From a bacterium (lineage in GTDB: Bacteria > UBA8248): 64,000 nucleotides of DNA. This document shows positions 1 through 64,000 of the stretch, in pieces. The translations under genes and the position numbers were made by a program. The notes under the pieces were generated by a model. The model was not told where the DNA came from and ran no database searches. It worked only from the letters and a program-made list of their open reading frames with translations. Numbering within the stretch: position 1 is the stretch's first letter; each line of letters opens with the position of its first letter. The stretch spans positions 640,001-704,000 of the forward strand of contig OY843592.1 in assembly GCA_963692865.2 (NCBI GenBank), written 5' to 3'.

Positions 1-1
1 C

Positions 2-724
2 GACGACCTGCTCAGCCTGCATGCCAGCGACCCGCAGTACTTTCCGGATACCGATACCAGGTTCATGATGATCATACCCTTCGTCGCGGCCATGTATATG
101 GGCACCGCCGTCGGGTTCGGGCTCTTTCTGATGGCCTCCCATCCGGACATCTACCAGCGCGTGCGCAGGGAAGCCGAGGCGCTGTTCGCGAACGGAGACC
201 CCCGGCCGGAGGACTTGACGCCGGAGGCCATGGACACCGCCCACCGGCTGATTCTCGAAACCCTCCGGCTCTACCCCAGCGTCCCCCTGCAAATGAGAAC
301 CGTCATGAACAGCTGCATCGTGGAGGGCTACGAACTGCCCCTCGATGCCCGCGTCGTGCTGGCGTCCACCGCCGTTCATTACATGGAGGAGAACTATCCC
401 GATCCGCGGACGTTCGACATCGACCGGTATCTTCCCGGGCGAGAGGAGCACAAGAAACACGGGGCTTTCGGGACATGGGGTTTCGGCACCCACACCTGCC
501 TCGGCCCGAGAGTGGCGGAATATCAGATGACGATCAACCTTTTGATGATCGCCTACTATTTCGAGCTGGAAGCGATGCCCTCCTGCTACCCGGTGAAAGT
601 CAATCCGTTCCCGACCTGCACCCCGCGCAAGAGCCTCAAGCTACGAATCAAGTCGAAGCGGCCGCTCTTCCCGAGCGATCGGGCGGTCGCCTCCGACGAT
701 CGGGAGGTCGCCCTGCATTCCTGA
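2..724 (+). CDS. Cytochrome P450, C-terminal part (gene starts before the window)
   Basis: Contains ETLRLYP (ExxR), FDIDRY (PERF-like) and the heme motif WGFGTHTCLG. The frame is open from the window edge. Confidence 0.95.
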   Translation, partial: DDLLSLHASDPQYFPDTDTRFMMIIPFVAAMYMGTAVGFGLFLMASHPDIYQRVRREAEALFANGDPRPEDLTPEAMDTAHRLILETLRLYPSVPLQMRTVMNSCIVEGYELPLDARVVLASTAVHYMEENYPDPRTFDIDRYLPGREEHKKHGAFGTWGFGTHTCLGPRVAEYQMTINLLMIAYYFELEAMPSCYPVKVNPFPTCTPRKSLKLRIKSKRPLFPSDRAVASDDREVALHS

Positions 725-951
725 CTCGCGGGGCCCGCGCGGCGGCCGAAACACCGCGCAAACCGGCGGATTCGCCGTTCTTTACCGCATCAAAATTTCT
801 TGACAACGCAAGGAGCGTTGGCGAGTATGTCAGGATAAGGCTTATCGAGATGTCGTAACCCGTATTCCGATTCGGGGAAGAGACTCGAATGAATTGCTTC
901 GTCGAACGATTATCAGTCCGGGCCGCATCGACCCGAAAACAAGGAGCCGTC

Positions 952-1878
952 ATGAGATCGATTTCACACCGGAAAAACCCTCCTATTCAAACGATCTTTG
1001 CGGCCGCCGCCGCCGCGTTTCTTCTCATAGCGTTCGCGCCCGACGCGCGCGCCGCGGATTCGGGCGCGAAAGCCCAGGACCCGAAATGGTATTTCAGCCT
1101 GAGCGTGCCGGTCATGTTCATCGACGACTCGGACAGCGTCGAGAAGGGCGCCGTGCCGAGTCCCGCTGGCAAAACTGACTACACGGCGAAAGCCCTCACG
1201 GAATACGCTACGGGGTACAGGGTGAGCGGCGCGCTGGGCCGTGAATTCGGCAACGGCCTGCGCGTCGACGGCGAGGTGTTCCTCGCCAGCGCCAAGGTCG
1301 ACAAGCTGATCTACAAGGGACGCACGACGACCTTCCCTACTCAACAGGGACCAATGACTATAGATGTACCGGGCGAGAGTTCCATCCCCGTGTCCGGCTC
1401 GGCAAGCCAGATGGGCGCCATGGTGAACGTCTGGTACGATTTCAATACCGGCTCCAAATGGACGCCATACGTCGGCTTCGGCCTCGGCTTCCTCCGGGTC
1501 GATTGGGGCGACGTGAAGTATGACCGCAACGAGGTCGCGCAAGGAGCTGCCGACCAGATTGCGCGCTTACAATGCAAAGCCCTTCCCCCTGGCGTCCAGC
1601 AGGATCAGTGTCTACAAGGGGTTCAAGCAGGGGCTGCCAAACTGCCCCCGGGGACCGTGCCCGAACTCTCCGACACGGATACGGTGCTCGCCTATCAACT
1701 CGGCCTGGGGCTGGCCTACGAGTATTCCGACGCCATTACCTTTCAGGTGGGCTACCGCCTGTCGAGGTCCGGCGATCTGGAGTTCAGCGGCAAGAACACC
1801 ATGACCATGGCGACGGCCACGGCGACCACGGACATGCAGGTTCATCTCTTCGAGTTGGGCATACGCTATCGATTCTAG
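952..1878 (+). CDS. Outer-membrane beta-barrel protein (OmpA-TM/opacity/P44-Msp2-like)
   Basis: Signal peptide ending in ARA|AD, MVNVWYDF..WTPYVGFGLG strands, C-terminal YRF beta-signal. RBS AAGGAG precedes ATG 952. Confidence 0.85.
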   Translation: MRSISHRKNPPIQTIFAAAAAAFLLIAFAPDARAADSGAKAQDPKWYFSLSVPVMFIDDSDSVEKGAVPSPAGKTDYTAKALTEYATGYRVSGALGREFGNGLRVDGEVFLASAKVDKLIYKGRTTTFPTQQGPMTIDVPGESSIPVSGSASQMGAMVNVWYDFNTGSKWTPYVGFGLGFLRVDWGDVKYDRNEVAQGAADQIARLQCKALPPGVQQDQCLQGVQAGAAKLPPGTVPELSDTDTVLAYQLGLGLAYEYSDAITFQVGYRLSRSGDLEFSGKNTMTMATATATTDMQVHLFELGIRYRF

Positions 1879-2010
1879 GCGTCGCGTGAACCCCGAACGC
1901 CCCGGCGGGAGGAAAGGTGGCATGGCGCGCGCTTCGATCGGTCGTCGGCCGGGCGTGAGGCCGGCCGAACTCGCAGGCGAAGCCGCAACCTTCGAACCAG
2001 GGGATGGCGG

Positions 2011-3048
2011 ATGTCGATGAAAGCCGGCCGAATCGAGCGCGACGACGCATCCTCGCTTTATCCGTTTCCGGAAGGCTGGTACTTCGTCGCCGGCCGAAAG
2101 ACGATAGAGAAGAAGAAACTGATCCAGAGAACCTGGATGGGCGAGCGAATCGTCGTCTGGTGCGACGATGAGGGCCGCATCTGCGTGGCGGAGGACTTGT
2201 GTCCGCATCTGGGTTCGGAGCTCGGCCCCGAAGTCGGCGGCATGGTGCGGGGCGGCTGCCTCGTCTGCCCCTTCCACGGGTTCGAGTTCGACGTTTCCGG
2301 ACAATGCGTCAAGACGCCCTACGCGCCGGCGCCCAGGACCGCCAGGCTTAAAACTTTCGAGACGCGCGAAATCCTGGGCATCGTCTTCGCCTGGTGGGGG
2401 GTCGATGGACGCCCGCCGCAATGGCGCCTGCCGGAGGAGCCCGCCGGAGACGACTGGAGCGGGCTGGAGACCTGGAGCGTCCGGTTCACGGGGCATCCCC
2501 AGGAGACGACCGAGAACTCGGTGGACGACGGACACCTGCGCTACGTGCACGGCTTCGGCAGCGTGAACCGGGTCGGAACGATAGAGGTGGACGGCGCCTA
2601 CCTCAGGAGCTGTTTCGACTTCAGGAAAACCCAGGCCGTCGCCGGGATCAACATCTACACGTACGACGTTTCCGCCATCACCCACGTGCACGGGCTGGGC
2701 TATTCGTTCGTCGAGGTCCACGAGGACGGCATCGGCATGGATACCCGCCTGTGGGTGCTCGCGACGCCCATCGACGCCGAAACCGTCGAAATGACGCTGT
2801 TCAGCCAGGTGAAGCGAATACGCAGACCGAAGCGGGCGATCATCGGAATGCGCTTCCTGCCGGCGGGTCTTCGCACCAGAATCATGAACAAAATCCTCAT
2901 CACGGCCCAGAAGCGCGACGTTTTGCTGGACGTCGTCATATGGGACAGGAAACATTACGTGCCCCGCCCCCGCCTGTGCGGCTCGGACGGGGAGATCGGA
3001 GCCTTCCGGCGTTATTGCGAGCAGTTCTACCCGGAGCGGGGGTGTTGA
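2011..3048 (+). CDS. Rieske non-heme iron oxygenase/desaturase (KshA / Neverland cholesterol 7-desaturase-like)
   Basis: Rieske motif CPHLG..CPFHG, mononuclear Fe motif ENSVDDGHLRYVH, C-terminal DVVIWDRK..DGEIGAFRRYCEQFY. Confidence 0.88.
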   Translation: MSMKAGRIERDDASSLYPFPEGWYFVAGRKTIEKKKLIQRTWMGERIVVWCDDEGRICVAEDLCPHLGSELGPEVGGMVRGGCLVCPFHGFEFDVSGQCVKTPYAPAPRTARLKTFETREILGIVFAWWGVDGRPPQWRLPEEPAGDDWSGLETWSVRFTGHPQETTENSVDDGHLRYVHGFGSVNRVGTIEVDGAYLRSCFDFRKTQAVAGINIYTYDVSAITHVHGLGYSFVEVHEDGIGMDTRLWVLATPIDAETVEMTLFSQVKRIRRPKRAIIGMRFLPAGLRTRIMNKILITAQKRDVLLDVVIWDRKHYVPRPRLCGSDGEIGAFRRYCEQFYPERGC

Positions 3049-3575
3049 AAAAGGCCTGCTTCGAAACAGGGCGGACACTCAGGTCCCCGGACAGGCTCCT
3101 GCGCCTGTCCGGCTACGCGAGACGCAATGGTTCTGTAGGGGAGGACCCGTGTGTCCTCCCCTGAGCGCCGTTCTGGTCGTGAGCCTGATGTAGGGGTCGC
3201 ATATCATGCGACCCGCATATCGAACGGGGAGGGCCGCATGATATGTCGGACATATATGTCCGACCTACGGACCAAACCCGACCGAAGGAGGGTTGTTGAA
3301 AAAGCGTCTATGAACGAGGGTTCGGCGCGACCGACGGGAAGAAAGAGAATCACTCCCCCCTTGAGGGGGAGTCGAAAAAACCCGGGCTTGGGAGCGGGCG
3401 GTATGGAGTCTCACGCAGCGGTGGAGGTGAAGCCGGCCCGGCGCGAGCAGGCGTGATTGTTAGCGTAGGGGCCGCATATCATGCGGCCCATGGTCGGCAG
3501 GCGTAAAAGGCAGGGCCGCATGATATGCGGCCCCTACAGACCAAACCCGACCGAAGGGGGGTTGTAAAAAAGGCC
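3039..3575. repeat. Cluster of GTAG-type REP palindromes, a CTCCCCCTTGAGGGGGAG palindrome and GTTGAAAAA ends
   Basis: Examples are GTAGGGGTCGCATATCATGCGACCC (~3190) and GTAGGGGCCGCATATCATGCGGCCC (~3465) with its inverted partner (~3513). The same units recur at 5.0 kb and 54.5-56.6 kb. Confidence 0.9.
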
Positions 3576-3627
3576 GCCGGGAGGCGGGTTTCGCCGTAGA
3601 GAGACAGGAAGAGGGACACGCGACGCC

Positions 3628-4656
3628 ATGGAAATCGGCAAACTATCGAACGAGTTGAAGGACGCGTACGGGGGAGAGGACGTCGCCCGCCGCGTGCAGG
3701 ACTTCGAGGACTGGATCGAGCGCGCGGAGGCCGACGGCGCGGGCGGGTACGACCACACCCAGACGGTGAAGGACTACTACGACCTCTGCAGCGGGTTCAT
3801 GGTGTGGGGCTGGGGCGAATCCCTGCACTTCGCGCCCCTCTCGCCCGAGGAGAGCCTGGAGGAATCCAAGGTCCGGCATCAGCGGCTGATGATCTCCAAG
3901 CTGGAGCTGCAGCAGGGCATGGCGGTGGTCGACGTCGGTTGCGGAATCGGCGGCCCGATGCGCCGCGTCGTCCGTGAGGCGGGCGTCCGGGTCGTCGGGA
4001 TCAACATCAACAAAATCCAGCTGGAAAAGGCGAAGAGGCTGAACGCCGAGGCGGGGCTCGACCACATGATCGATTACGAGGCGTGCAGCTTCATGGACAT
4101 GAGCGCCGTCGAAGACGAGACGTTCGACCGGGGCTACGCCATCGAGTCGACGTGCCATGCGCCGGACAAGCGGCGCGCGTTCGAGGAGATATTCCGCGTG
4201 CTGAAGCCCGGCGCCCTGTTCTGGGGGCAGGAGATGTGCCTGACGGAGAAGTTCGACCCCGGCGACGACCGGCACCGGGCCCTCAAGCGCGACCTCATGC
4301 TCGGCATCGCGCTCAAGGAGGTCGCGACGTTCGCGGAAGTGAACCGCGCGCTCGAAGCGGCGGGTTTCGAGGTCGTGGAGGGGATGGACCGGGAAGTCCG
4401 GGAGGGGCCATCCACGCCGTGGTACCAACCCATGGAGAGCCGGCACGGGACGCTGGGCAACGCCCTGCGCAGGCTTCCGCAGGGCCGCAGGGCGGTCCTC
4501 GCGGGATCGAAGCTGGCCGAAGTCGTCCGGCTGTTCCCGAAGGGGTCCGCGGAAGTCGTCCGCCTCCTGGACCGGACCGCGGACGCCTACGTCGCGGGCG
4601 GCAAGACGGGCATCTTCACGCCGCTGTACTGCTTCCTGGCCCGCAAACCCCGTTAG
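3628..4656 (+). CDS. Sterol C24-methyltransferase-like SAM-dependent methyltransferase (ERG6/SMT family)
   Basis: DYYD..WGWGESLHF, VDVGCGIGGP, YAIESTCHAP, RVLKPG and C-terminal GGKTGIFTPLYCFLARKP match the ERG6/SMT signature regions. Confidence 0.88.
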   Translation: MEIGKLSNELKDAYGGEDVARRVQDFEDWIERAEADGAGGYDHTQTVKDYYDLCSGFMVWGWGESLHFAPLSPEESLEESKVRHQRLMISKLELQQGMAVVDVGCGIGGPMRRVVREAGVRVVGININKIQLEKAKRLNAEAGLDHMIDYEACSFMDMSAVEDETFDRGYAIESTCHAPDKRRAFEEIFRVLKPGALFWGQEMCLTEKFDPGDDRHRALKRDLMLGIALKEVATFAEVNRALEAAGFEVVEGMDREVREGPSTPWYQPMESRHGTLGNALRRLPQGRRAVLAGSKLAEVVRLFPKGSAEVVRLLDRTADAYVAGGKTGIFTPLYCFLARKPR

Positions 4657-4749
4657 GCGCAAGCGGCCGGCGGGCGCGCCGGAGTTGCGCGGGCTTTTGG
4701 AGTTGACTCCCCTCTTGACTGTCGATTGCACACGCTGAATCACGAAACC

Positions 4750-5480
4750 AGGGCTTTTTCAACAAGCCCATATGCGACCCCCGCAAACCGCCAACGCCTC
4801 TTTCCTCACCCTGAGTAGCCGCCGAGCCGCGTATCGAAGGTCAATCGCGACCAATGCGGGAGCGATTGCCGACCAAAAAGGGGAGCGCTCCCCTCGATAG
4901 ACTCGGGCAAGCCCTTCGATACAAACGCTCCTTCCTCGGGGCTGTTGAAAAACCTGTCCCTCTCGGATCAACCACGTTTTATCCGTAGGGGCCGTTCGCG
5001 AACGGCCCTCCCCGGAGAAGAAACGGGCGCTTCACGAAGCGCCCCTACGGTCGTCTTTCAAGAGGGTATGTAGGGGCCGCATATCATGCGGCCCGCCGCC
5101 GGAAAGGCGAAAAGGCCGGGCCGCATGATATGCGGCCCCTACAATCGAAACAGCAAAATGACGCCCGGAGCCGAGCGCGCGGCTTCGGCCTGCTACCGAA
5201 GACGGAGCCGGTTCGTCATCCGGACGCTCCCGCCGCCGTCATGCGCCGGAGCGACGAACCACGAGCTTCCCTTCCGCCGGACAGCGCAACCCCTCTCTCC
5301 CAAGGGCTGTTGAAAACTTTCCTGACGGGGTACAGGCAACTCTCCCTTGTCAGGGGTCAATTTCGAGCGATGAGCGAGAAATTGCGCGCCGATGCGTTTC
5401 TCATCAATGGCTTATGCAAACGCTCGCTCCTCACTCGCGTTTGACCCCTGACGAGGGGGGGGTAGGGAGGTTGCCTTTAC
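4750..5480. repeat. Composite intergenic repeat cluster (GTAG REP doublets, CTCACCCTGAGTAG..GTATCGAAGG element, GTCAGGGGTCAA/TTGACCCCTGAC inverted repeat)
   Basis: Units are directly visible at ~4805, 4984/5025, 5070/5118 and 5346-5458. Confidence 0.88.
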
Positions 5481-5481
5481 A

Positions 5482-5791
5482 GGGTTGTTGAAAAAGTCCT
5501 CCAATCGAGAGTGTTCACCGTCATTCCGGCGAAAGCCGGAATCCATTTGCTTTGCCTTTGCTTTTTTGTTTTCTGATTGGTTCCCGTCAATGACGGAGAG
5601 ATGAAAAGCCGGAGTATTGTCATTCCGCTTGAAAATGGATTCCGGCTTTCGCCGGAATGACGAATAAAACCGAACCGGCCCGAAAGGACAGGCCGCGACC
5701 TCGGACAGGCTAAAGGGCCTGTCCGCTGCGCGCGCCCTCCCCGGTTATTTGCATTCGCCAAATCTCGAAATCAGAGGTTTTTCAACAACCC
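5482..5791. mobile_element. MITE-like non-autonomous element
   Basis: Terminal inverted repeats GGGTTGTTGAAAAA / TTTTTCAACAACCC enclose an inverted pair of GTCATTCCGGCGAAAGCCGGAATCCA palindromes (~5520 and ~5637-5662). There is no transposase ORF. Confidence 0.65.
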
Positions 5792-6029
5792 CGAAAGCGC
5801 CGCCACCGCCTCATCCCGGGCAGGCGCGCGCGCCGCATCGGGGGATGCGCGGCGGGCGGTGTCGAACCCCGCCCGGAGCCGGGCGCGCTTTTCGCCCATC
5901 CGCGCCGCGCCGGGAGCGGGCCGTCTCGGGCGGGTTCCGGGGGGCGTTTCTCCGGAAGGGGCGCGCTCCCGGAGAGAGCGCGTGAGGAGCGCAGGGATTC
6001 AGGATAATGCAAATAATCATATTTTCGAC

Positions 6030-6085
6030 AAAATTGGATAAATTCACGATGTTTTCCGATAAATTAACGGGGTTATTCGATAAAT
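6030..6085 (+). repeat. AT-rich element with GATAAAT at 21-bp period; inverted copy at 51373-51408
   Basis: GATAAAT starts at 6037, 6058 and 6079. Bases 6030-6065 match the reverse complement of 51373-51408 at 33/36 positions. Confidence 0.85.
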
Positions 6086-6347
6086 AAAACGAGCCGTTTT
6101 CCCTCGGGAAAAGACGCCGAAACAGCGCGGCGCAGGGAGTATTCTGCCACGGCCCGAGCGCCGCGCGATGACGGCAAATGCGGGGAATTGCGGGGCGCCG
6201 CGCGCCGAAAGCGCCGGGGAGGCCATTGCAACCGTTTGATAAAAATTGTGTTATGACGAAGACGCCGAAAGACGCCGCGAAAGATACCCACGGGCCTCGT
6301 TTTGTGGTTTTATGGGGCGTCGCATTGGCGACATCGGGGAGATATAT

Positions 6348-6743
6348 ATGGAAAAGAAGGTCATCCATACGGAGAAGGCCGCATCGGGCAAGGTGCCGCT
6401 CTCCCAGGCCATCCGGGCGGGAGAGTGGCTCCACTGCTCGGGGCAGTTGCCACTGGACCCCGCGACGGGAGAGCTGGTTCCGGGCGGCGTGGCCGAACAG
6501 ACCCGCCGGGTCATCGAGAACTTGAAGGCGGTGTGCGAGGCGGGCGGAACGTCGCTCGAAAACGCCGTAAAAGTAACCATTTTCATGGAAGATCTGGCGG
6601 ATCTGGGGGAAATGAACGCCGTGTTCGAGGCGTATTTCGGAACGGAAGACCCCCCGGCGCGAACGACTTTCCAGGCGGCGAAAATCATCGCGGGCGCGAA
6701 ACTCGAAATCGAACTGCTGGCGTTCATCCCCCAGCAAGAATAG
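6348..6743 (+). CDS. ridA: RidA/YjgF family enamine/imine deaminase
   Basis: SQAIRAG..SGQLPLDP, VKVTIF, MNAVFEAYF, PARTT, EIE motifs. Confidence 0.9.
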   Translation: MEKKVIHTEKAASGKVPLSQAIRAGEWLHCSGQLPLDPATGELVPGGVAEQTRRVIENLKAVCEAGGTSLENAVKVTIFMEDLADLGEMNAVFEAYFGTEDPPARTTFQAAKIIAGAKLEIELLAFIPQQE

Positions 6744-6752
6744 GAGAACCCT

Positions 6753-7370
6753 TTGGCTACGAGAGCACCTCAAGTCGGGATACTGATGGGAAGCGCGTCG
6801 GACAAACCGGCGATGGAAGAAGCCGCGAAGGCGCTCGACGCCTTCCACATTCCCTCGGAGATGAGGATCTTATCGGCCCACCGCACGCCCGACGCCGTGC
6901 ACGAATACGTCAAAACGGCGCCGGAGCGCGGAATCCGCGTCCTGATCGCCGGCGCGGGCATGTCGGCGCACCTGGCGGGCGTCGTCGGCGCCGCGACGGA
7001 TCTGCCCGTGATAGGCGTTCCGCTCGACAGCTCCTCGCTCGGCGGCCTCGATTCGCTCCTCTCGACGGTGCAGATGCCCCCCGGCATCCCCGTGGCGACG
7101 ATGGGAATCGGCGGTCCCGGCGCCAGGAACGCGGCCCTTCACGCCACCCGGATACTCGCCTTGACCGACCCGAAACTGGCGAAGGAATACCGGCGCTTCG
7201 CGCAACAGCAGACCGAGAAGGTTCTGGCCGCCGACGCCGCGCTCCAGCAGGAAATCGCCCCGCCGCCCGCCCAGGCGCAAAAAGACAACTCGAAACAACC
7301 CAAAGACGACGCGAGAAAAAAACCCAGGCCCAAACGAAGCCGCGCCAAAAGAACGTACCGGAAAAAATAG
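6753..7370 (+). CDS. purE: N5-CAIR mutase PurE with a basic C-terminal extension
   Basis: ILMGSASD, SAHRTP, AGAGMSAHL, GLDSLLSTVQMPPGIPVAT. Confidence 0.96.
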   Translation: MATRAPQVGILMGSASDKPAMEEAAKALDAFHIPSEMRILSAHRTPDAVHEYVKTAPERGIRVLIAGAGMSAHLAGVVGAATDLPVIGVPLDSSSLGGLDSLLSTVQMPPGIPVATMGIGGPGARNAALHATRILALTDPKLAKEYRRFAQQQTEKVLAADAALQQEIAPPPAQAQKDNSKQPKDDARKKPRPKRSRAKRTYRKK

Positions 7371-7373
7371 ACG

Positions 7374-8009
7374 GTGGGCGGAATCCTCCCGGTGAATCCC
7401 GACTCACCAGAAGAAGAAGTGCTCCGGCAGGCCGGTGAGGAATTGTCTTCCGGAAACATCGTCGCCCTGCCCACGGATACGATTTATGGGCTGTGCGCTT
7501 ACGCTTTCGACCATGAAGCCGTCGAGAAACTCTATGAAGCCAAGGGGAGAAAAGACGGGAAAGGCGCGCCCGTTCTCATCGGCTACCGCAATCAGTTGAT
7601 AAGACTCGCCGGCCACATCTCTCCGCGCGCCGTAAGCCTGATGGACTCTCTATGGCCTTCGGGCCTGACGCTGGTTCTGCCGGCTTCTCCCTGCCTGTCT
7701 CCCCTGCTGGCCGAAGGCGGTACGAGCGTCGCCGTTCGCATGCCCCCTCAAGCGCTTTGCCGCATCCTGGCCATGCGGGTCGGCCCGTTCGTGGCGACGA
7801 GCGCGAACCCATCCGGCGAACACCCGCTCCAAAGCGCCCAAGCGATTTCATCCCGGTTCCAAAACAAGGTAGGGTTGATCCTGGACGGCGGGAAAACGGA
7901 AAACACCCGGCCATCCACCGTCGTAGACGCGAGGGGGGAGCAACCAAGGCTTCTGCGCGAGGGCATGGTCGATTTCGATTTGGTGGTTCGCGCCTGGAAC
8001 AAGGCCTGA
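7374..8009 (+). CDS. tsaC: L-threonylcarbamoyladenylate synthase (TsaC/Sua5/YrdC)
   Basis: PTDTIYGL, KGR, AVRMP, TSANPSG, PSTVVD, LLREG. Confidence 0.93.
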   Translation: MGGILPVNPDSPEEEVLRQAGEELSSGNIVALPTDTIYGLCAYAFDHEAVEKLYEAKGRKDGKGAPVLIGYRNQLIRLAGHISPRAVSLMDSLWPSGLTLVLPASPCLSPLLAEGGTSVAVRMPPQALCRILAMRVGPFVATSANPSGEHPLQSAQAISSRFQNKVGLILDGGKTENTRPSTVVDARGEQPRLLREGMVDFDLVVRAWNKA

Positions 8010-8026
8010 GAAAACGCGGCCGGATT

Positions 8027-8374
8027 CTATTCGGGCTCAGGCATGTTCAAGACGACCCGGCCCTCCCCTTCGACGATACACTGACAGGCCAGTCGGTATT
8101 CACCCGGATTCCAGCCATAGGCATCCAGCGTATCTTTCTCGTCTTCCCGCTGTGGAGAGAGAAACTCGGTTCCTGAAATCACGATCACCTTACAAGTCGA
8201 ACAGGCGCAATTGCCGCCGCAATCGCAGGTATGATCGACGCCATTCTCCAAATCCGCATCCAGAATGGAATCTCCAATCTCTATTTCGTATTCGACATCC
8301 AGGTTTTCATATCGAATGGCGCCCAACAACCTACCTCCCGAAGAAATGGTGAACCAACGTTCCGAGGTTTCCAT
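8027..8374 (-). CDS. 2Fe-2S ferredoxin (adrenodoxin-type)
   Basis: CGGNCACSTC and RLACQC. Confidence 0.9.
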   Translation of the reverse strand: METSERWFTISSGGRLLGAIRYENLDVEYEIEIGDSILDADLENGVDHTCDCGGNCACSTCKVIVISGTEFLSPQREDEKDTLDAYGWNPGEYRLACQCIVEGEGRVVLNMPEPE

Positions 8375-8544
8375 CCGTGGAACGCTCTATACGGATATGA
8401 GAATTTTACGAAATCTCTTTCATCAAGGCCCAAATCTATTATCTTTCCTTGCCCCCTTTAACGGGTGCGTTCCACACTTTTGAAGCTACAATCCCTAACG
8501 ATGACGAGCGCGAATATCCAGATTACCGGAGTGCGGAGGATACG

Positions 8545-9276
8545 CTAGACCGTGCCTTTCGGGGGAAGAACCACCATCGATTCCGTCCAAGCCTTTCGAG
8601 ACTGAGAAAGCAAAAACTCGATGGCTTCCGCCACCAGTTCAGGCGGGATCATCGCCTCGAAATCGAACTCCCCTGGAATGGATTCCCACATATCCGTCGC
8701 GCAGGCGCCAAGCCGGAGAACGGCAAGGCGTATCCCCCTGGGTCTCAACTCCTCCACCAGTGCTCTGGAGAGTCCCTCAAGACCGGCTTTCGCGGCGCAA
8801 TAAGCCGACGCGTCCGGAAAACCAGACACGGCGCTAATCGAAGAGATGTTGATGACATCGCCATTCGCCGCTTCAAGCATGGGACAAAGCGCCCGCGTCA
8901 GCATAAAAGGAGCGGTAAGACACACCGATACCGTCGCATTGAACTCATCCAGCGAGAGATTCTCGATATCCTTGAAAACACCCGAACCCGCGTTGTTTAT
9001 CAGCGCATCCACGCCCTCGAGTCTTTTTTCAGCCATCTCGCTGAGCGCTTCGACTTCATCGGCTCTCGTCACGTCACAACTGTGCGGAAAAATCTGCCCC
9101 ACGCAGCCTTTTGAATCAAAAGCCAGTCTCGCCAGGGCATCGATATCCCTCGCAACGGCGAGCACTTTCGCGCCCGCTTTTGCGAGGCGAAGCGCGCTCG
9201 CACGACCGATTCCTCGAGAAGCCCCAGTGAGAACGATTCGCCTTTTTTCCAGATTTCTCGGTTCACCGAACGCCAT
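8545..9276 (-). CDS. SDR oxidoreductase, possibly sepiapterin-reductase-like
   Basis: TGASRGIG, NNAG, YCAAK, TDMW. It overlaps the upstream PTPS gene. Confidence 0.85.
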   Translation of the reverse strand: MAFGEPRNLEKRRIVLTGASRGIGRASALRLAKAGAKVLAVARDIDALARLAFDSKGCVGQIFPHSCDVTRADEVEALSEMAEKRLEGVDALINNAGSGVFKDIENLSLDEFNATVSVCLTAPFMLTRALCPMLEAANGDVINISSISAVSGFPDASAYCAAKAGLEGLSRALVEELRPRGIRLAVLRLGACATDMWESIPGEFDFEAMIPPELVAEAIEFLLSQSRKAWTESMVVLPPKGTV

Positions 9277-9691
9277 CGGGGCTTTCTCCATAATAATCCA
9301 CGAAATTTCGCTCGTTTTCATACAGGCGAACACGAAAAAGAATCTCCGTGTCTATGTGCTCAACCAAACACTCCCAAATCGAAATCGCTATGTTCTCCGC
9401 CGTCGGGATCCGGCTTTTCATGAAACCCGCAGCGTCTTCATTCAAATTCTTGTGATCGAGCGCCTCTACGACTTCCCGCCTCATGAGCTTTTTCAGGTCA
9501 GCCAGATTATAAGCCATCCCCGTTTCAGGACTCACGGGGCTTCGCAGGGTTACTTCAAAAACATAATTGTGCCCATGGTAATGCGGATTGGCGCATTTTC
9601 CGTACACGGCCTCATTGCGCTCATCGCTCCAATCGGGTCGAAACAACCGATGCGCCGCGGAGAATTCTTCTTGCCTCGTTATTTCTATCAT
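9263..9691 (-). CDS. 6-pyruvoyl-tetrahydropterin synthase (PTPS-II type motif)
   Basis: FSAAHRL, GKCANPHYHGHNY (Cx5HGH), LDHKNLN, PTAENIA. Confidence 0.92.
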   Translation of the reverse strand: MIEITRQEEFSAAHRLFRPDWSDERNEAVYGKCANPHYHGHNYVFEVTLRSPVSPETGMAYNLADLKKLMRREVVEALDHKNLNEDAAGFMKSRIPTAENIAISIWECLVEHIDTEILFRVRLYENERNFVDYYGESPDGVR

Positions 9692-9704
9692 CCGCCTTTG
9701 AGTC

Positions 9705-10910
9705 CTAAGTTGAAATCGGGTCAATCACAGAAACATCCGTTTCTACCATATCCGCATATTTTAAGCCTGTGGCCGTATTAAACGTCACGATGCGCTCATC
9801 GCGCCCGATGTCGCCCCGCTCAACCAAAACATCCAGGGCCGCGATACAGGCCCCGCCTTCCGGACAAATGAGGATCCCTTCGGAAACCCCCACTTTTCCT
9901 TGCGCCTCGAACATCATCTCATCGGAAACGGCAATCGCCGTCCCCCCGCTTTCCCGGATCGCCTGGAGGCATAAAAAATCCGCCAGAACCTTCGGCGCGC
10001 GCAAGCCGGATACCACTGTCGTAGGATTCTCCCATAGGGACGAGACGTCGTCGCGGTTCTCGTACGCCCGCACAAGCGGGGCGCAGCCCTCGGCCTGAAC
10101 GCAAATCATGCGCGGCCTTTTCTCGCCTATCCATCCCAATGCCTCAAGCTCGCCAAAGGCGCGCCACATCGCCACCAACCCCGTCCCGCCGCCGGTCGGA
10201 TAAAGAATCACATCAGGAACATCGCCATTGAGTTGCTCGACGAGTTCATAGGCCATCGTTTTCTTGCCTTCGGCCCGATAGGGCTCCTTGAACGTGGACA
10301 GTTCGAACCAACCTTCTGTCGGCGCTCTTTGTGCTACGATTTCCGCGCAATGATGGATGTAGCCGCGAACGACAGTCACATCGGCCCCCGCCAGCGCGCA
10401 TTCCACCTTATGTACGCCAGGCGCTTCTTCCGGTACAAACACAGACGCCTCGATTCCCGCTCGAGAAGCGTAAGCCGCCGCCGCGCCGCCTGCGTTTCCG
10501 GCCGTGGGAATGGCGATTTTTTTTGCGCCCAGATGCCGCGCCATCGTGATGGCTACAGACAATCCTCTGGCCTTGAAACTCCCCGTCGGATTCAGGCCCT
10601 CATCTTTCACGAACAGATTCGAAAACCCCAAAGCCTCTCCGAGATGAGGCGCTCTCAACAAAGGCGTCATACCTTCGCCGAGTGTAACGATGGCGCTTTC
10701 ATCGGGGGCCGGGAGCATTTCATGATAGCGCCATATAGAATAAGCGCGACCCGCCATATTCCTGATGTCCAAAGTCCGCGCGGCGACTCCGGTGTCATAC
10801 CGCGCCAGCAACGGAGCACCACCGGGGCTGAGACTCATCAAGCCGCCGGGTTCGAATTGTTCTTCGGTTTTTGAACACTCTAGTCCTATGAATGCAGAGA
10901 AAGAATTCAT
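9705..10910 (-). CDS. thrC: Threonine synthase-like PLP enzyme
   Basis: TLGEGMTPL, NPTGSFKARG, TAGNAG, EGKKTM, PTGGGTG. Confidence 0.85.
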   Translation of the reverse strand: MNSFSAFIGLECSKTEEQFEPGGLMSLSPGGAPLLARYDTGVAARTLDIRNMAGRAYSIWRYHEMLPAPDESAIVTLGEGMTPLLRAPHLGEALGFSNLFVKDEGLNPTGSFKARGLSVAITMARHLGAKKIAIPTAGNAGGAAAAYASRAGIEASVFVPEEAPGVHKVECALAGADVTVVRGYIHHCAEIVAQRAPTEGWFELSTFKEPYRAEGKKTMAYELVEQLNGDVPDVILYPTGGGTGLVAMWRAFGELEALGWIGEKRPRMICVQAEGCAPLVRAYENRDDVSSLWENPTTVVSGLRAPKVLADFLCLQAIRESGGTAIAVSDEMMFEAQGKVGVSEGILICPEGGACIAALDVLVERGDIGRDERIVTFNTATGLKYADMVETDVSVIDPIST

Positions 10911-11031
10911 CTTGGAGTCTCATGTTTGAAGTTTTCGTTCTCGATATTGTTGCATCAAAAACACTTTGCTACCTTTTCATTGATTCCCATAACGATATCG
11001 TCATCATCGCTGCCCCCGCAAGGAGAAACCA

Positions 11032-11910
11032 ATGGCACGCAAAGTTAAGGCATTGCCGGGCCCGGCAAAAACCCAAGGATTCGTTGAAATCGCAGAGGGC
11101 GTACATATTTTCATTGGCGGAGACGGCAACACGAATTTCGGCCTTGTTCTTACAGACGAAAAACCCGTCATCGTTGATAACGACATCCGGATACGAAAAG
11201 CCTTTGTATCCGGAATGAAAGAAATCACTCGAAAATCGCCCGGGCTGGTGCTTAATACCCACCACAATTTCGACCACACCTCCGATAACGGTTATTACCA
11301 CAAACGAGGAGCCGTTTCCGTTGGTGAGGAAAACGTGCGCTTGGAGATGGAACGCGAAGAGAACGAGGGCATTTGGGTGAAGCAAATGGCAGGCAGGCCG
11401 CAAAAAGTGGAACACTTGATCGGCAAACTCCACATCGCACCACCCATGGTGACGTTCGGGGGCGAAATTTCCGTCCGTTACGGCGGGCGATTGTTCGAGA
11501 TGGTTCATGTTGGTCATTGTCACACAAAAGGAGACACCGTTGTCTGGATGCCGGAGGAGAGAGTTCTCTTCACGGGGGATCTGCTCGACTATCGGACTCA
11601 CCCGGTGGCAAGGCTAGGGAATTTCGGTAACTGGATAGATGCGATTCCAAAATTAAAGAAACTCCCCGCCAAGTTCCTCGTCCCCGGTCATGGGCCCATT
11701 CCCACTCAGCCCGCCTCAAAAGTATGGGATGAGTTCAGAGGCTACATGACGAAATTGCGCTCGCGCACCGCCGCTGCCCTGAAAAAACATCGGACTCTCG
11801 CAAAAGCGATTCCGAGCGTTCACATGGCTGAATACCGCAATTGGTTTAGAGCAAACCTCGTTCCACAAAACGCGACGTTAATGGCAAAGGAATTAAGAAA
11901 AAGAAGGTGA
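11032..11910 (+). CDS. MBL-fold metallo-hydrolase (cyclase-like)
   Basis: THHNFDH, HTKGD, LFTGDL, VPGHG. Confidence 0.85.
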   Translation: MARKVKALPGPAKTQGFVEIAEGVHIFIGGDGNTNFGLVLTDEKPVIVDNDIRIRKAFVSGMKEITRKSPGLVLNTHHNFDHTSDNGYYHKRGAVSVGEENVRLEMEREENEGIWVKQMAGRPQKVEHLIGKLHIAPPMVTFGGEISVRYGGRLFEMVHVGHCHTKGDTVVWMPEERVLFTGDLLDYRTHPVARLGNFGNWIDAIPKLKKLPAKFLVPGHGPIPTQPASKVWDEFRGYMTKLRSRTAAALKKHRTLAKAIPSVHMAEYRNWFRANLVPQNATLMAKELRKRR

Positions 11911-11915
11911 GAACT

Positions 11916-12545
11916 TCACGCCCACTCCGTTGGCGGTGCTTCTCCCCGGAAATATCCAGGGGGAACATCCCCTCGGACGCGACGGGCAATCAAACGCTTT
12001 CTCGTCAAAGAAAAACGGCTTTCCACTTCGGCCGACGAAGACCACGGCTCTTCAGACTGAAAACCGCCCACCCGAATTTCTCCTTCCACAATCAAGACGC
12101 CATCCTCCACCTTGGGAGTATTTCTCACTACGCCTGATTTTTCATCCCAAAACTGCACGGCCCCATCGTTTGCATCGAAAGCATAGACAGCGCCTTCTCG
12201 TTTCCAGTCTACGGCTGCAAAAGGACCTCCCTTTTCTTCTCTCTTCATCGCTACCCTGCTCGTGCCTACGATATACAAATCCCCCCAGATGAGAGGGGGC
12301 GCTATCACCCAACCAGCCGTGTTCTCCACCCGCCAACGGAAATTGCCGCTCTCGCGATCGACTGCAAAAAAATGCCCCTTTTCCTGATCGTTCAGAACGG
12401 CGAAAATTCCCTTTTCATCCGAAGCATACAACGAAGTATGCACTCCAAGGCGTTCAAGAAGCTCGTCGGGTGGAATCGTCACAGAATCTACCTCTTCATC
12501 CGCGATCATCGTTACAAACCGAACATAAACATTCAGCCATAGCAT
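11916..12545 (-). CDS. PQQ-type beta-propeller repeat protein
   Basis: FAVDRESGNFRW and YAFDANDGAVQF repeats. Confidence 0.65.
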   Translation of the reverse strand: MLWLNVYVRFVTMIADEEVDSVTIPPDELLERLGVHTSLYASDEKGIFAVLNDQEKGHFFAVDRESGNFRWRVENTAGWVIAPPLIWGDLYIVGTSRVAMKREEKGGPFAAVDWKREGAVYAFDANDGAVQFWDEKSGVVRNTPKVEDGVLIVEGEIRVGGFQSEEPWSSSAEVESRFSLTRKRLIARRVRGDVPPGYFRGEAPPTEWA

Positions 12546-12696
12546 ACCCTATATAGAAAATGCCTTTCATCTCTTTCCCGCCAAGCGGGATGGAGCAGCG
12601 CGCTGTTCATCAAGCTCGTGCGTTATGATTATTTTTGATAAAATTGGTGGAACAAGCATTGTTAAAAATGGATGTTCTAGAAAAAGGAGATTTCAC

Positions 12697-13269
12697 ATGG
12701 CCGTCGTCACCATTTCACGCCAATACGGGACCGGTGGAATTTTCATTGCGCGCAAGCTTGCGGACAAATTGAACCATGCGTTTCTGGGACGCGATGAACT
12801 CGTCGAAGTTTGCGAACAACGCGGCCTGACCCTGGACTTAGAGAAAATAGAAGGGCGCGCTCCAACAATCCTGGAGCGTACTTTCGGCGTGAGGCGCGAC
12901 AGCTTGCGAGGCGTTTTGGCTGAATGCATGAACGAAGCGGCGGATAAAGGAAACGTCGTTATCGGCGGGTGGGGAGGTCAAGTGCTTTTGAAGGATCGAC
13001 CCGATGCCCTTCATCTTCGAATCGTCGGCAGCATGGAAGCCCGCATCCGACATTTCATGGAATCCTCAGGCGTAACCAGAACGGCCGCAGAAGAAACCAT
13101 CAAGAGATCCGACCGGGATCAAGGTTTGTTTTCCCAATACTTTTTCAATGTCGATTTCGCCGACTCAACTCTCTATCACGGCACATTTAACATCGAACAA
13201 ACCTCGTCCGAAAGCATGATTTCTTTTATCGAATCGATGATTGCAGAAAAAGAAAGAACGGCTTCATGA
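12697..13269 (+). CDS. Cytidylate kinase-like family protein
   Basis: VTISRQYGTGG N-terminus, VVIGGWG, SDRD. RBS AAGGAG present. Confidence 0.88.
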   Translation: MAVVTISRQYGTGGIFIARKLADKLNHAFLGRDELVEVCEQRGLTLDLEKIEGRAPTILERTFGVRRDSLRGVLAECMNEAADKGNVVIGGWGGQVLLKDRPDALHLRIVGSMEARIRHFMESSGVTRTAAEETIKRSDRDQGLFSQYFFNVDFADSTLYHGTFNIEQTSSESMISFIESMIAEKERTAS

Positions 13270-13419
13270 ACAGAAACCAAAACCCGATTTCCATATCATA
13301 TTCTATCCGGTAGGTTTTGAACTTCTATGTCTCCCAAAATACCTCCACGGAAAGGTATATTCACCTCCATCCAACCAGAAGAGAGGCGGCGCCGGCTTCG
13401 TAAAAACTGCCATGAAAAA

Positions 13420-14655
13420 TCATCCTTTTCTTCTCTTTGCTTGCGAGGACGCCGCCGCCACTGCAATAAGCGATAACATCTGAACAACCAAAACCAGAAT
13501 AAACGCCCAGTAATAGCTTTCCCACAAGTCAAAAATATATCCCGCGACCCAAGGCCCGACGGCCGAGGCCAGTCCCCCTCCCGTTTGGCTGAAACCCAGG
13601 ATTCGGCCAAAACTCTTGCCGGCGAAAATATCCGCCTTGATCGATACGAAAATCGCGCCCCGGGCCCCGGCACCAATGCCGTACACCAAAACATAGGTAT
13701 ATCCCAGCCAAGCACGCTGCTCAGATAAATTCATCAACAGAAAAACACCCGACATGGCAACCAAGCTGAGCAGATAAAAAGTTCGGGTTCGGCCAATTTT
13801 GTCTCCTGCCCATCCGCCCAAAATACCTCCCAAGGCTCTGACTACGGCCAGACCTCCTATCAGAGAGGCGGCTTTCATGGTGCTCATTCCCACATCAACC
13901 ATGTGAGCGGCCTGGTGCACACCGACCACGCTGAAACCAACGCCATTAAATATCCCCGCCAGAAACAACAGCCAAAAAACAGAATCGGACAGGGCTTCTT
14001 TCAAGGTCCAGCTCGATCCGATGTCGTCTCCTGCTTTTCTTTCCGTTATGTCGGCGCGGCTGCGATGTAAAAACACATTCAAGGGAACCAACAAAACGAT
14101 GATGCCAATCCCCAGCAAAACATACGCCGCGCGCCATCCGAAAACTGCGATTAGAAAAGCGGAAAACGGAACCATGACGATGCCGCCGCAACTCCTCCCC
14201 GATAACGATATCCCCATCGCCACGGAGCGGCGTTGTGTAAACCATTGACTAACAACAGTACTCGTAGGAATAAACCCAAACATGGTAACGCCTAGTGCAA
14301 CGACGCCTCCATAGAAGAAATACAAGGTGGGCAAACTGGAAACCTGTGACATCAATGCAAGACCGACGCCTAGAATCGTGATGCCCGTAGGAATGATTAC
14401 TCTCGGACCCCACCGGTCTACCATAGCCCCGATAAAGCCGGCGGAAATCGCAAACGTGGCCATCGAGAAAGAAAACGCCAGGGCGGTGTCCGCCCTGGAC
14501 CACCCGAATTCACTGAGAAACGCCACGTAAAAAACGGGAAACGTTCCAACAATGGAGCCACCGACAGCCATGGTGAAAAAGGTGAGGCCCACTATCGCCC
14601 AGCCAAAATAGCGGCTTGAATTCTCACTCGCTTTTTCTGAAAAATAGAAGTTCAT
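13420..14655 (-). CDS. MFS transporter
   Basis: About 12 hydrophobic segments, with GAMVDRWGPR and GWAGDKIGR motifs. Confidence 0.92.
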   Translation of the reverse strand: MNFYFSEKASENSSRYFGWAIVGLTFFTMAVGGSIVGTFPVFYVAFLSEFGWSRADTALAFSFSMATFAISAGFIGAMVDRWGPRVIIPTGITILGVGLALMSQVSSLPTLYFFYGGVVALGVTMFGFIPTSTVVSQWFTQRRSVAMGISLSGRSCGGIVMVPFSAFLIAVFGWRAAYVLLGIGIIVLLVPLNVFLHRSRADITERKAGDDIGSSWTLKEALSDSVFWLLFLAGIFNGVGFSVVGVHQAAHMVDVGMSTMKAASLIGGLAVVRALGGILGGWAGDKIGRTRTFYLLSLVAMSGVFLLMNLSEQRAWLGYTYVLVYGIGAGARGAIFVSIKADIFAGKSFGRILGFSQTGGGLASAVGPWVAGYIFDLWESYYWAFILVLVVQMLSLIAVAAASSQAKRRKG

Positions 14656-14674
14656 TTCGCTGAATCCGCGACAG

Positions 14675-14707
14675 AAAAAATACAGGCGCCCCACCAAAGA
14701 GGCGCCT
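14675..14707 (-). terminator. Probable intrinsic terminator downstream of dnaN
   Basis: The minus strand reads AGGCGCC-TCTTTGGTGG-GGCGCCT followed by GTATTTTTT. Confidence 0.6.
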
Positions 14708-14789
14708 AAGAAATCATGGTTCCCCAAAATTTTCGTTTTGGGAAAACCTGCTACATAAAATGAAGCCCTTGGGCAAGCAAAATGGAGGA

Positions 14790-15947
14790 TCAGACACGCA
14801 TCGGCATTACAACATACGTATAACCATCCGAGTCCTCGGGAGAGAGCACTCCAGGGCTCAGCGAATCCTTTAACTCCATGCTGATTTGCTCTTCATCCAA
14901 TATGGAGAGCGCATCCAGACAATACCTTGAATTAAACCCAATCGTGATGTCAGTCTGCGCGCTCGATTCTATGATTTCCTCGGCTTCTCCTGCCTCCGAG
15001 CCGTTCGTTGTCAACCTCAACTGGCCCGGAGTGAACTCAAACTTCACCATGCGTGTTTCATTAGTAAAAAGGGAAACCCGCCTGAGCGCCTGCGTTAGAC
15101 TTTCTCGGTTTATCAAAATGGAATGCTCATTGTTATCTGGAATCACCTGCCTGTATTTCGGAAATTCACCATCTATCAACCGGGCCGATAAAGCAATGTT
15201 TTCCATTTGAAAAATGATGTGGTTTGGCGTGAGAGAGGCAGCCGCTTCTTCTCCTGAAAGAGACAAACCCTGCCCGCTCGGGACATGGGTAAGAGAAATA
15301 GATACGTCACCCTCGACCCCCTGCAAGAGCTTTACGAGTTCTCCCAAAGCTTTTTTGTGAACAATTACCCCTTCGTCAAGTACCAACCCTTCGCTCGGCC
15401 GCTCGATCATCGCCAACCGGTGGCCATCCGTAGCGACAAGACGCAGGGTATCGGCTTCGGTTTCCATGAAAACGCCATTGTAGGTATAGCGCGTTTCATC
15501 CTGAGATATCGCAAACATCGTCTTTCGAATCATTTCCGATAAAACCGAGGCGGAAATCGTATGCGCTTTTGATTCTTTCGATTCAGGAAGCGCGGGAAAC
15601 TCTGAAGGCGGCAGCCCCGGAAAACGGAATTTCGAGCGCTCGCAACGCATTTCAATCCATTGTCCATCTTCTTCTGCAAAGTGAACCTCCGCCTCGGGAA
15701 GCTCTCGAACAATGTCAAACAATTTCCTTGCATTCAGCGTAACTTGGCCCGCTTTTTCTACTTCGGCCTCGAACATTCCCCGCATACTGATATCAAGATT
15801 CGTGCCCAACAAGCGTATGTTCTTGTTGCCTTCGGTCTCGACAAGCACATTTTGCAATATTGGCATTGCGCTGCTTCTGTTTTCGACGACACCTTGTATC
15901 GTTTGAAGGGCTCTGAGCAACGTATCCCTTGAAATGGCTAACTCCAC
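14790..15947 (-). CDS. dnaN: DNA polymerase III beta clamp
   Basis: MPILQNVL, FPALP, DETRY..NGV, VATDGHRL, RLIDGEFPKY, GFNSRY, VVMPMRV. Confidence 0.97.
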   Translation of the reverse strand: MELAISRDTLLRALQTIQGVVENRSSAMPILQNVLVETEGNKNIRLLGTNLDISMRGMFEAEVEKAGQVTLNARKLFDIVRELPEAEVHFAEEDGQWIEMRCERSKFRFPGLPPSEFPALPESKESKAHTISASVLSEMIRKTMFAISQDETRYTYNGVFMETEADTLRLVATDGHRLAMIERPSEGLVLDEGVIVHKKALGELVKLLQGVEGDVSISLTHVPSGQGLSLSGEEAAASLTPNHIIFQMENIALSARLIDGEFPKYRQVIPDNNEHSILINRESLTQALRRVSLFTNETRMVKFEFTPGQLRLTTNGSEAGEAEEIIESSAQTDITIGFNSRYCLDALSILDEEQISMELKDSLSPGVLSPEDSDGYTYVVMPMRV

Positions 15948-16009
15948 GGTACCGACTCCTTGTAATGGAACAGGGTTTTACAAATCATTGATCAGCATCA
16001 ACTCGAGTG

Positions 16010-16085
16010 CTGGTTCGATAATAACAATTATAAGGTCTCTTGGGCATAAGTTTCATATAAACCAAAGATGGACACAGGGCAAGGG
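16010..16085 (-). other. Possible degenerate oriC unwinding element (DnaA-box-like 9-mer followed by TTA trios)
   Basis: The minus strand reads TTATGCCCA-AGAGACC-TTATAATTGTTATTATCG just upstream of dnaN. No perfect TTATCCACA box was seen. Confidence 0.3.
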
Positions 16086-16320
16086 GACGGATTTCTTGAA
16101 AAAACTTTTTGTCGCTCGATGAAACTTGATTCCATGAATTTCGGACACAAAACGTCATTTCACCAATAGACCTCCGGGAAGAGGAGAGATGCAGAAAACA
16201 GTGCCATGAGAGTCAAGTCACGAAAAGAAAAAGGGAAGGGCGCAATTCTTGAATCATTTATTTGAAATGGTAAGATGATCGCCTTGTTAATGCGAAGGTT
16301 CTCCAACCCATCTTTTTGTC

Positions 16321-17073
16321 ATGAATAAACCGACTTCCCAGCGTTCTATACTGCACGTTTACGCACATCCGGATGATGAATCCTTTGGAAACCCTGCCAC
16401 ATTCGCGTTCTACGCAAACCAGGGTGTGCGAATGGGTCTCCTTACCCTCACACGAGGAGAAGCCGGTCTCACAAACGACGTATGTCAGCCCGATGAATTA
16501 GGCGATGTCCGGGAAAAAGAGTTGGAAAACGCCTGCCGTGTGCTTGGCATCGAAGATATGACGCTCTGGAATTACCCGGATGGCGGACTGAAATCTATTG
16601 ATGACTCGGAAATCCTGTCCCGTATCGAAGGGTTTATCCGAAACTTTTCTCCCGACGTGGTCGTGACGTATGGAGAAGACGGCGTTACCGGCCATCCCGA
16701 CCACATCACTGTTGGCGGCTGGGCCACGAAGACCTTCCATCGGCTTGTGAGGAAATATCCAAAAACTGCTCCCAAGCGCCTGTACCATCGAATATCACCT
16801 GTGAAAAGACGCGCTTTATACAATCGCTCCGACCTCGTATATCGGGACGATTACACAACCATTGTCGATGGGAGAAACTTTCCGAATGCGAGGTTAACAG
16901 CGCATGCATGCCACCGCTCCCAAAAACAAGCCACGGATTACACGCAACCAAGAGTGTTCGAGGCAGGGCTGGTGGATTATTATGTCAGGCAGTACCCCGT
17001 TTGGTGCGATGGTCCGCTCGAGGCCGATCTGTTCGGGGATTCTTACCATGCCGATGAAACCGAATTGCCCTGA
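16321..17073 (+). CDS. PIG-L/LmbE family deacetylase
   Basis: AHPDDES, TRGEAG, GHPDH, HRSQ. Confidence 0.92.
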   Translation: MNKPTSQRSILHVYAHPDDESFGNPATFAFYANQGVRMGLLTLTRGEAGLTNDVCQPDELGDVREKELENACRVLGIEDMTLWNYPDGGLKSIDDSEILSRIEGFIRNFSPDVVVTYGEDGVTGHPDHITVGGWATKTFHRLVRKYPKTAPKRLYHRISPVKRRALYNRSDLVYRDDYTTIVDGRNFPNARLTAHACHRSQKQATDYTQPRVFEAGLVDYYVRQYPVWCDGPLEADLFGDSYHADETELP

Positions 17074-17074
17074 A

Positions 17075-17719
17075 TTACACCACCCTTCCATACGCTAACC
17101 GCACATTTCTCACTGAAAGAGAACTTGCCCATTCCGGTATGTGCGTGCTCACGACCAAAGTGATTCCTGAGGCAGCTAACTCTTTGATTATTTCGACAAT
17201 AAGTTTGCTGTTTTCCTCATCCAAATGAGAAATGGGCTCATCCAGGAGAAGGGTTTCCGCTCCTGCCGCTAACGCCCTGGCAAGGGCTACGCGCTTCTTC
17301 TCCCCCCCGGAGAGTTTTGCAGCATCTCTGTGAATCAAACCTTCACATCGCGTTTTGAGAATTGCTTCTTCAGCCTTTTCTTTCGCTTGCAACATGCTCA
17401 TCCCGCGCGCACGGAGCCCATAAGAAACATTCAGCAACACGTTTCCCCGAAAAAGATACGGCTCCTGGGCAAGGAGGGTGACCCTTCTTCTGTGTTCGAG
17501 TCCTGCTTTGCCGAAACTGATGTGCTCACTCTTATATTGGATGATGCCATCCTCAGGCATGAGCAAACCCGCCATCACTCGCAAGAGCGTGGTTTTCCCG
17601 GAACCATTTGCTCCTGTAAGCAGCACCACCTCTCCAGACGAAACCATCACCTTCTCGATATCCAGAACCAATTCGGCCTCATATCGAAATTTCACGCTTT
17701 CCAGAAAAAACACTTCCAT
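17075..17719 (-). CDS. tupC: ABC transporter ATPase (tungstate, TupC-like)
   Basis: GANGSGKT, LSGGE, LLLDEP. It follows tupAB. Confidence 0.85.
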   Translation of the reverse strand: MEVFFLESVKFRYEAELVLDIEKVMVSSGEVVLLTGANGSGKTTLLRVMAGLLMPEDGIIQYKSEHISFGKAGLEHRRRVTLLAQEPYLFRGNVLLNVSYGLRARGMSMLQAKEKAEEAILKTRCEGLIHRDAAKLSGGEKKRVALARALAAGAETLLLDEPISHLDEENSKLIVEIIKELAASGITLVVSTHIPEWASSLSVRNVRLAYGRVV

Positions 17720-17720
17720 A

Positions 17721-18407
17721 TCAAGACCTTTGAATGTAGCGAGAAAGTAAATTTGTCACGAAAATAATCGCCAAGAGCACAACGCCCAATGCGATTCCGA
17801 AACCGAATTCTCCCTTCATGCTTTCAAGCGCAATGGCTGTGGTCAAGGTTCGTGTATACCCTTCAATATTCCCTCCGAGCATCATGGCGATTCCCACTTC
17901 CGAGGATACGCGGCCGAATGCCGCCAACACTGCGGCCATCATCCCGAAGCGGGCTTCGCGCAGCACCGTCCATGCCACAAGCCCATTCGACGCGCCCAAA
18001 GTAAGAGCCGTTTCACGCACCCTTTCATCAACGGATGCGACAGACGTCATGGAGAATACCGCAACGAGCGGAATCGCCAGGACAACCAATCCAACAACAA
18101 TAGCCGAAGGAGTAAACAACAAGTCGGCGAATCCCAAAGGACCTCGCCTGGAGAGAAAACCATATGCGAGCAACCCGATAACGACGGTCGGTAAACCCAG
18201 TGATGTCTGGAGCAGCGTAATAGAGAACCCGCGCCCTCTAAAGCGACCCATTGCCAGCAAGAAACCAATCGGCAATCCGATGAGAGACGCCAGAATTGTT
18301 GCCCAAAAACCTACTTTGACGGTCACCCAGGCGGCGAGCATTACCTGAGGGTCAGCCCTGAGCACCCGCATCAGTCCATCGGCAAACCCATCAAGCAAGT
18401 ATTCCAA
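17721..18407 (-). CDS. tupB: Tungstate ABC transporter permease
   Basis: LPTVVIGL..LSRRGPLG, FGRVSSEVG..MMLGGNIEGYTRTLTTAI. Confidence 0.92.
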   Translation of the reverse strand: MEYLLDGFADGLMRVLRADPQVMLAAWVTVKVGFWATILASLIGLPIGFLLAMGRFRGRGFSITLLQTSLGLPTVVIGLLAYGFLSRRGPLGFADLLFTPSAIVVGLVVLAIPLVAVFSMTSVASVDERVRETALTLGASNGLVAWTVLREARFGMMAAVLAAFGRVSSEVGIAMMLGGNIEGYTRTLTTAIALESMKGEFGFGIALGVVLLAIIFVTNLLSRYIQRS

Positions 18408-18428
18408 AACGCCTATCCTCCAAGCCTA

Positions 18429-19256
18429 TCAACGGGGGGCTTTTGCGTCTGGATAAAAGAGTTGCTTTCCCAAGAGCCGAAAATTACGGATGATGCCTTG
18501 CCCCTCGCCGGATGTAAGAAAATCGATATAATTCACCGCCAATTCAAACTTCACGTGGGGATGTCGCTCGGGGTTCACGGCAATCACGCTATAGGGGTTG
18601 TGCAAACGCTTTCCTCTTGGTCCTTGAATCTTGAGGGATATTTTTCCCTTCGCAAAGAGAGCGATATACGTGCCTCTGTCCGTAAGCGCGTATCCGCTTT
18701 TCTCATCCGCAGCCATCAGTGTTCTACCCATTCCTTGGCCCAAAGCGCGATACCAGGAACCAAACACATCAACTCCGGCATCGCTCCAAAGCTCCATTTC
18801 CTTCTTGTGTGTCCCGGAATCATCACCCCTGCTGAACCAAAAGCTTTTCGAATTCTTGATTTGGAGCAACGCCTCGGACACATCGAATGTCTTGAATACC
18901 CCGGCAGGGTCCGATGCCGGGCCGACGATCACAAAATCGTTATACATAACGGATCTTCTGTGAGTACCGTAGCCCCGAGCCATGAACAAATCTTCCGCTT
19001 TCCTCGCATGGACGAGCACAACGTCCACATCGCCGTTCTGCCCCAGTCGCAGAGCTTTACCCGTACCTACGGATATGGTGTGCACGAATACGCCATATCT
19101 TTTCTCAAATACCGGATGCAATTGCTTGAGCAAACCCGAATTCTCCGTACTCGTCGTTGTCGCAAGTTTCAGGCGGTCCAGCGCAAGAGAGTGGGTCCAA
19201 AATCCCAAAACCAACAAAAGGGCCAGGATGAAGCGCGAGATAAAACACAGCGTCAT
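18429..19256 (-). CDS. tupA: Tungstate-binding protein
   Basis: Signal peptide, ATTTSTENSGLL, VGTGKAL, MYNDF, SRGDDSGTH. Confidence 0.93.
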   Translation of the reverse strand: MTLCFISRFILALLLVLGFWTHSLALDRLKLATTTSTENSGLLKQLHPVFEKRYGVFVHTISVGTGKALRLGQNGDVDVVLVHARKAEDLFMARGYGTHRRSVMYNDFVIVGPASDPAGVFKTFDVSEALLQIKNSKSFWFSRGDDSGTHKKEMELWSDAGVDVFGSWYRALGQGMGRTLMAADEKSGYALTDRGTYIALFAKGKISLKIQGPRGKRLHNPYSVIAVNPERHPHVKFELAVNYIDFLTSGEGQGIIRNFRLLGKQLFYPDAKAPR

Positions 19257-19266
19257 TGGGATGCCT

Positions 19267-19590
19267 TCATACTCTTGGTTGTTCTGCAGGTTTGATCGAA
19301 GGCGCACTATCCAGGATTTTGAGATTGATTTCCTGAGAGAGCGCCTCAAGAAGTGTTCTTGTCTCGACTTCCGCGTCAATGGTTGAAGTCAGCCGTGCAA
19401 GAGACATGGGTTCGCCATGTTCGTTTTTCTCGGCACAAGCATGAAAAGTTTGGTAGTACCCTAAAGCATCATAACCTTCCAATATCGCTTGCAAGTAATT
19501 TTGCCGGGATGTCGGCACATGCAACCACCAGATGAGGGAACCGAAGTATGATACTGGGTTGAGTTTCTTTTCTTTGAGATGGGAGGTCAT
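19267..19590 (-). CDS. Small hypothetical protein (DUF4911-like)
   Basis: YLQAILEGYDALG resembles DUF4911. Its start overlaps the upstream gene's stop. Confidence 0.55.
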   Translation of the reverse strand: MTSHLKEKKLNPVSYFGSLIWWLHVPTSRQNYLQAILEGYDALGYYQTFHACAEKNEHGEPMSLARLTSTIDAEVETRTLLEALSQEINLKILDSAPSIKPAEQPRV

Positions 19591-19991
19591 GCGCTCATTT
19601 GAATTCGACTTTCCGCTTGTCGAATGTATTCTGGCATTTCTTTCACAAACAAAGAACGGGGCACCACCTTGTCAAAGCCCGCTCGCGTCGCCGATTTAAG
19701 CAACTCCGGCTCGGTATGCCTGCCCCAGGCAATGGCGTAGGTGTCTTTGTTTTTTTGACTGGTTTTTAGCTTTTTGACGAGCTTACACGCTCTTTCGCCA
19801 CCTAGTTTATGGTGGTGCAAATCGGACATGAATAATGCGGCGCGAAATTTTTCGATGGCCTCGTCAAATTTCTCCTCTGAATCGATGAACTCCAATGCGA
19901 CTCCCCGGGCTATTCCTGCTTCCCGAATGCCGGCGGAAAAAATCAAATCTGAGCAAATGACAAAAACCCTTTTCGGCTCTTCTGTCATCAT
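19587..19991 (-). CDS. Receiver-domain-like hypothetical protein
   Basis: DLIFS..I, DL, GRH, AGFDKVVPRSLF. ATGA-type coupling to its neighbours. Confidence 0.65.
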   Translation of the reverse strand: MMTEEPKRVFVICSDLIFSAGIREAGIARGVALEFIDSEEKFDEAIEKFRAALFMSDLHHHKLGGERACKLVKKLKTSQKNKDTYAIAWGRHTEPELLKSATRAGFDKVVPRSLFVKEMPEYIRQAESRIQMSA

Positions 19992-20383
19992 GAACTGTCT
20001 TTCTTCTCATGTAGGAATTCGTTTTGGGGCTCACCCAAATAGCCGGGCAAGTAGTCGATGCGTCCCGAGGACAATACTTCAATGTATTTCGCCCCATCGG
20101 GCCCCACGCCCGTTGCGCTATGGAACACACCTCCTGGTATCGAGGCGAAACCACCGGGCTCGAGCCACTCCTCAACCCCATCGATGTGCATTCTAAGTTT
20201 ACCCTCAAGCACGACGATAAACTGATCTTCGGGGTGGCGATGAATCGTGCTCTCATCGAACAGCGTATCGGGGGCTATCTCGCCGCGCTGCATCGTCAAC
20301 CCATCCAACGCGGCTGCGCGGCGCATGGTTCCCTTGCGTAGATTTTGTGTTTGCGGAATGTCTTCCCAGCGATGAAAACCCAA
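19988..20383 (-). CDS. Cupin domain protein
   Basis: HRHPEDQ..G.L and IPGGVFHS. Confidence 0.88.
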   Translation of the reverse strand: MGFHRWEDIPQTQNLRKGTMRRAAALDGLTMQRGEIAPDTLFDESTIHRHPEDQFIVVLEGKLRMHIDGVEEWLEPGGFASIPGGVFHSATGVGPDGAKYIEVLSSGRIDYLPGYLGEPQNEFLHEKKDSS

Positions 20384-20452
20384 TCCCTTCTTCCTTGTCT
20401 GTCGTATGTCGGTTCCCTGGACGACAACTACACAACTGATGAGGGAATATTG

Positions 20453-21859
20453 TTAGACTTCCATTTTCTCGCCCAAGAGATCGATAAGCTCATGGATATT
20501 TTCGAGCGTATCGATTTTATAGAGCATCGCCTCAATCAAGGCGATCTGATTGCTCTCGTACACCAAACCAGTACATTCCGTGAATTTCTCGTAAAGCTCC
20601 TCACGATCCATGGGACGCTGAGGGGTGCCGCGGGAGATTTCCGACATTTTCTCGTACACTGTCCCGTCTTCAAGCTCTATCGCCACCTTGCCGCGAATGA
20701 GAGCGTAACCCTGGGCTTCGATCTCATCGTCCATGAAGGGATTTATCTTTTTCATCACCTCCACGACATCGGGCCGCGTTACGACTTCGTCTTTGTATTG
20801 AGCGATGCCGGCAGCGCGCTCCAGCAGCAAGATGCCGAAACCGAACTGTAAAGAGAACTTCGCCTCCAGTTCATTTTGTGGTTCTTTGTAACGCAAAGGC
20901 TCCAGTACACGCGAGGTGGTCCCGAAACGCAACTCTTTTACCTGGTCGGGTTTAATGTCGTTTTCCAGAATCAGGTCTCTGGCGGCATCCATCGCGGGGT
21001 GCGCAAGGGAGCCGCAAGGATAGGGTTTAATCGACACGCCAGGGTCCACCGCCGACCAGGCGTTGCCGAGTTTCCCGACGATATAATCTCTATCGCAGCC
21101 GCCACCCATGATCTGGAAAAATCCCCACTGCCCATCGAATATCGTGGGGTCCGAAGTGTAGCCACCTGCCGCCAGTCTCGCCGCAACAACGCCGTTCTCC
21201 GCCGCGCGACCGCAGTGGTAAGGCTTCGTCATCGTTCCAAAATTCGCACGAAGGCCGGCGCTTTCCGAACAAACGATTCCGTAACACATTCGCAATTGGT
21301 GTTCGTCCAATCCCATCAACTTCGCCGCGGCTGTCGCCGCTCCGATGGCGCCGATCGTACCCGTAGAGTGAAATCCTTTTACGTAATGATCCGGCCGAAT
21401 CGCCTCCGCCACCTTGCACTCGACTTCGAAACCCAGCGCAAATGCGGTTAGCAATTCCTGCCCCGTTGCGCCGATCGCCTCTGCAAGGGCCAGAGCAGCG
21501 GGCATCACCGGACATGTGGGGTGAGTCAACAATCCATATACACGATCCGGGTAGCTGCTCAACTGCGTATCGTCATAATCCATTGCATGGCCGGCGACGC
21601 CATTGGCCAAAGCGGCGAGATGCGCAGGGACCGTCATGCTGGTTCCGATTACCCGCGCCTCGGGTTCTCCTCCAATTTCCCTGAGATAGTTTTGGATAAT
21701 ATGACCACTTTCTTCCGTGGAACCCGCAACCATCAGACCGATACCATCCACGAAACAGCGGCGCATGATTACTCGCACATCTTCAGGAATGTCTTCGTAT
21801 TCCGTCTGCAAGACAAATTCGACGATGGCATCTGTGATGAGAGAATCTGAATCGCTCAT
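20453..21859 (-). CDS. MmgE/PrpD family protein
   Basis: HAMDYDD, THP, GFHSTG, FGTMTKPYH, KPYPCG. Confidence 0.93.
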   Translation of the reverse strand: MSDSDSLITDAIVEFVLQTEYEDIPEDVRVIMRRCFVDGIGLMVAGSTEESGHIIQNYLREIGGEPEARVIGTSMTVPAHLAALANGVAGHAMDYDDTQLSSYPDRVYGLLTHPTCPVMPAALALAEAIGATGQELLTAFALGFEVECKVAEAIRPDHYVKGFHSTGTIGAIGAATAAAKLMGLDEHQLRMCYGIVCSESAGLRANFGTMTKPYHCGRAAENGVVAARLAAGGYTSDPTIFDGQWGFFQIMGGGCDRDYIVGKLGNAWSAVDPGVSIKPYPCGSLAHPAMDAARDLILENDIKPDQVKELRFGTTSRVLEPLRYKEPQNELEAKFSLQFGFGILLLERAAGIAQYKDEVVTRPDVVEVMKKINPFMDDEIEAQGYALIRGKVAIELEDGTVYEKMSEISRGTPQRPMDREELYEKFTECTGLVYESNQIALIEAMLYKIDTLENIHELIDLLGEKMEV

Positions 21860-21893
21860 AACCTCACCTTTCTGAAGAATCCTCGGCAATGGA

Positions 21894-22088
21894 TCAATTC
21901 TTTTGTCGCTCCACCCCATCGGACGCAGGATTCGGCGGAACCGTTATCAGTTTCATCCGGGGCTCAGGACAAAAATATCCGGTTAATGTCGGAAAAATCA
22001 ACGTATTCGAACAAATCCCCGTTAGCGCAAAAATGAAAAGCCCCGACAAAAGCAATGCGCCCAACAACCAAATCACACCACGCGTCAT
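21894..22088 (-). CDS. Small membrane protein (hypothetical)
   Basis: N-terminal hydrophobic helix and a GGGGAA RBS-like sequence. Co-oriented with the downstream operon. Confidence 0.5.
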   Translation of the reverse strand: MTRGVIWLLGALLLSGLFIFALTGICSNTLIFPTLTGYFCPEPRMKLITVPPNPASDGVERQKN

Positions 22089-22164
22089 GATGGATTCCCC
22101 GAAACGCCCAGCTTCTAAGCAAAACGAATACAGGTGAGGGAAGCGCGTCGAATTTAAGTTAAGA

Positions 22165-22196
22165 AATAAAAAACGAGTCGTCTCGCTCGGCGACCC
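22165..22196 (-). terminator. Terminator-like hairpin in a leader region
   Basis: The minus strand reads GGGTCG-CCGAGCGAGA-CGACTC followed by GTTTTTTATTT. Confidence 0.45.
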
Positions 22197-22535
22197 GCGA
22201 TTCGATCCACTTCGCAGAGAGATGCTCCTCTCTCCTGCATCTACAATAATCCCATTCAGAAATCACAAGAACGAAACCTAACAAAAACCATACAGAGCGA
22301 CAAGGTTAAACCACTTTTTTCTCTATTTCCATTTTACATATCTTCTTTAGGCTGGGATAATAGAAGTGAGAGGGGTTGAAGAGTTCATGTACTCCATTAC
22401 ACTTTATTCGTCAGGAATGGAATTTTTGATCTAGTTGGAGTTATTATTTTTTGCTTTTGCTTGTGATTTTTTGCGCAAGCAAATGACGGCCCGATTCTCA
22501 AAAACCAAGAACCATAGATTCGTGACACAACATAG

Positions 22536-23660
22536 ATGGAGCTTGAGATGATTTTGGATATAGAAGCCGGTGACATCCTCCCAGCAAAAGATGCCATCGC
22601 TTTAATGGATCAAACAGACCTAGGTCCTTCCATCGACGTTCCTGAAATCCCCCAAAACGCTCATCCCGAGAACATCACGGAAGAGGAAAGAGAATTCCTG
22701 CAGGGTGAGGTTCGGCGTCTCAAGAAAGAGAGAAACGCTCTCATCCTGGCGCATAACTACGTGCCCCGAGACATTCAGGACGTATCCGATGTCATCGGGG
22801 ATTCATTGTTCCTGGCCCAGCAAGGCGCCGCCTCAAGCGCGGATTTTCTCGTCGAACCATCCGTCTTGTTCATGAACCAGATTTTGGCCGCTCTCAAAAA
22901 ACCCCATCAAACTGTTTTGGCCCCAAGCCTCGAGGCGCTCTGCTCTTTGGCCGCCCATGCTGACGTCGATAAAATTCGAGATTGGAAAAAAGAGCATCCT
23001 GACGGGATTGTCATCAGCTATGTAAACACGTATCTCGAAGTAAAGGCAGAGAGCGATTACTGTTGCGCATCCGCCAACGCTGGCAAGGTTACGCTCCACA
23101 TCCTCGAAAACTCGAGGCCCGAGCAACCCATTCTGTTTTTGCCCGATGTCTTCCTGGGGTTTTACGCGGCTAAACTACTGGAGAATAAAGGACATTCTTT
23201 AGACCGCCTTCATCTCATGATGGGCGCATGCCATGTGCATGAAAGGATTCGTCCGCATCACGTTCTGGAGCAGCAACAACTACACCCTGAAGCCATAACC
23301 GTGGTTCACCCCGAGTGCGGATGCACCAGCGCCTGCATGCGTCAAGTGAACGACGGCATCGTGCCCGAGGACATGCTCCAGTTCCGCTCGACTCAAGGCA
23401 TGATCAAACTGGTGGAGGAAGTTCCTCACTCGGAAGTCATTGTGGCCACCGAGGTCGGAAATCTCCACCCTATGTCCAAGGCAGTTCCGGAAAAAACTTT
23501 GATCCCCGCCAGCCGCGAAGCGCTTTGCGCCTACATGAAACAAAACACGCTGCAAAACCTGTATGAATGCCTGCGGGATCTGAAACATGAAATCACGGTG
23601 GATCCGGAACTGGCGCGGCGCGCGCGAATACCCATCGAGCGCATGCTCGAAATCGTATAA
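22536..23660 (+). CDS. nadA: Quinolinate synthase
   Basis: LAHNY, GDSLFL, SYVNT, three Fe-S Cys (CSLA, CHVH, CAYMK), HPEC. Confidence 0.93.
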   Translation: MELEMILDIEAGDILPAKDAIALMDQTDLGPSIDVPEIPQNAHPENITEEEREFLQGEVRRLKKERNALILAHNYVPRDIQDVSDVIGDSLFLAQQGAASSADFLVEPSVLFMNQILAALKKPHQTVLAPSLEALCSLAAHADVDKIRDWKKEHPDGIVISYVNTYLEVKAESDYCCASANAGKVTLHILENSRPEQPILFLPDVFLGFYAAKLLENKGHSLDRLHLMMGACHVHERIRPHHVLEQQQLHPEAITVVHPECGCTSACMRQVNDGIVPEDMLQFRSTQGMIKLVEEVPHSEVIVATEVGNLHPMSKAVPEKTLIPASREALCAYMKQNTLQNLYECLRDLKHEITVDPELARRARIPIERMLEIV

Positions 23661-23678
23661 CATCAAATACCATTCGAC

Positions 23679-24563
23679 ATGGACATTCGTTCTAAAATCC
23701 GCGAATGGCTCCTCGAGGATTTTGGGGACGCTCCCCTCCACTACGACGCGGCAAAAGAACCCTCATGCACCGCGGAATTGCGCTCGAAAAGCGATGCCAT
23801 TCTTGCAGGCTCCCCGTTTTTACTTCCCGCATTGGAGGAAACCCAAAGTCTTCTGGCCCTCGGAAAATCCAGCCCCCCTGAAATCGACTGGCGAAAGGAT
23901 GAAGGAGCCGAAATTTACAAAGGCGAATTATTGGCATATGTATCCGGCCATACCCAGACAATCTTGAAAGCGGAGCGCACCGCTCTCAATCTCCTTTCCC
24001 ACATCTCGGAAATCGCCACGCATACGGCGAATACTTTGACTCGCTTCGGGGATTTCCCCGAAACTCTCAAGGGGATCATCGATACAAGGAAAAATCGGCC
24101 AGGCTTGCGTTATTTTGAAAAGTACGCGGTTCGCGCAGGTGGCGGGCGGAATCACCGCCTCGGTTTTTTCGACGGGGAAATGATCAAGGACAACGACATC
24201 GCCGTCGCCGGTTCCATCCGCGCCGCAATCAACAGGCAATTCGGCAACCGCTACATGACGGAAACTCAAATCGAAGTGCAGAATCTGACTCAACTGGAAG
24301 AAGTCATCGAAGACGGACGAGTGCACATGATCCTGCTCGACAACATGGACATCGAAACACTCCGAAAAGCCGTTTTCCGCACCCGGAAAGTCGGCATCGC
24401 CTTGAAAACGCAAAAACCCTATGAACTAGAGGCCTCCGGCATCGCCGACGCCGACATCAAGAACATCGCGGAGACGGGGGTGGACTATATTTCCACCAGC
24501 TCGCTCGTCCGCTCCGCCCCTCCGCTTGACTTTCACATGAAGATCACAAAAGTGGATTTATGA
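23679..24563 (+). CDS. nadC: Quinolinate phosphoribosyltransferase (divergent)
   Basis: ERTALN, DTRK..PGLR..EKYAV..GGG.NHR, LLDNM, EASG, GVDYIS. Confidence 0.9.
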   Translation: MDIRSKIREWLLEDFGDAPLHYDAAKEPSCTAELRSKSDAILAGSPFLLPALEETQSLLALGKSSPPEIDWRKDEGAEIYKGELLAYVSGHTQTILKAERTALNLLSHISEIATHTANTLTRFGDFPETLKGIIDTRKNRPGLRYFEKYAVRAGGGRNHRLGFFDGEMIKDNDIAVAGSIRAAINRQFGNRYMTETQIEVQNLTQLEEVIEDGRVHMILLDNMDIETLRKAVFRTRKVGIALKTQKPYELEASGIADADIKNIAETGVDYISTSSLVRSAPPLDFHMKITKVDL

Positions 24564-24638
24564 TATTCTTGTAAAATCGCTTTTGTGATCCGTGTTGAAA
24601 TACTGTGTCTCTGACTTTACTCACCTCAGAGGAAAACT

Positions 24639-25163
24639 ATGTCTTTAGAAGTCGATTCCAAAAGCGTGGACTATTACAAAGCGCCTGACGGGCGCACTAT
24701 TGCCATCCACATCCGAGGAGATTTCGATGATTACGCCAAGTTTCCTCCCTATCTGGATACCGATGAAGCGAAAGAACACATCCGAACCGCATACGCCGGC
24801 CAGGACATTGAAGCGGAGCGCAACACCAAAGCCCACATGACGGATGATGAGGTGCCCCTTCAAATCATCGTCTTGAACAGACCCAAAGGCGCGGTCACCA
24901 AAGCGCATTATCACGTAGTGGAAGAAAGGACCACGAATACGACTCGGCACCAAATTCTTTTGTGCCAGCGTGGGAAGGTTCGAGTCGGCGTATTCACCAA
25001 GGAAGGAGATAACTTGGGCGATGCGATTCTGCATCGCGACGATCTCATATTGATGTACGAGGGACACGAAGTCGAGTTTTTGGAAGATGATTCAAAGGTA
25101 ATCGAAATCAAGGAAGGTCCTTTCCCCGAAACGGACGAACGGGACAAAGTCGATTTGAAATAA
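24639..25163 (+). CDS. Cupin-fold hypothetical protein
   Basis: AHYH, GH.VEFLED, EIKEGP pattern. Confidence 0.7.
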   Translation: MSLEVDSKSVDYYKAPDGRTIAIHIRGDFDDYAKFPPYLDTDEAKEHIRTAYAGQDIEAERNTKAHMTDDEVPLQIIVLNRPKGAVTKAHYHVVEERTTNTTRHQILLCQRGKVRVGVFTKEGDNLGDAILHRDDLILMYEGHEVEFLEDDSKVIEIKEGPFPETDERDKVDLK

Positions 25164-25207
25164 GCAGATATGAACAACTTTCAAACCAGCCTACCCGGAG
25201 AGACGCC

Positions 25208-26224
25208 ATGAAATTCTGCACCTTTGAAGTGCGAACACCCGTTGGGCCATTCGAGCGGTTGGGCGCCGCCGTATCCGAAGGCGACGACCTCCGATACGTC
25301 GACCTCAATTTCGCAGCGGCGGCGGAGTTCAAACAGCGTGGCTCCTTACGACCCCAAGCCATGGCGGACGCCCTCATTCCATCCGACATGCTGGCCATCG
25401 CGGCTTCGGGCAAGGGAGGAATCGAAGCCGCCCAAGAAACGCTCGAATACGCACTCGAACACGAAGACGCCATAGGCCCTCGAGGAGAGCAAATCATCTA
25501 TGCGCCAGGTGAAATCCGCCTGCTCGCGCCAATAAAGCAACCTCCGCTAATTCGCGGATTCGCCGGATTCGAGCGCCATCTCAAAAAAACATTTGAAGTG
25601 ATGAACCTTGAAATCCCAAAAACCTGGTACGAGCGCCCCCTGGCCTTCAAGGCGAGTTGCGCCCACATGGCCGGGCCCGAAGAGGAAGTCCCTTGGCCCA
25701 GCTTCACCGAAAAAATGGATTTCGAACTAGAATTTTGCTGTGTCGTCGGTGTGCCGGGCCGAGACATTTCAGAAGAAGATGCGCATGAGCACATCTTCGG
25801 TTATGCGATATTGAACGACTGGAGCGCCCGGGACGCTCAAGGGGGCGAAATGGCGATGGGAACAGGGCCATACAAGAGCAAGGACTGGTGCTGGAGCTTC
25901 GGTCCCTGGATAGCCACGCCCGATGAAGTCGGCGACCCGAAAAACATCCCCATGGCCGCCAGGGTCAATGGAGAAACCTGGGTGGAAACCACGCCCGGAG
26001 AGATGTACTGGACTTTCTCTCAAATCATCGCCTACACCGCCAGGGACGAGAATCTCCTCACGGGAGACCTGATGGGCTCAGGCACCGTTCCCGGGGGATG
26101 CGGCATGGAAATCGACCGCTGGATTCAACCAGGGGATATCGTGGAAATCGATATGGGGCCGTTAGGAGTCATGAGAAACAAGATCGGCCAAAAGCCGGAA
26201 TCCAAACCCTACACGTACAAATAA
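25208..26224 (+). CDS. Fumarylacetoacetate hydrolase family protein
   Basis: FERH, DFELE, NDWSARD, GDLMGSGT. Confidence 0.92.
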   Translation: MKFCTFEVRTPVGPFERLGAAVSEGDDLRYVDLNFAAAAEFKQRGSLRPQAMADALIPSDMLAIAASGKGGIEAAQETLEYALEHEDAIGPRGEQIIYAPGEIRLLAPIKQPPLIRGFAGFERHLKKTFEVMNLEIPKTWYERPLAFKASCAHMAGPEEEVPWPSFTEKMDFELEFCCVVGVPGRDISEEDAHEHIFGYAILNDWSARDAQGGEMAMGTGPYKSKDWCWSFGPWIATPDEVGDPKNIPMAARVNGETWVETTPGEMYWTFSQIIAYTARDENLLTGDLMGSGTVPGGCGMEIDRWIQPGDIVEIDMGPLGVMRNKIGQKPESKPYTYK

Positions 26225-26226
26225 CC

Positions 26227-28596
26227 TTACGATTCCTTGTCTTTGTCGTTTGCTTGTGGGTTCATGAAGTGAACGACTCTCTGCGGGAAGGGTATTTCAA
26301 TATCTTCTTCTCGAAGCTTTCGGTCAATCGCGAATCTCAATTCGCTCGCGACTCCCAACCGATTCATGACGTTCGAAGTAAAGCACCGCAATTCGAAATC
26401 CAGGCTGCTTGCGCCAAAATCACGAAATACGACCATGGGTGCAGGCTGTTGGCTTACCTGTTCGTTCTCATCGGCTACATCCAGTAAAATCTCTCGAACT
26501 CTCGACACATCAGAGCCATACGCTACACCAACCCCGACTTCCACGCGACCATATTGATCCCGATGCGTCAGGTTGGTAACCGATGTCGAGATAATCTCCG
26601 CATTCGGAATAATAACCGAAGCGCGCTGCCAGGTTTCGAGCTCCGTTGCGCGAAACTGAATTCTTTTCACGATTCCCTCATCGCTTCCCACGCGCACCCA
26701 ATCTCCAACTTTGATGGGCCTTTCCACCAAAAGTATCAATCCTGAAATAAAATTGTTCACCACGTTTTGCAGCCCGAATCCGATCCCCACCGAGAGCGCG
26801 CTTGCGACCAGAGCCAGATTCGAGAGATCGATCCCGGTCACCGAGATGCTCAACAAAGCCGCAAAGATCACGCCCGCATAGCCAATTCCGGAATTCAACG
26901 AGTGGCGCAGACTGGCGGGTAAATTCGTCCTCTCCAGAAACCGCTCCGACAATTGTCTTTGCAAAAACCTCACACTCGCCATGGCGAGGAAAAACACGAA
27001 AACGGCCATGACGATATCGACGATGGATATGCGAATGCTGCCCACGTGGAAACCGGACATTGTCCGTAAAGTCCAGCGAGCGAGATCATCGGGGGGCACT
27101 CCCCAGATGGGCACGATGACAAGGATGCCGCAAAGGAAAACGATTGGATCGACAATGACTCGTCCCCATGCACCGAATCTCTCGACCATGCGGGACGGTA
27201 TGTGGAACTTTTCTTCTATGGACTCGGATTTGGTCGACCAGGATACCAGGTCAAGCATTAATCCACGCGCCAGAACCACCATCCAAAGCAGAAGGCCCGT
27301 AAAGATCAGGTTAGTGAGAAGCCATTCGCCTAAAACGCCATAACCGACAAACAACGCTGCAATGCCAATTCCTGCAAGTACTCTTGCGGTGCTGCGAATC
27401 ACCCTCCACGTCTGTCCCTCTCGTTCGGTTCCGCCTTCCTGGGCCTTTTCGGCCAGCCATAGTTTCCCTGCCGCGAGTTTGACGAAGAACCAACCCTCCA
27501 GGGCGCCAAACAAAGCAGCGTAAATCGCTATCGCCTCGGCGGATCTCGCCTCCTCATTCCTGAGGTTCGAGAAAAACACGTCGAGCGAAAAAACGGCCGC
27601 CAGCATGAATATCAAGCGATACGCGCTGCGCGCGTTTTCAGAAGACTGCTCCGTGAGCCGCCAAGCCTGTTGATCGGGAGAGAGAACCGACTTTGCGAAT
27701 GATACCACCAGATAGAAGAACGGCACGACCCACAGAAAAGTCGTGAGGGCGTCGGCAAACAACCCGCCTATCAAGGCTCCCGGTCGGGTCAGCCATAAAT
27801 AAAGAACCGTCAGAACGATCACCGGGAAGACACTGCTACCGACACCTCCTGCGATGGCGACTCCAAACCGACGCGCATAGGAGGGTTCCAACATCCCTGG
27901 GTCATGGACGAAAATACCCAAAACGCTCCGCCGAATTCCCCAACCCAAGAACGCGCCGAGAACCAAAACCACTGCCCCCGGCAGCAAGACGGCATGAACG
28001 CCAGTGCCGGGGGGGAGTTTTTTGAGCCAATCAAGTGGAGACAAGAGAATGCGCCGAATTTCGGCCGCAATTTCTGGAACGCCTTTGATGAGCACGCCAG
28101 ACGAGACGGGTATCGGAGTACGTCGATACGCCTTTTCCAATAGCCGCTCGAACCTCAACCTGGAAATGGACTCTTCCAACTCCGAAGCACGAACGATAGC
28201 CAACTCCGCCTCGGCGATACGCGCGCGAGCAGCCGTGATTTCACGATTGTACCGAACTCTTCTGTCGGCTATCTCTTTCGCCTCGGGCGGGTTGTCCTTT
28301 CCGGGAGGAGGTCCGATCGCGTTGAGTAATTTTTCAGACTGCCGGAGTTCATTCCGGTATCTTGTTTTGGTTTCACCCGCGCGAGAGAGGACTTGACGCA
28401 ACAAGGACAAATACCCCTGGGTAAGAGCCGGGGGTTTTTCGTCGCCTTTCAGATATAGCGCCGCCTCCCGCAAAACGATTGCCCAATCCCGCGCCTCTGT
28501 AGTTTCGTCTAAATTAACCTCTTCCGCATGCGCGTGCGGAAAAACGAGAAGCGAAATCGCCAAAAAGAAAAAGAGTTCAAAAATCCGTCGCTTCAT
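26227..28596 (-). CDS. Large MscS-family mechanosensitive channel (DUF3772-type)
   Basis: ALSVGIGFGLQNVVNNFISG, ERPIKVGDW, IPN, VGVAYGSD, IPFPQR. Confidence 0.93.
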   Translation of the reverse strand: MKRRIFELFFFLAISLLVFPHAHAEEVNLDETTEARDWAIVLREAALYLKGDEKPPALTQGYLSLLRQVLSRAGETKTRYRNELRQSEKLLNAIGPPPGKDNPPEAKEIADRRVRYNREITAARARIAEAELAIVRASELEESISRLRFERLLEKAYRRTPIPVSSGVLIKGVPEIAAEIRRILLSPLDWLKKLPPGTGVHAVLLPGAVVLVLGAFLGWGIRRSVLGIFVHDPGMLEPSYARRFGVAIAGGVGSSVFPVIVLTVLYLWLTRPGALIGGLFADALTTFLWVVPFFYLVVSFAKSVLSPDQQAWRLTEQSSENARSAYRLIFMLAAVFSLDVFFSNLRNEEARSAEAIAIYAALFGALEGWFFVKLAAGKLWLAEKAQEGGTEREGQTWRVIRSTARVLAGIGIAALFVGYGVLGEWLLTNLIFTGLLLWMVVLARGLMLDLVSWSTKSESIEEKFHIPSRMVERFGAWGRVIVDPIVFLCGILVIVPIWGVPPDDLARWTLRTMSGFHVGSIRISIVDIVMAVFVFFLAMASVRFLQRQLSERFLERTNLPASLRHSLNSGIGYAGVIFAALLSISVTGIDLSNLALVASALSVGIGFGLQNVVNNFISGLILLVERPIKVGDWVRVGSDEGIVKRIQFRATELETWQRASVIIPNAEIISTSVTNLTHRDQYGRVEVGVGVAYGSDVSRVREILLDVADENEQVSQQPAPMVVFRDFGASSLDFELRCFTSNVMNRLGVASELRFAIDRKLREEDIEIPFPQRVVHFMNPQANDKDKES

Positions 28597-28870
28597 AAAT
28601 CTCTCGCATTCAAGATTTCTTTTGCCAGCTTGTTTTCAAGTCGAAGGGTTCGGCATCAAACATTTTCACTATATATAATACAATTTTTCCATCCCGAGCG
28701 GGGAGAGTTCCGCCGATTTCGCAATAAGCAACGGTGTGCGAAACATCAGGTGACGGAAGAACCAGAATCTATGGGATTGTGAACGTTTCCTGACCCCACC
28801 TCGCCCCATCGCCGCAGGCTCTCTTGATCGGGGTTCTAAGTTGAGCATTCAAAGCAATCCATTCTAAACG

Positions 28871-30268
28871 TCATGAAAACCTGGATTCAGCATGCGAACC
28901 TATCCCTCTTTTACGACTCCAAATAAAAAACCAAACAAACAGACACACTCCTCCCACAAAATGACTTGCCGTCATTGCGCCCCATACGCCGGCTGCTCCG
29001 AATCCCAACGGCAAAGCGGCAAAATATGCGAGTGGTATCTGAAAACCCCATCGGACAAAAGCTTCCACGACCATCGGCGGCTTCGTATTCGCCGCTCCCT
29101 GGAAAGCACCCGCCAACATGCGCCGGATGGCCTCGAACAAGGTTCCGATGGTGAGTATTCGAACGCAAGCGACTCCAACGTCGACTCCCTTTCCCTTCAT
29201 TCCGAAGATCAAGACGATTTCCGTTGCATAAAAGTACAAAATGAACGTCACGACACACATCATGACGAATAAACCGGCCATGGACATATAGACGCTTTTC
29301 AGCGCCCGATCCGGCCGACTGGCGCCTACGTTTTGACCCACCATCGTGCGAACGGCGGATTGGATCCCAAAACCGGGCAATCGCGAAAACGTCCCGAGCC
29401 GATTTCCAATCGACCATGCGGCCAAAACCACCGGCCCGAACAACGCCAAAATCTTGAGCAGGATAAGGAGAGCGCCGCGTTCAAGCATGTTCTGCGCCGC
29501 CGCCGGCCAGCCCAACAAAACGATGCGGCGCATGCTTTCCGCATGGGGTTTGAGATGAATCAACCCGACGCGAAGGCGAGAACGCCCCGATGTCAAAAAC
29601 CACAGGACAACCATAATCCCTATGATACGCCCCAACCCAATTGCTATGGCTGAACCTGTAAGTCCAAATCCCGCGAACGGACCAATACCAAAAACAAGGA
29701 TAGGAATGAACGTGATGGATAAAAGCGTCGAAATTCCAAGGCCAATCAGGGATTTTCCAGGCTCACCGGCCGATTTCAGCATATGTGAAACCGTAAAAAT
29801 ACCGTCGACGAACGCGATGGTGAGAAACGATGCCTGCAAATACGAAACACCGACCCGCATTACATCAGCGTCGGAAGTCAAAAGACCGAGCAATCGCGAT
29901 GAAAACGCAAACCCGATAACACTGATGGTGACGTAATATATGCCTGCCAGCAAAAACGCCTGACCCGCCGCATGGCTAGCGTGTTCGGGTTCTTTTGCTC
30001 CGATTCTCTGGGCCACCAAAGCGCTGCCCGCGATCCTGATGCCGAAGCCGACCGCGCGAAAAAAGAAAATGATCATGAAGCTCAAAGAAACCGCTGCCAG
30101 ATATTCGGGACCTAAACGCCCCACCCAAAAGATCTCGACAAGTATATCGGCGTTCCAGGCTATCGGTTCCAGGCATGAGGGAACAGCCAGGCGAAAAAGC
30201 CCGAAACCGATTGGGCCTGATGTATAGTCATATCTTTTTGTGTCCGTTCCCAAGCGTGACATGCGCAA
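28871..30268 (-). CDS. MATE family efflux transporter
   Basis: LAVP, AQRIGA, GQNVGA and 12 TM segments. Confidence 0.9.
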   Translation of the reverse strand: MRMSRLGTDTKRYDYTSGPIGFGLFRLAVPSCLEPIAWNADILVEIFWVGRLGPEYLAAVSLSFMIIFFFRAVGFGIRIAGSALVAQRIGAKEPEHASHAAGQAFLLAGIYYVTISVIGFAFSSRLLGLLTSDADVMRVGVSYLQASFLTIAFVDGIFTVSHMLKSAGEPGKSLIGLGISTLLSITFIPILVFGIGPFAGFGLTGSAIAIGLGRIIGIMVVLWFLTSGRSRLRVGLIHLKPHAESMRRIVLLGWPAAAQNMLERGALLILLKILALFGPVVLAAWSIGNRLGTFSRLPGFGIQSAVRTMVGQNVGASRPDRALKSVYMSMAGLFVMMCVVTFILYFYATEIVLIFGMKGKGVDVGVACVRILTIGTLFEAIRRMLAGAFQGAANTKPPMVVEAFVRWGFQIPLAYFAALPLGFGAAGVWGAMTASHFVGGVCLFVWFFIWSRKRGIGSHAESRFS

Positions 30269-30415
30269 ATCTTATCCTAATCAATTCCAAAAGGGTTCTG
30301 GTTCGGCCTATTCAGCGAATTTTCTCTCGGGGCTGGTAAGTTTTCTCTCCACAAGATAGGTTTATCTCCAAAACGCGTATCCGATCTCGATGTAACCGGA
30401 GAGGCTGGTGCATCC

Positions 30416-31195
30416 ATGATGCAATTCATAGAAAGAACCCTGAAAGACGCGGGCGAATTGGCCTTGTCGTTCATGAGCAACGCCAGAGGCGAGCAAAAAC
30501 AAGATCGGAGCCTGGTGAGCGAGGCGGACTTCGAGGTGGAAAGGTTCATCATTTCCCGCCTGAAGACATCATTCCCGAACGACAATGTTATCGGTGAAGA
30601 ACTCGGCGGCGGAGAATCGACATCCCGTAAACGCTCACGACTCTGGGCGGTTGATCCCATCGACGGCACGAATCCTTTTCTGAACGGCCTGCCCACCTGG
30701 GGCGTATCCATCGGCGTTATGGAAGACGGAGAACCCATCGCCGGGGGATTCCACATGCCCGTCGTCGATGAGATATTTCTCGCTCTAAAAGGGAAAGGCG
30801 CCACCAGAAACGGCAAGGCTCTTCCAAACTTACAGGACATGGAAATCAACAACCAAACCGTTATGCTGGGACCATCGTCTCGAAAGCGTTTTTACAAGCT
30901 GGATTATCCGGGGAAATCCGTCGCCTATGGAAGCGCTTCCGCACATGTGGCGTATGCGGCTACGGGAGGCGCCATTGCCGCTTTGGTAGACAGGCCCCAA
31001 ATCTGGGATATCCTGGGTCCTCTGGCCGTTTTGAGAGAAGTAGGCGGAAACGGATATCACCCCGATGGACGCGTCCTTAATCTCCAAAAGCTCGCGAATG
31101 GCGAAAAAGCCGAAGGTCCCGTATTTTTCGGCTTAAGAAAAAATGCGGAAAAAGTATTCCCTCACATCGAAGTGTACCCCAGGCCGACTTCCTAG
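30416..31195 (+). CDS. Inositol monophosphatase family protein
   Basis: VSEAD, IGEE, DPIDGT, WDI. Confidence 0.92.
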   Translation: MMQFIERTLKDAGELALSFMSNARGEQKQDRSLVSEADFEVERFIISRLKTSFPNDNVIGEELGGGESTSRKRSRLWAVDPIDGTNPFLNGLPTWGVSIGVMEDGEPIAGGFHMPVVDEIFLALKGKGATRNGKALPNLQDMEINNQTVMLGPSSRKRFYKLDYPGKSVAYGSASAHVAYAATGGAIAALVDRPQIWDILGPLAVLREVGGNGYHPDGRVLNLQKLANGEKAEGPVFFGLRKNAEKVFPHIEVYPRPTS

Positions 31196-31198
31196 CCT

Positions 31199-31868
31199 TC
31201 ACCGCTGAAACCCGGTTCCGAAAACGCTTTGCATCAAATCCCCTTCATCGAAACGAGCGAGTCGATAGTCGTTGATATCAGGCTCCTCGCAACTTCCCGT
31301 CATGATGAATTCCGCCATCATCTCCCCCACGGCGGGCGCCAGTTTGAAACCATGGCCGCTCATGTCCGTACAAATGTAGTAGCCTGACACCTCAGGATGA
31401 CGATCTCAATCCTCTCGCCATTTCCGCCCACGGCATCAAAAATCGTGTCTTGCTCTCTGATGGCCTCCGCCGGAAATCGGTGCCCGCTAAGTGCAGCCAC
31501 CTTGTTCACCCAAGCTCCAGAAGCGTTCACAACTATGGGACTCTTGATGACGTCTCGTGAAGTCTTTACCCGGTGCAGTCCCCGGCCGTTAATGCTCAAC
31601 CCGATGACGGGACAATTTTGTCGAATCAACGCGCCGTATTTCTTGGCGCCTTCCGCAAATCCAGCCGTTACTCCATGAGGATCCGCATACCCGCTCCTCG
31701 GTTCGTAAGCCGCGCCCACGACATCATCCAGCCTAGCCCATGGGGCGTACGAAAAATCTCCTCCCTTTCTATCCAGCGAGTCTCCACCCCGAGGAATTGC
31801 GCAAGTTCCACGTTTTTTCTTACACCATCACGAAAGGAGGCATCCGCCGTTTCGTGCGCCATGACCAC
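31199..31868 (-). pseudogene. Degraded FAD-dependent oxidoreductase (DadA/SoxB-like)
   Basis: Three fragments in different frames carry YEPRSGYADP, VVNASGAW and SGHGFKLAPAVG. The N-terminal GxGxxG is missing, there is a frameshift near 31755 and an internal deletion near 31410. Confidence 0.85.
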
Positions 31869-31871
31869 TTC

Positions 31872-33737
31872 TCAGACATCCACCCAAACGGGACTCGACC
31901 AAGCCATTTCTCCATCGTCCTGGATCAGGCGAACGTAATAATAATCCGACTCGCGTTCTTTTCCTTTCGAATCGATCCACTCAAGAGATACAGACTCCTG
32001 ATTCGGTTCTGCCGCATGAACTTCTTTTGAATTTTTGATGATCACAACCCTCTGAACCAAGGAGCAGGCTTCGGCGTATACTTTGAGTTTTCTTTCCCTC
32101 GACGCTTCCAACCGAACTTCTGAACCCATCGGGGCGTCGTTCAAGAAAAATTCAAGAATGATGCGCGCGCCCGTCGTGCCATAACAACGCCGCTCCCAAA
32201 GGGCCTTGAATATCCCTTCCCGATCAAATGTCTCCGCCCATACACAGGCCAGTCCACCTCGCCAGGCATTCTTGAGGCGCAAACGATTCGAAAAGCCTGG
32301 CTGAGAAGTATGCGTATCCGAACCGGCGATGATGCCCAGGCGGTATCCTTTCTCCAGCGCAGCCTGCACGCTTTGCCCTTCGTAGCGCGCCGGATTGACC
32401 AAAGGCCTTTCGCAACCTTTTGATTCGGAGTTGCCCCAACAGGAATAGATTTCGACCAAGCGCTGAAACCTGGGGTCGTGCCAGCGCCAGCGTGTGCCAA
32501 TCACGGCGCTCACCGAATGATGGGGAATCGTGAGTGCTCGACCTTCGAATCTTTCGAGTTGTTCCCAGAGTTTTTCCGGATGATCGGAATCCGGGCTGCG
32601 AGAATCCAGTTTCGGGATGTTCTCGTCATCCAGAAAATAGACGTTTTTGTTCCCGTCTTGCTCGAGCATGCCAAACCATTCATAAGCGGGAAGGGCCACG
32701 TATCTCCCCGTCTCAGAATAACGATTCGCCGCCTCGACAACCTCTCCCCACTGCGCCTCATCCATTCGCATGGCCAAGGAGGTGCATGCGGCGAAATCCA
32801 CCCCTGCGCAATCCCGCGCATAGGTATGGACATACGCCACGATTTCACGAGCGGTCGATGGCCTCGGGTACTCCCCCACGCACAACCCGCTCATGCAATG
32901 CGGGTCTCCAAAAAGAAGCGCGCGCGCAGGGGCTTGATCCAACACCTGAATTGGCGGTGTATGAGTTGTCGGCAAACCATCCGCCGAAACCTGCAGTCGA
33001 TGAACTCCCCGCGCCCTTAACGCCAGATTTTCACAAACAAAAATTCCGGGCGATTCCTGGCGAAAAGGGACTATGCTTTCATCAGGCAACTGAAGTTTAG
33101 GAGTGGATGCACCTGTTGTCGCTACGTTATGAAAACAATCTCGCGCAACGGCCCGGACGGAAAATGCTTGCCCTGCAACTGTCTGCGCCGGGGTCGTCAC
33201 CCAAAGAAAAGATGGTTCCTCGGGTGTCACTTCGAATCTCGGCGAATCCGAGAGAAGCTCCCAATCTCCCTGACCCTTCGAATCTACGGATAGAGTGAAT
33301 TCCACGGGCATGGCCAATATTTGCGCCTGCACGCCGGGGATTCCGGATGGCGTCCAGCCATAGTCGAGCTCAACAAAATCGCCTTCCGCCAAAGCAGAGT
33401 CTTGAACCGTCAATTCAAGGCTGGCGGGCAGGAAAGTATAGCCGAGTACGGGTTCTATCAATGAGGGAACCAAAGAAACATTCTCGTTCGAGCATCGGAA
33501 CTTGCAATATCCAGGAGCCGCCACATCTTCTAATTGAGGCTTGTTGAATCCATTCGGCGGCGTGAAGCGAAGACCACCATCACGCTCGATTCCTCGCGGA
33601 CCGACTGTGTAGGTAATGCGCCATCTGCCTAATCTGCCTGCCGTAATCGGGCCTTCGGGCTCTATGTTCGCTCGGCCCAAATCTTCACCAAAAAAATGCT
33701 CTCGCAGCGCGCCTATACCCCGGCGAGGGGTTCCCAT
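31872..33737 (-). CDS. DUF3604 / CehA-McbA-like PHP-fold metallohydrolase
   Basis: GDPH, YEW, IPHH, VEIYSCWG, GSDTH, RRCYGTTG, YYVR..Q.DG.MAWSSP. Confidence 0.85.
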   Translation of the reverse strand: MGTPRRGIGALREHFFGEDLGRANIEPEGPITAGRLGRWRITYTVGPRGIERDGGLRFTPPNGFNKPQLEDVAAPGYCKFRCSNENVSLVPSLIEPVLGYTFLPASLELTVQDSALAEGDFVELDYGWTPSGIPGVQAQILAMPVEFTLSVDSKGQGDWELLSDSPRFEVTPEEPSFLWVTTPAQTVAGQAFSVRAVARDCFHNVATTGASTPKLQLPDESIVPFRQESPGIFVCENLALRARGVHRLQVSADGLPTTHTPPIQVLDQAPARALLFGDPHCMSGLCVGEYPRPSTAREIVAYVHTYARDCAGVDFAACTSLAMRMDEAQWGEVVEAANRYSETGRYVALPAYEWFGMLEQDGNKNVYFLDDENIPKLDSRSPDSDHPEKLWEQLERFEGRALTIPHHSVSAVIGTRWRWHDPRFQRLVEIYSCWGNSESKGCERPLVNPARYEGQSVQAALEKGYRLGIIAGSDTHTSQPGFSNRLRLKNAWRGGLACVWAETFDREGIFKALWERRCYGTTGARIILEFFLNDAPMGSEVRLEASRERKLKVYAEACSLVQRVVIIKNSKEVHAAEPNQESVSLEWIDSKGKERESDYYYVRLIQDDGEMAWSSPVWVDV

Positions 33738-33822
33738 GAACAATCTCCTGTTTCAGGCCGACCAGCGATTTGGAAAATTCAACAATCATGAAAACAAAAT
33801 CAAAGCGAGAAAATGAACGCAT

Positions 33823-34494
33823 CTATTCCCACGTGAGCATTGCGGCATATCCATCCCTCGGTACGTTCACTTGAATCGGAAATCCCTCGTGGCGCTTAAA
33901 TGCCTGGATCGTGATCAGATGCACATCCGATTCCCACAATATGTGGCGGAACGAGCACTCGAGTGTTTGATAGTACAGATAAGGATCGCTTTCGTCTTTG
34001 CGAAAACCGCTTTCGTGCGCAGGCAGAACAAGATTTTGAAAATAATCTATCACTCGCTCACCGTTTGCCCATGTTCTATCCGGAGAGTACTTCCGTGGCA
34101 ATTCCTTTTCTCTTAGCGTGGCAAGCGTTTCTTTCGATAAAATCTCGCGGCACAAAGCGCAGGCATCATCAAGCGCATCTAGGACATCAGACATTTCAGA
34201 AAACCGGAAGGGATCGAGCATCCTGTCTGCTCCACCTTGATTTGCCAGAGATTTATCTCGCGGCAACGAATCCGGATACAAAACGGGGGGCCAGAATTCC
34301 AGAAAAAACAGATAAGGTATCCATGCGGTGTGGCTGATTTGTTCCTTGATGGACCATGCTCCCCAACTTTTCTCGGTCAACTTCAATTCCAATAATTCCC
34401 GTGGAAGCCCATTCGTTTCTTTGCGGAACAAATCCGCCAAATTCTTATATTCCGGAAATACGTCCAGTCCCGGAGTGGTTAAGCCTTCTGGCAT
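33823..34494 (-). CDS. DinB-like superfamily protein
   Basis: WSIKEQISH and RHILWESDVH (His triad). Confidence 0.7.
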   Translation of the reverse strand: MPEGLTTPGLDVFPEYKNLADLFRKETNGLPRELLELKLTEKSWGAWSIKEQISHTAWIPYLFFLEFWPPVLYPDSLPRDKSLANQGGADRMLDPFRFSEMSDVLDALDDACALCREILSKETLATLREKELPRKYSPDRTWANGERVIDYFQNLVLPAHESGFRKDESDPYLYYQTLECSFRHILWESDVHLITIQAFKRHEGFPIQVNVPRDGYAAMLTWE

Positions 34495-34511
34495 ATCGCT
34501 TCCTCAAGTCA

Positions 34512-35411
34512 TCAATTTTCGTCCATTTTCATCGGCAAGTGCTCCGCATACACTTCCGCCGCTTGCTGCGGCGTCAAGCTTTTGTTTCTCGCCTCCAGAG
34601 TTTGCTCCGCCAAAGGCGTTTTCGCTAGATGAGAATAAACGGCCGCCGCTCCTTGATGAAACTTCGGGGTAACGCCGGCGGCCTCGAAGGTCTGCGCAAT
34701 TTGTTTCATCTCATCAATATAACGCCATGCCACGACGGGAAGGCGAGGCGCGCTCGAGGTCATCTGTTGATAATAAGCCTGCTGACTCGTTTGAAACTCA
34801 TGGCTCACTTCCTCGCTGAGACCGAGGGCTTCCGCCAAGGTTATAACGGCAGTTTGAAGAGCATGGGTCCCCTTCGTGAGGGCGGCGTAACACATCTTGA
34901 TTCCGGAAGCCCGACCAATCTCTGGCCCTAATAAGCGTACCATGATCCCTTTTCCGTCCAATTCTGACAGCAACTCCGCCCGCTCGCCGCTGAAGTAAAA
35001 CCTTGTGTTGTTCCGTGTCTCATTCGGTGGGGGACCCAATATCCCCCCATCGATAAAATCCGCTCCGGCATCTGAAATTTTCTTTGCGATAGCTTTTGCC
35101 GTTTCCGGCGATACGGCGTTGCAGTCGGCATATGGGGGACAAAAACCAGAGGCTGACATGGATTCCGCCACTTCGTCCGCCGCCTGGGCTGCCAAACCAG
35201 GAGGCACGATGGACAAAACAATGTCTGCTCGCTCCAGTATTTCTGTTATCGTCGGATAATCCCGAATGCCTCCTTTAGAGGCCAAGCGTTTCGTCCGTTC
35301 GCTTCTGTTCGCGAGACAAGTTATCACCTCAAAACCATGCAATCCCAGCATTCTCCCCACCGCATGTCCCATATCTCCCGGGCTGATGATGGCAACGGTT
35401 TTAAGTGCCAT
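34512..35411 (-). CDS. NAD(P)-dependent oxidoreductase (beta-hydroxyacid dehydrogenase / DUF1932 type)
   Basis: SPGDMG, SIVPP, DCNAVSP, ASGIKMCYAALTKG, AWRY..EM. Confidence 0.88.
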   Translation of the reverse strand: MALKTVAIISPGDMGHAVGRMLGLHGFEVITCLANRSERTKRLASKGGIRDYPTITEILERADIVLSIVPPGLAAQAADEVAESMSASGFCPPYADCNAVSPETAKAIAKKISDAGADFIDGGILGPPPNETRNNTRFYFSGERAELLSELDGKGIMVRLLGPEIGRASGIKMCYAALTKGTHALQTAVITLAEALGLSEEVSHEFQTSQQAYYQQMTSSAPRLPVVAWRYIDEMKQIAQTFEAAGVTPKFHQGAAAVYSHLAKTPLAEQTLEARNKSLTPQQAAEVYAEHLPMKMDEN

Positions 35412-35543
35412 GTGAGCACCTCCTCTTGCCCGTAACTAGAAACAAACAATATATGCCGAGTCTAGCAGAAATGAAGCTCTTCAGAGAAAGAGCGTTGACA
35501 TTAGATGAATTTGCATTCTGATATGAACAGCTTTCTGAAAGAC

Positions 35544-36050
35544 CTATTTATTCCAGATACATTTTTTGTCTTTGGGAGAATACACCATCACACCCACAGG
35601 CTCGCTTACTGTTGAGTCTCTCGCCATGCGCAGGATATTCACAAATAAAATGGCATCTTTTGCTCCCGCGTTCTCTAGCATGTCTCTTCCCAGGCGGCAG
35701 ATTAACTCTGCTCTTTGCCTTCTCTTTTTTGCGCTCACCTCCGACCAAGGCAACAGGATATCAAGAGACAACCTGTCAGGACTCATCTCGGAAACGCGAA
35801 TTTCCGCACGGCTGGTGTGCTTTGAGGCATCCAGATATTTCTTGAGAATTTGGCCTACGTTTTTTGTGATGTCCCCCGGAGGCATTCCTCCCCATTTCTT
35901 TGCTTCTGCTACCAAAGATGCTTTTATGCCTGTTTTGGAAAGAAATAGTGGCTTCGAGAAAAACAATAGCGCGCCCGCTATAGATGCAAATGAGATGAAT
36001 AAAAACCAAAACAGAAAATTCACCCCTGAAGGTTTCCAGGTTCTCATCAA
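35544..36050 (-). CDS. Hypothetical membrane-anchored protein
   Basis: N-terminal TM helix. Start overlaps the upstream stop. Confidence 0.6.
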   Translation of the reverse strand: MMRTWKPSGVNFLFWFLFISFASIAGALLFFSKPLFLSKTGIKASLVAEAKKWGGMPPGDITKNVGQILKKYLDASKHTSRAEIRVSEMSPDRLSLDILLPWSEVSAKKRRQRAELICRLGRDMLENAGAKDAILFVNILRMARDSTVSEPVGVMVYSPKDKKCIWNK

Positions 36051-36730
36051 GAAACGGGATAGGCGGAGGCATAGCCGCCGACAGGGGCATCAGGATAAAC
36101 GGGAGACAAGCCCAGGGCTTCACGATGAAGCCTGATGGAGCGCAAGTGAATCAAATCGTCCCAAAGCACGTGACGCAAAGTTACCAGGGGAGTAATTCGA
36201 AATCCATGTGGGTGTTCAGTATCCAATGTAAATCCATCCGGGTGACACTTCATACAACGGTTCCACAAATCTATGGAACGCTCCTCGCTCACGCCCACAA
36301 TCGAGCTATCTGTAAAAACAAACAAGAGCCTTTTCTGTGTCGAGCCTTCGTGCTCAAACTTTTCAACTTCTGTAGCCGCTGCTTCGCATGCTTCGGAAAA
36401 ACGTAAATGCAGCCATTTGGGGTCCGCATACCGCTCAGAAGAAAAACGACGGTCATCCTCCCGCGTGTTGATGAACGTGCCGAACTGACTCATGTCCACG
36501 ACCGGCCAATGCAGGCGAGTGGCGCCGTAAAGAACCATGAACCATCTCGTCGTAATGTAAGCCATATGGCTGAGTTGCCTTCTTGGGGACCAACGCGCCC
36601 AATCTTCTGTCCCCGTTCTATCCAATTGCGCCTCGGATAAATCGGCGAGTTCGCCTATCGTCCATGCGGGGATTTGCCGGTAGACATAGGCGATTTCGCT
36701 TGGCGAAACCGGATAAGAAGATTCACTCAT
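36047..36730 (-). CDS. DinB-like superfamily protein (paralogue of 33823-34494)
   Basis: WSPRRQLSH and RHVLWDDLIH, with a similar C-terminal GYA. Confidence 0.7.
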   Translation of the reverse strand: MSESSYPVSPSEIAYVYRQIPAWTIGELADLSEAQLDRTGTEDWARWSPRRQLSHMAYITTRWFMVLYGATRLHWPVVDMSQFGTFINTREDDRRFSSERYADPKWLHLRFSEACEAAATEVEKFEHEGSTQKRLLFVFTDSSIVGVSEERSIDLWNRCMKCHPDGFTLDTEHPHGFRITPLVTLRHVLWDDLIHLRSIRLHREALGLSPVYPDAPVGGYASAYPVS

Positions 36731-37437
36731 TCCCTAACGCCCCTTTTCAGGATTTCACAAATCGCCTCCTTGTCCTCCAGGGTAGCGAAAAGAAAATCCG
36801 GAGAAGCACTCGCCAACTCGTAAAGTGAATCCCCTTCTGTAGCCACTGCTACCGTCTTGGCACAACATGCGCGGCCCGCTTCAACGTCACGCCACGTATC
36901 GCCAATCACCCAACGGGAAATGGATTTATCGGGGAATTCCTTTTGAATAATCGCTTCGCCTCGCTGAAACCCCATTTCCAGCAACTTCGCCCTGTCGCCA
37001 GAATCGGAGCCAAACCCTCCGAACGAAAAAAACCGGTTCAACCCGCCGCGCGAGAGTTTGATTCGCGCACCATCTTCGATGTTGCCCGTGCCCAATCCCA
37101 TGAACACGTCTTTCCGACTCTCTAGACACGAAAGCAATTCTGGGATTCCCGGCATCAAATGAAAGTTTTTGGAATCCCTTACCGTGGTGGGTAGGATTTC
37201 CACATACTTCTCTAAAAGAACCTTTACCTCAGACTCGTTCCCGTAACGACCAAGATGAGAACTGAACATCTCTTGCACGATAAGTTCATCCGTTTTCCCA
37301 TGCGGGTGAACATGACGCATAGCGTTCGGTATCCCGTAAATTCGCTCAAAAGCGAGACTCAAGGCTCCTGCTCCGGCTCCCCCACTCAAAAGCAGCGTTC
37401 CATCCACATCGAACAGGATTAGGTGAATTGAGTTCAA
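36727..37437 (-). CDS. HAD-family hydrolase
   Basis: LFDVDGTL, GKTD, TGN, GGFGSD, IGDT..D. Confidence 0.92.
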   Translation of the reverse strand: MNSIHLILFDVDGTLLLSGGAGAGALSLAFERIYGIPNAMRHVHPHGKTDELIVQEMFSSHLGRYGNESEVKVLLEKYVEILPTTVRDSKNFHLMPGIPELLSCLESRKDVFMGLGTGNIEDGARIKLSRGGLNRFFSFGGFGSDSGDRAKLLEMGFQRGEAIIQKEFPDKSISRWVIGDTWRDVEAGRACCAKTVAVATEGDSLYELASASPDFLFATLEDKEAICEILKRGVRE

Positions 37438-37606
37438 TGGTTTCTTCCAATGTATATACTTGGAAATACTCTGAGCGAGAGACGATTCCCCTCTATGTTA
37501 TAACAGGGAGTCGAATTGATTCCAGAATCATTCCTGTTCGTGCTGGTGAAACACATGAATTCAGTGAAAATTATCCAGCAAAGCACACAGATAAAGGAGA
37601 TGAAAG

Positions 37607-38311
37607 TTGCCAGATGAGAAAATCGCCGTCGTAACGGGCGGGAACAAAGGTATCGGTTTCGGGATCTGCCGATCGCTTGCAAAACAAGGGATAAGAACCA
37701 TCCTCACGGCGCGAGACGTATCCAAAGGTGAAATCGCTAAAGAGCAGTTAAAACAAGAGGGGCTGGAAATCATATTCCATCCCCTGGATGTCACCGACGG
37801 GAATAGCATCGATTCTCTAGCCCGCTTTTTGGCCAAAGAATTTGGAAAACTAGACATTTTAATCAACAACGCGGCCATCAGAAAAGATGCCGGGATGATG
37901 GGGTTGGACGTTCCCATCGAGATCTTCCGAGAAATGATGGAAACCAACCTCTACGGGCCGCTCATGATGTGCCAGACATTGGCTCCTCTTCTGAAAAAAA
38001 GCGCAGCAGGCAGAATCGTGAACCTCTCAAGCGGCATGGGCTCTCTCGCCAGCATGGGAGGAGGCTCTCCCGCATACAGAATCACCAAAACCGCTCTGAA
38101 TGCGATGACGAAAGTGCTGGCGAGTGAATTCCGAGGATCTGGCGTATTAGTGAATTGTTGTCATCCAGGATGGGTGAGAACCGACATGGGCGGTCGGGGC
38201 GCCTCTAAATCAATAGACGAAGGAGCGGATACGCCTGTATGGCTCGCTTTGTTGCCAAAAAATGGGCCTACCGGAGGGTATTTCCAGGACAGAAAGCCCA
38301 TGCCTTGGTAG
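37607..38311 (+). CDS. SDR, carbonyl-reductase-like
   Basis: TGGNKGIG, NNAA, YRITK, PGWVRTDMGG, GADTPVWLA. Confidence 0.92.
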   Translation: MPDEKIAVVTGGNKGIGFGICRSLAKQGIRTILTARDVSKGEIAKEQLKQEGLEIIFHPLDVTDGNSIDSLARFLAKEFGKLDILINNAAIRKDAGMMGLDVPIEIFREMMETNLYGPLMMCQTLAPLLKKSAAGRIVNLSSGMGSLASMGGGSPAYRITKTALNAMTKVLASEFRGSGVLVNCCHPGWVRTDMGGRGASKSIDEGADTPVWLALLPKNGPTGGYFQDRKPMPW

Positions 38312-38424
38312 AAGGCGTGTTTATTTCATCACGTAGCTGGTGTTCGGTAGGCAGGTGTCTGGTGATTGCTTCGATGAAAAAATATTGAGAGGCGTTAATT
38401 ATCGATTTAGTCGGCTTTTATAAA

Positions 38425-39000
38425 TCAAGCCGATGTTTTTGCATAATCCCATCCCGTAACAAACAATTTCACCTCGCCGGTTGATTCCTCATATTTATAG
38501 CGAGTTAACTTGGCGAGATCATCACCATAGACATGAATACCCACCACAGGCTCAGTTGAAGCACAACTTACGCGATGCGCATCTTTATCTTTCGTACAGC
38601 AGACGAAAACATCTCCGGGCCCGGCCAGGCGTTTGCCTAGAGGCGTGAGTTTTACGCGGGCGCCGCTCTCGCGGGGACCTTCACGCAAAAAACTCTCTTC
38701 GTTTTCCGTTCCCCGGTAAATGCCTATCACTCCCCAGGTGCCGTGATCATGAATCGGGGTGGTCTGACCCACATCCCATATACCGGCGCCAACAGAAAAG
38801 CTCTCATCCGGCTCGACATGAATCCGGTTGAGCGTAAAACCTTCTTTTTTCACTAACAGCTGATCGGCATTCAAGAGGTTCGGCTCATCCAAAATTGGCT
38901 CAAGGGCCGTCACAACATGAGCCGTCACTTCTTCTTCGGTACCGCCAGTCTGTACAATTTCACGTACTTGGTCGATAAAATCCTTCATCTTTTTAGACAT
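38425..39000 (-). CDS. Thiol dioxygenase (cysteine / 3-mercaptopropionate dioxygenase family)
   Basis: W..GQTTPIHDHGTWG, H.V, IHVYG. Confidence 0.85.
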   Translation of the reverse strand: MSKKMKDFIDQVREIVQTGGTEEEVTAHVVTALEPILDEPNLLNADQLLVKKEGFTLNRIHVEPDESFSVGAGIWDVGQTTPIHDHGTWGVIGIYRGTENEESFLREGPRESGARVKLTPLGKRLAGPGDVFVCCTKDKDAHRVSCASTEPVVGIHVYGDDLAKLTRYKYEESTGEVKLFVTGWDYAKTSA

Positions 39001-39048
39001 CTTTCATCCCCCAAGTTTTAGGATGCGTCCAAGCGAAATTCGTACGTC

Positions 39049-39600
39049 CTACATTTTATGATTCATCTCATGGACCAAGAGAGCCAACTTCAAAGATACG
39101 CTGCTTGCGAATCCACCGAGCTCGCCCGAGCCCGCGGTGACTCGATGTCATGGTATTATAAGCGGAACGGGATTTCTATGAAGCGCCTGGCCGACGGCGC
39201 GTGAAGCATTTGGGTTTCCAATCTGATTCGCCACCCAGCCGTAGGAGCGCGTCTCGCCATAAGGAATTTTTTCCGTCTCCTTGAGCACCTTGGTCATAAA
39301 TGGCGTGAGAGAGGAGATATCTGTCTTCAACTTGAAATTTTTTCGGGCGCCTTCAAGATATTCTTCTATCTCTTTTGAAGCTCGACGACTCAACGGTGTT
39401 GATTGCTCCTTTGCATGATTCGCCGCGAGAAGTTTTTCCACTCCATTCAACATTCTTATTTCTGCAATGCCCTTATCCGATACAAACACGGAGAATTCCG
39501 CACGCACTTTCTGAAGCCACTCGGCTACATGATTTTCCAGCGATTCTCCATCTTGCCGGAACAACTCACCCTGTTGCCATCCATCTACCCGGCGCGCCAT
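39049..39600 (-). CDS. ogt: Selenocysteine-containing methylated-DNA-protein-cysteine methyltransferase (Ogt/MGMT), Sec TGA at 39148-39150
   Basis: IPYGETRSY..RAVG..NPVPLIIP-TGA-HRV equals the PCHRV active site. Readthrough gives LGGFA..K.ALL.HE and a TAG stop at 39049-39051. Confidence 0.9.
39108..39144 (-). promoter_or_regulatory. Putative SECIS hairpin of ogt
   Basis: mRNA CGAGUC-ACCG-CGG-GCUC-GGGC-GAGC-U-CGGU-G-GAUUCG forms a long stem immediately 3' of the UGA, with a G-rich apical loop about 20 nt from it. Confidence 0.65.
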
Positions 39601-39623
39601 CTCAAATTCTCCTGTTCATGCCG

Positions 39624-40820
39624 CTAAAACGCCGTGGCCACTCCTCTTACATAGGCCTGTCCCGTTCTTAAGCGCAAGATCTGATTCGTTCCATCCGAAT
39701 GCAAGAACGTGCTGGCATCACGAAGATATTTCTCCATGGGCGCATCGTGCATAATGCCTGCGCCACCGAATACCTCCATGCCCAGGCGCGCGCAATCAAA
39801 GGCGACCTCCGAAGCGAAAACTTTGCACTTCCATCCTTGCGTGAAATCATAGGGCTTTTGATGATCCACCGCCCAGGCGGTGCGCCAGATGTACGTGCGC
39901 GCAATGTCCAGATTCATCGCCATATCGGCGAGAATAGTTTCTATCGCCTGGTGTTGCCCGATGGGCTTGCCGCCCTGGACGCGTTCGCGGCTGTAGGCGA
40001 GCGCTTTCTCGAAAGCGGCGCGTCCGACACCCAAGGCCGTGGCGGCTGCTTCGGGTTTTCCCATCGCCAGCAGATTGCCTCTGATTTCGAACATATTCCC
40101 TTCGCCCAGGATAATGTGGTTCTCGGGGATCTCGACGTCTTCATAGAAAATTTCTGAATTCATCGAAAGTCGCTGGCCAATTTTTTCATGCACTTCGCCT
40201 ATCGATACGCCGGGTGTCTCTCTAGGCACCAGAAAGCCGGTCAAGCCTTCTCTCAAGCTTTTGCTGAGGTCGGTTCTCGCCGCCAAAACGTACAACGACG
40301 CGACAGGGCCATTGCTGACATAGCGCTTTTCCCCATTGATGATCCATTTGCCGCCCTCTTTCTCCGCGCGCGTATAAAGCGCAATGGAGGGATCGTCGTA
40401 ATATCCCTGATGGTCGGTTCCCGCTCCCTCTTCCGTCATGGAAATCGCAGCCAGGAATCTGGGGTCTTCACACAGGCGTTTTATCCAGGGATCTCTGACT
40501 TCAGGCTCTACCTTTTCGAATATATGGGACAGCTTCCATGTCTGATCCAGGTTCACCGCAAAACCCAGATCTCCCACGGCAAGCTCCTCCCCCGCCAGAC
40601 AACAAGAAAGCACGTCGGCATCCATTCCGCCATATTCTTTGGGATAGGGAAGCTGCCTTAAACCCAAAGCGCTTGCTTTTTCGGTCAAATCCCACGGCAT
40701 CCGCTCTTCCCAGTTCTGAATCCGGTCACGCTCGGGAGCCACCGGAGCCAGTTCTTCACCAGCAAATTTTCTGGCTATTGTCTGAATTTGTATTTGTTCT
40801 TCATTCAATGTGAATTCCAT
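39624..40820 (-). CDS. Acyl-CoA dehydrogenase family protein (atypical)
   Basis: MTEEGAGTD, NGEKRYVSN, KIGQR, RVQGGKPI, FGGAG..EKYLRDA. HSDGT replaces the usual YEGT. Confidence 0.92.
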   Translation of the reverse strand: MEFTLNEEQIQIQTIARKFAGEELAPVAPERDRIQNWEERMPWDLTEKASALGLRQLPYPKEYGGMDADVLSCCLAGEELAVGDLGFAVNLDQTWKLSHIFEKVEPEVRDPWIKRLCEDPRFLAAISMTEEGAGTDHQGYYDDPSIALYTRAEKEGGKWIINGEKRYVSNGPVASLYVLAARTDLSKSLREGLTGFLVPRETPGVSIGEVHEKIGQRLSMNSEIFYEDVEIPENHIILGEGNMFEIRGNLLAMGKPEAAATALGVGRAAFEKALAYSRERVQGGKPIGQHQAIETILADMAMNLDIARTYIWRTAWAVDHQKPYDFTQGWKCKVFASEVAFDCARLGMEVFGGAGIMHDAPMEKYLRDASTFLHSDGTNQILRLRTGQAYVRGVATAF

Positions 40821-40895
40821 GCACACTCCTCCCGTCAATCATCCCCTGAAAGCGAGGCAAATGATACGATTCTCTTTAAGGAAAACAAAAGCGCA

Positions 40896-41279
40896 TCATG
40901 AAGAACAAGACAATGCGCGATTGGCCGCAGCCATCTCCATGACGCCGGGCGGTCTGCCGACGCCTGCGACAAAAGCGGCATCCGCTCCCGCCATTTCTAG
41001 CTGAAGAACAGATTCGTTCAAATCTGCATTTGGTGATAGCGATATGCCTCGCCTCGAAGGCATGTCTGTTTTTGCGACCTCTCCCACCTTTTGAAAAACC
41101 TCGGGCACACGAAGAAACTCATCCAGGTCTTTTTTGCTTACAACGCCAACCAAGCGATTTTCATCAAAAACAGCCGCCCAAGGCGAGTTTATCCTGTTCA
41201 TGGCCGTCCAAGCTTCTCTGGCGTCCTCCTCCACCCCAACAATCGCTACCGCCTGCAAAAAACACTCCCGAACCTTCAT
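40896..41279 (-). CDS. CBS-domain protein
   Basis: MKVRE, A...M, VFDENRLVGVVSKKDL. Confidence 0.7.
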   Translation of the reverse strand: MKVRECFLQAVAIVGVEEDAREAWTAMNRINSPWAAVFDENRLVGVVSKKDLDEFLRVPEVFQKVGEVAKTDMPSRRGISLSPNADLNESVLQLEMAGADAAFVAGVGRPPGVMEMAAANRALSCSS

Positions 41280-41977
41280 CGAGCGATTTTCTCGGCCACC
41301 GACAGAAAACCAAAGCGCGGCATTGCTTCAATTTTCAAAAACGTTGATTTCATCGCTTTTAGTCTTTCCGGTGGATGTTGGGCGATTTCACTGGCCAGAT
41401 CACATGTTACCCTCATCAGGTCTATTTTCGATGTGAGGCGATTCACCAATCCTAAGCGATATCCCTCTCGCGCATCAAATCTTCTGCCGGTGAGCACCAA
41501 ATCCTTTGCTGATGGAATAAAAATCTGCCGCGTCAGACGAACGGTGGCGTCTCCTCCAGGAAATACGCCCATCGCAGTCTCCGGATATCCCAAAACGGCG
41601 CCCTCCACCGCAACACGAATATCGCATGAGAGCATCAACACCATCCCCCACCCGAAAGCGGGCCCGTTTACCGCTGCTATGGTCGGGATGGGCAGTTCAC
41701 GAAGGGCCGTACTCCACCTCTCGCCCAACATCATGAAGCGTTTCGCTTGTTCTTTCGTATGGGTAGCGCTTTCCTTAAGGTCGCGTCCTGAAGAAAAAGA
41801 CGTTCCTGAGCCGATTACAATAAGGACTTTAATATCTGGTGTCCTTTTAATTTCATCCATCTCCCTGCACATGGCTTCCATCAATGGCGTGTTGAATGCG
41901 TTTCGCGTTTCCGGACGATTCACGGTGATGATCGCAACATGGGATTCGATATGTGTGATGATCAGGCCTTTATCCAT
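41276..41977 (-). CDS. Enoyl-CoA hydratase/isomerase family protein
   Basis: NRPETRNA, FSSGRDLKE, PTIAAVNG, CDIR, PE...G.FPG. Confidence 0.9.
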   Translation of the reverse strand: MDKGLIITHIESHVAIITVNRPETRNAFNTPLMEAMCREMDEIKRTPDIKVLIVIGSGTSFSSGRDLKESATHTKEQAKRFMMLGERWSTALRELPIPTIAAVNGPAFGWGMVLMLSCDIRVAVEGAVLGYPETAMGVFPGGDATVRLTRQIFIPSAKDLVLTGRRFDAREGYRLGLVNRLTSKIDLMRVTCDLASEIAQHPPERLKAMKSTFLKIEAMPRFGFLSVAEKIAR

Positions 41978-41991
41978 GTTTCGCCACAATG

Positions 41992-42023
41992 AAAAAAAAA
42001 GCCCGTCCCCTGAGGGACAGGCT
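41992..42023 (-). terminator. Intrinsic terminator
   Basis: The minus strand reads AGCCTGTCCC-TCAG-GGGACGGGCT followed by a T run. Confidence 0.8.
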
Positions 42024-42050
42024 CGATGTATCATGGAAATTGGAAAGTCT

Positions 42051-42833
42051 TTATTCTCCGGTAAACACAGGTTTTCTCTTTTCTCTGAACGCCGCCAGCG
42101 CCTCGGCGAAATCCTTGGTGTGATTCAAAGGCAATCTGTGAGCGTTGGAAAACTCGACGGCCTGAGCGAGCGGCATATCGAGCGTTTGATCGATCACTTT
42201 TTTCGCGCTACGAACCCCCAAGGGGCCATTATCTCTTATCTTCTCCGCTATGGCGGTCGCTTCATCCATCAGCCTGTCCAGTGGATGCGCTTTGTTCACC
42301 AAACCAATACGCTCCGCTTCTTTTCCATCGATTCTCTTGCTCGTGTAAACCAATTCTTTCGCCTGTCCGGCCGGCATGATTCTTTGGAGCCAGACTACGC
42401 CACCTGCCCCGGGGAAGATTCCCAGGCTGCATTCCGGAAAACAAAGAGTAGCTTTTTCCGCGGCCAGTCTGATATCGCATACCAAGGTGATTTCCACGCC
42501 CCAGCCGAACGTATGACCGTTGATAGCGGCGATGGTGGGCATGGGCAAGCGTTCCCATAGCGACGTCGCCGTCATCACGTAGCGCTGGTATTGATCGGCC
42601 ATCTCCTTCGTATGCGTTGTGCTTTCTTTCAGGTCGCGGCCCGTGCTGAAACCACGTCCCTCGCCGGTGAGGATGACCACGCGCACGTTTTGTGCATCGG
42701 CCAAGGTTCGCGTCAATTCCACGAATTCTTCCGCCATCTTGAAGCTGATCGCGTTCAGGCTCTCCGGACGGTTGAACTTCACTACCGACAATCCATCTTC
42801 TTCCGTATAGGATAACGTTTCAAATTCGCGCAC
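42051..42833 (-). CDS. Enoyl-CoA hydratase/isomerase family protein
   Basis: NRPESLNA, FSTGRDLKE, GWGVE, PECSLGIFPG, AFREKRKPVFTG. Confidence 0.93.
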   Translation of the reverse strand: MREFETLSYTEEDGLSVVKFNRPESLNAISFKMAEEFVELTRTLADAQNVRVVILTGEGRGFSTGRDLKESTTHTKEMADQYQRYVMTATSLWERLPMPTIAAINGHTFGWGVEITLVCDIRLAAEKATLCFPECSLGIFPGAGGVVWLQRIMPAGQAKELVYTSKRIDGKEAERIGLVNKAHPLDRLMDEATAIAEKIRDNGPLGVRSAKKVIDQTLDMPLAQAVEFSNAHRLPLNHTKDFAEALAAFREKRKPVFTGE

Positions 42834-42873
42834 GCGTCCCCTCCTGGAAAATATCTTTTCAACTCGATTCGGA

Positions 42874-43404
42874 TCAGCTTTTCAGATGGCTGGCCACTTC
42901 TTCGACAAACTTGAGTGTCGTGTCTCTCATTTCATCAGGCTGTAAATTGCTGACCGGGTGAGGCAACTGAATATAGGGATGGCCTTCCATACCCTTTCCG
43001 CGGAACTGAAAGTCCGCCGCATTCTTGAACGCCTCGGTGATAATGGTCGTCGAAGGAACGCCCCGTTTTTCAAATTCAACCGTGTCGTGCACACTGCACA
43101 ACGTGCAGGAGCCTCAGCCCCCCAATGCGGCTATCGCCACATCCACCTCCTGGGCCATTTCTTCAATCATTTCATCAGTGGCAGGCTTCGAGTAATGCTC
43201 TTTGCGCCGCGAGATGACTCTGGCCACGTCGAACTGCTCACGCAGGGCATTACCAAGAGTTTCCAAAATGATATCCGCTTGTTCTTTCGTGTTATCGAGG
43301 AGCCCCACCACCTTTCCCGAAAGATCGCCGGGCCGTTGCGCAAGCTCGATTCGCGCGGCCGATCCTCCCGCCGTCGGATCAATGAATCCCATTCCGTTCG
43401 CCAT
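42874..43404 (-). CDS. UGSC-family selenoprotein, Sec TGA at 43114-43116
   Basis: ORFs 43114-43416 and 42874-43101 are in the same frame. Readthrough gives AALGG-U-GSCTLCSVHD..EKRGVP. RBS GGAG precedes ATG 43404. Confidence 0.92.
43084..43102 (-). promoter_or_regulatory. Putative SECIS hairpin of the UGSC gene
   Basis: GUUGUGCA-GUG-UGCACGAC stem-loop begins 11 nt after the UGA, with a G in the loop. Confidence 0.65.
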
Positions 43405-43599
43405 GGTTTTCTCCATATGATATGTGAATTCAACCGAGGCTAAATCATATCCCGCAATTCATTCCTTGTCTACGATATCAGCCTTTTCGTTCTTTTCATG
43501 AAAATGCGAATGATGTTTTTTCCGCTTCTCAGTTTCGCGGATTTTTGGCAAAATCAAGTCTAATTTACAGCAATCCTCTTAACCTTAAGGAGCAGACAA

Positions 43600-45861
43600 A
43601 TGGCCGATTACGATATCATCGGCAAGTCGAATGTTCGATACGACGCTATTCCGAAAGCGGATGGCTCCATGCCCTATGGAGAGGACGCGATACCCGCAGG
43701 CGCCTTACAGTGCGGCGTACTGTTTACGCCCATCCCCGTAGGCCGCCTGAAAAAACTCGACACTTCTAAAGCCGAAAAAATCCCGGGCGTAGCCGCCATT
43801 CTAACTGCAAAAGATATTCCGGGCACAAACGCGCGATTCGGCTCCGGAACACCGGGCCTGCCCCATCAACCGGTTCTGGTGGAAGATAAAATCGAATTTA
43901 CGGGAGACGCTCTCGCCATCGTAGGCGCCGAAAACAGAGAAGCGCTTGACGCCGCCATCGCGGCCATCGAGGTGGAAATCGAGGCGGAAGAAGGCGTGTG
44001 GACAACGCGTCACGATGAAACGAGCGCCGAGAAACGCCAGGCGTGTGATTTCGAGGCCACCCGCGGTGACATCAAAACCGCGTTCGATGAAGCCGACGTG
44101 GTGGTTGAGAAAACATACACCACGCAACTTGCCGAGCACGCCTTTCTGGAACCCGCTTCCGGTACCTCCTGGATGGAGGAAGACGGCGTTATCACAATCC
44201 GCGTCGGCACACAGCTTATTGAATACTATCGAGCCATTGCGGCGATTTTGGGAATCTCGCATAGCCGCGTCCGCCACCTCGGCACTTACGTCGGCGGCGG
44301 ATTCGGCGCCAAGGGTATGTTGACCGTAGAGCCTTACCTGGCGCTGCTTACATGGCATACACAAAGGCCAGCGGTAATGGTACTGGGTCGCGAGCACGGC
44401 ATCAGAAATACCTCGAAAAAACATCCTTTCTATATGAAATACAAAACAGGAGCGACCAAGGACGGGAAAATCCTTGCCGTAGAAGCGGATATCGTGGGCG
44501 ATGCAGGCGCCTATCCGTATAAGTCCAATCTATTCCTCCTGGGCGCGATGTGCATCGCCGCGGGTCCTTACGATGTCCCCAACGTAAAAATACGCGCGCA
44601 CGGCTATCTCACCAACAATCCCATCACCAACGCGATGCGCGGTGTCGGATCAAATCAAGTCTGCTTCGCATATGAGACCCAAATGAATCTGGTTGCAGAC
44701 GCCATCGGGATAGATAAATACGAATTCAGGCGCAAGAATTTCATCCAGAAAGGCCAGGAACTGCCGACCGGGCAGGTAATTCCTTACGAACCGAACCTGG
44801 AAGGATGCCTCGACGGCGCGCTTCAGGCATTGGGCGAACCTACAGAACCAGGGCCGGGCAAACGCATTGGCAGGGCGGCGGCGGCGAACATCACCGGCTA
44901 CGGAAGGCCGAATGACGACGCGAATGCGGCGGTTCACCTTGAGCCGGATGGCAGCGCCGTTGTCCGCGTAAGCGCGCCGGACATAGGCGCCGGCCAGGGC
45001 GCTACTCTCCAAAGCATCACGGCGGAAACCCTCGGACTCAGGCTAGATCAGGTTTCAACCCGTCTGTCCGATTCTGCTACTACGCCGCTCTCGGGCATCA
45101 CTGCAGGTTCTCGCCAAACACTCATGGCTGGGCACGCCGTTCAACTTGCCGCAGACGAAGTTCGAAAAGCCGTTACCAAAGGCGCCGCTTCGTTGCTCGA
45201 GGCTGCAGAAGAGGACATTCGCCTTGGAGGCGGCGAGGCATGGGTGGCCTCCGCTCCCGAGAGAATAGTTGGCATCGGTGCTGCGGCTGGCGAAGCCAAA
45301 AAAATGGGTGAATCGCTACATTGCACTCATGGCTACAACATGCCGGGACATGATTATGAGAATCCGGAGCGATACATGAACGGTATGGGCGGATGGTCGG
45401 ACTACACTTTTGGCGTTCATGCAAGTGAAGTGGAAGTCGACATCGAAACCGGCGAAGTGAATCTCTTGAAGCACATCGCTTCCCACGATGTCGGACGAGC
45501 GCTGAATCCTCAAAGCGTGGAGGGGCAATTCGAAGGCGGTGCGGTAATGGGAATTGGCTATGCGCTGCACGAGGAAATCACCATGGTGGAAGGAGACTGC
45601 CGATCACAAAGCTTTCACGAATACCTGATTCCCACCTCATCGGATATAGGCGAATTTGAGTCCGTCGTCCTCGAATGCGGGGAAGGGGCAGGCCCATATG
45701 GCGCACGCGGCGTCGGAGAACCTCCGTGCAATAACGCACCGGCCGCCGTCGCCCTCGCCATCAACGATGCGATAGGCACAGAAGTCTACGACCTCCCCAT
45801 CACGCCCGAGCGAGTCTGCTGGGCGGTAACAAAGAAAAACGGTAAAAGCAACGGTCATTAA
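43600..45861 (+). CDS. Xanthine-dehydrogenase-family molybdopterin-binding subunit
   Basis: HAFLEP, GGGFGAK, AMRGVG, DIGAG, AGSRQT, HDVGRALNP..VEGQ, GVGEP. Confidence 0.94.
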   Translation: MADYDIIGKSNVRYDAIPKADGSMPYGEDAIPAGALQCGVLFTPIPVGRLKKLDTSKAEKIPGVAAILTAKDIPGTNARFGSGTPGLPHQPVLVEDKIEFTGDALAIVGAENREALDAAIAAIEVEIEAEEGVWTTRHDETSAEKRQACDFEATRGDIKTAFDEADVVVEKTYTTQLAEHAFLEPASGTSWMEEDGVITIRVGTQLIEYYRAIAAILGISHSRVRHLGTYVGGGFGAKGMLTVEPYLALLTWHTQRPAVMVLGREHGIRNTSKKHPFYMKYKTGATKDGKILAVEADIVGDAGAYPYKSNLFLLGAMCIAAGPYDVPNVKIRAHGYLTNNPITNAMRGVGSNQVCFAYETQMNLVADAIGIDKYEFRRKNFIQKGQELPTGQVIPYEPNLEGCLDGALQALGEPTEPGPGKRIGRAAAANITGYGRPNDDANAAVHLEPDGSAVVRVSAPDIGAGQGATLQSITAETLGLRLDQVSTRLSDSATTPLSGITAGSRQTLMAGHAVQLAADEVRKAVTKGAASLLEAAEEDIRLGGGEAWVASAPERIVGIGAAAGEAKKMGESLHCTHGYNMPGHDYENPERYMNGMGGWSDYTFGVHASEVEVDIETGEVNLLKHIASHDVGRALNPQSVEGQFEGGAVMGIGYALHEEITMVEGDCRSQSFHEYLIPTSSDIGEFESVVLECGEGAGPYGARGVGEPPCNNAPAAVALAINDAIGTEVYDLPITPERVCWAVTKKNGKSNGH

Positions 45862-45875
45862 CAGGCTTCGATCAC

Positions 45876-45909
45876 AAAAGAGCCCCGGCAATTTTGTCGG
45901 GGCTCTTTT
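45876..45909. terminator. Bidirectional intrinsic terminator
   Basis: AAAAGAGCCCCGGCA-ATTT-TGTCGGGGCTCTTTT lies between convergent genes. Confidence 0.85.
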
Positions 45910-46035
45910 CTAAAGAAATGCACAAAACATTGCTGTTAACTCAAAGAGTAGACCGAAAAGAGTCCTTTTCGAGATTTTGAGATGTGTTGCTGAAAATCCG
46001 GTCTTCTGATCATCATTTCTTGGAAAGAAAACTTA

Positions 46036-47055
46036 TCATAAGTCAAAATTTTTTGTCACCGCCCGACACGCCACCGTAATTCCGTGCATGACCATGCTGG
46101 AAGGCGAACCCCTGCTTCCTGCGACGATTAAATGAAGATCTTCGGGATCGCCAACCGCAGGCACAAAAAAATCATCATCTTTCACATCCACGGGAAACGG
46201 CCAACGATCCGCGCCTTTCTCGCCCCGCCAGATACCGCCGCGCTTGATATCCCCTATAGTGCGCCCACCCATTTCCAGTAATTTTTGATGGACATCACTA
46301 CGAGTCATTCCGGCGTCAGCGCAAAGATGCGCATGTTGCGCACCCAGGACAACCGCCATATCCGCTTGCCGATACATATTGGGTCCGCCCAGTGCGGACA
46401 TCATATCGGCAACCGTCGCAAGAAGCCGGTCGGGAGTCAGGCTCGCATCGTCCCACACCTGCACTGGCCCTTCGAGAGGAATCATGGTCACCACATTATC
46501 GCTCTTCGAAAACCCTTTCGATTCCGCATACGACTCCCAGGGCGATTCCTCCTCGTTCTCCCGGATGCAAAAGGTGTTTCGCCAGGGGCCGCCAAAACCG
46601 CCGAGACAGGTGATTCCGGGGATGCCTCCACCCACATTCATCATGATGAGCCGCACGGCGCGGCCGATGGTCAGATTCGCCCGAAAGCCGGGTCCCATGC
46701 AGCCCACGCCGCCGTGCAGACCGATCTCCCTGGCGTAGGGGCCATTCACCAACAGAAAAGGCGCGCCCGCACTCGTCGTGGCCTGAATCAGATTTACGTT
46801 GAAACGCTCATCAAGAAGCGCTTCCAGTCCAGCTATCAGCACAGGTATGTACTCGGGCCTACAACCCGCCATCACGGCATGGGCCGCCAGACTCTGGATG
46901 CTGAGTTCTCCCCCAGCCGGAGCTACTTGGCCAAGTACTTCACCCGGCTCCCTTTTGGTTCCCGAGAGCATCAAAGCGATTCTCTCTTCCGTCGGAGTCA
47001 CGACAGGCAGGCCGTCCGACCATTCTTTGTCAAAGAAAAACTCAAACTCATCCAT
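46036..47055 (-). CDS. Uncharacterised 'DGLP..PT' family protein, paralogue 4 of 4
   Basis: WSDGLPVVTPTEER, HAVMAGC, VNGPY, GCMGPGFRAN.TIGRA, C..EN, LIVAG. Confidence 0.9.
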   Translation of the reverse strand: MDEFEFFFDKEWSDGLPVVTPTEERIALMLSGTKREPGEVLGQVAPAGGELSIQSLAAHAVMAGCRPEYIPVLIAGLEALLDERFNVNLIQATTSAGAPFLLVNGPYAREIGLHGGVGCMGPGFRANLTIGRAVRLIMMNVGGGIPGITCLGGFGGPWRNTFCIRENEEESPWESYAESKGFSKSDNVVTMIPLEGPVQVWDDASLTPDRLLATVADMMSALGGPNMYRQADMAVVLGAQHAHLCADAGMTRSDVHQKLLEMGGRTIGDIKRGGIWRGEKGADRWPFPVDVKDDDFFVPAVGDPEDLHLIVAGSRGSPSSMVMHGITVACRAVTKNFDL

Positions 47056-47090
47056 GTGCTCATCCTCAAAAGCAAGGCTGGCGGAAAGGC

Positions 47091-48107
47091 TTATGGTTGG
47101 TAGTCAGTCGAGACCGCTTCGCTGCCATCCACCCAGCCGGGCATGACGGCCGTCACCGGCCCGGGCGTACCGCCTGCGACGAGAAGTACCAGGTTATCTT
47201 CATCTTTAATCGCCGGCACCAGAAACGAATCATCCTGCAGGTTCACATCAAATGGCCACTTGGCTGCCATCTCATCACGCCAATAGCCCGATCTTTTCAA
47301 CTCGCCAAGGGGTCTGCGCGCAAGGCCCATAATTCTGTGATGAACATCTTTTTTGCTCAAACCAGCCTCCGCGCACATCCGCGCGTGGTCCGGCCCCAGG
47401 GCAACGACAATTTGGGTCTTCAGCCAGATGTTCAGCGAACCCAATGTGGATATTTTATCTGCTAATCCTACGAAAAAAGATTCCGGCTCCTTGGAATAAT
47501 CATCGATATATCCTTGGGGCGCTTCGGTCATCACGGCGGTTACAACATCGTCATCCAGATGAAATCCTCTCGTGACGGACAACGACTCCCATGGACTTTC
47601 CTCTTCGTTCTCGGCAATACAGAATGTATATCTGGCGGGAGAGCCGAAGGTGCTCATCGAGGCGAAAACCGGAACACCCCCACCCAGGTTCATGAGAATG
47701 AGCCGGATGGCGCGGCCAATCGTCGCATTCGCCCGAAAACCCGGCCCAAAGCACCCCGTGCCGCCGTGCAGACCGATTTTTTTCGCGTAAGGCCCATTCA
47801 CGATCATTAGAGGGGCCGCGCTGTGCATGGTTCCCTGAACGCCGTTCAAGTTGAGTTTCGGCGTGAGTAGCGCTCCAAGTCCTGCAATGACGACGGGCAA
47901 GTACGAAGGCTCGCACCCCGCCATCACGGCGTGAGCGGCAATCGCTTCAACTTTTGCTTCCCCCATGAGGGGCGGCACCAAACCGATGACTTCTGAAGCC
48001 CCAAGTCTTGTGCCTGAGAGCATGGAGGCCATTCGTTCTTGGGTTGGGGGAATAATCGGCAGGCCGTCCGACCAGGATTTTTGAAAGAAAAATTCGAATT
48101 CATCCAT
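47091..48107 (-). CDS. Uncharacterised 'DGLP..PT' family protein, paralogue 3 of 4
   Basis: Same motifs: WSDGLPIIPPT, HAVMAGC, GCFGPGFRAN. Confidence 0.9.
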   Translation of the reverse strand: MDEFEFFFQKSWSDGLPIIPPTQERMASMLSGTRLGASEVIGLVPPLMGEAKVEAIAAHAVMAGCEPSYLPVVIAGLGALLTPKLNLNGVQGTMHSAAPLMIVNGPYAKKIGLHGGTGCFGPGFRANATIGRAIRLILMNLGGGVPVFASMSTFGSPARYTFCIAENEEESPWESLSVTRGFHLDDDVVTAVMTEAPQGYIDDYSKEPESFFVGLADKISTLGSLNIWLKTQIVVALGPDHARMCAEAGLSKKDVHHRIMGLARRPLGELKRSGYWRDEMAAKWPFDVNLQDDSFLVPAIKDEDNLVLLVAGGTPGPVTAVMPGWVDGSEAVSTDYQP

Positions 48108-48148
48108 GGAAATATGACACCACTTTATCCATCGGGGCGACTCCGGCG

Positions 48149-49177
48149 CTACGCCTCATAGACCCCATGAACGGCGCGGCTGCCGCCGCTCCAGCCATGG
48201 CATACCGCGCTGCCCGATCCCCAGCCGCCCGCGACGATCAAGTGCAGGTCACGGGGGTCCTTGATGACGGGAACGAAAAACTCATCATCATCGGGGTCCA
48301 CGTGAATAAACATATCCAGCGCGCGTTCGCGCCGCCAGTTGCCGCCTCGTTTCAACTCCTTCACTTTGTGGCCTGCCAGCTCACAAAGCCGCCGATGCAC
48401 ATCCGCGCGCGCAAGACCGCCCTCGGAACAAATTTTCGCATGCTGGGGATTCATCGCGACGAGCATATCGGTTCTTGGCGCGTGCATGTTCCAGGAGCCC
48501 AAGCCCGTCATCGCATCGGCGATTCCCCGGAGCAGCCTCTCGGGCTCCTCGCTGACGTCATCGAAGGTCAGTCGCGGGCTTTCCACCATGGCCATGGTGA
48601 TAACGTTTTCATCCGCCCCGTATCCCCTGGATTCAGCGAGCGTCTCCCAGGGGTGAAACTGAAGGTTCTCCGTGACGCACGCGGTATAGCGCAGCGGCGT
48701 GCCGAAAATCGTCATGGAAGAAACGCCCGGGATGCCCCCGCCCAGGTTCATCAAAATCAGGCGAATGGCGCGGCCGATGGAAGCGTTGGCCCTGAACCCC
48801 GGGCCGAAACAGCCGTTGCCCCCGTGAATGCCGATTTTCTCGGAATACGGGCCGTTTACAATCATCAGGGGCGCTACGCCGTGCATCGTGCCCTGTACGC
48901 CGTTCATGTTGAACTCATCGCGAAGCATAAGCGTGGTGGCGCCGAGTACGACCGGCAGGTACTCGGGTTTGCAGCCCGCCATTACCGCATGAACCGCCAC
49001 GCTATGGACCGTGGCCTCGCCCATGGCGGGAGGAACCTGACCTATGAATTCGGCAGGATTTCTCTTCGTGCCCGAGAGCATGCGCTCGATGCGCTCTTCC
49101 GTCGGGGTGACGACGGGAAGGCCGTCCGACCAGGGTTTTTCCAGGAAAAACTCGAATTCATCTTGAGGAGCGTTCAA
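48149..49177 (-). CDS. Uncharacterised 'DGLP..PT' family protein, paralogue 2 of 4
   Basis: Same motifs: WSDGLPVVTPT, HAVMAGC, GCFGPGFRAN. Confidence 0.9.
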   Translation of the reverse strand: MNAPQDEFEFFLEKPWSDGLPVVTPTEERIERMLSGTKRNPAEFIGQVPPAMGEATVHSVAVHAVMAGCKPEYLPVVLGATTLMLRDEFNMNGVQGTMHGVAPLMIVNGPYSEKIGIHGGNGCFGPGFRANASIGRAIRLILMNLGGGIPGVSSMTIFGTPLRYTACVTENLQFHPWETLAESRGYGADENVITMAMVESPRLTFDDVSEEPERLLRGIADAMTGLGSWNMHAPRTDMLVAMNPQHAKICSEGGLARADVHRRLCELAGHKVKELKRGGNWRRERALDMFIHVDPDDDEFFVPVIKDPRDLHLIVAGGWGSGSAVCHGWSGGSRAVHGVYEA

Positions 49178-49206
49178 GCCCTTTCACCTTTTGAAGTATA
49201 TGGACA

Positions 49207-50241
49207 TCATGACGACGCAAATGCGCGGGAGACGGAACGGCTGCTCCCGTTCCAGCCGTGCATCACGGCCGTAATCGGGCCCGGAATCCCGCCCGCCACG
49301 ATCAAGATCAGCCTCCCGGCCTCTTTTATCGTCGGAACGAACGCGCCGTCATCGTCCAGATCGACGGGGAACGGAAAATCCCTGATGCGATTTTCCCTGA
49401 AATGCCCTCCCGTTTTGAGTTCGCCCACCGTGCGGCCCGCGATTTCGCAAAGGCGCCCGTGGACATCCGCCTTTGAATACCCCCTCTTTGCGCATATCGC
49501 GGCCTGCTGCGGGCTCATCGCCACCACCAGATCCGTGTTGGCCCAACAGTTCCACGAACCCAAATGCGACATGGTGTCCGCGATGGAGGGGAGCATGCGC
49601 TCGGGGTCGTCGCTCACGTCATCCCAGGACATGACGGGGCCTTCCACGTGCACGGCGGTGACGACGTTCTCCTCAACTTCAAAACCATGCGTCTGAGCGA
49701 GAGACTCCCAGGGGCTTTCCGCTTCATTCTCGGCGATGCAGTACGTGAACCTCCCCGGTTGGGAGAACGTGCTCATCGAGGTGATGCCCGGAATTCCGCC
49801 GCCAATGTTGAGCAGCAGAAGCCTGATGGCGCGGCCGATCGTCGCGTTGGCGCGATTCCCGGGGCCGAAACAGCCGAGCCCCCCATGCAGGCCGATTTCC
49901 CTGGCGTAGGGGCCGTTCACGATCAAAAGGGGGGCCGCGCAGGAGAGCGTCGCCTGAACGCCGCCCACGTTGAATTTTTCCTCCAGAATCGCCTCCACGG
50001 CCCCGACGAGAACCGGCATATACGCCGGCTTGCATCCGGCCATGACGGCGTGAACGGCGATGGTCCGAACGTCCGCTTGCGCCAGAAGCGGGGGCACGTC
50101 TCCGAGGACTTCATCCGGATCGCGGCTCGTTCCCGCCAGCATGAGTCCCAGGCGCTCTTCCGTCGGAGGGATGACAGGCAGGCCGTCGGACCAGGCTTGT
50201 TCAAAGAAATACTCGTACTCATCCACGGGAGGGGCGCTCAC
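49207..50241 (-). CDS. Uncharacterised 'DGLP..PT' family protein, paralogue 1 of 4
   Basis: Same motifs: WSDGLPVIPPT, HAVMAGC, GCFGPGNRAN. Confidence 0.9.
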   Translation of the reverse strand: MSAPPVDEYEYFFEQAWSDGLPVIPPTEERLGLMLAGTSRDPDEVLGDVPPLLAQADVRTIAVHAVMAGCKPAYMPVLVGAVEAILEEKFNVGGVQATLSCAAPLLIVNGPYAREIGLHGGLGCFGPGNRANATIGRAIRLLLLNIGGGIPGITSMSTFSQPGRFTYCIAENEAESPWESLAQTHGFEVEENVVTAVHVEGPVMSWDDVSDDPERMLPSIADTMSHLGSWNCWANTDLVVAMSPQQAAICAKRGYSKADVHGRLCEIAGRTVGELKTGGHFRENRIRDFPFPVDLDDDGAFVPTIKEAGRLILIVAGGIPGPITAVMHGWNGSSRSVSRAFASS

Positions 50242-50305
50242 GAAATGCCTCCGGAGAAATTTTCACGAAATGAAAAATGATTCGACGCCAAGTAAGATAC
50301 CCGGT

Positions 50306-50746
50306 CTATTTTTCGCTTTCGTCGATCAGCTTTTTCAGGTCCTCCGCCAACGGCGAGCGCAGAGCAACCAGCTTTTGGTAATCCCGCATGGCGGCGACCC
50401 GGTTCCCCCGCAGCAGATGGGCGACGCCCCGGTATTCGACGGCTTCGGCGTGTACCGGATTCACGGCCAAGGCCCTGTTGTACGCCGAAATGGCCTCATC
50501 GAGGCGGCCGAGGTGACGAAGGCTGTAGCCCATCAGGGTATGCGCCCTGAAGTCTTCGGGGTCCTCGGCGACCGCGAGGCGGAAATGCAAAAACGCCCTT
50601 TCCATGTCTCCGTTGTGAATGTGGACGCGGCCCAGTTCATACGCAGTGCCCGGATCCGCGGGCAACGGCTGTTTCGCCGGGTCGTACGCGACGGCGGAAA
50701 AAGCGGAGCCGAGAAGCAGGGCGAGAATGAGTGCGGTGATTTTCAC
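50306..50746 (-). CDS. Secreted TPR-repeat protein
   Basis: GTG start after GGAGG, signal peptide, TPR pattern AHTLMGYSLRHLGRLDEAISAYNRAL. Confidence 0.82.
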   Translation of the reverse strand: MKITALILALLLGSAFSAVAYDPAKQPLPADPGTAYELGRVHIHNGDMERAFLHFRLAVAEDPEDFRAHTLMGYSLRHLGRLDEAISAYNRALAVNPVHAEAVEYRGVAHLLRGNRVAAMRDYQKLVALRSPLAEDLKKLIDESEK

Positions 50747-50937
50747 GTCTACGTTCCTCCCGAAACCAGAGTGGATTGGAAGCCATGACCTGGCGAAACC
50801 TTCGCCGGATGGTATACGCTTGCCGTCGAACATGTCGAGCAAATATACACGGGCGCCGGACGGATTGCGAGTCCATGCCGTTAGAATACGCCCGAGGTTA
50901 CATGTCGCAACCACCGCCAATCTACAGGAGCCGTTCC

Positions 50938-51324
50938 ATGCCGATTTACAGAAACCTCGCCGCCCGGAGCCAGGGAAAGGCGGCCGACTACGTCACCGCA
51001 AACGCCGCCTGGGTGGACGGCGCCCACGCCACCATCGGTTATTTCCGCATGGAGGCGGGAGGCCATTCCAGCCCGCACTATCACCACGACGAGCAGTTCT
51101 TGTATCTCCTCAAGGGCGGGCTTCGCATCGCCGTGGAAGGAGAGATTCTCGAAGCCGCGCCCGGGGATCTGGTGCAGTTCGCGCCCGGGGAGGTGCACGA
51201 GATCATGGCGCTCGACGAGCCCGTGGAGCTTCTGCTCACGAGGTCTCCGGCGAGGCCGAGCCTCGAGGCGCTCGCGGTGACGCCCGAAGGCGAGCGGGCC
51301 AGGAGCCTTTTGCGCCCCGAATAG
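50938..51324 (+). CDS. Cupin domain protein
   Basis: PHYHHDEQ..G, PGEVH. RBS AGGAG present. Confidence 0.88.
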   Translation: MPIYRNLAARSQGKAADYVTANAAWVDGAHATIGYFRMEAGGHSSPHYHHDEQFLYLLKGGLRIAVEGEILEAAPGDLVQFAPGEVHEIMALDEPVELLLTRSPARPSLEALAVTPEGERARSLLRPE

Positions 51325-51358
51325 CCCCGAACGGGCATAACCCGTTAAAAAACAATCG

Positions 51359-51425
51359 GATAAATTTTCAGGAATTTATCGAAAAACGTCGTGAATTTAT
51401 ACAATTTTATCCAATTTTTCAGGAA
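51359..51425 (-). repeat. Inverted copy of the AT-rich GATAAAT element at 6030-6085
   Basis: The reverse complement of 51373-51408 is AAAATTGTATAAATTCACGACGTTTTTCGATAAATT. There is also a local palindrome GATAAATT-N6-AATTTATC at 51359-51380. Confidence 0.85.
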
Positions 51426-51883
51426 TTCCCTTGGGGCCCCGAAGAGGCCCGTTCCGGGCGGGCCGCGCGGGTCGATTCCGCCCGAAGAGGCGGGTCGATT
51501 CCGGCCGGCGCGGGAGGAATTGACGAGCGGACGGCCTCCTCACCCCGCGCGGCAGCCTCCCCATCCGCCTCACCCTGAGTAGCCGCCGAAGGTCAAACGC
51601 GACTGAGAAAGAAGCGTTTGTATCGAAGGGCGGGGGATTCGATTGCCGGCCGGGGAGGCGAATATCCTGCCGCCCGAAGCCGAATCGTCCGCTCCATTTT
51701 CTTTCCTCCTCCAATGGACGGGAGCGCCAATCGCGGCCCGCCCTTTCCGCCGGGGTCGATTTCCCGCGCGGGATTATTGCGCGCGCCGGCAAAAACCCAA
51801 TGACGCCAAATGCGGGGAAATGCGTCCCGATCTTTCAATGAACCCGGGGCTTTCCCTCCGCGACTGAATCCGGAACGACGGCG

Positions 51884-52354
51884 CTACCCGTTCACGTGCC
51901 AGACTTCGCGCATGGCGCAGCCGCCGGCCTTGAAGAGGTTGTAGACCGGGCACCTGCGGAAATAATCCGCCTTGAGCGCCTCCACCTGCTCTTCCGTCGC
52001 GTCGATATCGAGCCATATCTCGCTGCGCGCCTCGCTGGGGTTCGACTGGTAGCCCTCCCGGCCGGCGATGCCCCTGGGGCTGTAGACGATAGTGGACTTC
52101 ACCTTGAGGGAGTCGATTTCGAGCTTCGCGTCCTTGGCGCATCTCTCCAGAATCACCGCCGTACACCCGGCGAGCGAATTGACGAGATAGTCCATGGGTG
52201 AGGGAGCCTCGCCCGAGCCGCCCAGATGCCCGGGCTCGTCCATCACCAGGGTATACCCGCGCATGAGAGTCATGATGCTCTTCGAGCGCCCCTTGAAGTC
52301 GGCTTCCGCCCAGTTCTCCGTGGTTTCCGGCAGTTCCTTCGGCCGAATCGCCAT
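51884..52354 (-). CDS. OsmC/Ohr family protein
   Basis: DEP..LGG...APSP, SLAGC, RCPV. Confidence 0.88.
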   Translation of the reverse strand: MAIRPKELPETTENWAEADFKGRSKSIMTLMRGYTLVMDEPGHLGGSGEAPSPMDYLVNSLAGCTAVILERCAKDAKLEIDSLKVKSTIVYSPRGIAGREGYQSNPSEARSEIWLDIDATEEQVEALKADYFRRCPVYNLFKAGGCAMREVWHVNG

Positions 52355-52524
52355 GATTTGCGCTCCTTCTGATGATGAGAAATGAAAATTCCTTACCGGC
52401 GACGACACCGCGCGGGTCGCCCTTGAAGACTACCGTTGCATACGCGAGGCTCAATCGTCCGCGTCTTGTAGCAGGGGATTCTGGAAATGGTCAAATTCTC
52501 GTCTTGCATCGCCGCCGTATCGAC

Positions 52525-52745
52525 CTCGCCCCGAGTAGCGCCGCGGCCGCCAGATACTCTTCCCCCCACCCTGAGCAGCCGCGCAGCGGCGTATCGAAGG
52601 GCCTGTTCCGAGTCTGTCGAAGTGGCGCTCCCTTGATACGGCCCCTTACGGGGCCTGCTCGGGACGAGGAGAAAACACCCCCTTCTTCTCCCGGGAGGGA
52701 GCGGAGGGGCAGAAACAGGCCCCCGCGCCTGTCCGAGGCCGCGGC
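52525..52745. repeat. CACCCTGAG..GTATCGAAGG repeat pair plus a REP remnant
   Basis: CACCCTGAGCAGCCGCGCAGCGGCGTATCGAAGGG at ~52567 has an inverted partner at ~52630-52669. A related copy is at ~51568. Confidence 0.8.
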
Positions 52746-52855
52746 CCACCCCTCCAGCGACAGGCCAACTGCATCTCATGCAGGGGCGGCGCTCGCACAA
52801 AAAAACCGCCCCGCTCCCCGGAGGGAACGAGGCGATGAGGATTTGAAAAACTCGC

Positions 52856-53314
52856 CTAAAGCGCTTTCAGCACGTCCTTCGTGTGCCCGGCCACCTTGAC
52901 GTCCTTGAACACCTTCTCGATGACGCCGGTCTCGTCGATGATGTAGGTGGTGCGGAAGATGCCGTTGAACTTCTCGCCGAACAGCGTCTTCTCCCCGTAC
53001 GCCCCGTATTTCGAGGAGATCAATCCGTCGGGGTCCGCCAACAGGGTGAAGTCGAGCTCCAGTTGCTCGGAGAACTTCTTGTGGCTGACCTCGTTGTCGG
53101 GACTGACGCCGATTACGGTCGCGTTCTTCTTCTGGATCTTCTGCAGTTGCTTGTTGAAGTCCCGCGCCTCCGCCGTGCATCCGGGCGTGTTGTCCTTCGG
53201 GTAGAAGTAGAGCACCACCTTCTGGCCCTTGTATTTCGAGAGCCGGTGCACCTTGCCGTTTTCATCCCTCAAGGCGAAGGCGGGGGCTTTCACTCCTTCT
53301 TTCAGCGCTGCCAT
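52856..53314 (-). CDS. bcp: Peroxiredoxin Bcp/PrxQ
   Basis: LYFYPKDNTPGCT.EA.DF, GVSPD, RTTYIID. Confidence 0.95.
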   Translation of the reverse strand: MAALKEGVKAPAFALRDENGKVHRLSKYKGQKVVLYFYPKDNTPGCTAEARDFNKQLQKIQKKNATVIGVSPDNEVSHKKFSEQLELDFTLLADPDGLISSKYGAYGEKTLFGEKFNGIFRTTYIIDETGVIEKVFKDVKVAGHTKDVLKAL

Positions 53315-53452
53315 TTCGCCCCCCTGTCGTTGCAGTCCTGGAATCAAAAAAACCACGCGCCTGATTACGCATGTTTGGGATATTGCAGGAATAATCGACG
53401 TTCGGGTGATTATAATGCCATAGATGAGAAGAGACTTCAAGCGTCGTCGGAG

Positions 53453-54274
53453 TTACAGCCCCCAGTCGCGGGCGTAGCGGAAATCGCGGTCTATCGTGCG
53501 CTGGCTGAGCTTGGCGATGAGCGGAAGGCGCCGCTTGTACTGGCTGCGCTGCACGAGGCGCTGGATGCCGTCCACGAGTTCCGGCGGGAAGCCCTCGCCG
53601 AGGAGTTCCTCGCGCGTGTAGCGGCGGTCGATCATCCGGTAGAGAACGGCGTCGGCCACCTCGTAGGTGTAGCCGAGTTCCTGCTCGTCGGTCTGGCCCA
53701 CCCACAGGTCCGCGCTCGGGGCCTTCTCCACCACCTGCGCGGGCACGCCGACGTGGCGCGAGAGCTGGCGCACCTGCGTCTTGAACAGATCGCCGATGGG
53801 GTTCACCGCGCTGGCCATGTCGCCGAAGAGCGTCCCGTAGCCGAGCAGGAGTTCGGTCTTGTTGCTCGTGCCCACGACCAGCGCGCCGAGCATGGCCGAA
53901 TGGTCGTAGAGAATCGTCATCCGCTCGCGCGCCATCTTGTTGCCCCGGCGCAGGTTGTCCGCGCCCGGGAAACGCTCGAAATACGCGTCCACCTGGGGCG
54001 AGATGTCCACTACTTCGATTCGGATGTTGCTTTTCTCGGCCACCGCGCGCGCGTCCGCCTCGCTCTGGGGGTTCGAGAGGCGGTAGGGCATGATGACGCC
54101 GGTCACGTTCTCGGGGCCCATGGCGCGCGCCGCCAGGAAGGCGGAGAGCGCGCTGTCTATCCCGCCCGAAAGTCCCAGGACGAGTTTCCCGACGCCCACT
54201 TTCGAGACCTCATCGCGAATGAAGCCCGCCAGCAGGCCGGCGGCGAGGTCGCCGTCGAGCTCCAGTTCCGCCAT
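53453..54274 (-). CDS. nadE: NAD+ synthetase (synthetase domain only; alternative start 54352)
   Basis: [41 protein letters not shown]. Confidence 0.95.
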
Positions 54275-54444
54275 CGCGCCTTCAATAAGCTCTTCGTCCA
54301 GCAAGTGCCATGCCTCCACTAATAGATTTCGCGGCGATTCGCCTACTATCATGCCTCCCGCCCGCTCGGCCTGCAACGCCGCCGGGCCATTGACCGCGCG
54401 CGGCGCGGGGGGCGCCCTTCTATCATCCATCTACCGATTATATA

Positions 54445-55133
54445 GCTGTTGAAAAAGTCCCCTGACGAGGGAGGCTGGGGGTTGCTGCCCCGATGAACGA
54501 GGGTTTAACGCGACCGGGGAGGAGGCGGTTTTTGCAGGTCAGACATATATGTCTGACATATTATGCGGCCCGGCTTTTTCGCCTTTACAATGCGGGTCGC
54601 ATACTATGCGACCCCTACACGAGTATTGACATCCCGACCAAGGGGGAAGTGGTTCTCTTGCCTCTCGCCGGGGGAGGTCGCCTTCAGCGGGAAGACCGCT
54701 TCCGCGCGAACCCCCCGCCCTCATCGTCGAAAGCAACCCCCTCTACCCCCCCTGGCAAGGGCCGTTCGCGAACGGCCCCTACAATCGAGATTACGCACCG
54801 TCATTCCGGCAATCAATCCCGACCGGGGAGGGGGTGTTGAAAAACCCCTTGCGGGCCGGTCGGGATATCACCGTAGGGGCCGCATATTATGCGGCCCTGC
54901 CTTATCGCCTTCACAATACGGATCGCATGATATGTCAGACATATATGTCCGACCTGCCAACCTCTGCGAAACGAAACGCAGGGGCGGACATATGTGTCCG
55001 CCCGACCCCGGAACAGGGTTTTTCAACAGCCCCTCTTCACTCGCGTTTGACCCCTGACAAGGGGGGTTGCCTTTATGGGGTTTCCCTTTCAAGGAAGTTG
55101 CCTTTACCCTGTCAGGGGGACTTATTCAACGAC
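54445..55133. mobile_element. Nested MITE-like composite element
   Basis: Outer inverted ends are GCTGTTGAAAAAGTCCCCTGAC / GTCAGGGGGACTTATTCAACGAC. An inner unit at 54831-55033 has ends GGGGTGTTGAAAAACCC / GGGTTTTTCAACAGCCCC. Both units are filled with GTAG REPs. Confidence 0.7.
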
Positions 55134-55151
55134 CTCTCTCATGGAGTCCTT

Positions 55152-55931
55152 ATGCCATACGTGGGAAACATCGAAGACCTGAAATGGGTGTACGACCCCG
55201 AAGAAGCGATGCGCCAAGGCTCGCCCATCCTCATCGACACGCCGAACCTGGAGGTTCGGGTCATCGTCCTTCAGCCGGGCATGTACCCTCCCTATCACGC
55301 GCATCACGAGGAGATGGACGAGGGCTACCTCATCTACAACGGGCGCGGACTCATCCTCAACGACGGCGCCACGTTCGAAGTCGCAAAGGGCGACGTGCTC
55401 CTGAACCCGCGCGGGGCGATGCACAACATGAAGAACACAGGCGATGGCGAGTTGATAGAGTTCAACTTCAGGGGCGGGCGGATGCCCTCGGGCTTTCTGT
55501 TGCCGCCGGGCGACCCGCCGCCCAGTCCCGATCCCGAATCGGTGGAAAACCCCCTCGCCCCGCCCGTGCCCTACGTCAAGGGCGACGTCGCCGGACTCAC
55601 GGGGCCGTTCGACGCAAGCTCCGTGAAAGAGAAGGGCCTCTCGCGCGCCATCTCCACCGAATACCTCGAATGCCAGATCGTCTCGTTCCCGCCGGGCGGG
55701 AGGCCGCACGTCCACCGGCACCTGAACACGATGGACGAGGCGACGCTCGTTCTGGAGGGACGCATGAACTTCATCATCGAAGACGAAACCATCGAAGCGT
55801 CAGTCGGCGATCTGGTGCACACCCCCGGCGGGGCGTGGCACACCGTGCACAACGCGAGCGATGCGCCCGCCGTGCTCTTCAACTTCAGAGGCGGCGCGCT
55901 GCCCTCCAGAACCGAATGGCGCGATGCGTAG
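55152..55931 (+). CDS. Bicupin protein
   Basis: Two cupin motifs, HAHHEEMDE..PRGAMH and HRHLNTMDE..PGGAWH, each followed by FNFRGG. Confidence 0.9.
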   Translation: MPYVGNIEDLKWVYDPEEAMRQGSPILIDTPNLEVRVIVLQPGMYPPYHAHHEEMDEGYLIYNGRGLILNDGATFEVAKGDVLLNPRGAMHNMKNTGDGELIEFNFRGGRMPSGFLLPPGDPPPSPDPESVENPLAPPVPYVKGDVAGLTGPFDASSVKEKGLSRAISTEYLECQIVSFPPGGRPHVHRHLNTMDEATLVLEGRMNFIIEDETIEASVGDLVHTPGGAWHTVHNASDAPAVLFNFRGGALPSRTEWRDA

Positions 55932-55943
55932 AGAGAGACCGCC

Positions 55944-56638
55944 CGTAGGGGCGGACCCGTGTGTCGGCCCGTCTCGATCCGCAAGGCTCTTGTAGGGACA
56001 GGCCTCCGCGCCTGTCCTCAAGAGGGACAACCACAGGGGGCAGGACAACCCTGAAGGGTTGTCCCTACGGTTTAATCAATTCTTGAATCCTTGGAAACGA
56101 ACCCTTCCTGCGATGTCGTTTTGATCGTCATTCCGGCGTCAAACCCGACCGGGGAAGAAGGAAACTTCACTCCCCCTTGAGGGGGAGTCGAAGAGGCCGA
56201 GCCTCCGGCGAAGGCCGATTCGGTGGGGGGTAAATCGCGTTTTTACGCATTCCGAATTATACCCCCCACCAGTTCGCTTTCGGGCTTACGCCCTCAACTC
56301 ACTGACTCCCCCTCAAGGGGGGAGTGAAATTCAGCGCACTCCCTTTGTGGGATTTTTCAACAATCCCGAAGGAATCCGGTTTGGTAGGAACAGGTCGCGG
56401 CCTTGGGCTGTTCAAAAGAACAGCCCACTACGGTGAGAGACAACAACGGGGCAAAGTGTATTGTAGGGGTCGCATACATGCGACCCGCGGTTTAACGGCG
56501 AAAAAACAGGGACGCATGTATGCGTCCCCTACAATGCCATCGCGTTTTTCCTGACAGGTCAGGCACGGGGGCCTGTCCCTACGGATCCCGGTCGGTTACA
56601 TCTTCCGAAACACGAAATCAGAGTTTTTCAACAACCCC
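55944..56638. repeat. Composite repeat cluster (GTAG REPs, CTCCCCCTTGAGGGGGAG-bounded unit 56166-56328, TTTTTCAACAA ends)
   Basis: Directly visible palindromes are shared with the 3.3 kb and 61 kb clusters. Confidence 0.88.
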
Positions 56639-56652
56639 TCCCCGCTTGGGTT

Positions 56653-57513
56653 TTACCCCGCCCGCGAGCGCTGGATGCGGCGGAGTTCGCGCAGGGTGAG
56701 GTGCAGATCCTCGTCCCGGAGCGTGGGGGATGCGATGCGCGCGCGGCGCACGTTCGCCGTGTCCACTTCCGCCGCGAGCAATTCTTCGCCTCCGCGCTCC
56801 GCCTGGGCGAGCGGCTCCCCGCTCGGCGCGAGAATTTCGGACCCGCCCCAGAAGTTGATGCCGTCCTCGTATCCCACTCGGTTGCTGAAGACGACGTGCT
56901 GGTTGTAGGCCGCGGCGTATGTTCTCGTGAGCGACTGCCAGACGCGCTGGATGGCGAGGCCGCCCTCGCCGTTCGCCTTGCTCACGCCGCGCGCGGGACT
57001 CGCCGAGGGGACGATGAGCAGGTCCGCGCCGTCGAGCGAGGCGACCCCCGCCAGGCTCGGGTGCCAGGCGTCCTCGCATATCAAGATGGCCGCGCGCCCG
57101 AACCGCGTGTCGAAGGCGCGCACCTTGTCCCCCCGGCCCACGTAGCGGTTCTCGTCGAACAGCCCGTAGGTCGGCAGGTACACCTTTCGGTGCACGTGGA
57201 GAAGCTCGCCGCCCTCGAAATAGGCGGCGGAGTTGAAAAACCCGTGCCTGCCCGATTCCTCCACGAACCCCACCACGAGGGAGAGTTTCTCGCTCAGGGC
57301 GGCGATTTCCTTCATCGCCGAGGTGTTGCGCCGGATGGCCACCTCGGGAACCATGTCCTTGAGGAAATAGCCCGTGAGGGAGAGTTCGGGAAACACGAGG
57401 AGATCGACGCCTCCCGCCTCGGCCTTTCTCACCGCATCCACCAGCAATTCGCGGTTCGCGTCGAGGTTCCCGAGCCTGGGGCCTATCTGCGCCGCCGCCG
57501 CCAGAAATTTCAT
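56653..57513 (-). CDS. Carbon-nitrogen hydrolase; probable stand-alone glutaminase partner of NadE
   Basis: FPELSLTGY, HRKVYLPTYGLFDE.RY, ICEDAW, SASP, NRVG.EDG..FWGGS. Confidence 0.9.
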   Translation of the reverse strand: MKFLAAAAQIGPRLGNLDANRELLVDAVRKAEAGGVDLLVFPELSLTGYFLKDMVPEVAIRRNTSAMKEIAALSEKLSLVVGFVEESGRHGFFNSAAYFEGGELLHVHRKVYLPTYGLFDENRYVGRGDKVRAFDTRFGRAAILICEDAWHPSLAGVASLDGADLLIVPSASPARGVSKANGEGGLAIQRVWQSLTRTYAAAYNQHVVFSNRVGYEDGINFWGGSEILAPSGEPLAQAERGGEELLAAEVDTANVRRARIASPTLRDEDLHLTLRELRRIQRSRAG

Positions 57514-57638
57514 GTCCTCTTCCCGTCGAGATCGAATAAAAATTCAAAACGTCCTGCGCTTGGCGTCAAGACGCCGCGCGCCCATCCTTGTCTAGCACAT
57601 TATCGGCGATCCTAGGAAACCGGCGCGGGAAAAGCGGC

Positions 57639-58013
57639 TCAGATGAAGAGCTTGGTCTCCGCGCCCCTGGTTTTCCGCATGAACTCGGGCAGGCTGATTA
57701 CCTCGTCCACGACGTCCGCCACCTCCTCGGGCGCGAGTCCCAGGAGCTTGGGCTGTGCGGCGCAGGCGTATAGTTTCAGTTTCCCGAGCCTCCTCGCGGA
57801 CTCGATGAGTTCCTCCGCCGAATGCGCCCCGCGCGCGCCCTCCGCTGCGGGAAGCGCGGCATCGAGATCATCATCGACGAATCGCTTGAGCGCGCCGAAG
57901 AACAGGATGACATGCGCCTCGTCCCCGTTCGCGGCGGCGCTCGCCGCAAGCGCGGCTACCTGATGGATGCGCTCGGCGTCGCCGCTGTGGGCGTATATGA
58001 CGAACTGGGACAT
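57639..58013 (-). CDS. DsrE/DsrF-like family protein
   Basis: ASAAA.G.E, KLYAC, C-terminal LFI. Confidence 0.78.
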   Translation of the reverse strand: MSQFVIYAHSGDAERIHQVAALAASAAANGDEAHVILFFGALKRFVDDDLDAALPAAEGARGAHSAEELIESARRLGKLKLYACAAQPKLLGLAPEEVADVVDEVISLPEFMRKTRGAETKLFI

Positions 58014-58094
58014 GTGGGCCTTAATGGTTATGCGGGTGGAATTGGGGAGGGCTTACGCAATCCCCCTCCTCGTCCTGCGCAGCCCGCCGCTCCG

Positions 58095-58268
58095 CCTCAC
58101 CCTGAGTAGCGGCGAAGCCGCGTATCGAAGGGCGAAATTTACGCCCACCACAGAGATACGCTCCCCATCCTTCGATACGGCGCTTACGCGCCTACTCAGG
58201 ATGAGGAAAATTGGTTCTGTCGGGGAAGACCTGTGTGTCTTCCCCATCGCAATTTTTCAACAGCCCCC
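58095..58268. repeat. CTCACCCTGAGTAG..GTATCGAAGG inverted doublet plus REP
   Basis: The inverted pair spans 58095-58206. A near-identical doublet in the opposite orientation lies at 61227-61362. Confidence 0.88.
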
Positions 58269-58370
58269 TCAAGGAGGGAATGGTTTCATAGGCAACTTTT
58301 CTTACGATGCTCGAAGAATTTTTCAAATGCCCGAAACACCCGACCGCGGAAACCCGATTCCCCAACCGCA

Positions 58371-58640
58371 TCACTCGAAATCTTTCGGCTTTACGTTCTC
58401 GAAGTCATAGTCGGGCAGGTCCGATCGGGGCGGCGGGTCGACGCCCTCGTCCTGCATGTGGCGAGGCCTCGGCTGCGAGGCCAGAAGGTGGACGATCAAA
58501 CGATAGAGGCCGTAGATCAGGCCGAAGGCCGCGACGAACCAGAGCGCTCCCGTGAAGTCGCGTTGATAGAAGTAGTACGCGATGCCCAGCCAGAAAACGA
58601 ACCCGGCGAATATGCCCAGAGCCGATCGGTTGTTCTCCAT
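58371..58640 (-). CDS. Small two-TM membrane protein
   Basis: MENNRSALG.. with two hydrophobic helices and an acidic tail. Confidence 0.7.
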   Translation of the reverse strand: MENNRSALGIFAGFVFWLGIAYYFYQRDFTGALWFVAAFGLIYGLYRLIVHLLASQPRPRHMQDEGVDPPPRSDLPDYDFENVKPKDFE

Positions 58641-58678
58641 CGCCAGCCGCCTTCTTCGAACCGCCCGCAAGCGCGCGC

Positions 58679-59122
58679 TCAGTCCGTCTCGGAAGCGGGC
58701 GTCGCGGACGCACTCTCCCCGGTATCCGCCTCCGCCGTTCCGGGGTCTTCCTCCGCTTCCCCCGCGCTCGCCGCCGCGCCCGTTCCATCGCTCGCCATGT
58801 GGCAGGCGCCCTCGAACACGGCGCCCTCTTCGATGTAGATGCTCGGCGTGAAAATTTCGCCGATCACGTGGGCGCCGACCCTGATCTCGCATTTTTCCCT
58901 GGCCTCTATGCTGCCGTCCATCCGGCCCATCACAATCACGACGCCGGCCTTGACCTGGGCCTTCACCTTCGCCGCGTTCCCGACGATGAAGGTGTCGTCC
59001 GTGATGACCTCGCCCTCGAGGACGCCGTCCACGCGCACGGTGCCCTCGAAGGTGATGACGCCCTTGAACTCGGTGCCCTCCCCCAGGAAGGCGCGAATGC
59101 TCTTCTCGTAGTTTTTCGCCAT
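58679..59122 (-). CDS. Bactofilin (polymer-forming cytoskeletal protein)
   Basis: LGEGTEFKG.I.FEG..RVDG..EG and IEEGAVFEGACHM. Confidence 0.92.
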   Translation of the reverse strand: MAKNYEKSIRAFLGEGTEFKGVITFEGTVRVDGVLEGEVITDDTFIVGNAAKVKAQVKAGVVIVMGRMDGSIEAREKCEIRVGAHVIGEIFTPSIYIEEGAVFEGACHMASDGTGAAASAGEAEEDPGTAEADTGESASATPASETD

Positions 59123-59161
59123 CCATCGACCCTCGCCTGATTCCCGATAGAAAAACCGAAG

Positions 59162-60088
59162 CTAACTAAGCCGCTGGAGCAATCCCTCGAGCGTCTCCCT
59201 CGTATAATACTCTATTTCTATCTTTCCGCTCTCCCCGTCTCCTGAAATTGCGACTTTCGTACCCAGCGCGCTTCGGAGCCGCCCGGCCGCCTCGCGCAGA
59301 TAAATCGCCTGCGGCCCCGTCGGCCCGTTCGGGGGAGCGGACCGCGGGGAGGCTTCCCTCTTCCCGCTTCCGCCTTCGAGCGCGCGCCTCACGCGCGCTT
59401 CGAGCCCGCGCACGGAGAGCCTCTTCTGGGTGGCGGCCTCGGCGTGGCTCGCCATCTCCTCTTCCGTGCGCAGGGACAGGAGCGCCCTGGCGTGCCCCAT
59501 GGAGAGAAGGCCGGCGGCCACGCTCTCCTGAACCGAGGCGGGCAGATTGAGGAGGCGGACGTAGTTCGCGACCGTGGAGCGATCCTTCCCCACGCGCGCG
59601 GCGACTTCTTCCTGCGTGAGACCCAGGCGCTCCATCATGCCCGCGTATGCGGCCGCCTCCTCCATGGGGTTCAGGTCCGCGCGCTGCACGTTCTCGACGA
59701 TGGCGAGCTCCAAGGCCTCGTCTCCGCCCGCGTCGAGCAGGACGGCGGGAACCTCATCGACTTCCGCCAGCCGGGCGGCGCGCCATCGCCGCTCCCCGGC
59801 CACGATCTCATACCCCCCGCCCGCGGCGCGGCGCACCAGAAGGGGCTGGATCACCCCGTGGCGCCGAACGGATTCGGCGAGCTCGGCCAGGTCCTCCTCG
59901 TCGAAATCGACGCGCGGCTGGTGAACGCCCGGTGCGAGGCGGTCGGGAGAAAGCCGCAGCAGAATTCCCGCATCCTCGGCGGCGCCTCCAGGAGTATCCA
60001 GTACCGCTGGTGTGGGTTCTTGCGTTTCCTGGGAGGCCAGGAGCGCGTCCAGGCCGCGTCCGAGCACTTTTTTCCTCATGGTCGTCAT
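59162..60088 (-). CDS. parB: Chromosome partitioning protein ParB/Spo0J
   Basis: LGRGLDAL, QPR, IVAGERRWRA, ENVQRADLNP.EEA, HTH GKDRSTVAN. Confidence 0.97.
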   Translation of the reverse strand: MTTMRKKVLGRGLDALLASQETQEPTPAVLDTPGGAAEDAGILLRLSPDRLAPGVHQPRVDFDEEDLAELAESVRRHGVIQPLLVRRAAGGGYEIVAGERRWRAARLAEVDEVPAVLLDAGGDEALELAIVENVQRADLNPMEEAAAYAGMMERLGLTQEEVAARVGKDRSTVANYVRLLNLPASVQESVAAGLLSMGHARALLSLRTEEEMASHAEAATQKRLSVRGLEARVRRALEGGSGKREASPRSAPPNGPTGPQAIYLREAAGRLRSALGTKVAISGDGESGKIEIEYYTRETLEGLLQRLS

Positions 60089-60930
60089 GTCCGGTTTTTC
60101 ATCCTTTCCTTCGAGCGCACGATGAACTCGCCCGCCAGCGCGAGATACGCCTGCGCGCCCGGCGAGGAGATGTCGTACGTGATCACCGGCTTCCCGTGGC
60201 TGGGCGCCTCGGCGAGGCGCACGTTCCTGGGAATCACGGCCCGGTAGGTCAACTCCGGCAGGTGGGAGCGCAAATCCTCGTTCACCTGACGCGAAAGGTT
60301 CGTCCTCGAATCATACATCGTCAGCAGGATCCCGCCTATCCTCAAGCCCGGATGAACGCTCCCGCGTATCCGCTCCACCGTCTTCATCAGCCGCGCCAGA
60401 CCCTCGAGCGCGAAATACTCCGCCTGGATGGGGATGAGCACCTCGTCCGCCGCCCGCAGGCCGTTCAGCGTCAGAAAACCCAGTGAGGGCGGGCAGTCGA
60501 TGAGGATACAGCGGTACCGGCTTCTGAGCGGCTCTATGACGCCCAGCAAGCGGCTCTCCCTTTGCGGCAAATCGGCAATCTCCACCTCCGCGCCCGCCAG
60601 GTCGATGGAGGAGGGAAGGATGTCAAGCCCTTTAATATCAGTAGCATGCAATGATTCATCGCCTATCGGCTCGCCAAGCACGAGCGCCCGGTAGAGCGAA
60701 GAAGATGGCGAAAACAAACCGAAATTGCTCGTCGCGTTCGATTGCGGGTCCATGTCGACCAGCAGCGTCGGCTGGTCCGCCACCGCGAGGCAGGCCGCGA
60801 GGTTGACGGCCGTCGTCGTCTTGCCGACGCCGCCTTTCTGGTTCACGACGGCCACGACCGTGCAGGGGGCCTCGTTTGCTTCGGCCTCGGGAGCGCTCGG
60901 GTGGATCGTCGCTCCGGGTGTGGTTTCCAT
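60085..60930 (-). CDS. parA: Chromosome partitioning ATPase ParA/Soj
   Basis: NQKGGVGKTTT, DPQSNAT, DCPPSLG, QAEYFALEG, EAPSHG. Confidence 0.97.
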   Translation of the reverse strand: METTPGATIHPSAPEAEANEAPCTVVAVVNQKGGVGKTTTAVNLAACLAVADQPTLLVDMDPQSNATSNFGLFSPSSSLYRALVLGEPIGDESLHATDIKGLDILPSSIDLAGAEVEIADLPQRESRLLGVIEPLRSRYRCILIDCPPSLGFLTLNGLRAADEVLIPIQAEYFALEGLARLMKTVERIRGSVHPGLRIGGILLTMYDSRTNLSRQVNEDLRSHLPELTYRAVIPRNVRLAEAPSHGKPVITYDISSPGAQAYLALAGEFIVRSKERMKNRT

Positions 60931-61005
60931 ATTCTTGCTTCAAGGCGGATGAAAACGGGTGCGATGATCAAAGGTTCTCACACCGCCCCCGAAAATTCAA
61001 CCGGA

Positions 61006-61021
61006 TGTTTCACGTGGAACA
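61006..61021. promoter_or_regulatory. parS site 1
   Basis: TGTTTCACGTGGAACA matches the consensus TGTTNCACGTGAAACA palindrome and lies upstream of parA. Confidence 0.92.
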
Positions 61022-61049
61022 AAATTTCTCGATAATTCGGCTAGGGATA

Positions 61050-61065
61050 TGTTCCACGTGGAACG
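61050..61065. promoter_or_regulatory. parS site 2
   Basis: TGTTCCACGTGGAACG. Confidence 0.9.
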
Positions 61066-61098
61066 GTGGGGATTTTGACGATGAGACGGGTGTTATTT

Positions 61099-61657
61099 GG
61101 TAGGGACAGGTCGTGGCCTGTCCCTGCAGGCTTGTTTGGAAATACGCCAGATTGTAGGGGTTGCCGAAAAAGCCGACCCTGGGATCGAGCACGTATGATG
61201 CTCGTCTTGTATGGCCGCTGTATCAACCTCATCCTGAGTAGGCGCGCAAGCGCCGTATCGAAGGATGGGAGGCGCAAACGCTCATTCATCAATCACGTTT
61301 GACCCCGCAGGAGCGAACTTCGCCCTTCGATACGCCGCCTTCGGCGGCTACTCAGGGTGAAGCAGAGCGGTGCGTTGCTCAGGAGAAAGTAGGGGCGGTT
61401 CGCGAACCGCCCCTACGGGATTCCGCAACCCTTCTTTGAGCAGGCTCCGTAGGGACAGGCCCCCGTGCCTGTCCGAAGCTCTTGAAAAAGGACAACCACG
61501 GAGGGCAGGACAACCCAAAAGGGTTGTCCCTACAAACCCTGGCGGGAGGCGGCAGGGGCGGACCTGTGTGTCCGCCCGCTTTTCTTATTCACCCGTCCCA
61601 CAATCTGCAGATACGTTCCTCAAACAAACAGGGCGGACACACAGGTCCGCCCCTACG
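61099..61657. repeat. Composite REP cluster between mnmG and parS
   Basis: GTAGGGACAGG..CCTGTCCC, GTAGGGGCGGTTCGCGAACCGCCCCTAC, GGGCGGACACACAGGTCCGCCCCTAC and a CTCATCCTGAG doublet. Confidence 0.9.
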
Positions 61658-61698
61658 GGTAAAATATGGTTTTCGGAAGAAAACTCCCAAGGGTGGCA

Positions 61699-63618
61699 TC
61701 ACGAAACCGTCGAGGCGGCCCCCTCCCGCGCATTTCCGCCCTGTTTGCGGATGTAGACCTCCAGCACGGCGACGGCGGCGGGCGTCACGCCCGATATGCG
61801 GCTCGCCTGCCCGAGGGTCTTGGGGCGTATCTGCTCGAGCCGCTGGCGCACCTCCGCTGTCAGGTGGCTCACATCGGCGTAGGAGATGCTCTCGGGTATC
61901 CTCACCCTGTCGGCCATCCTCAGATGATGCACCTGCCGGTATTCCCTCTCGAAATACTCCTTGTACTTCACTTCCGCCATCACGTATCGGCGCGATTCTC
62001 CGTCCAGCGCCTCCCAAATCGCCCCGAAACGCCCCCCGCCGACGGAATCGACGCGGACAGCCAGCTCCGGCCCCGCTTCCGGGCGTCTCAGGATGTCTCC
62101 CAGCGTGGCGGGTTTCTTGAGCGGTTTCGAACCCGCCGCCTCCATGGCGTCTCGCACGTCGGGCCTGGGCGTCACGGAAGTGGTTTCGAGATAAGAGATG
62201 GCCTCTCCCGCTCCTTTCGCCTTCTTCTCAAAGGCGCGCCAGACAGCCTCATCCAGCGAACCGACCCTGTGGCCGAGCGCCATCAGCCTGAAATCCGCGT
62301 TGTCGTGGCGGAGCAGGAGCCTGTGCTCGGCCCGGCTGGTGAACATCCGGTAGGGCTCGGCCGTTCCCTTGGTGATGAGATCGTCAATCAGAACGCCGAT
62401 ATAGGCTTCTTCCCTGCTCAGGACGACGGGTTCCTCGCCGCGCACGTAGCGTGTGGCGTTGATCCCCGCCATGATCCCCTGGGCGGCGGCCTCCTCATAC
62501 CCCGTCGTCCCGTTGATCTGGCCGGCGTGGAAGAGCCCCGGCACCTTCTTCGTCATCAGGCTCGGCCCCAGCTCGGTCGGCTCCACGTGGTCGTACTCGA
62601 CGGCGTAGCCCGGGCGCATCATCTCGGCCCGCTCCAGGCCCTTGATTGTTCGGAGCATACGGATTTGCACGTCCACCGGCAGGCTGGTGGAAAGCCCGTT
62701 CACGTATATCTCGCAAGTCTCGCGCCCTTCGGGCTCCAGGAAAATCTGGTGCTCCCCCTTGCCCTCGAAGCGCATGATCTTGTCCTCGATGCTCGGGCAG
62801 TAGCGCACGCCGATGGCGTCTATCTGCCCGTTGTACATGGGCGCGCGCTCGATGTTTTGCCGGATGACCTCGTGCGTCGCCGGGTTCGTATAGGTGATCC
62901 AGCACGGCATCTGCTCTTGTTCGACCGCCTTGGTGCGGTATGAGAACGGGAGCGGCGGGTCGTCGCCGGGCTGTAAGTCAAGTATTTGAAAATCAATGGA
63001 TTTCGCGTCCACGCGCGGCGGCGTTCCCGTCTTCATGCGCCCGATGGCGAAGCCGAACGAGGCGAGTTGCTTCGTGAGCTCGTTCGCCGAACCCTCGCCC
63101 GCGCGCCCGCCCTCGACCTGCCTGTCGCCGTAGTGCAGAAGACCGCGCGTGAAGGTGCCCGGCGTCAGAACGACCGCCCCGGCCTCCCAGGTCTCTCCGA
63201 AATGATCCTGAAGCCCCGCCACGACGCCGTCCTTCACGAGGAGCCTCCGCACCATACCCTGCTTGAGGTCGAGTCCCGCCTGGCTTTCGACGGCGTTCTT
63301 CATATACGCGCGGTAGCGCTGCTTGTCCGCCTGGGCGCGCAGGGCCTGCACGGCGGGGCCTTTCTTCGTGTTGAGCATCCGGAACTGGATACCCGTGGCG
63401 TCGATGGCGCGCGCCATCTCGCCGCCCAGCGCGTCCACCTCGCGCACGAGGACGCCCTTCGCCAGCCCGCCGATGGCCGGATTGCACGACATGAGGCCCA
63501 CGGTGTCGAGGTTCATCGTGAGCATCATCGCGCGCGCGCCCATGCGCGCCGCGGCCAGGGCCGCCTCGCATCCGGCGTGTCCGCCGCCCACGACGATGAC
63601 GTCATACGGAATCTTCAA
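61699..63618 (-). CDS. mnmG: tRNA uridine 5-carboxymethylaminomethyl modification enzyme
   Basis: [49 protein letters not shown]. Confidence 0.98.
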
Positions 63619-63708
63619 GCGAAAACCTCCCAGATATTCATATAATTACAAAAAACTCTCTGCTATATATCTAAATTTATCGTCTTTTGTGTCGTCATTA
63701 GATTATTT

Positions 63709-64000
63709 TCATTTCCCGATGCAGAACGTGGAGAAAATCCTGTCCAGTAGCGCCTCTCCGTAATCCCGGCCCAGGAGCTCGGACAGCGCGGTCTGCGCCT
63801 CGTTCAGGTGAACCGCCACCAACTCGGGGGACAGTTCGCCCTCCGCCCCCGCCCTTGCATTTCTCACGGCTCTTAAGCATTTCGCTATCTGGCCGCGGTG
63901 GCGCTCGCGGGTGAGCATGGACTCCGCGCCCGAGAGGCCATCTTCATCCATCAAAACACGCGCCACCTCTTCGCGCAACTCAGGGATTCCCTCGCCCGTC
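63709..64000 (-). CDS. mnmE: tRNA modification GTPase, C-terminal part
   Basis: Ends in LLDRIFSTFCIGK and lies upstream of mnmG. Confidence 0.95.
   Translation of the reverse strand, partial: TGEGIPELREEVARVLMDEDGLSGAESMLTRERHRGQIAKCLRAVRNARAGAEGELSPELVAVHLNEAQTALSELLGRDYGEALLDRIFSTFCIGK

Follow-up and report, generated by a model that had tools for sequence, protein, structure and literature searches.

The window analysed here, a 64,000-nt stretch of contig OY843592.1 of a bacterial genome (lineage UBA8248), encodes a selenoprotein of the UGSC family and four tandem paralogues of a second family, referred to below as the partner, or 'DGLP', family. Comparative sequence analysis indicates that the pairing of the two families is real, and suggests that UGSC and the 'DGLP' protein form an undescribed two-part redox enzyme. 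The association, which an initial annotation had put forward, is borne out by gene adjacency, natural fusions and phyletic co-occurrence, to which a predicted interface can be added.

The UGSC selenoprotein and its decoding signals

The UGSC gene occupies positions 42874..43416 of the minus strand and ends with a TGA stop codon (42874-42876). Its product comprises 180 aa when counted from the first ATG. The likely start, however, is the ATG at 43404, which is preceded by a GGAG and gives 176 aa. The sole in-frame TGA of the gene (43114..43116, minus strand) provides the U of the UGSC motif, located within GG-U-GSCTLC (GG-U-GSC at codon 101 of the read-through translation). The read-through product exceeds both curated family cut-offs (Pfam PF24696, 173.1 bits against 25; NCBIfam NF041046, 149.8 bits against 125) and, with selenocysteine (Sec) in the motif and a SECIS-like hairpin behind it, is a full member of the UGSC family. 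This hairpin (43084..43102, minus strand; 8-bp stem, GUG loop) begins 11 nt 3' of the UGA, while the 76-nt fold, taken whole, is not unusual (z -0.39). A stem is present at the matching place in all eight UGSC genes of the genome (6-9 bp, starting 10-13 nt past the UGA; six of the stems have 8 bp), the copies differing by compensatory changes, and a single TGA marks the Sec position in each of these copies as well as in 63 of 63 UGSC matches in related loci. The reading of this gene as a UGSC selenoprotein with an in-frame TGA and a SECIS-like element, originally made from its letters only, was thus upheld, and the Sec machinery that it presupposes is encoded in the genome (selA, selB, selD and tRNA-Sec).

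One of the genomic UGSC copies reads UGSS, and the U-x-x-C redox pair is therefore not universal; in one fused homologue the Sec position is occupied by Ser. Upstream of the UGSC gene, in the 183-nt spacer between it and its divergent neighbour (see below), there is a sigma-70-like promoter match (43444..43472, minus strand; 10/12 consensus positions), which is a consensus match only, the count of such matches in the region not being above that in shuffled sequences.

In the AF2 model of UGSC (pLDDT 94.4) strands and helices alternate to form an a/b/a sandwich of flavodoxin-like type. Its Foldseek matches are flavodoxin-like proteins (TM 0.4-0.5), and thioredoxin is absent among the matches listed to rank 50, an absence that is in itself no proof. 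The modelled fold differs from that termed 'likely Trx-like' in the report of the family by Zhang and Gladyshev 2008 (PMC2398784). No function is given for UGSC in the portions consulted of PMC2398784, PMC13188914, PMC9312934 and PMC1976440. Figure S1A of the 2008 report includes a conserved domain, 'Unknown_1', fused to UGSC; as an uncharacterised conserved domain attached to UGSC it resembles the partner of the fusions found in this study, and is a candidate for the same family.

The likeness of the Sec region to the glycine and proline reductase subunits GrdB/PrdB, which the initial annotation had also proposed, proved to be weak. UGSC scores 18 bits (E 1.1e-3) against the NCBIfam GrdB model TIGR01917, whose cut-off is 602.2 bits, and the hhalign comparison with GrdB/PrdB is a weak match that places Sec on Sec (P 7e-4, probability 27%, 47 columns). 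The two groups share Sec in a U-x-x-C-type motif at a helix start, with an E-x-x-G-[IV]-P-[ST] strand behind it. On the other hand, a search of the genome with PF07355 (GrdB/PrdB) matched four other genes and no UGSC gene, and the UGSC HMM matches none of these four GRDB-family (GrdB/PrdB-like) proteins at E up to 10. By analogy, the proposed pairing of a Sec subunit with a larger, substrate-binding subunit would recall protein B of the reductases (GrdB/GrdE and PrdB/PrdA), and one fusion (see below) suggests a thioredoxin-type electron supply as in those enzymes. The partner itself shows no sequence relationship with GrdE/PrdA, which are pyruvoyl proproteins: hhalign gives its profile a probability of 0.25% against the GrdE-like protein of the genome (PF09338) and of 1% against the N-terminal part of GrdB. 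A separate GrdE and GrdB-like pair is encoded in the same genome.

The partner family and its linkage to UGSC

The four partner genes lie in tandem on the minus strand, separated by gaps of 29-41 nt: paralogue A (46036..47055; 339 aa, loop QATTSA), B (47091..48107; 338 aa, QGTMHS), C (48149..49177; 342 aa, QGTMHG) and D (49207..50241; 344 aa, QATLSC), the last being the copy modelled. The other three are 51-53% identical to the first. In agreement with the initial description, all four have a length of about 340 aa, share the motifs WSDGLP..PT, HAVMAGC, GCxGPGxRAN and CxxEN with their invariant Cys residues, and vary in the residues after Q-x-T (TSA, MHS, MHG and LSC). Profile searches of Pfam and NCBIfam gave no match for any of them. 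The family is very large: over 7500 homologues of paralogue D were retrieved, and with an E limit of 1e-3 the family comprises 5007 clusters. Its features (about 340 aa; near-invariant D-G-L-P, P-T, A-G-C, R-A-N, G-R and C-x-x-E) are present in all four proteins. Over 56 diverse members two Cys are near-invariant, namely C70 (55/56) and C168 (53/56). The AF2 model of paralogue D (pLDDT 95.7, pTM 0.93) has no clear solved fold relative by Foldseek or by Z-scored structure comparison, the weak echoes being of class I fumarate hydratase and the PrpD family (Foldseek E at least 8e-4, Z 3.5-4.1).

The four paralogues are old copies. All 17 close relatives retain their order, and distant relatives do so in part. 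The orthologous group of paralogue A (9 rows, from Nitrospinota, Tectomicrobia and Betaproteobacteria) has QATTS throughout (9/9). The group of paralogue C (61 rows, 53 of them with QGTMHGV) includes nearly every UGSC-adjacent copy of Chloroflexota and Betaproteobacteria; paralogue B groups only with the orthologue of the one close relative kept in the tree, and a further orthologous group carries QGSMNSS in 5/5 rows. This loop (Q-x-T and the following residues) is thus conserved within orthologous groups across phyla and different between groups, and the variability noted earlier proves to be group-specific and, in the model described below, to lie against the Sec loop. Betaproteobacteria possess two tandem partner copies that are conserved as a pair and have an identical loop, for which a heteromer or redundancy fits better than different substrates.

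The genome contains eight UGSC genes and 15 partner genes. Seven of the eight UGSC genes immediately adjoin a partner gene, one of these seven being fused to it in frame, and the seven partner copies located away from any UGSC gene fall into a single clade. Of 51 genomes of the phylum, 43 contain both families, and the remaining eight (93-100% complete) contain neither. Moreover, five of ten long partner-family members (sampled among 150 listed) carry UGSC, in both domain orders, and one of the ten carries a thioredoxin-reductase-like Pyr_redox_2 domain; tandem double-domain partner fusions also exist (e.g. P0129, 717 aa). The neighbourhood and fusion survey therefore bore out the expected co-occurrence of the two families.

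Among 74 related loci, UGSC lies less than 400 nt from a partner gene in 32, beyond the gene of a xanthine dehydrogenase (XDH)-family protein, as in the window, in 22, and 3.5 kb from a partner gene in one; in three the XDH gene is present and UGSC was not found in the locus. Eleven loci are truncated at the edge of a contig. Five of the 63 uncut ones, including the paralogue A group of Betaproteobacteria, have no UGSC near the partner gene, although the flanks of these five extend for at least 1.5 kb. Some partner members may therefore act on their own or with a UGSC from another locus. In the above 22 loci the order of partner array, XDH, UGSC and the enoyl-CoA hydratase/isomerase gene ECH1 is conserved, and five of these loci are distant (Nitrospinota, Tectomicrobia; partner 51-56% identical).

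The UGSC of the window is 64-81% identical to UGSCs of Chloroflexota, Betaproteobacteria and the distant Nitrospinota/Tectomicrobia loci, compared with 28-41% for its seven siblings in the genome, and in Chloroflexota and Betaproteobacteria such UGSCs stand directly beside partners of the same clade. These relationships identify it as the cognate subunit of the four paralogues, despite the XDH gene between them. Three further partner copies of this clade stand alone elsewhere in the genome.

The predicted complex and a possible mechanism

Complex prediction made use of P0151, a natural Cys-form fusion, which was split into its two domains and served as a 39%-identical stand-in for the window proteins. 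The split domains are predicted to dock (ipSAE 0.72, compared with 0.01 for the best of three controls), with at least 90% contact agreement between runs and a partner pLDDT of at least 91; 58 of 80 solved complexes attain that mark, as do 2 of 110 mismatched pairs, figures that are approximate, the alignment being custom-made. Sequence searches gave no solved relative, and this result is therefore unlikely to stem from memorised structures. In the P0151 model the interface comprises, on the UGSC side, the Sec-equivalent Cys91 with its neighbours and, on the partner side, the counterparts of paralogue D residues M67 and A97-T98-L99-S100, so that the Sec position faces the very loop in which the four paralogues are unlike one another. 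All partner copies retain the DGLP..PPT motif, the putative docking site. The initial annotation had proposed modelling UGSC with each paralogue, to see whether Sec meets a conserved Cys pocket; what stands of this, within the scope of the split fusion, is a predicted meeting of the Sec position with the partner loop near a conserved Cys.

Taking these data together, we favour, with a confidence slightly above even, a two-subunit thiol/selenol enzyme in which one UGSC would be used by several large subunits for reductive chemistry. UGSC would be the small, flavodoxin-like subunit, with selenocysteine at a helix start, and its N-terminal tail would dock onto DGLP..PPT in the large one, setting the selenol against the loop made up of Q-x-T and three further residues, beside the near-invariant cysteine of AVMAGC. 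One UGSC gene may serve the four tandem paralogues and probably also the three solitary copies of the same clade. Each large subunit has its own conserved version of the loop and therefore probably its own substrate. Most likely, small organic acids would be reduced or reductively cleaved, with Sec acting as the nucleophile, a cysteine resolving the intermediate and a flavoprotein of the thioredoxin-reductase type as the electron source; the resulting compounds might then be handed on to CoA-transferases, acyl-CoA dehydrogenases and enoyl-CoA hydratases encoded by neighbouring genes.

Neighbouring genes and alternative explanations

The gene between UGSC and the partner array (43600..45861, plus strand) encodes an XDH-family molybdopterin-binding large subunit, in which the hammerhead domain and both MoCo-binding domains score above their cut-offs (Ald_Xan_dh_C, PF01315; MoCoBD_1, PF02738; MoCoBD_2, PF20256). 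It is divergent from UGSC, with a shared spacer of 183 nt, and convergent with the array. Its best NCBIfam models are PucD (412 bits) and 4-hydroxybenzoyl-CoA reductase alpha (385 bits), proteins with which it shares all three Pfam domains; both scores are far below the respective cut-offs, and it reaches no NCBIfam equivalog cut-off. Unlike known members of the XDH/aldehyde oxidase family, it has no adjacent [2Fe-2S] or FAD subunit. The window contains no Fer2_2 or FAD_binding_5 gene (all four matches of each in the genome lie elsewhere), tblastn of the window with the FeS/FAD subunits of the genome found nothing, and such subunits are absent from the covered stretch of all 22 loci of the same layout. 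The initial view of this subunit as an orphan is thus correct. Six other XDH large-subunit genes of the genome likewise have no partner-subunit gene next to them. The genome also has a pair of FeS and FAD genes that stands apart from any large subunit, and the missing subunits could be supplied in trans.

ECH1 (42051..42833, minus strand; Pfam ECH_1, 202.5 bits) begins 40 nt downstream of UGSC and is probably co-transcribed with it. A homologue lies 3' of UGSC in 22 of 22 related loci with the window layout, and a terminator-like hairpin just after ECH1 (41999..42024, minus strand; 11 pairs, then a T run) suggests a two-gene unit. Since the longest ORF of the following gene overlaps this hairpin, the real start of that gene is probably further downstream. 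The context also includes a second enoyl-CoA hydratase/isomerase (41276..42034, minus strand; ECH_1, 144.9 bits) and an acyl-CoA dehydrogenase (39624..40838, minus strand; Pfam Acyl-CoA_dh N, M and C), both seen in close relatives only.

Several other explanations have to be weighed. The four paralogues might be subunits of one UGSC-binding hetero-oligomer with just one substrate, as their close, co-directional spacing, their age and conserved order, the betaproteobacterial pair with its common loop and the double-domain fusions would allow; we nevertheless consider this unlikely, because one to four partner copies per locus accompany the same UGSC type, in many loci only one partner gene stands beside UGSC, three copies of the clade are solitary, and the contact loop is group-specific and different between the paralogues. 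Our doubts are a little stronger in the case of a redox-neutral isomerase, racemase, lyase or transferase, with the roles of nucleophile and acid/base falling to Sec and the two near-invariant Cys. These residues do suit a two-base mechanism, the fold echoes are of non-redox enzymes, and the window has neither a thioredoxin reductase gene nor any other reductase gene. However, Sec occurs mostly in redox enzymes, one partner is fused to a thioredoxin-reductase-like flavoprotein, and a gene for an FAD-dependent oxidoreductase follows one UGSC module of the genome.

It is improbable that the paralogues act without a selenoprotein, the UGSC of the window serving instead the co-transcribed enoyl-CoA hydratase or the Mo-hydroxylase. 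UGSC does belong to another transcription unit than the array, with a gene of the opposite strand between them; its pairing with ECH1 is constant and closed by the terminator-like site, and both the single clade of partner copies away from UGSC and the five uncut loci devoid of it would agree with such independence. Against this, the same UGSC subtype stands directly beside partners of the same clade in 32 loci of other phyla, and the putative docking motif is kept in all partner copies. An equally small chance attaches to UGSC and its partners being an electron-transfer or maturation module of the Mo-hydroxylase that replaces its small and medium subunits: the layout conserved even in distant loci, always devoid of FeS/FAD subunits, and the divergent spacer common to UGSC and XDH could be explained in this way, but the XDH gene is absent from most other UGSC-partner loci and from the other seven UGSC loci of the genome, the further orphan large subunits and the lone FeS and FAD pair are open to the explanation in trans, and we know of no Mo-hydroxylase that receives electrons via a selenol.

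The favoured two-subunit enzyme has a recurrent acyl-CoA setting in this lineage. An enoyl-CoA hydratase, acyl-CoA dehydrogenase or family III CoA-transferase gene directly flanks four of the eight genomic UGSC modules (rough binomial P ~1e-4, given 70 such genes in the genome). This context is limited to the lineage of the window, the betaproteobacterial loci having TctC, LysR and other neighbours instead.

Decoding of the UGSC gene and the selenoproteins of the genome

The UGSC gene (42874-43416, minus strand) encodes a single protein if its in-frame TGA (43114-43116, minus strand) is decoded and read as the U of GG-U-GSCTLC. The read-through product, proposed in the initial annotation as a 176-aa selenoprotein with a SECIS-like hairpin, is recognized by both models of the family, i.e. 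Pfam PF24696 (173.1 bits; cut-off 25) and NCBIfam NF041046 (149.8 bits; cut-off 125). The hairpin, with an 8-bp stem and a GUG loop (43084-43102, minus strand), starts 11 nt past the UGA. Because the fold of the whole 76-nt SECIS region was no better than that of shuffled sequences (z -0.39), the hairpins of the eight UGSC genes of this genome were compared: all eight occupy the same site, and paired changes between the copies preserve the stem. Each of these genes contains a single TGA, as does every one of the 63 UGSC matches in 74 related loci, where this in-frame codon falls in the *GSC motif. The selABCD genes, suggested as a check, are represented in the genome by selA, selB, selD (itself with an in-frame TGA) and tRNA-Sec. 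Since the UGSC gene, the hairpin, the Sec machinery, the four paralogues and the lone xanthine-dehydrogenase-family (XDH) large subunit were all seen, the observation made from the sequence is confirmed in every part.

According to the consulted part of PMC2398784, UGSC is among the most abundant selenoprotein families of the GOS ocean and freshwater survey (255 Sec sequences), and the consulted part of a 2026 review (PMC13188914) places it among selenoproteins with largely uncharacterised functions. No function is given for UGSC in the consulted parts of the selenoproteome surveys and reviews that treat it, these two included. A cultured bacterium that carries UGSC, Hyphomonas neptunium, is named in PMC1976440.

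The genome (4.15 Mb in 8 contigs, the window being G000:C1:640001-704000 on contig C1) has as its nearest public relatives MAGs labelled Nitrospinota or "bacterium". It is selenoprotein-rich, as judged from its eight UGSC genes, a GrdB-like protein, three PrdB-like proteins, a methyltransferase and selD. The methyltransferase gene, O6-methylguanine-DNA methyltransferase-like (39049-39600, minus strand), has a TGA (39148-39150) at the active-site position, in the motif P-U-H-R-V; a homologue from one related locus is recognized by Pfam PF01035, and the consulted part of PMC13188914 counts the family among the known selenoprotein families. The GrdB-like selenoprotein gene adjoins a GrdE-type gene (C1:3118230-3119264 and 3121299-3122453), and the three short PrdB-like selenoproteins (C1:555258, 1076452 and 846354) have the in-frame TGA in U-x-x-C motifs. 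A second tRNA-Sec is located on contig C4. The small contigs C4, C5 and C8 duplicate genes of C1, with XDH, enoyl-CoA hydratase (ECH) and acyl-CoA dehydrogenase (ACAD) scores almost equal to those of the C1 copies. As genome contamination is estimated at 6.7%, the assembly may contain redundant or foreign pieces.

UGSC and its partner family

The unnamed "DGLP" proteins, referred to here as the partner family, accompany UGSC at several levels. Seven of the eight UGSC genes of the genome, the only ones found when all its six-frame ORFs were searched with the UGSC HMM, adjoin a partner gene, and one of the seven forms an in-frame UGSC-partner fusion (C1:327659-329248). Among 51 genomes of the phylum, 43 contain UGSC and the same 43 contain the partner, and the remaining eight (completeness 93-100%) lack both families; as related genomes are not independent, this co-occurrence represents only a few evolutionary events. 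Fusions were sampled among ten unusually long partner members out of 150 listed. Five contain a UGSC domain (three N-terminal, two C-terminal), and in three of these five the gene calls begin or end at the Sec codon. The other long members have a thioredoxin-reductase-like Pyr_redox_2 domain (one), a double partner domain (one) or no extra Pfam match (three). The fusion P0142 carries Ser at the Sec position with no Cys near, and is thus a rare member without a redox-active residue there. The consulted part of the study of Zhang and Gladyshev (PMC2398784) describes UGSC fused to a conserved "Unknown_1" domain. With adjacency, fusions in both orders and co-occurrence all found, the association of UGSC with "DGLP" proteins, mentioned in the initial annotation, is substantiated, and the pairing of the two families is well supported.

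The partner genes of the window form a tandem array on the minus strand: paralogue A (46036-47055; 339 aa), B (47091-48107; 338 aa), C (48149-49177; 342 aa) and D (49207-50241; 344 aa). Paralogues B-D are 51-53% identical to A, and all four bear the motifs named in the initial annotation, including the variable triplet after Q-x-T. None of the four had a match in the Pfam and NCBIfam scan, and the ESM Atlas, queried with a 71%-identical homologue, returned only unnamed clusters of the same family. The family is very large: in one search, 7527 of 8000 scored candidates had E <=1e-3, and its 50%-identity representatives comprise 5007 clusters at E <=1e-3 and 1191 clusters at E <=1e-30. This family, with its thousands of clusters and the 15 members encoded by the genome, has neither a database model nor a clear solved fold relative.

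The proposed invariance of several cysteines holds family-wide for C70 (conserved in 55 of the 56 members compared) and C168 (in 53), together with the near-invariant N132, R137 and E171, but not for C124, present in only 20 of 56. A three-Cys Fe-S cluster, as in the Fe-S hydro-lyases, was therefore dropped as a candidate, since this third cysteine is found in so few members.

In a tree of the genome's own partner copies, the four of the window's array and three that stand alone elsewhere make up one clade (SH-aLRT 100), apart from the eight UGSC-adjacent copies. This topology could be taken to mean that the seven-copy clade is a UGSC-independent branch, a view argued against by a wider comparison, in which the four paralogues were used as queries against contigs from one genome per species. 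In 32 of the 74 loci obtained, UGSC lies <400 nt from the partner gene(s), and a further 22 show the layout of the window, i.e. a partner array, a convergent XDH large subunit gene, then UGSC and an enoyl-CoA hydratase. UGSC is 3.5 kb off in one locus; three loci have the XDH gene and no UGSC in the stretch covered (one of them cut by a contig end), and in 11 the contig ends <1.5 kb from the partner gene. Only five loci lack UGSC despite flanks of >=1.5 kb. Moreover, the window UGSC shares 64-81% identity with UGSCs of Chloroflexota, Betaproteobacteria, and distant Nitrospinota and Tectomicrobia, compared with only 28-41% with its seven siblings in the genome. A tree was also built from 106 partner proteins, with 16 of 17 near-identical close relatives excluded; in it, paralogue C falls into a 61-row group with nearly all UGSC-adjacent copies of Chloroflexota and Betaproteobacteria. 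Orthologues of paralogue A occur in Tectomicrobia and Betaproteobacteria and those of paralogue D in Nitrospinota, and paralogue B pairs solely with its orthologue from the single close relative retained. Taken together, the locus survey, the UGSC identities and the partner tree show that the four paralogues are old, distinct lineages, and that this UGSC subtype goes together with this partner clade. In this lineage, the XDH gene has come to sit between UGSC and the partner array. The layout of a single cognate UGSC set against several old paralogues of the partner is new here.

Predicted folds, a predicted UGSC-partner complex and likeness to Grd and Prd enzymes

A PDB sequence search gave no significant match for UGSC or the partner family. 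Paralogue D was modelled with high confidence (pLDDT 95.7, pTM 0.93). Its best Foldseek match is class I fumarate hydratase (E 8e-4, TM 0.27-0.35, rmsd 10-17 A), and its best VIA match has Z 5.4 over 93 residues, fumarate hydratase and serine dehydratase entries reaching Z 3.5-4.1. These matches are too weak for either enzyme to be accepted as a fold relative. The predicted partner fold appears to be without a clear relative, although weak matches are no proof of a new fold. UGSC was modelled (pLDDT 94.4) as a sandwich of alternating strands and helices, with Sec at the start of the helix after strand 82-88, and its Foldseek matches are flavodoxin-like proteins (TM 0.4-0.5). Thioredoxins are missing from the matches listed, which sits poorly with, but does not disprove, the "likely Trx-like fold" ascribed to UGSC in the consulted part of PMC2398784.

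The complex was modelled with a natural Cys-form UGSC-partner fusion, P0151, split into its two domains, using our own alignment of search-returned proteins; P0151, with an identity of only 39% to paralogue D, stands in for the window's own UGSC and paralogue. The split pair scored 0.72 and the best control 0.01. Among benchmark pairs, 58 of the 80 solved complexes attained that mark, as did 2 of the 110 mismatched pairs; these benchmark counts are only rough, because our own alignment was used. Between runs at least 90% of contacts agree, with a partner pLDDT of at least 91. The model supports, but does not prove, binding of UGSC to the partner, with the caveat that domains of one fused protein are expected to dock. 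In this model the N-terminal tail of UGSC rests on the P-P-T stretch directly past the D-G-L-P motif, and the Sec-equivalent Cys91, together with G92, A93, S95, S96, W97 and H100, contacts the equivalents of A97-T98-L99-S100 and M67 of paralogue D, i.e. the Q-x-T loop and the AVMAGC motif. Within an orthologous group the contact loop is conserved from phylum to phylum, and it changes from one group to another (QATTS in 9/9 rows, QGTMHGV in 53/61, QGSMNSS in 5/5 and QATMHAV in 4/4). Such a pattern is expected of specificity-setting residues beside a catalytic selenol, with the reservation that the two tandem partner copies of Betaproteobacteria have an identical loop.

The initial annotation had likened the Sec region to that of GrdB and PrdB, subunits of glycine and D-proline reductase. 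This resemblance is weak: a UGSC profile of 69 sequences aligned with the GrdB/PrdB-like proteins of the genome over 47 columns (P 7e-4, probability only 27%), pairing Sec with Sec and keeping the E-x-x-G-I-P-T strand in register, but the UGSC HMM found none of these proteins at E up to 10. The NCBIfam GrdB model matched UGSC residues 80-173 at 18 bits (E 1.1e-3; cut-off 602 bits). Using hhalign, the partner profile showed no relation to the GrdB-like N-terminal part (probability 1%), to the GrdE-like protein (0.25%) and to the UGSC profile. Given the low GrdB score, the 27% probability, and the null HMM and partner comparisons, the Grd and Prd enzymes may serve as the nearest working analogy for the UGSC-partner pair, not as members of the same family.

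Gene context and possible function

The XDH large subunit gene (43600-45861, plus strand), located between the array and UGSC, encodes all three family domains and scores under every NCBIfam equivalog cut-off. Its description as an orphan proved correct: no [2Fe-2S] or FAD subunit gene was found in the 64-kb window, and the large subunit is similarly alone in all 22 loci with the window layout. Set against the roughly ten XDH-family large-subunit genes of contig C1 are just four Fer2_2 and four FAD_binding_5 genes. No adjacent subunit accompanies seven of the large subunits, i.e. that of the window and six others in the genome, and an FeS and FAD gene pair (C1:2430823 and 2431726) lacks a large subunit alongside. 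In view of the six other lone large subunits and this lone pair, it is plausible that the missing subunits are supplied in trans.

An enoyl-CoA hydratase gene, ECH1 (42051-42833, minus strand), begins 40 nt after UGSC and is followed by a strong terminator-like hairpin (41999-42024, minus strand). Its homologue follows UGSC in 22 of 22 loci with the window layout; a second hydratase and an acyl-CoA dehydrogenase are shared by close relatives only. The longest ORF of the second hydratase (41276-42034, minus strand) begins upstream of the hairpin, and its true start is probably an internal Met about 19 codons downstream. The conserved linkage to ECH and an FeS-less Mo-hydroxylase is new here, as is the acyl-CoA context.

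Elsewhere in the genome, UGSC modules have the gene orders DctM, CoA-transferase III, ECH, UGSC, partner; partner, UGSC, CoA-transferase III; ACAD, ACAD, UGSC, partner, with RidA about 1.4 kb on; UGSC, partner, amidase, class V aminotransferase; and UGSC-partner fusion, partner, FAD-dependent oxidoreductase. An ECH, ACAD or CoA-transferase III gene directly flanks four of the eight modules, which, with 70 such genes in the genome, has a chance probability of about 1e-4 by a rough binomial estimate. Clustering of neighbour genes over the 74 loci, noisy because of antisense ORFs, indicated no clear substrate. The recurrent neighbours in Betaproteobacteria differ from those in this genome, and only genes for TctC solute receptors (20 loci, 41 copies), LysR, ABC-F, SDR and a ketopantoate-reductase-like protein recur there. 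The neighbours of the three stand-alone partner copies (chromate transporter, TatD-like amidohydrolase, S15 peptidase, GH113 and M24 peptidase) have no common theme.

From these data we infer the chemistry of the UGSC-partner pair. It is conceivable, if rather unlikely, that the pair constitutes a modular selenoenzyme, in which one small Sec "cassette" subunit would be common to as many as seven catalytic subunits, each specific for its substrate and all sharing a fold without a solved relative. Each of these subunits would reductively strip a functional group off a different organic acid, the products passing to CoA-dependent, beta-oxidation-type genes, and in this lineage the system would also be tied to the FeS/FAD-less Mo hydroxylase. 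The function of UGSC becomes a testable question through the combination of a defined, near-obligate partner, a predicted interface between Sec and a loop specific to each group, and a genome that sets a single UGSC against several old paralogues.

The G+C content of the window is 0.49-0.56 over roughly 8-48 kb and 0.61-0.65 on either side, the lower-GC part containing the UGSC, ECH, ACAD and XDH genes and the higher-GC part paralogues C and D. At the end of the window (59162-63618, minus strand) are ORFs judged from their translations to be parB-, parA- and mnmG/gidA-like, and the locus therefore probably lies at a distance of some 10-20 kb from the region of the chromosomal origin.
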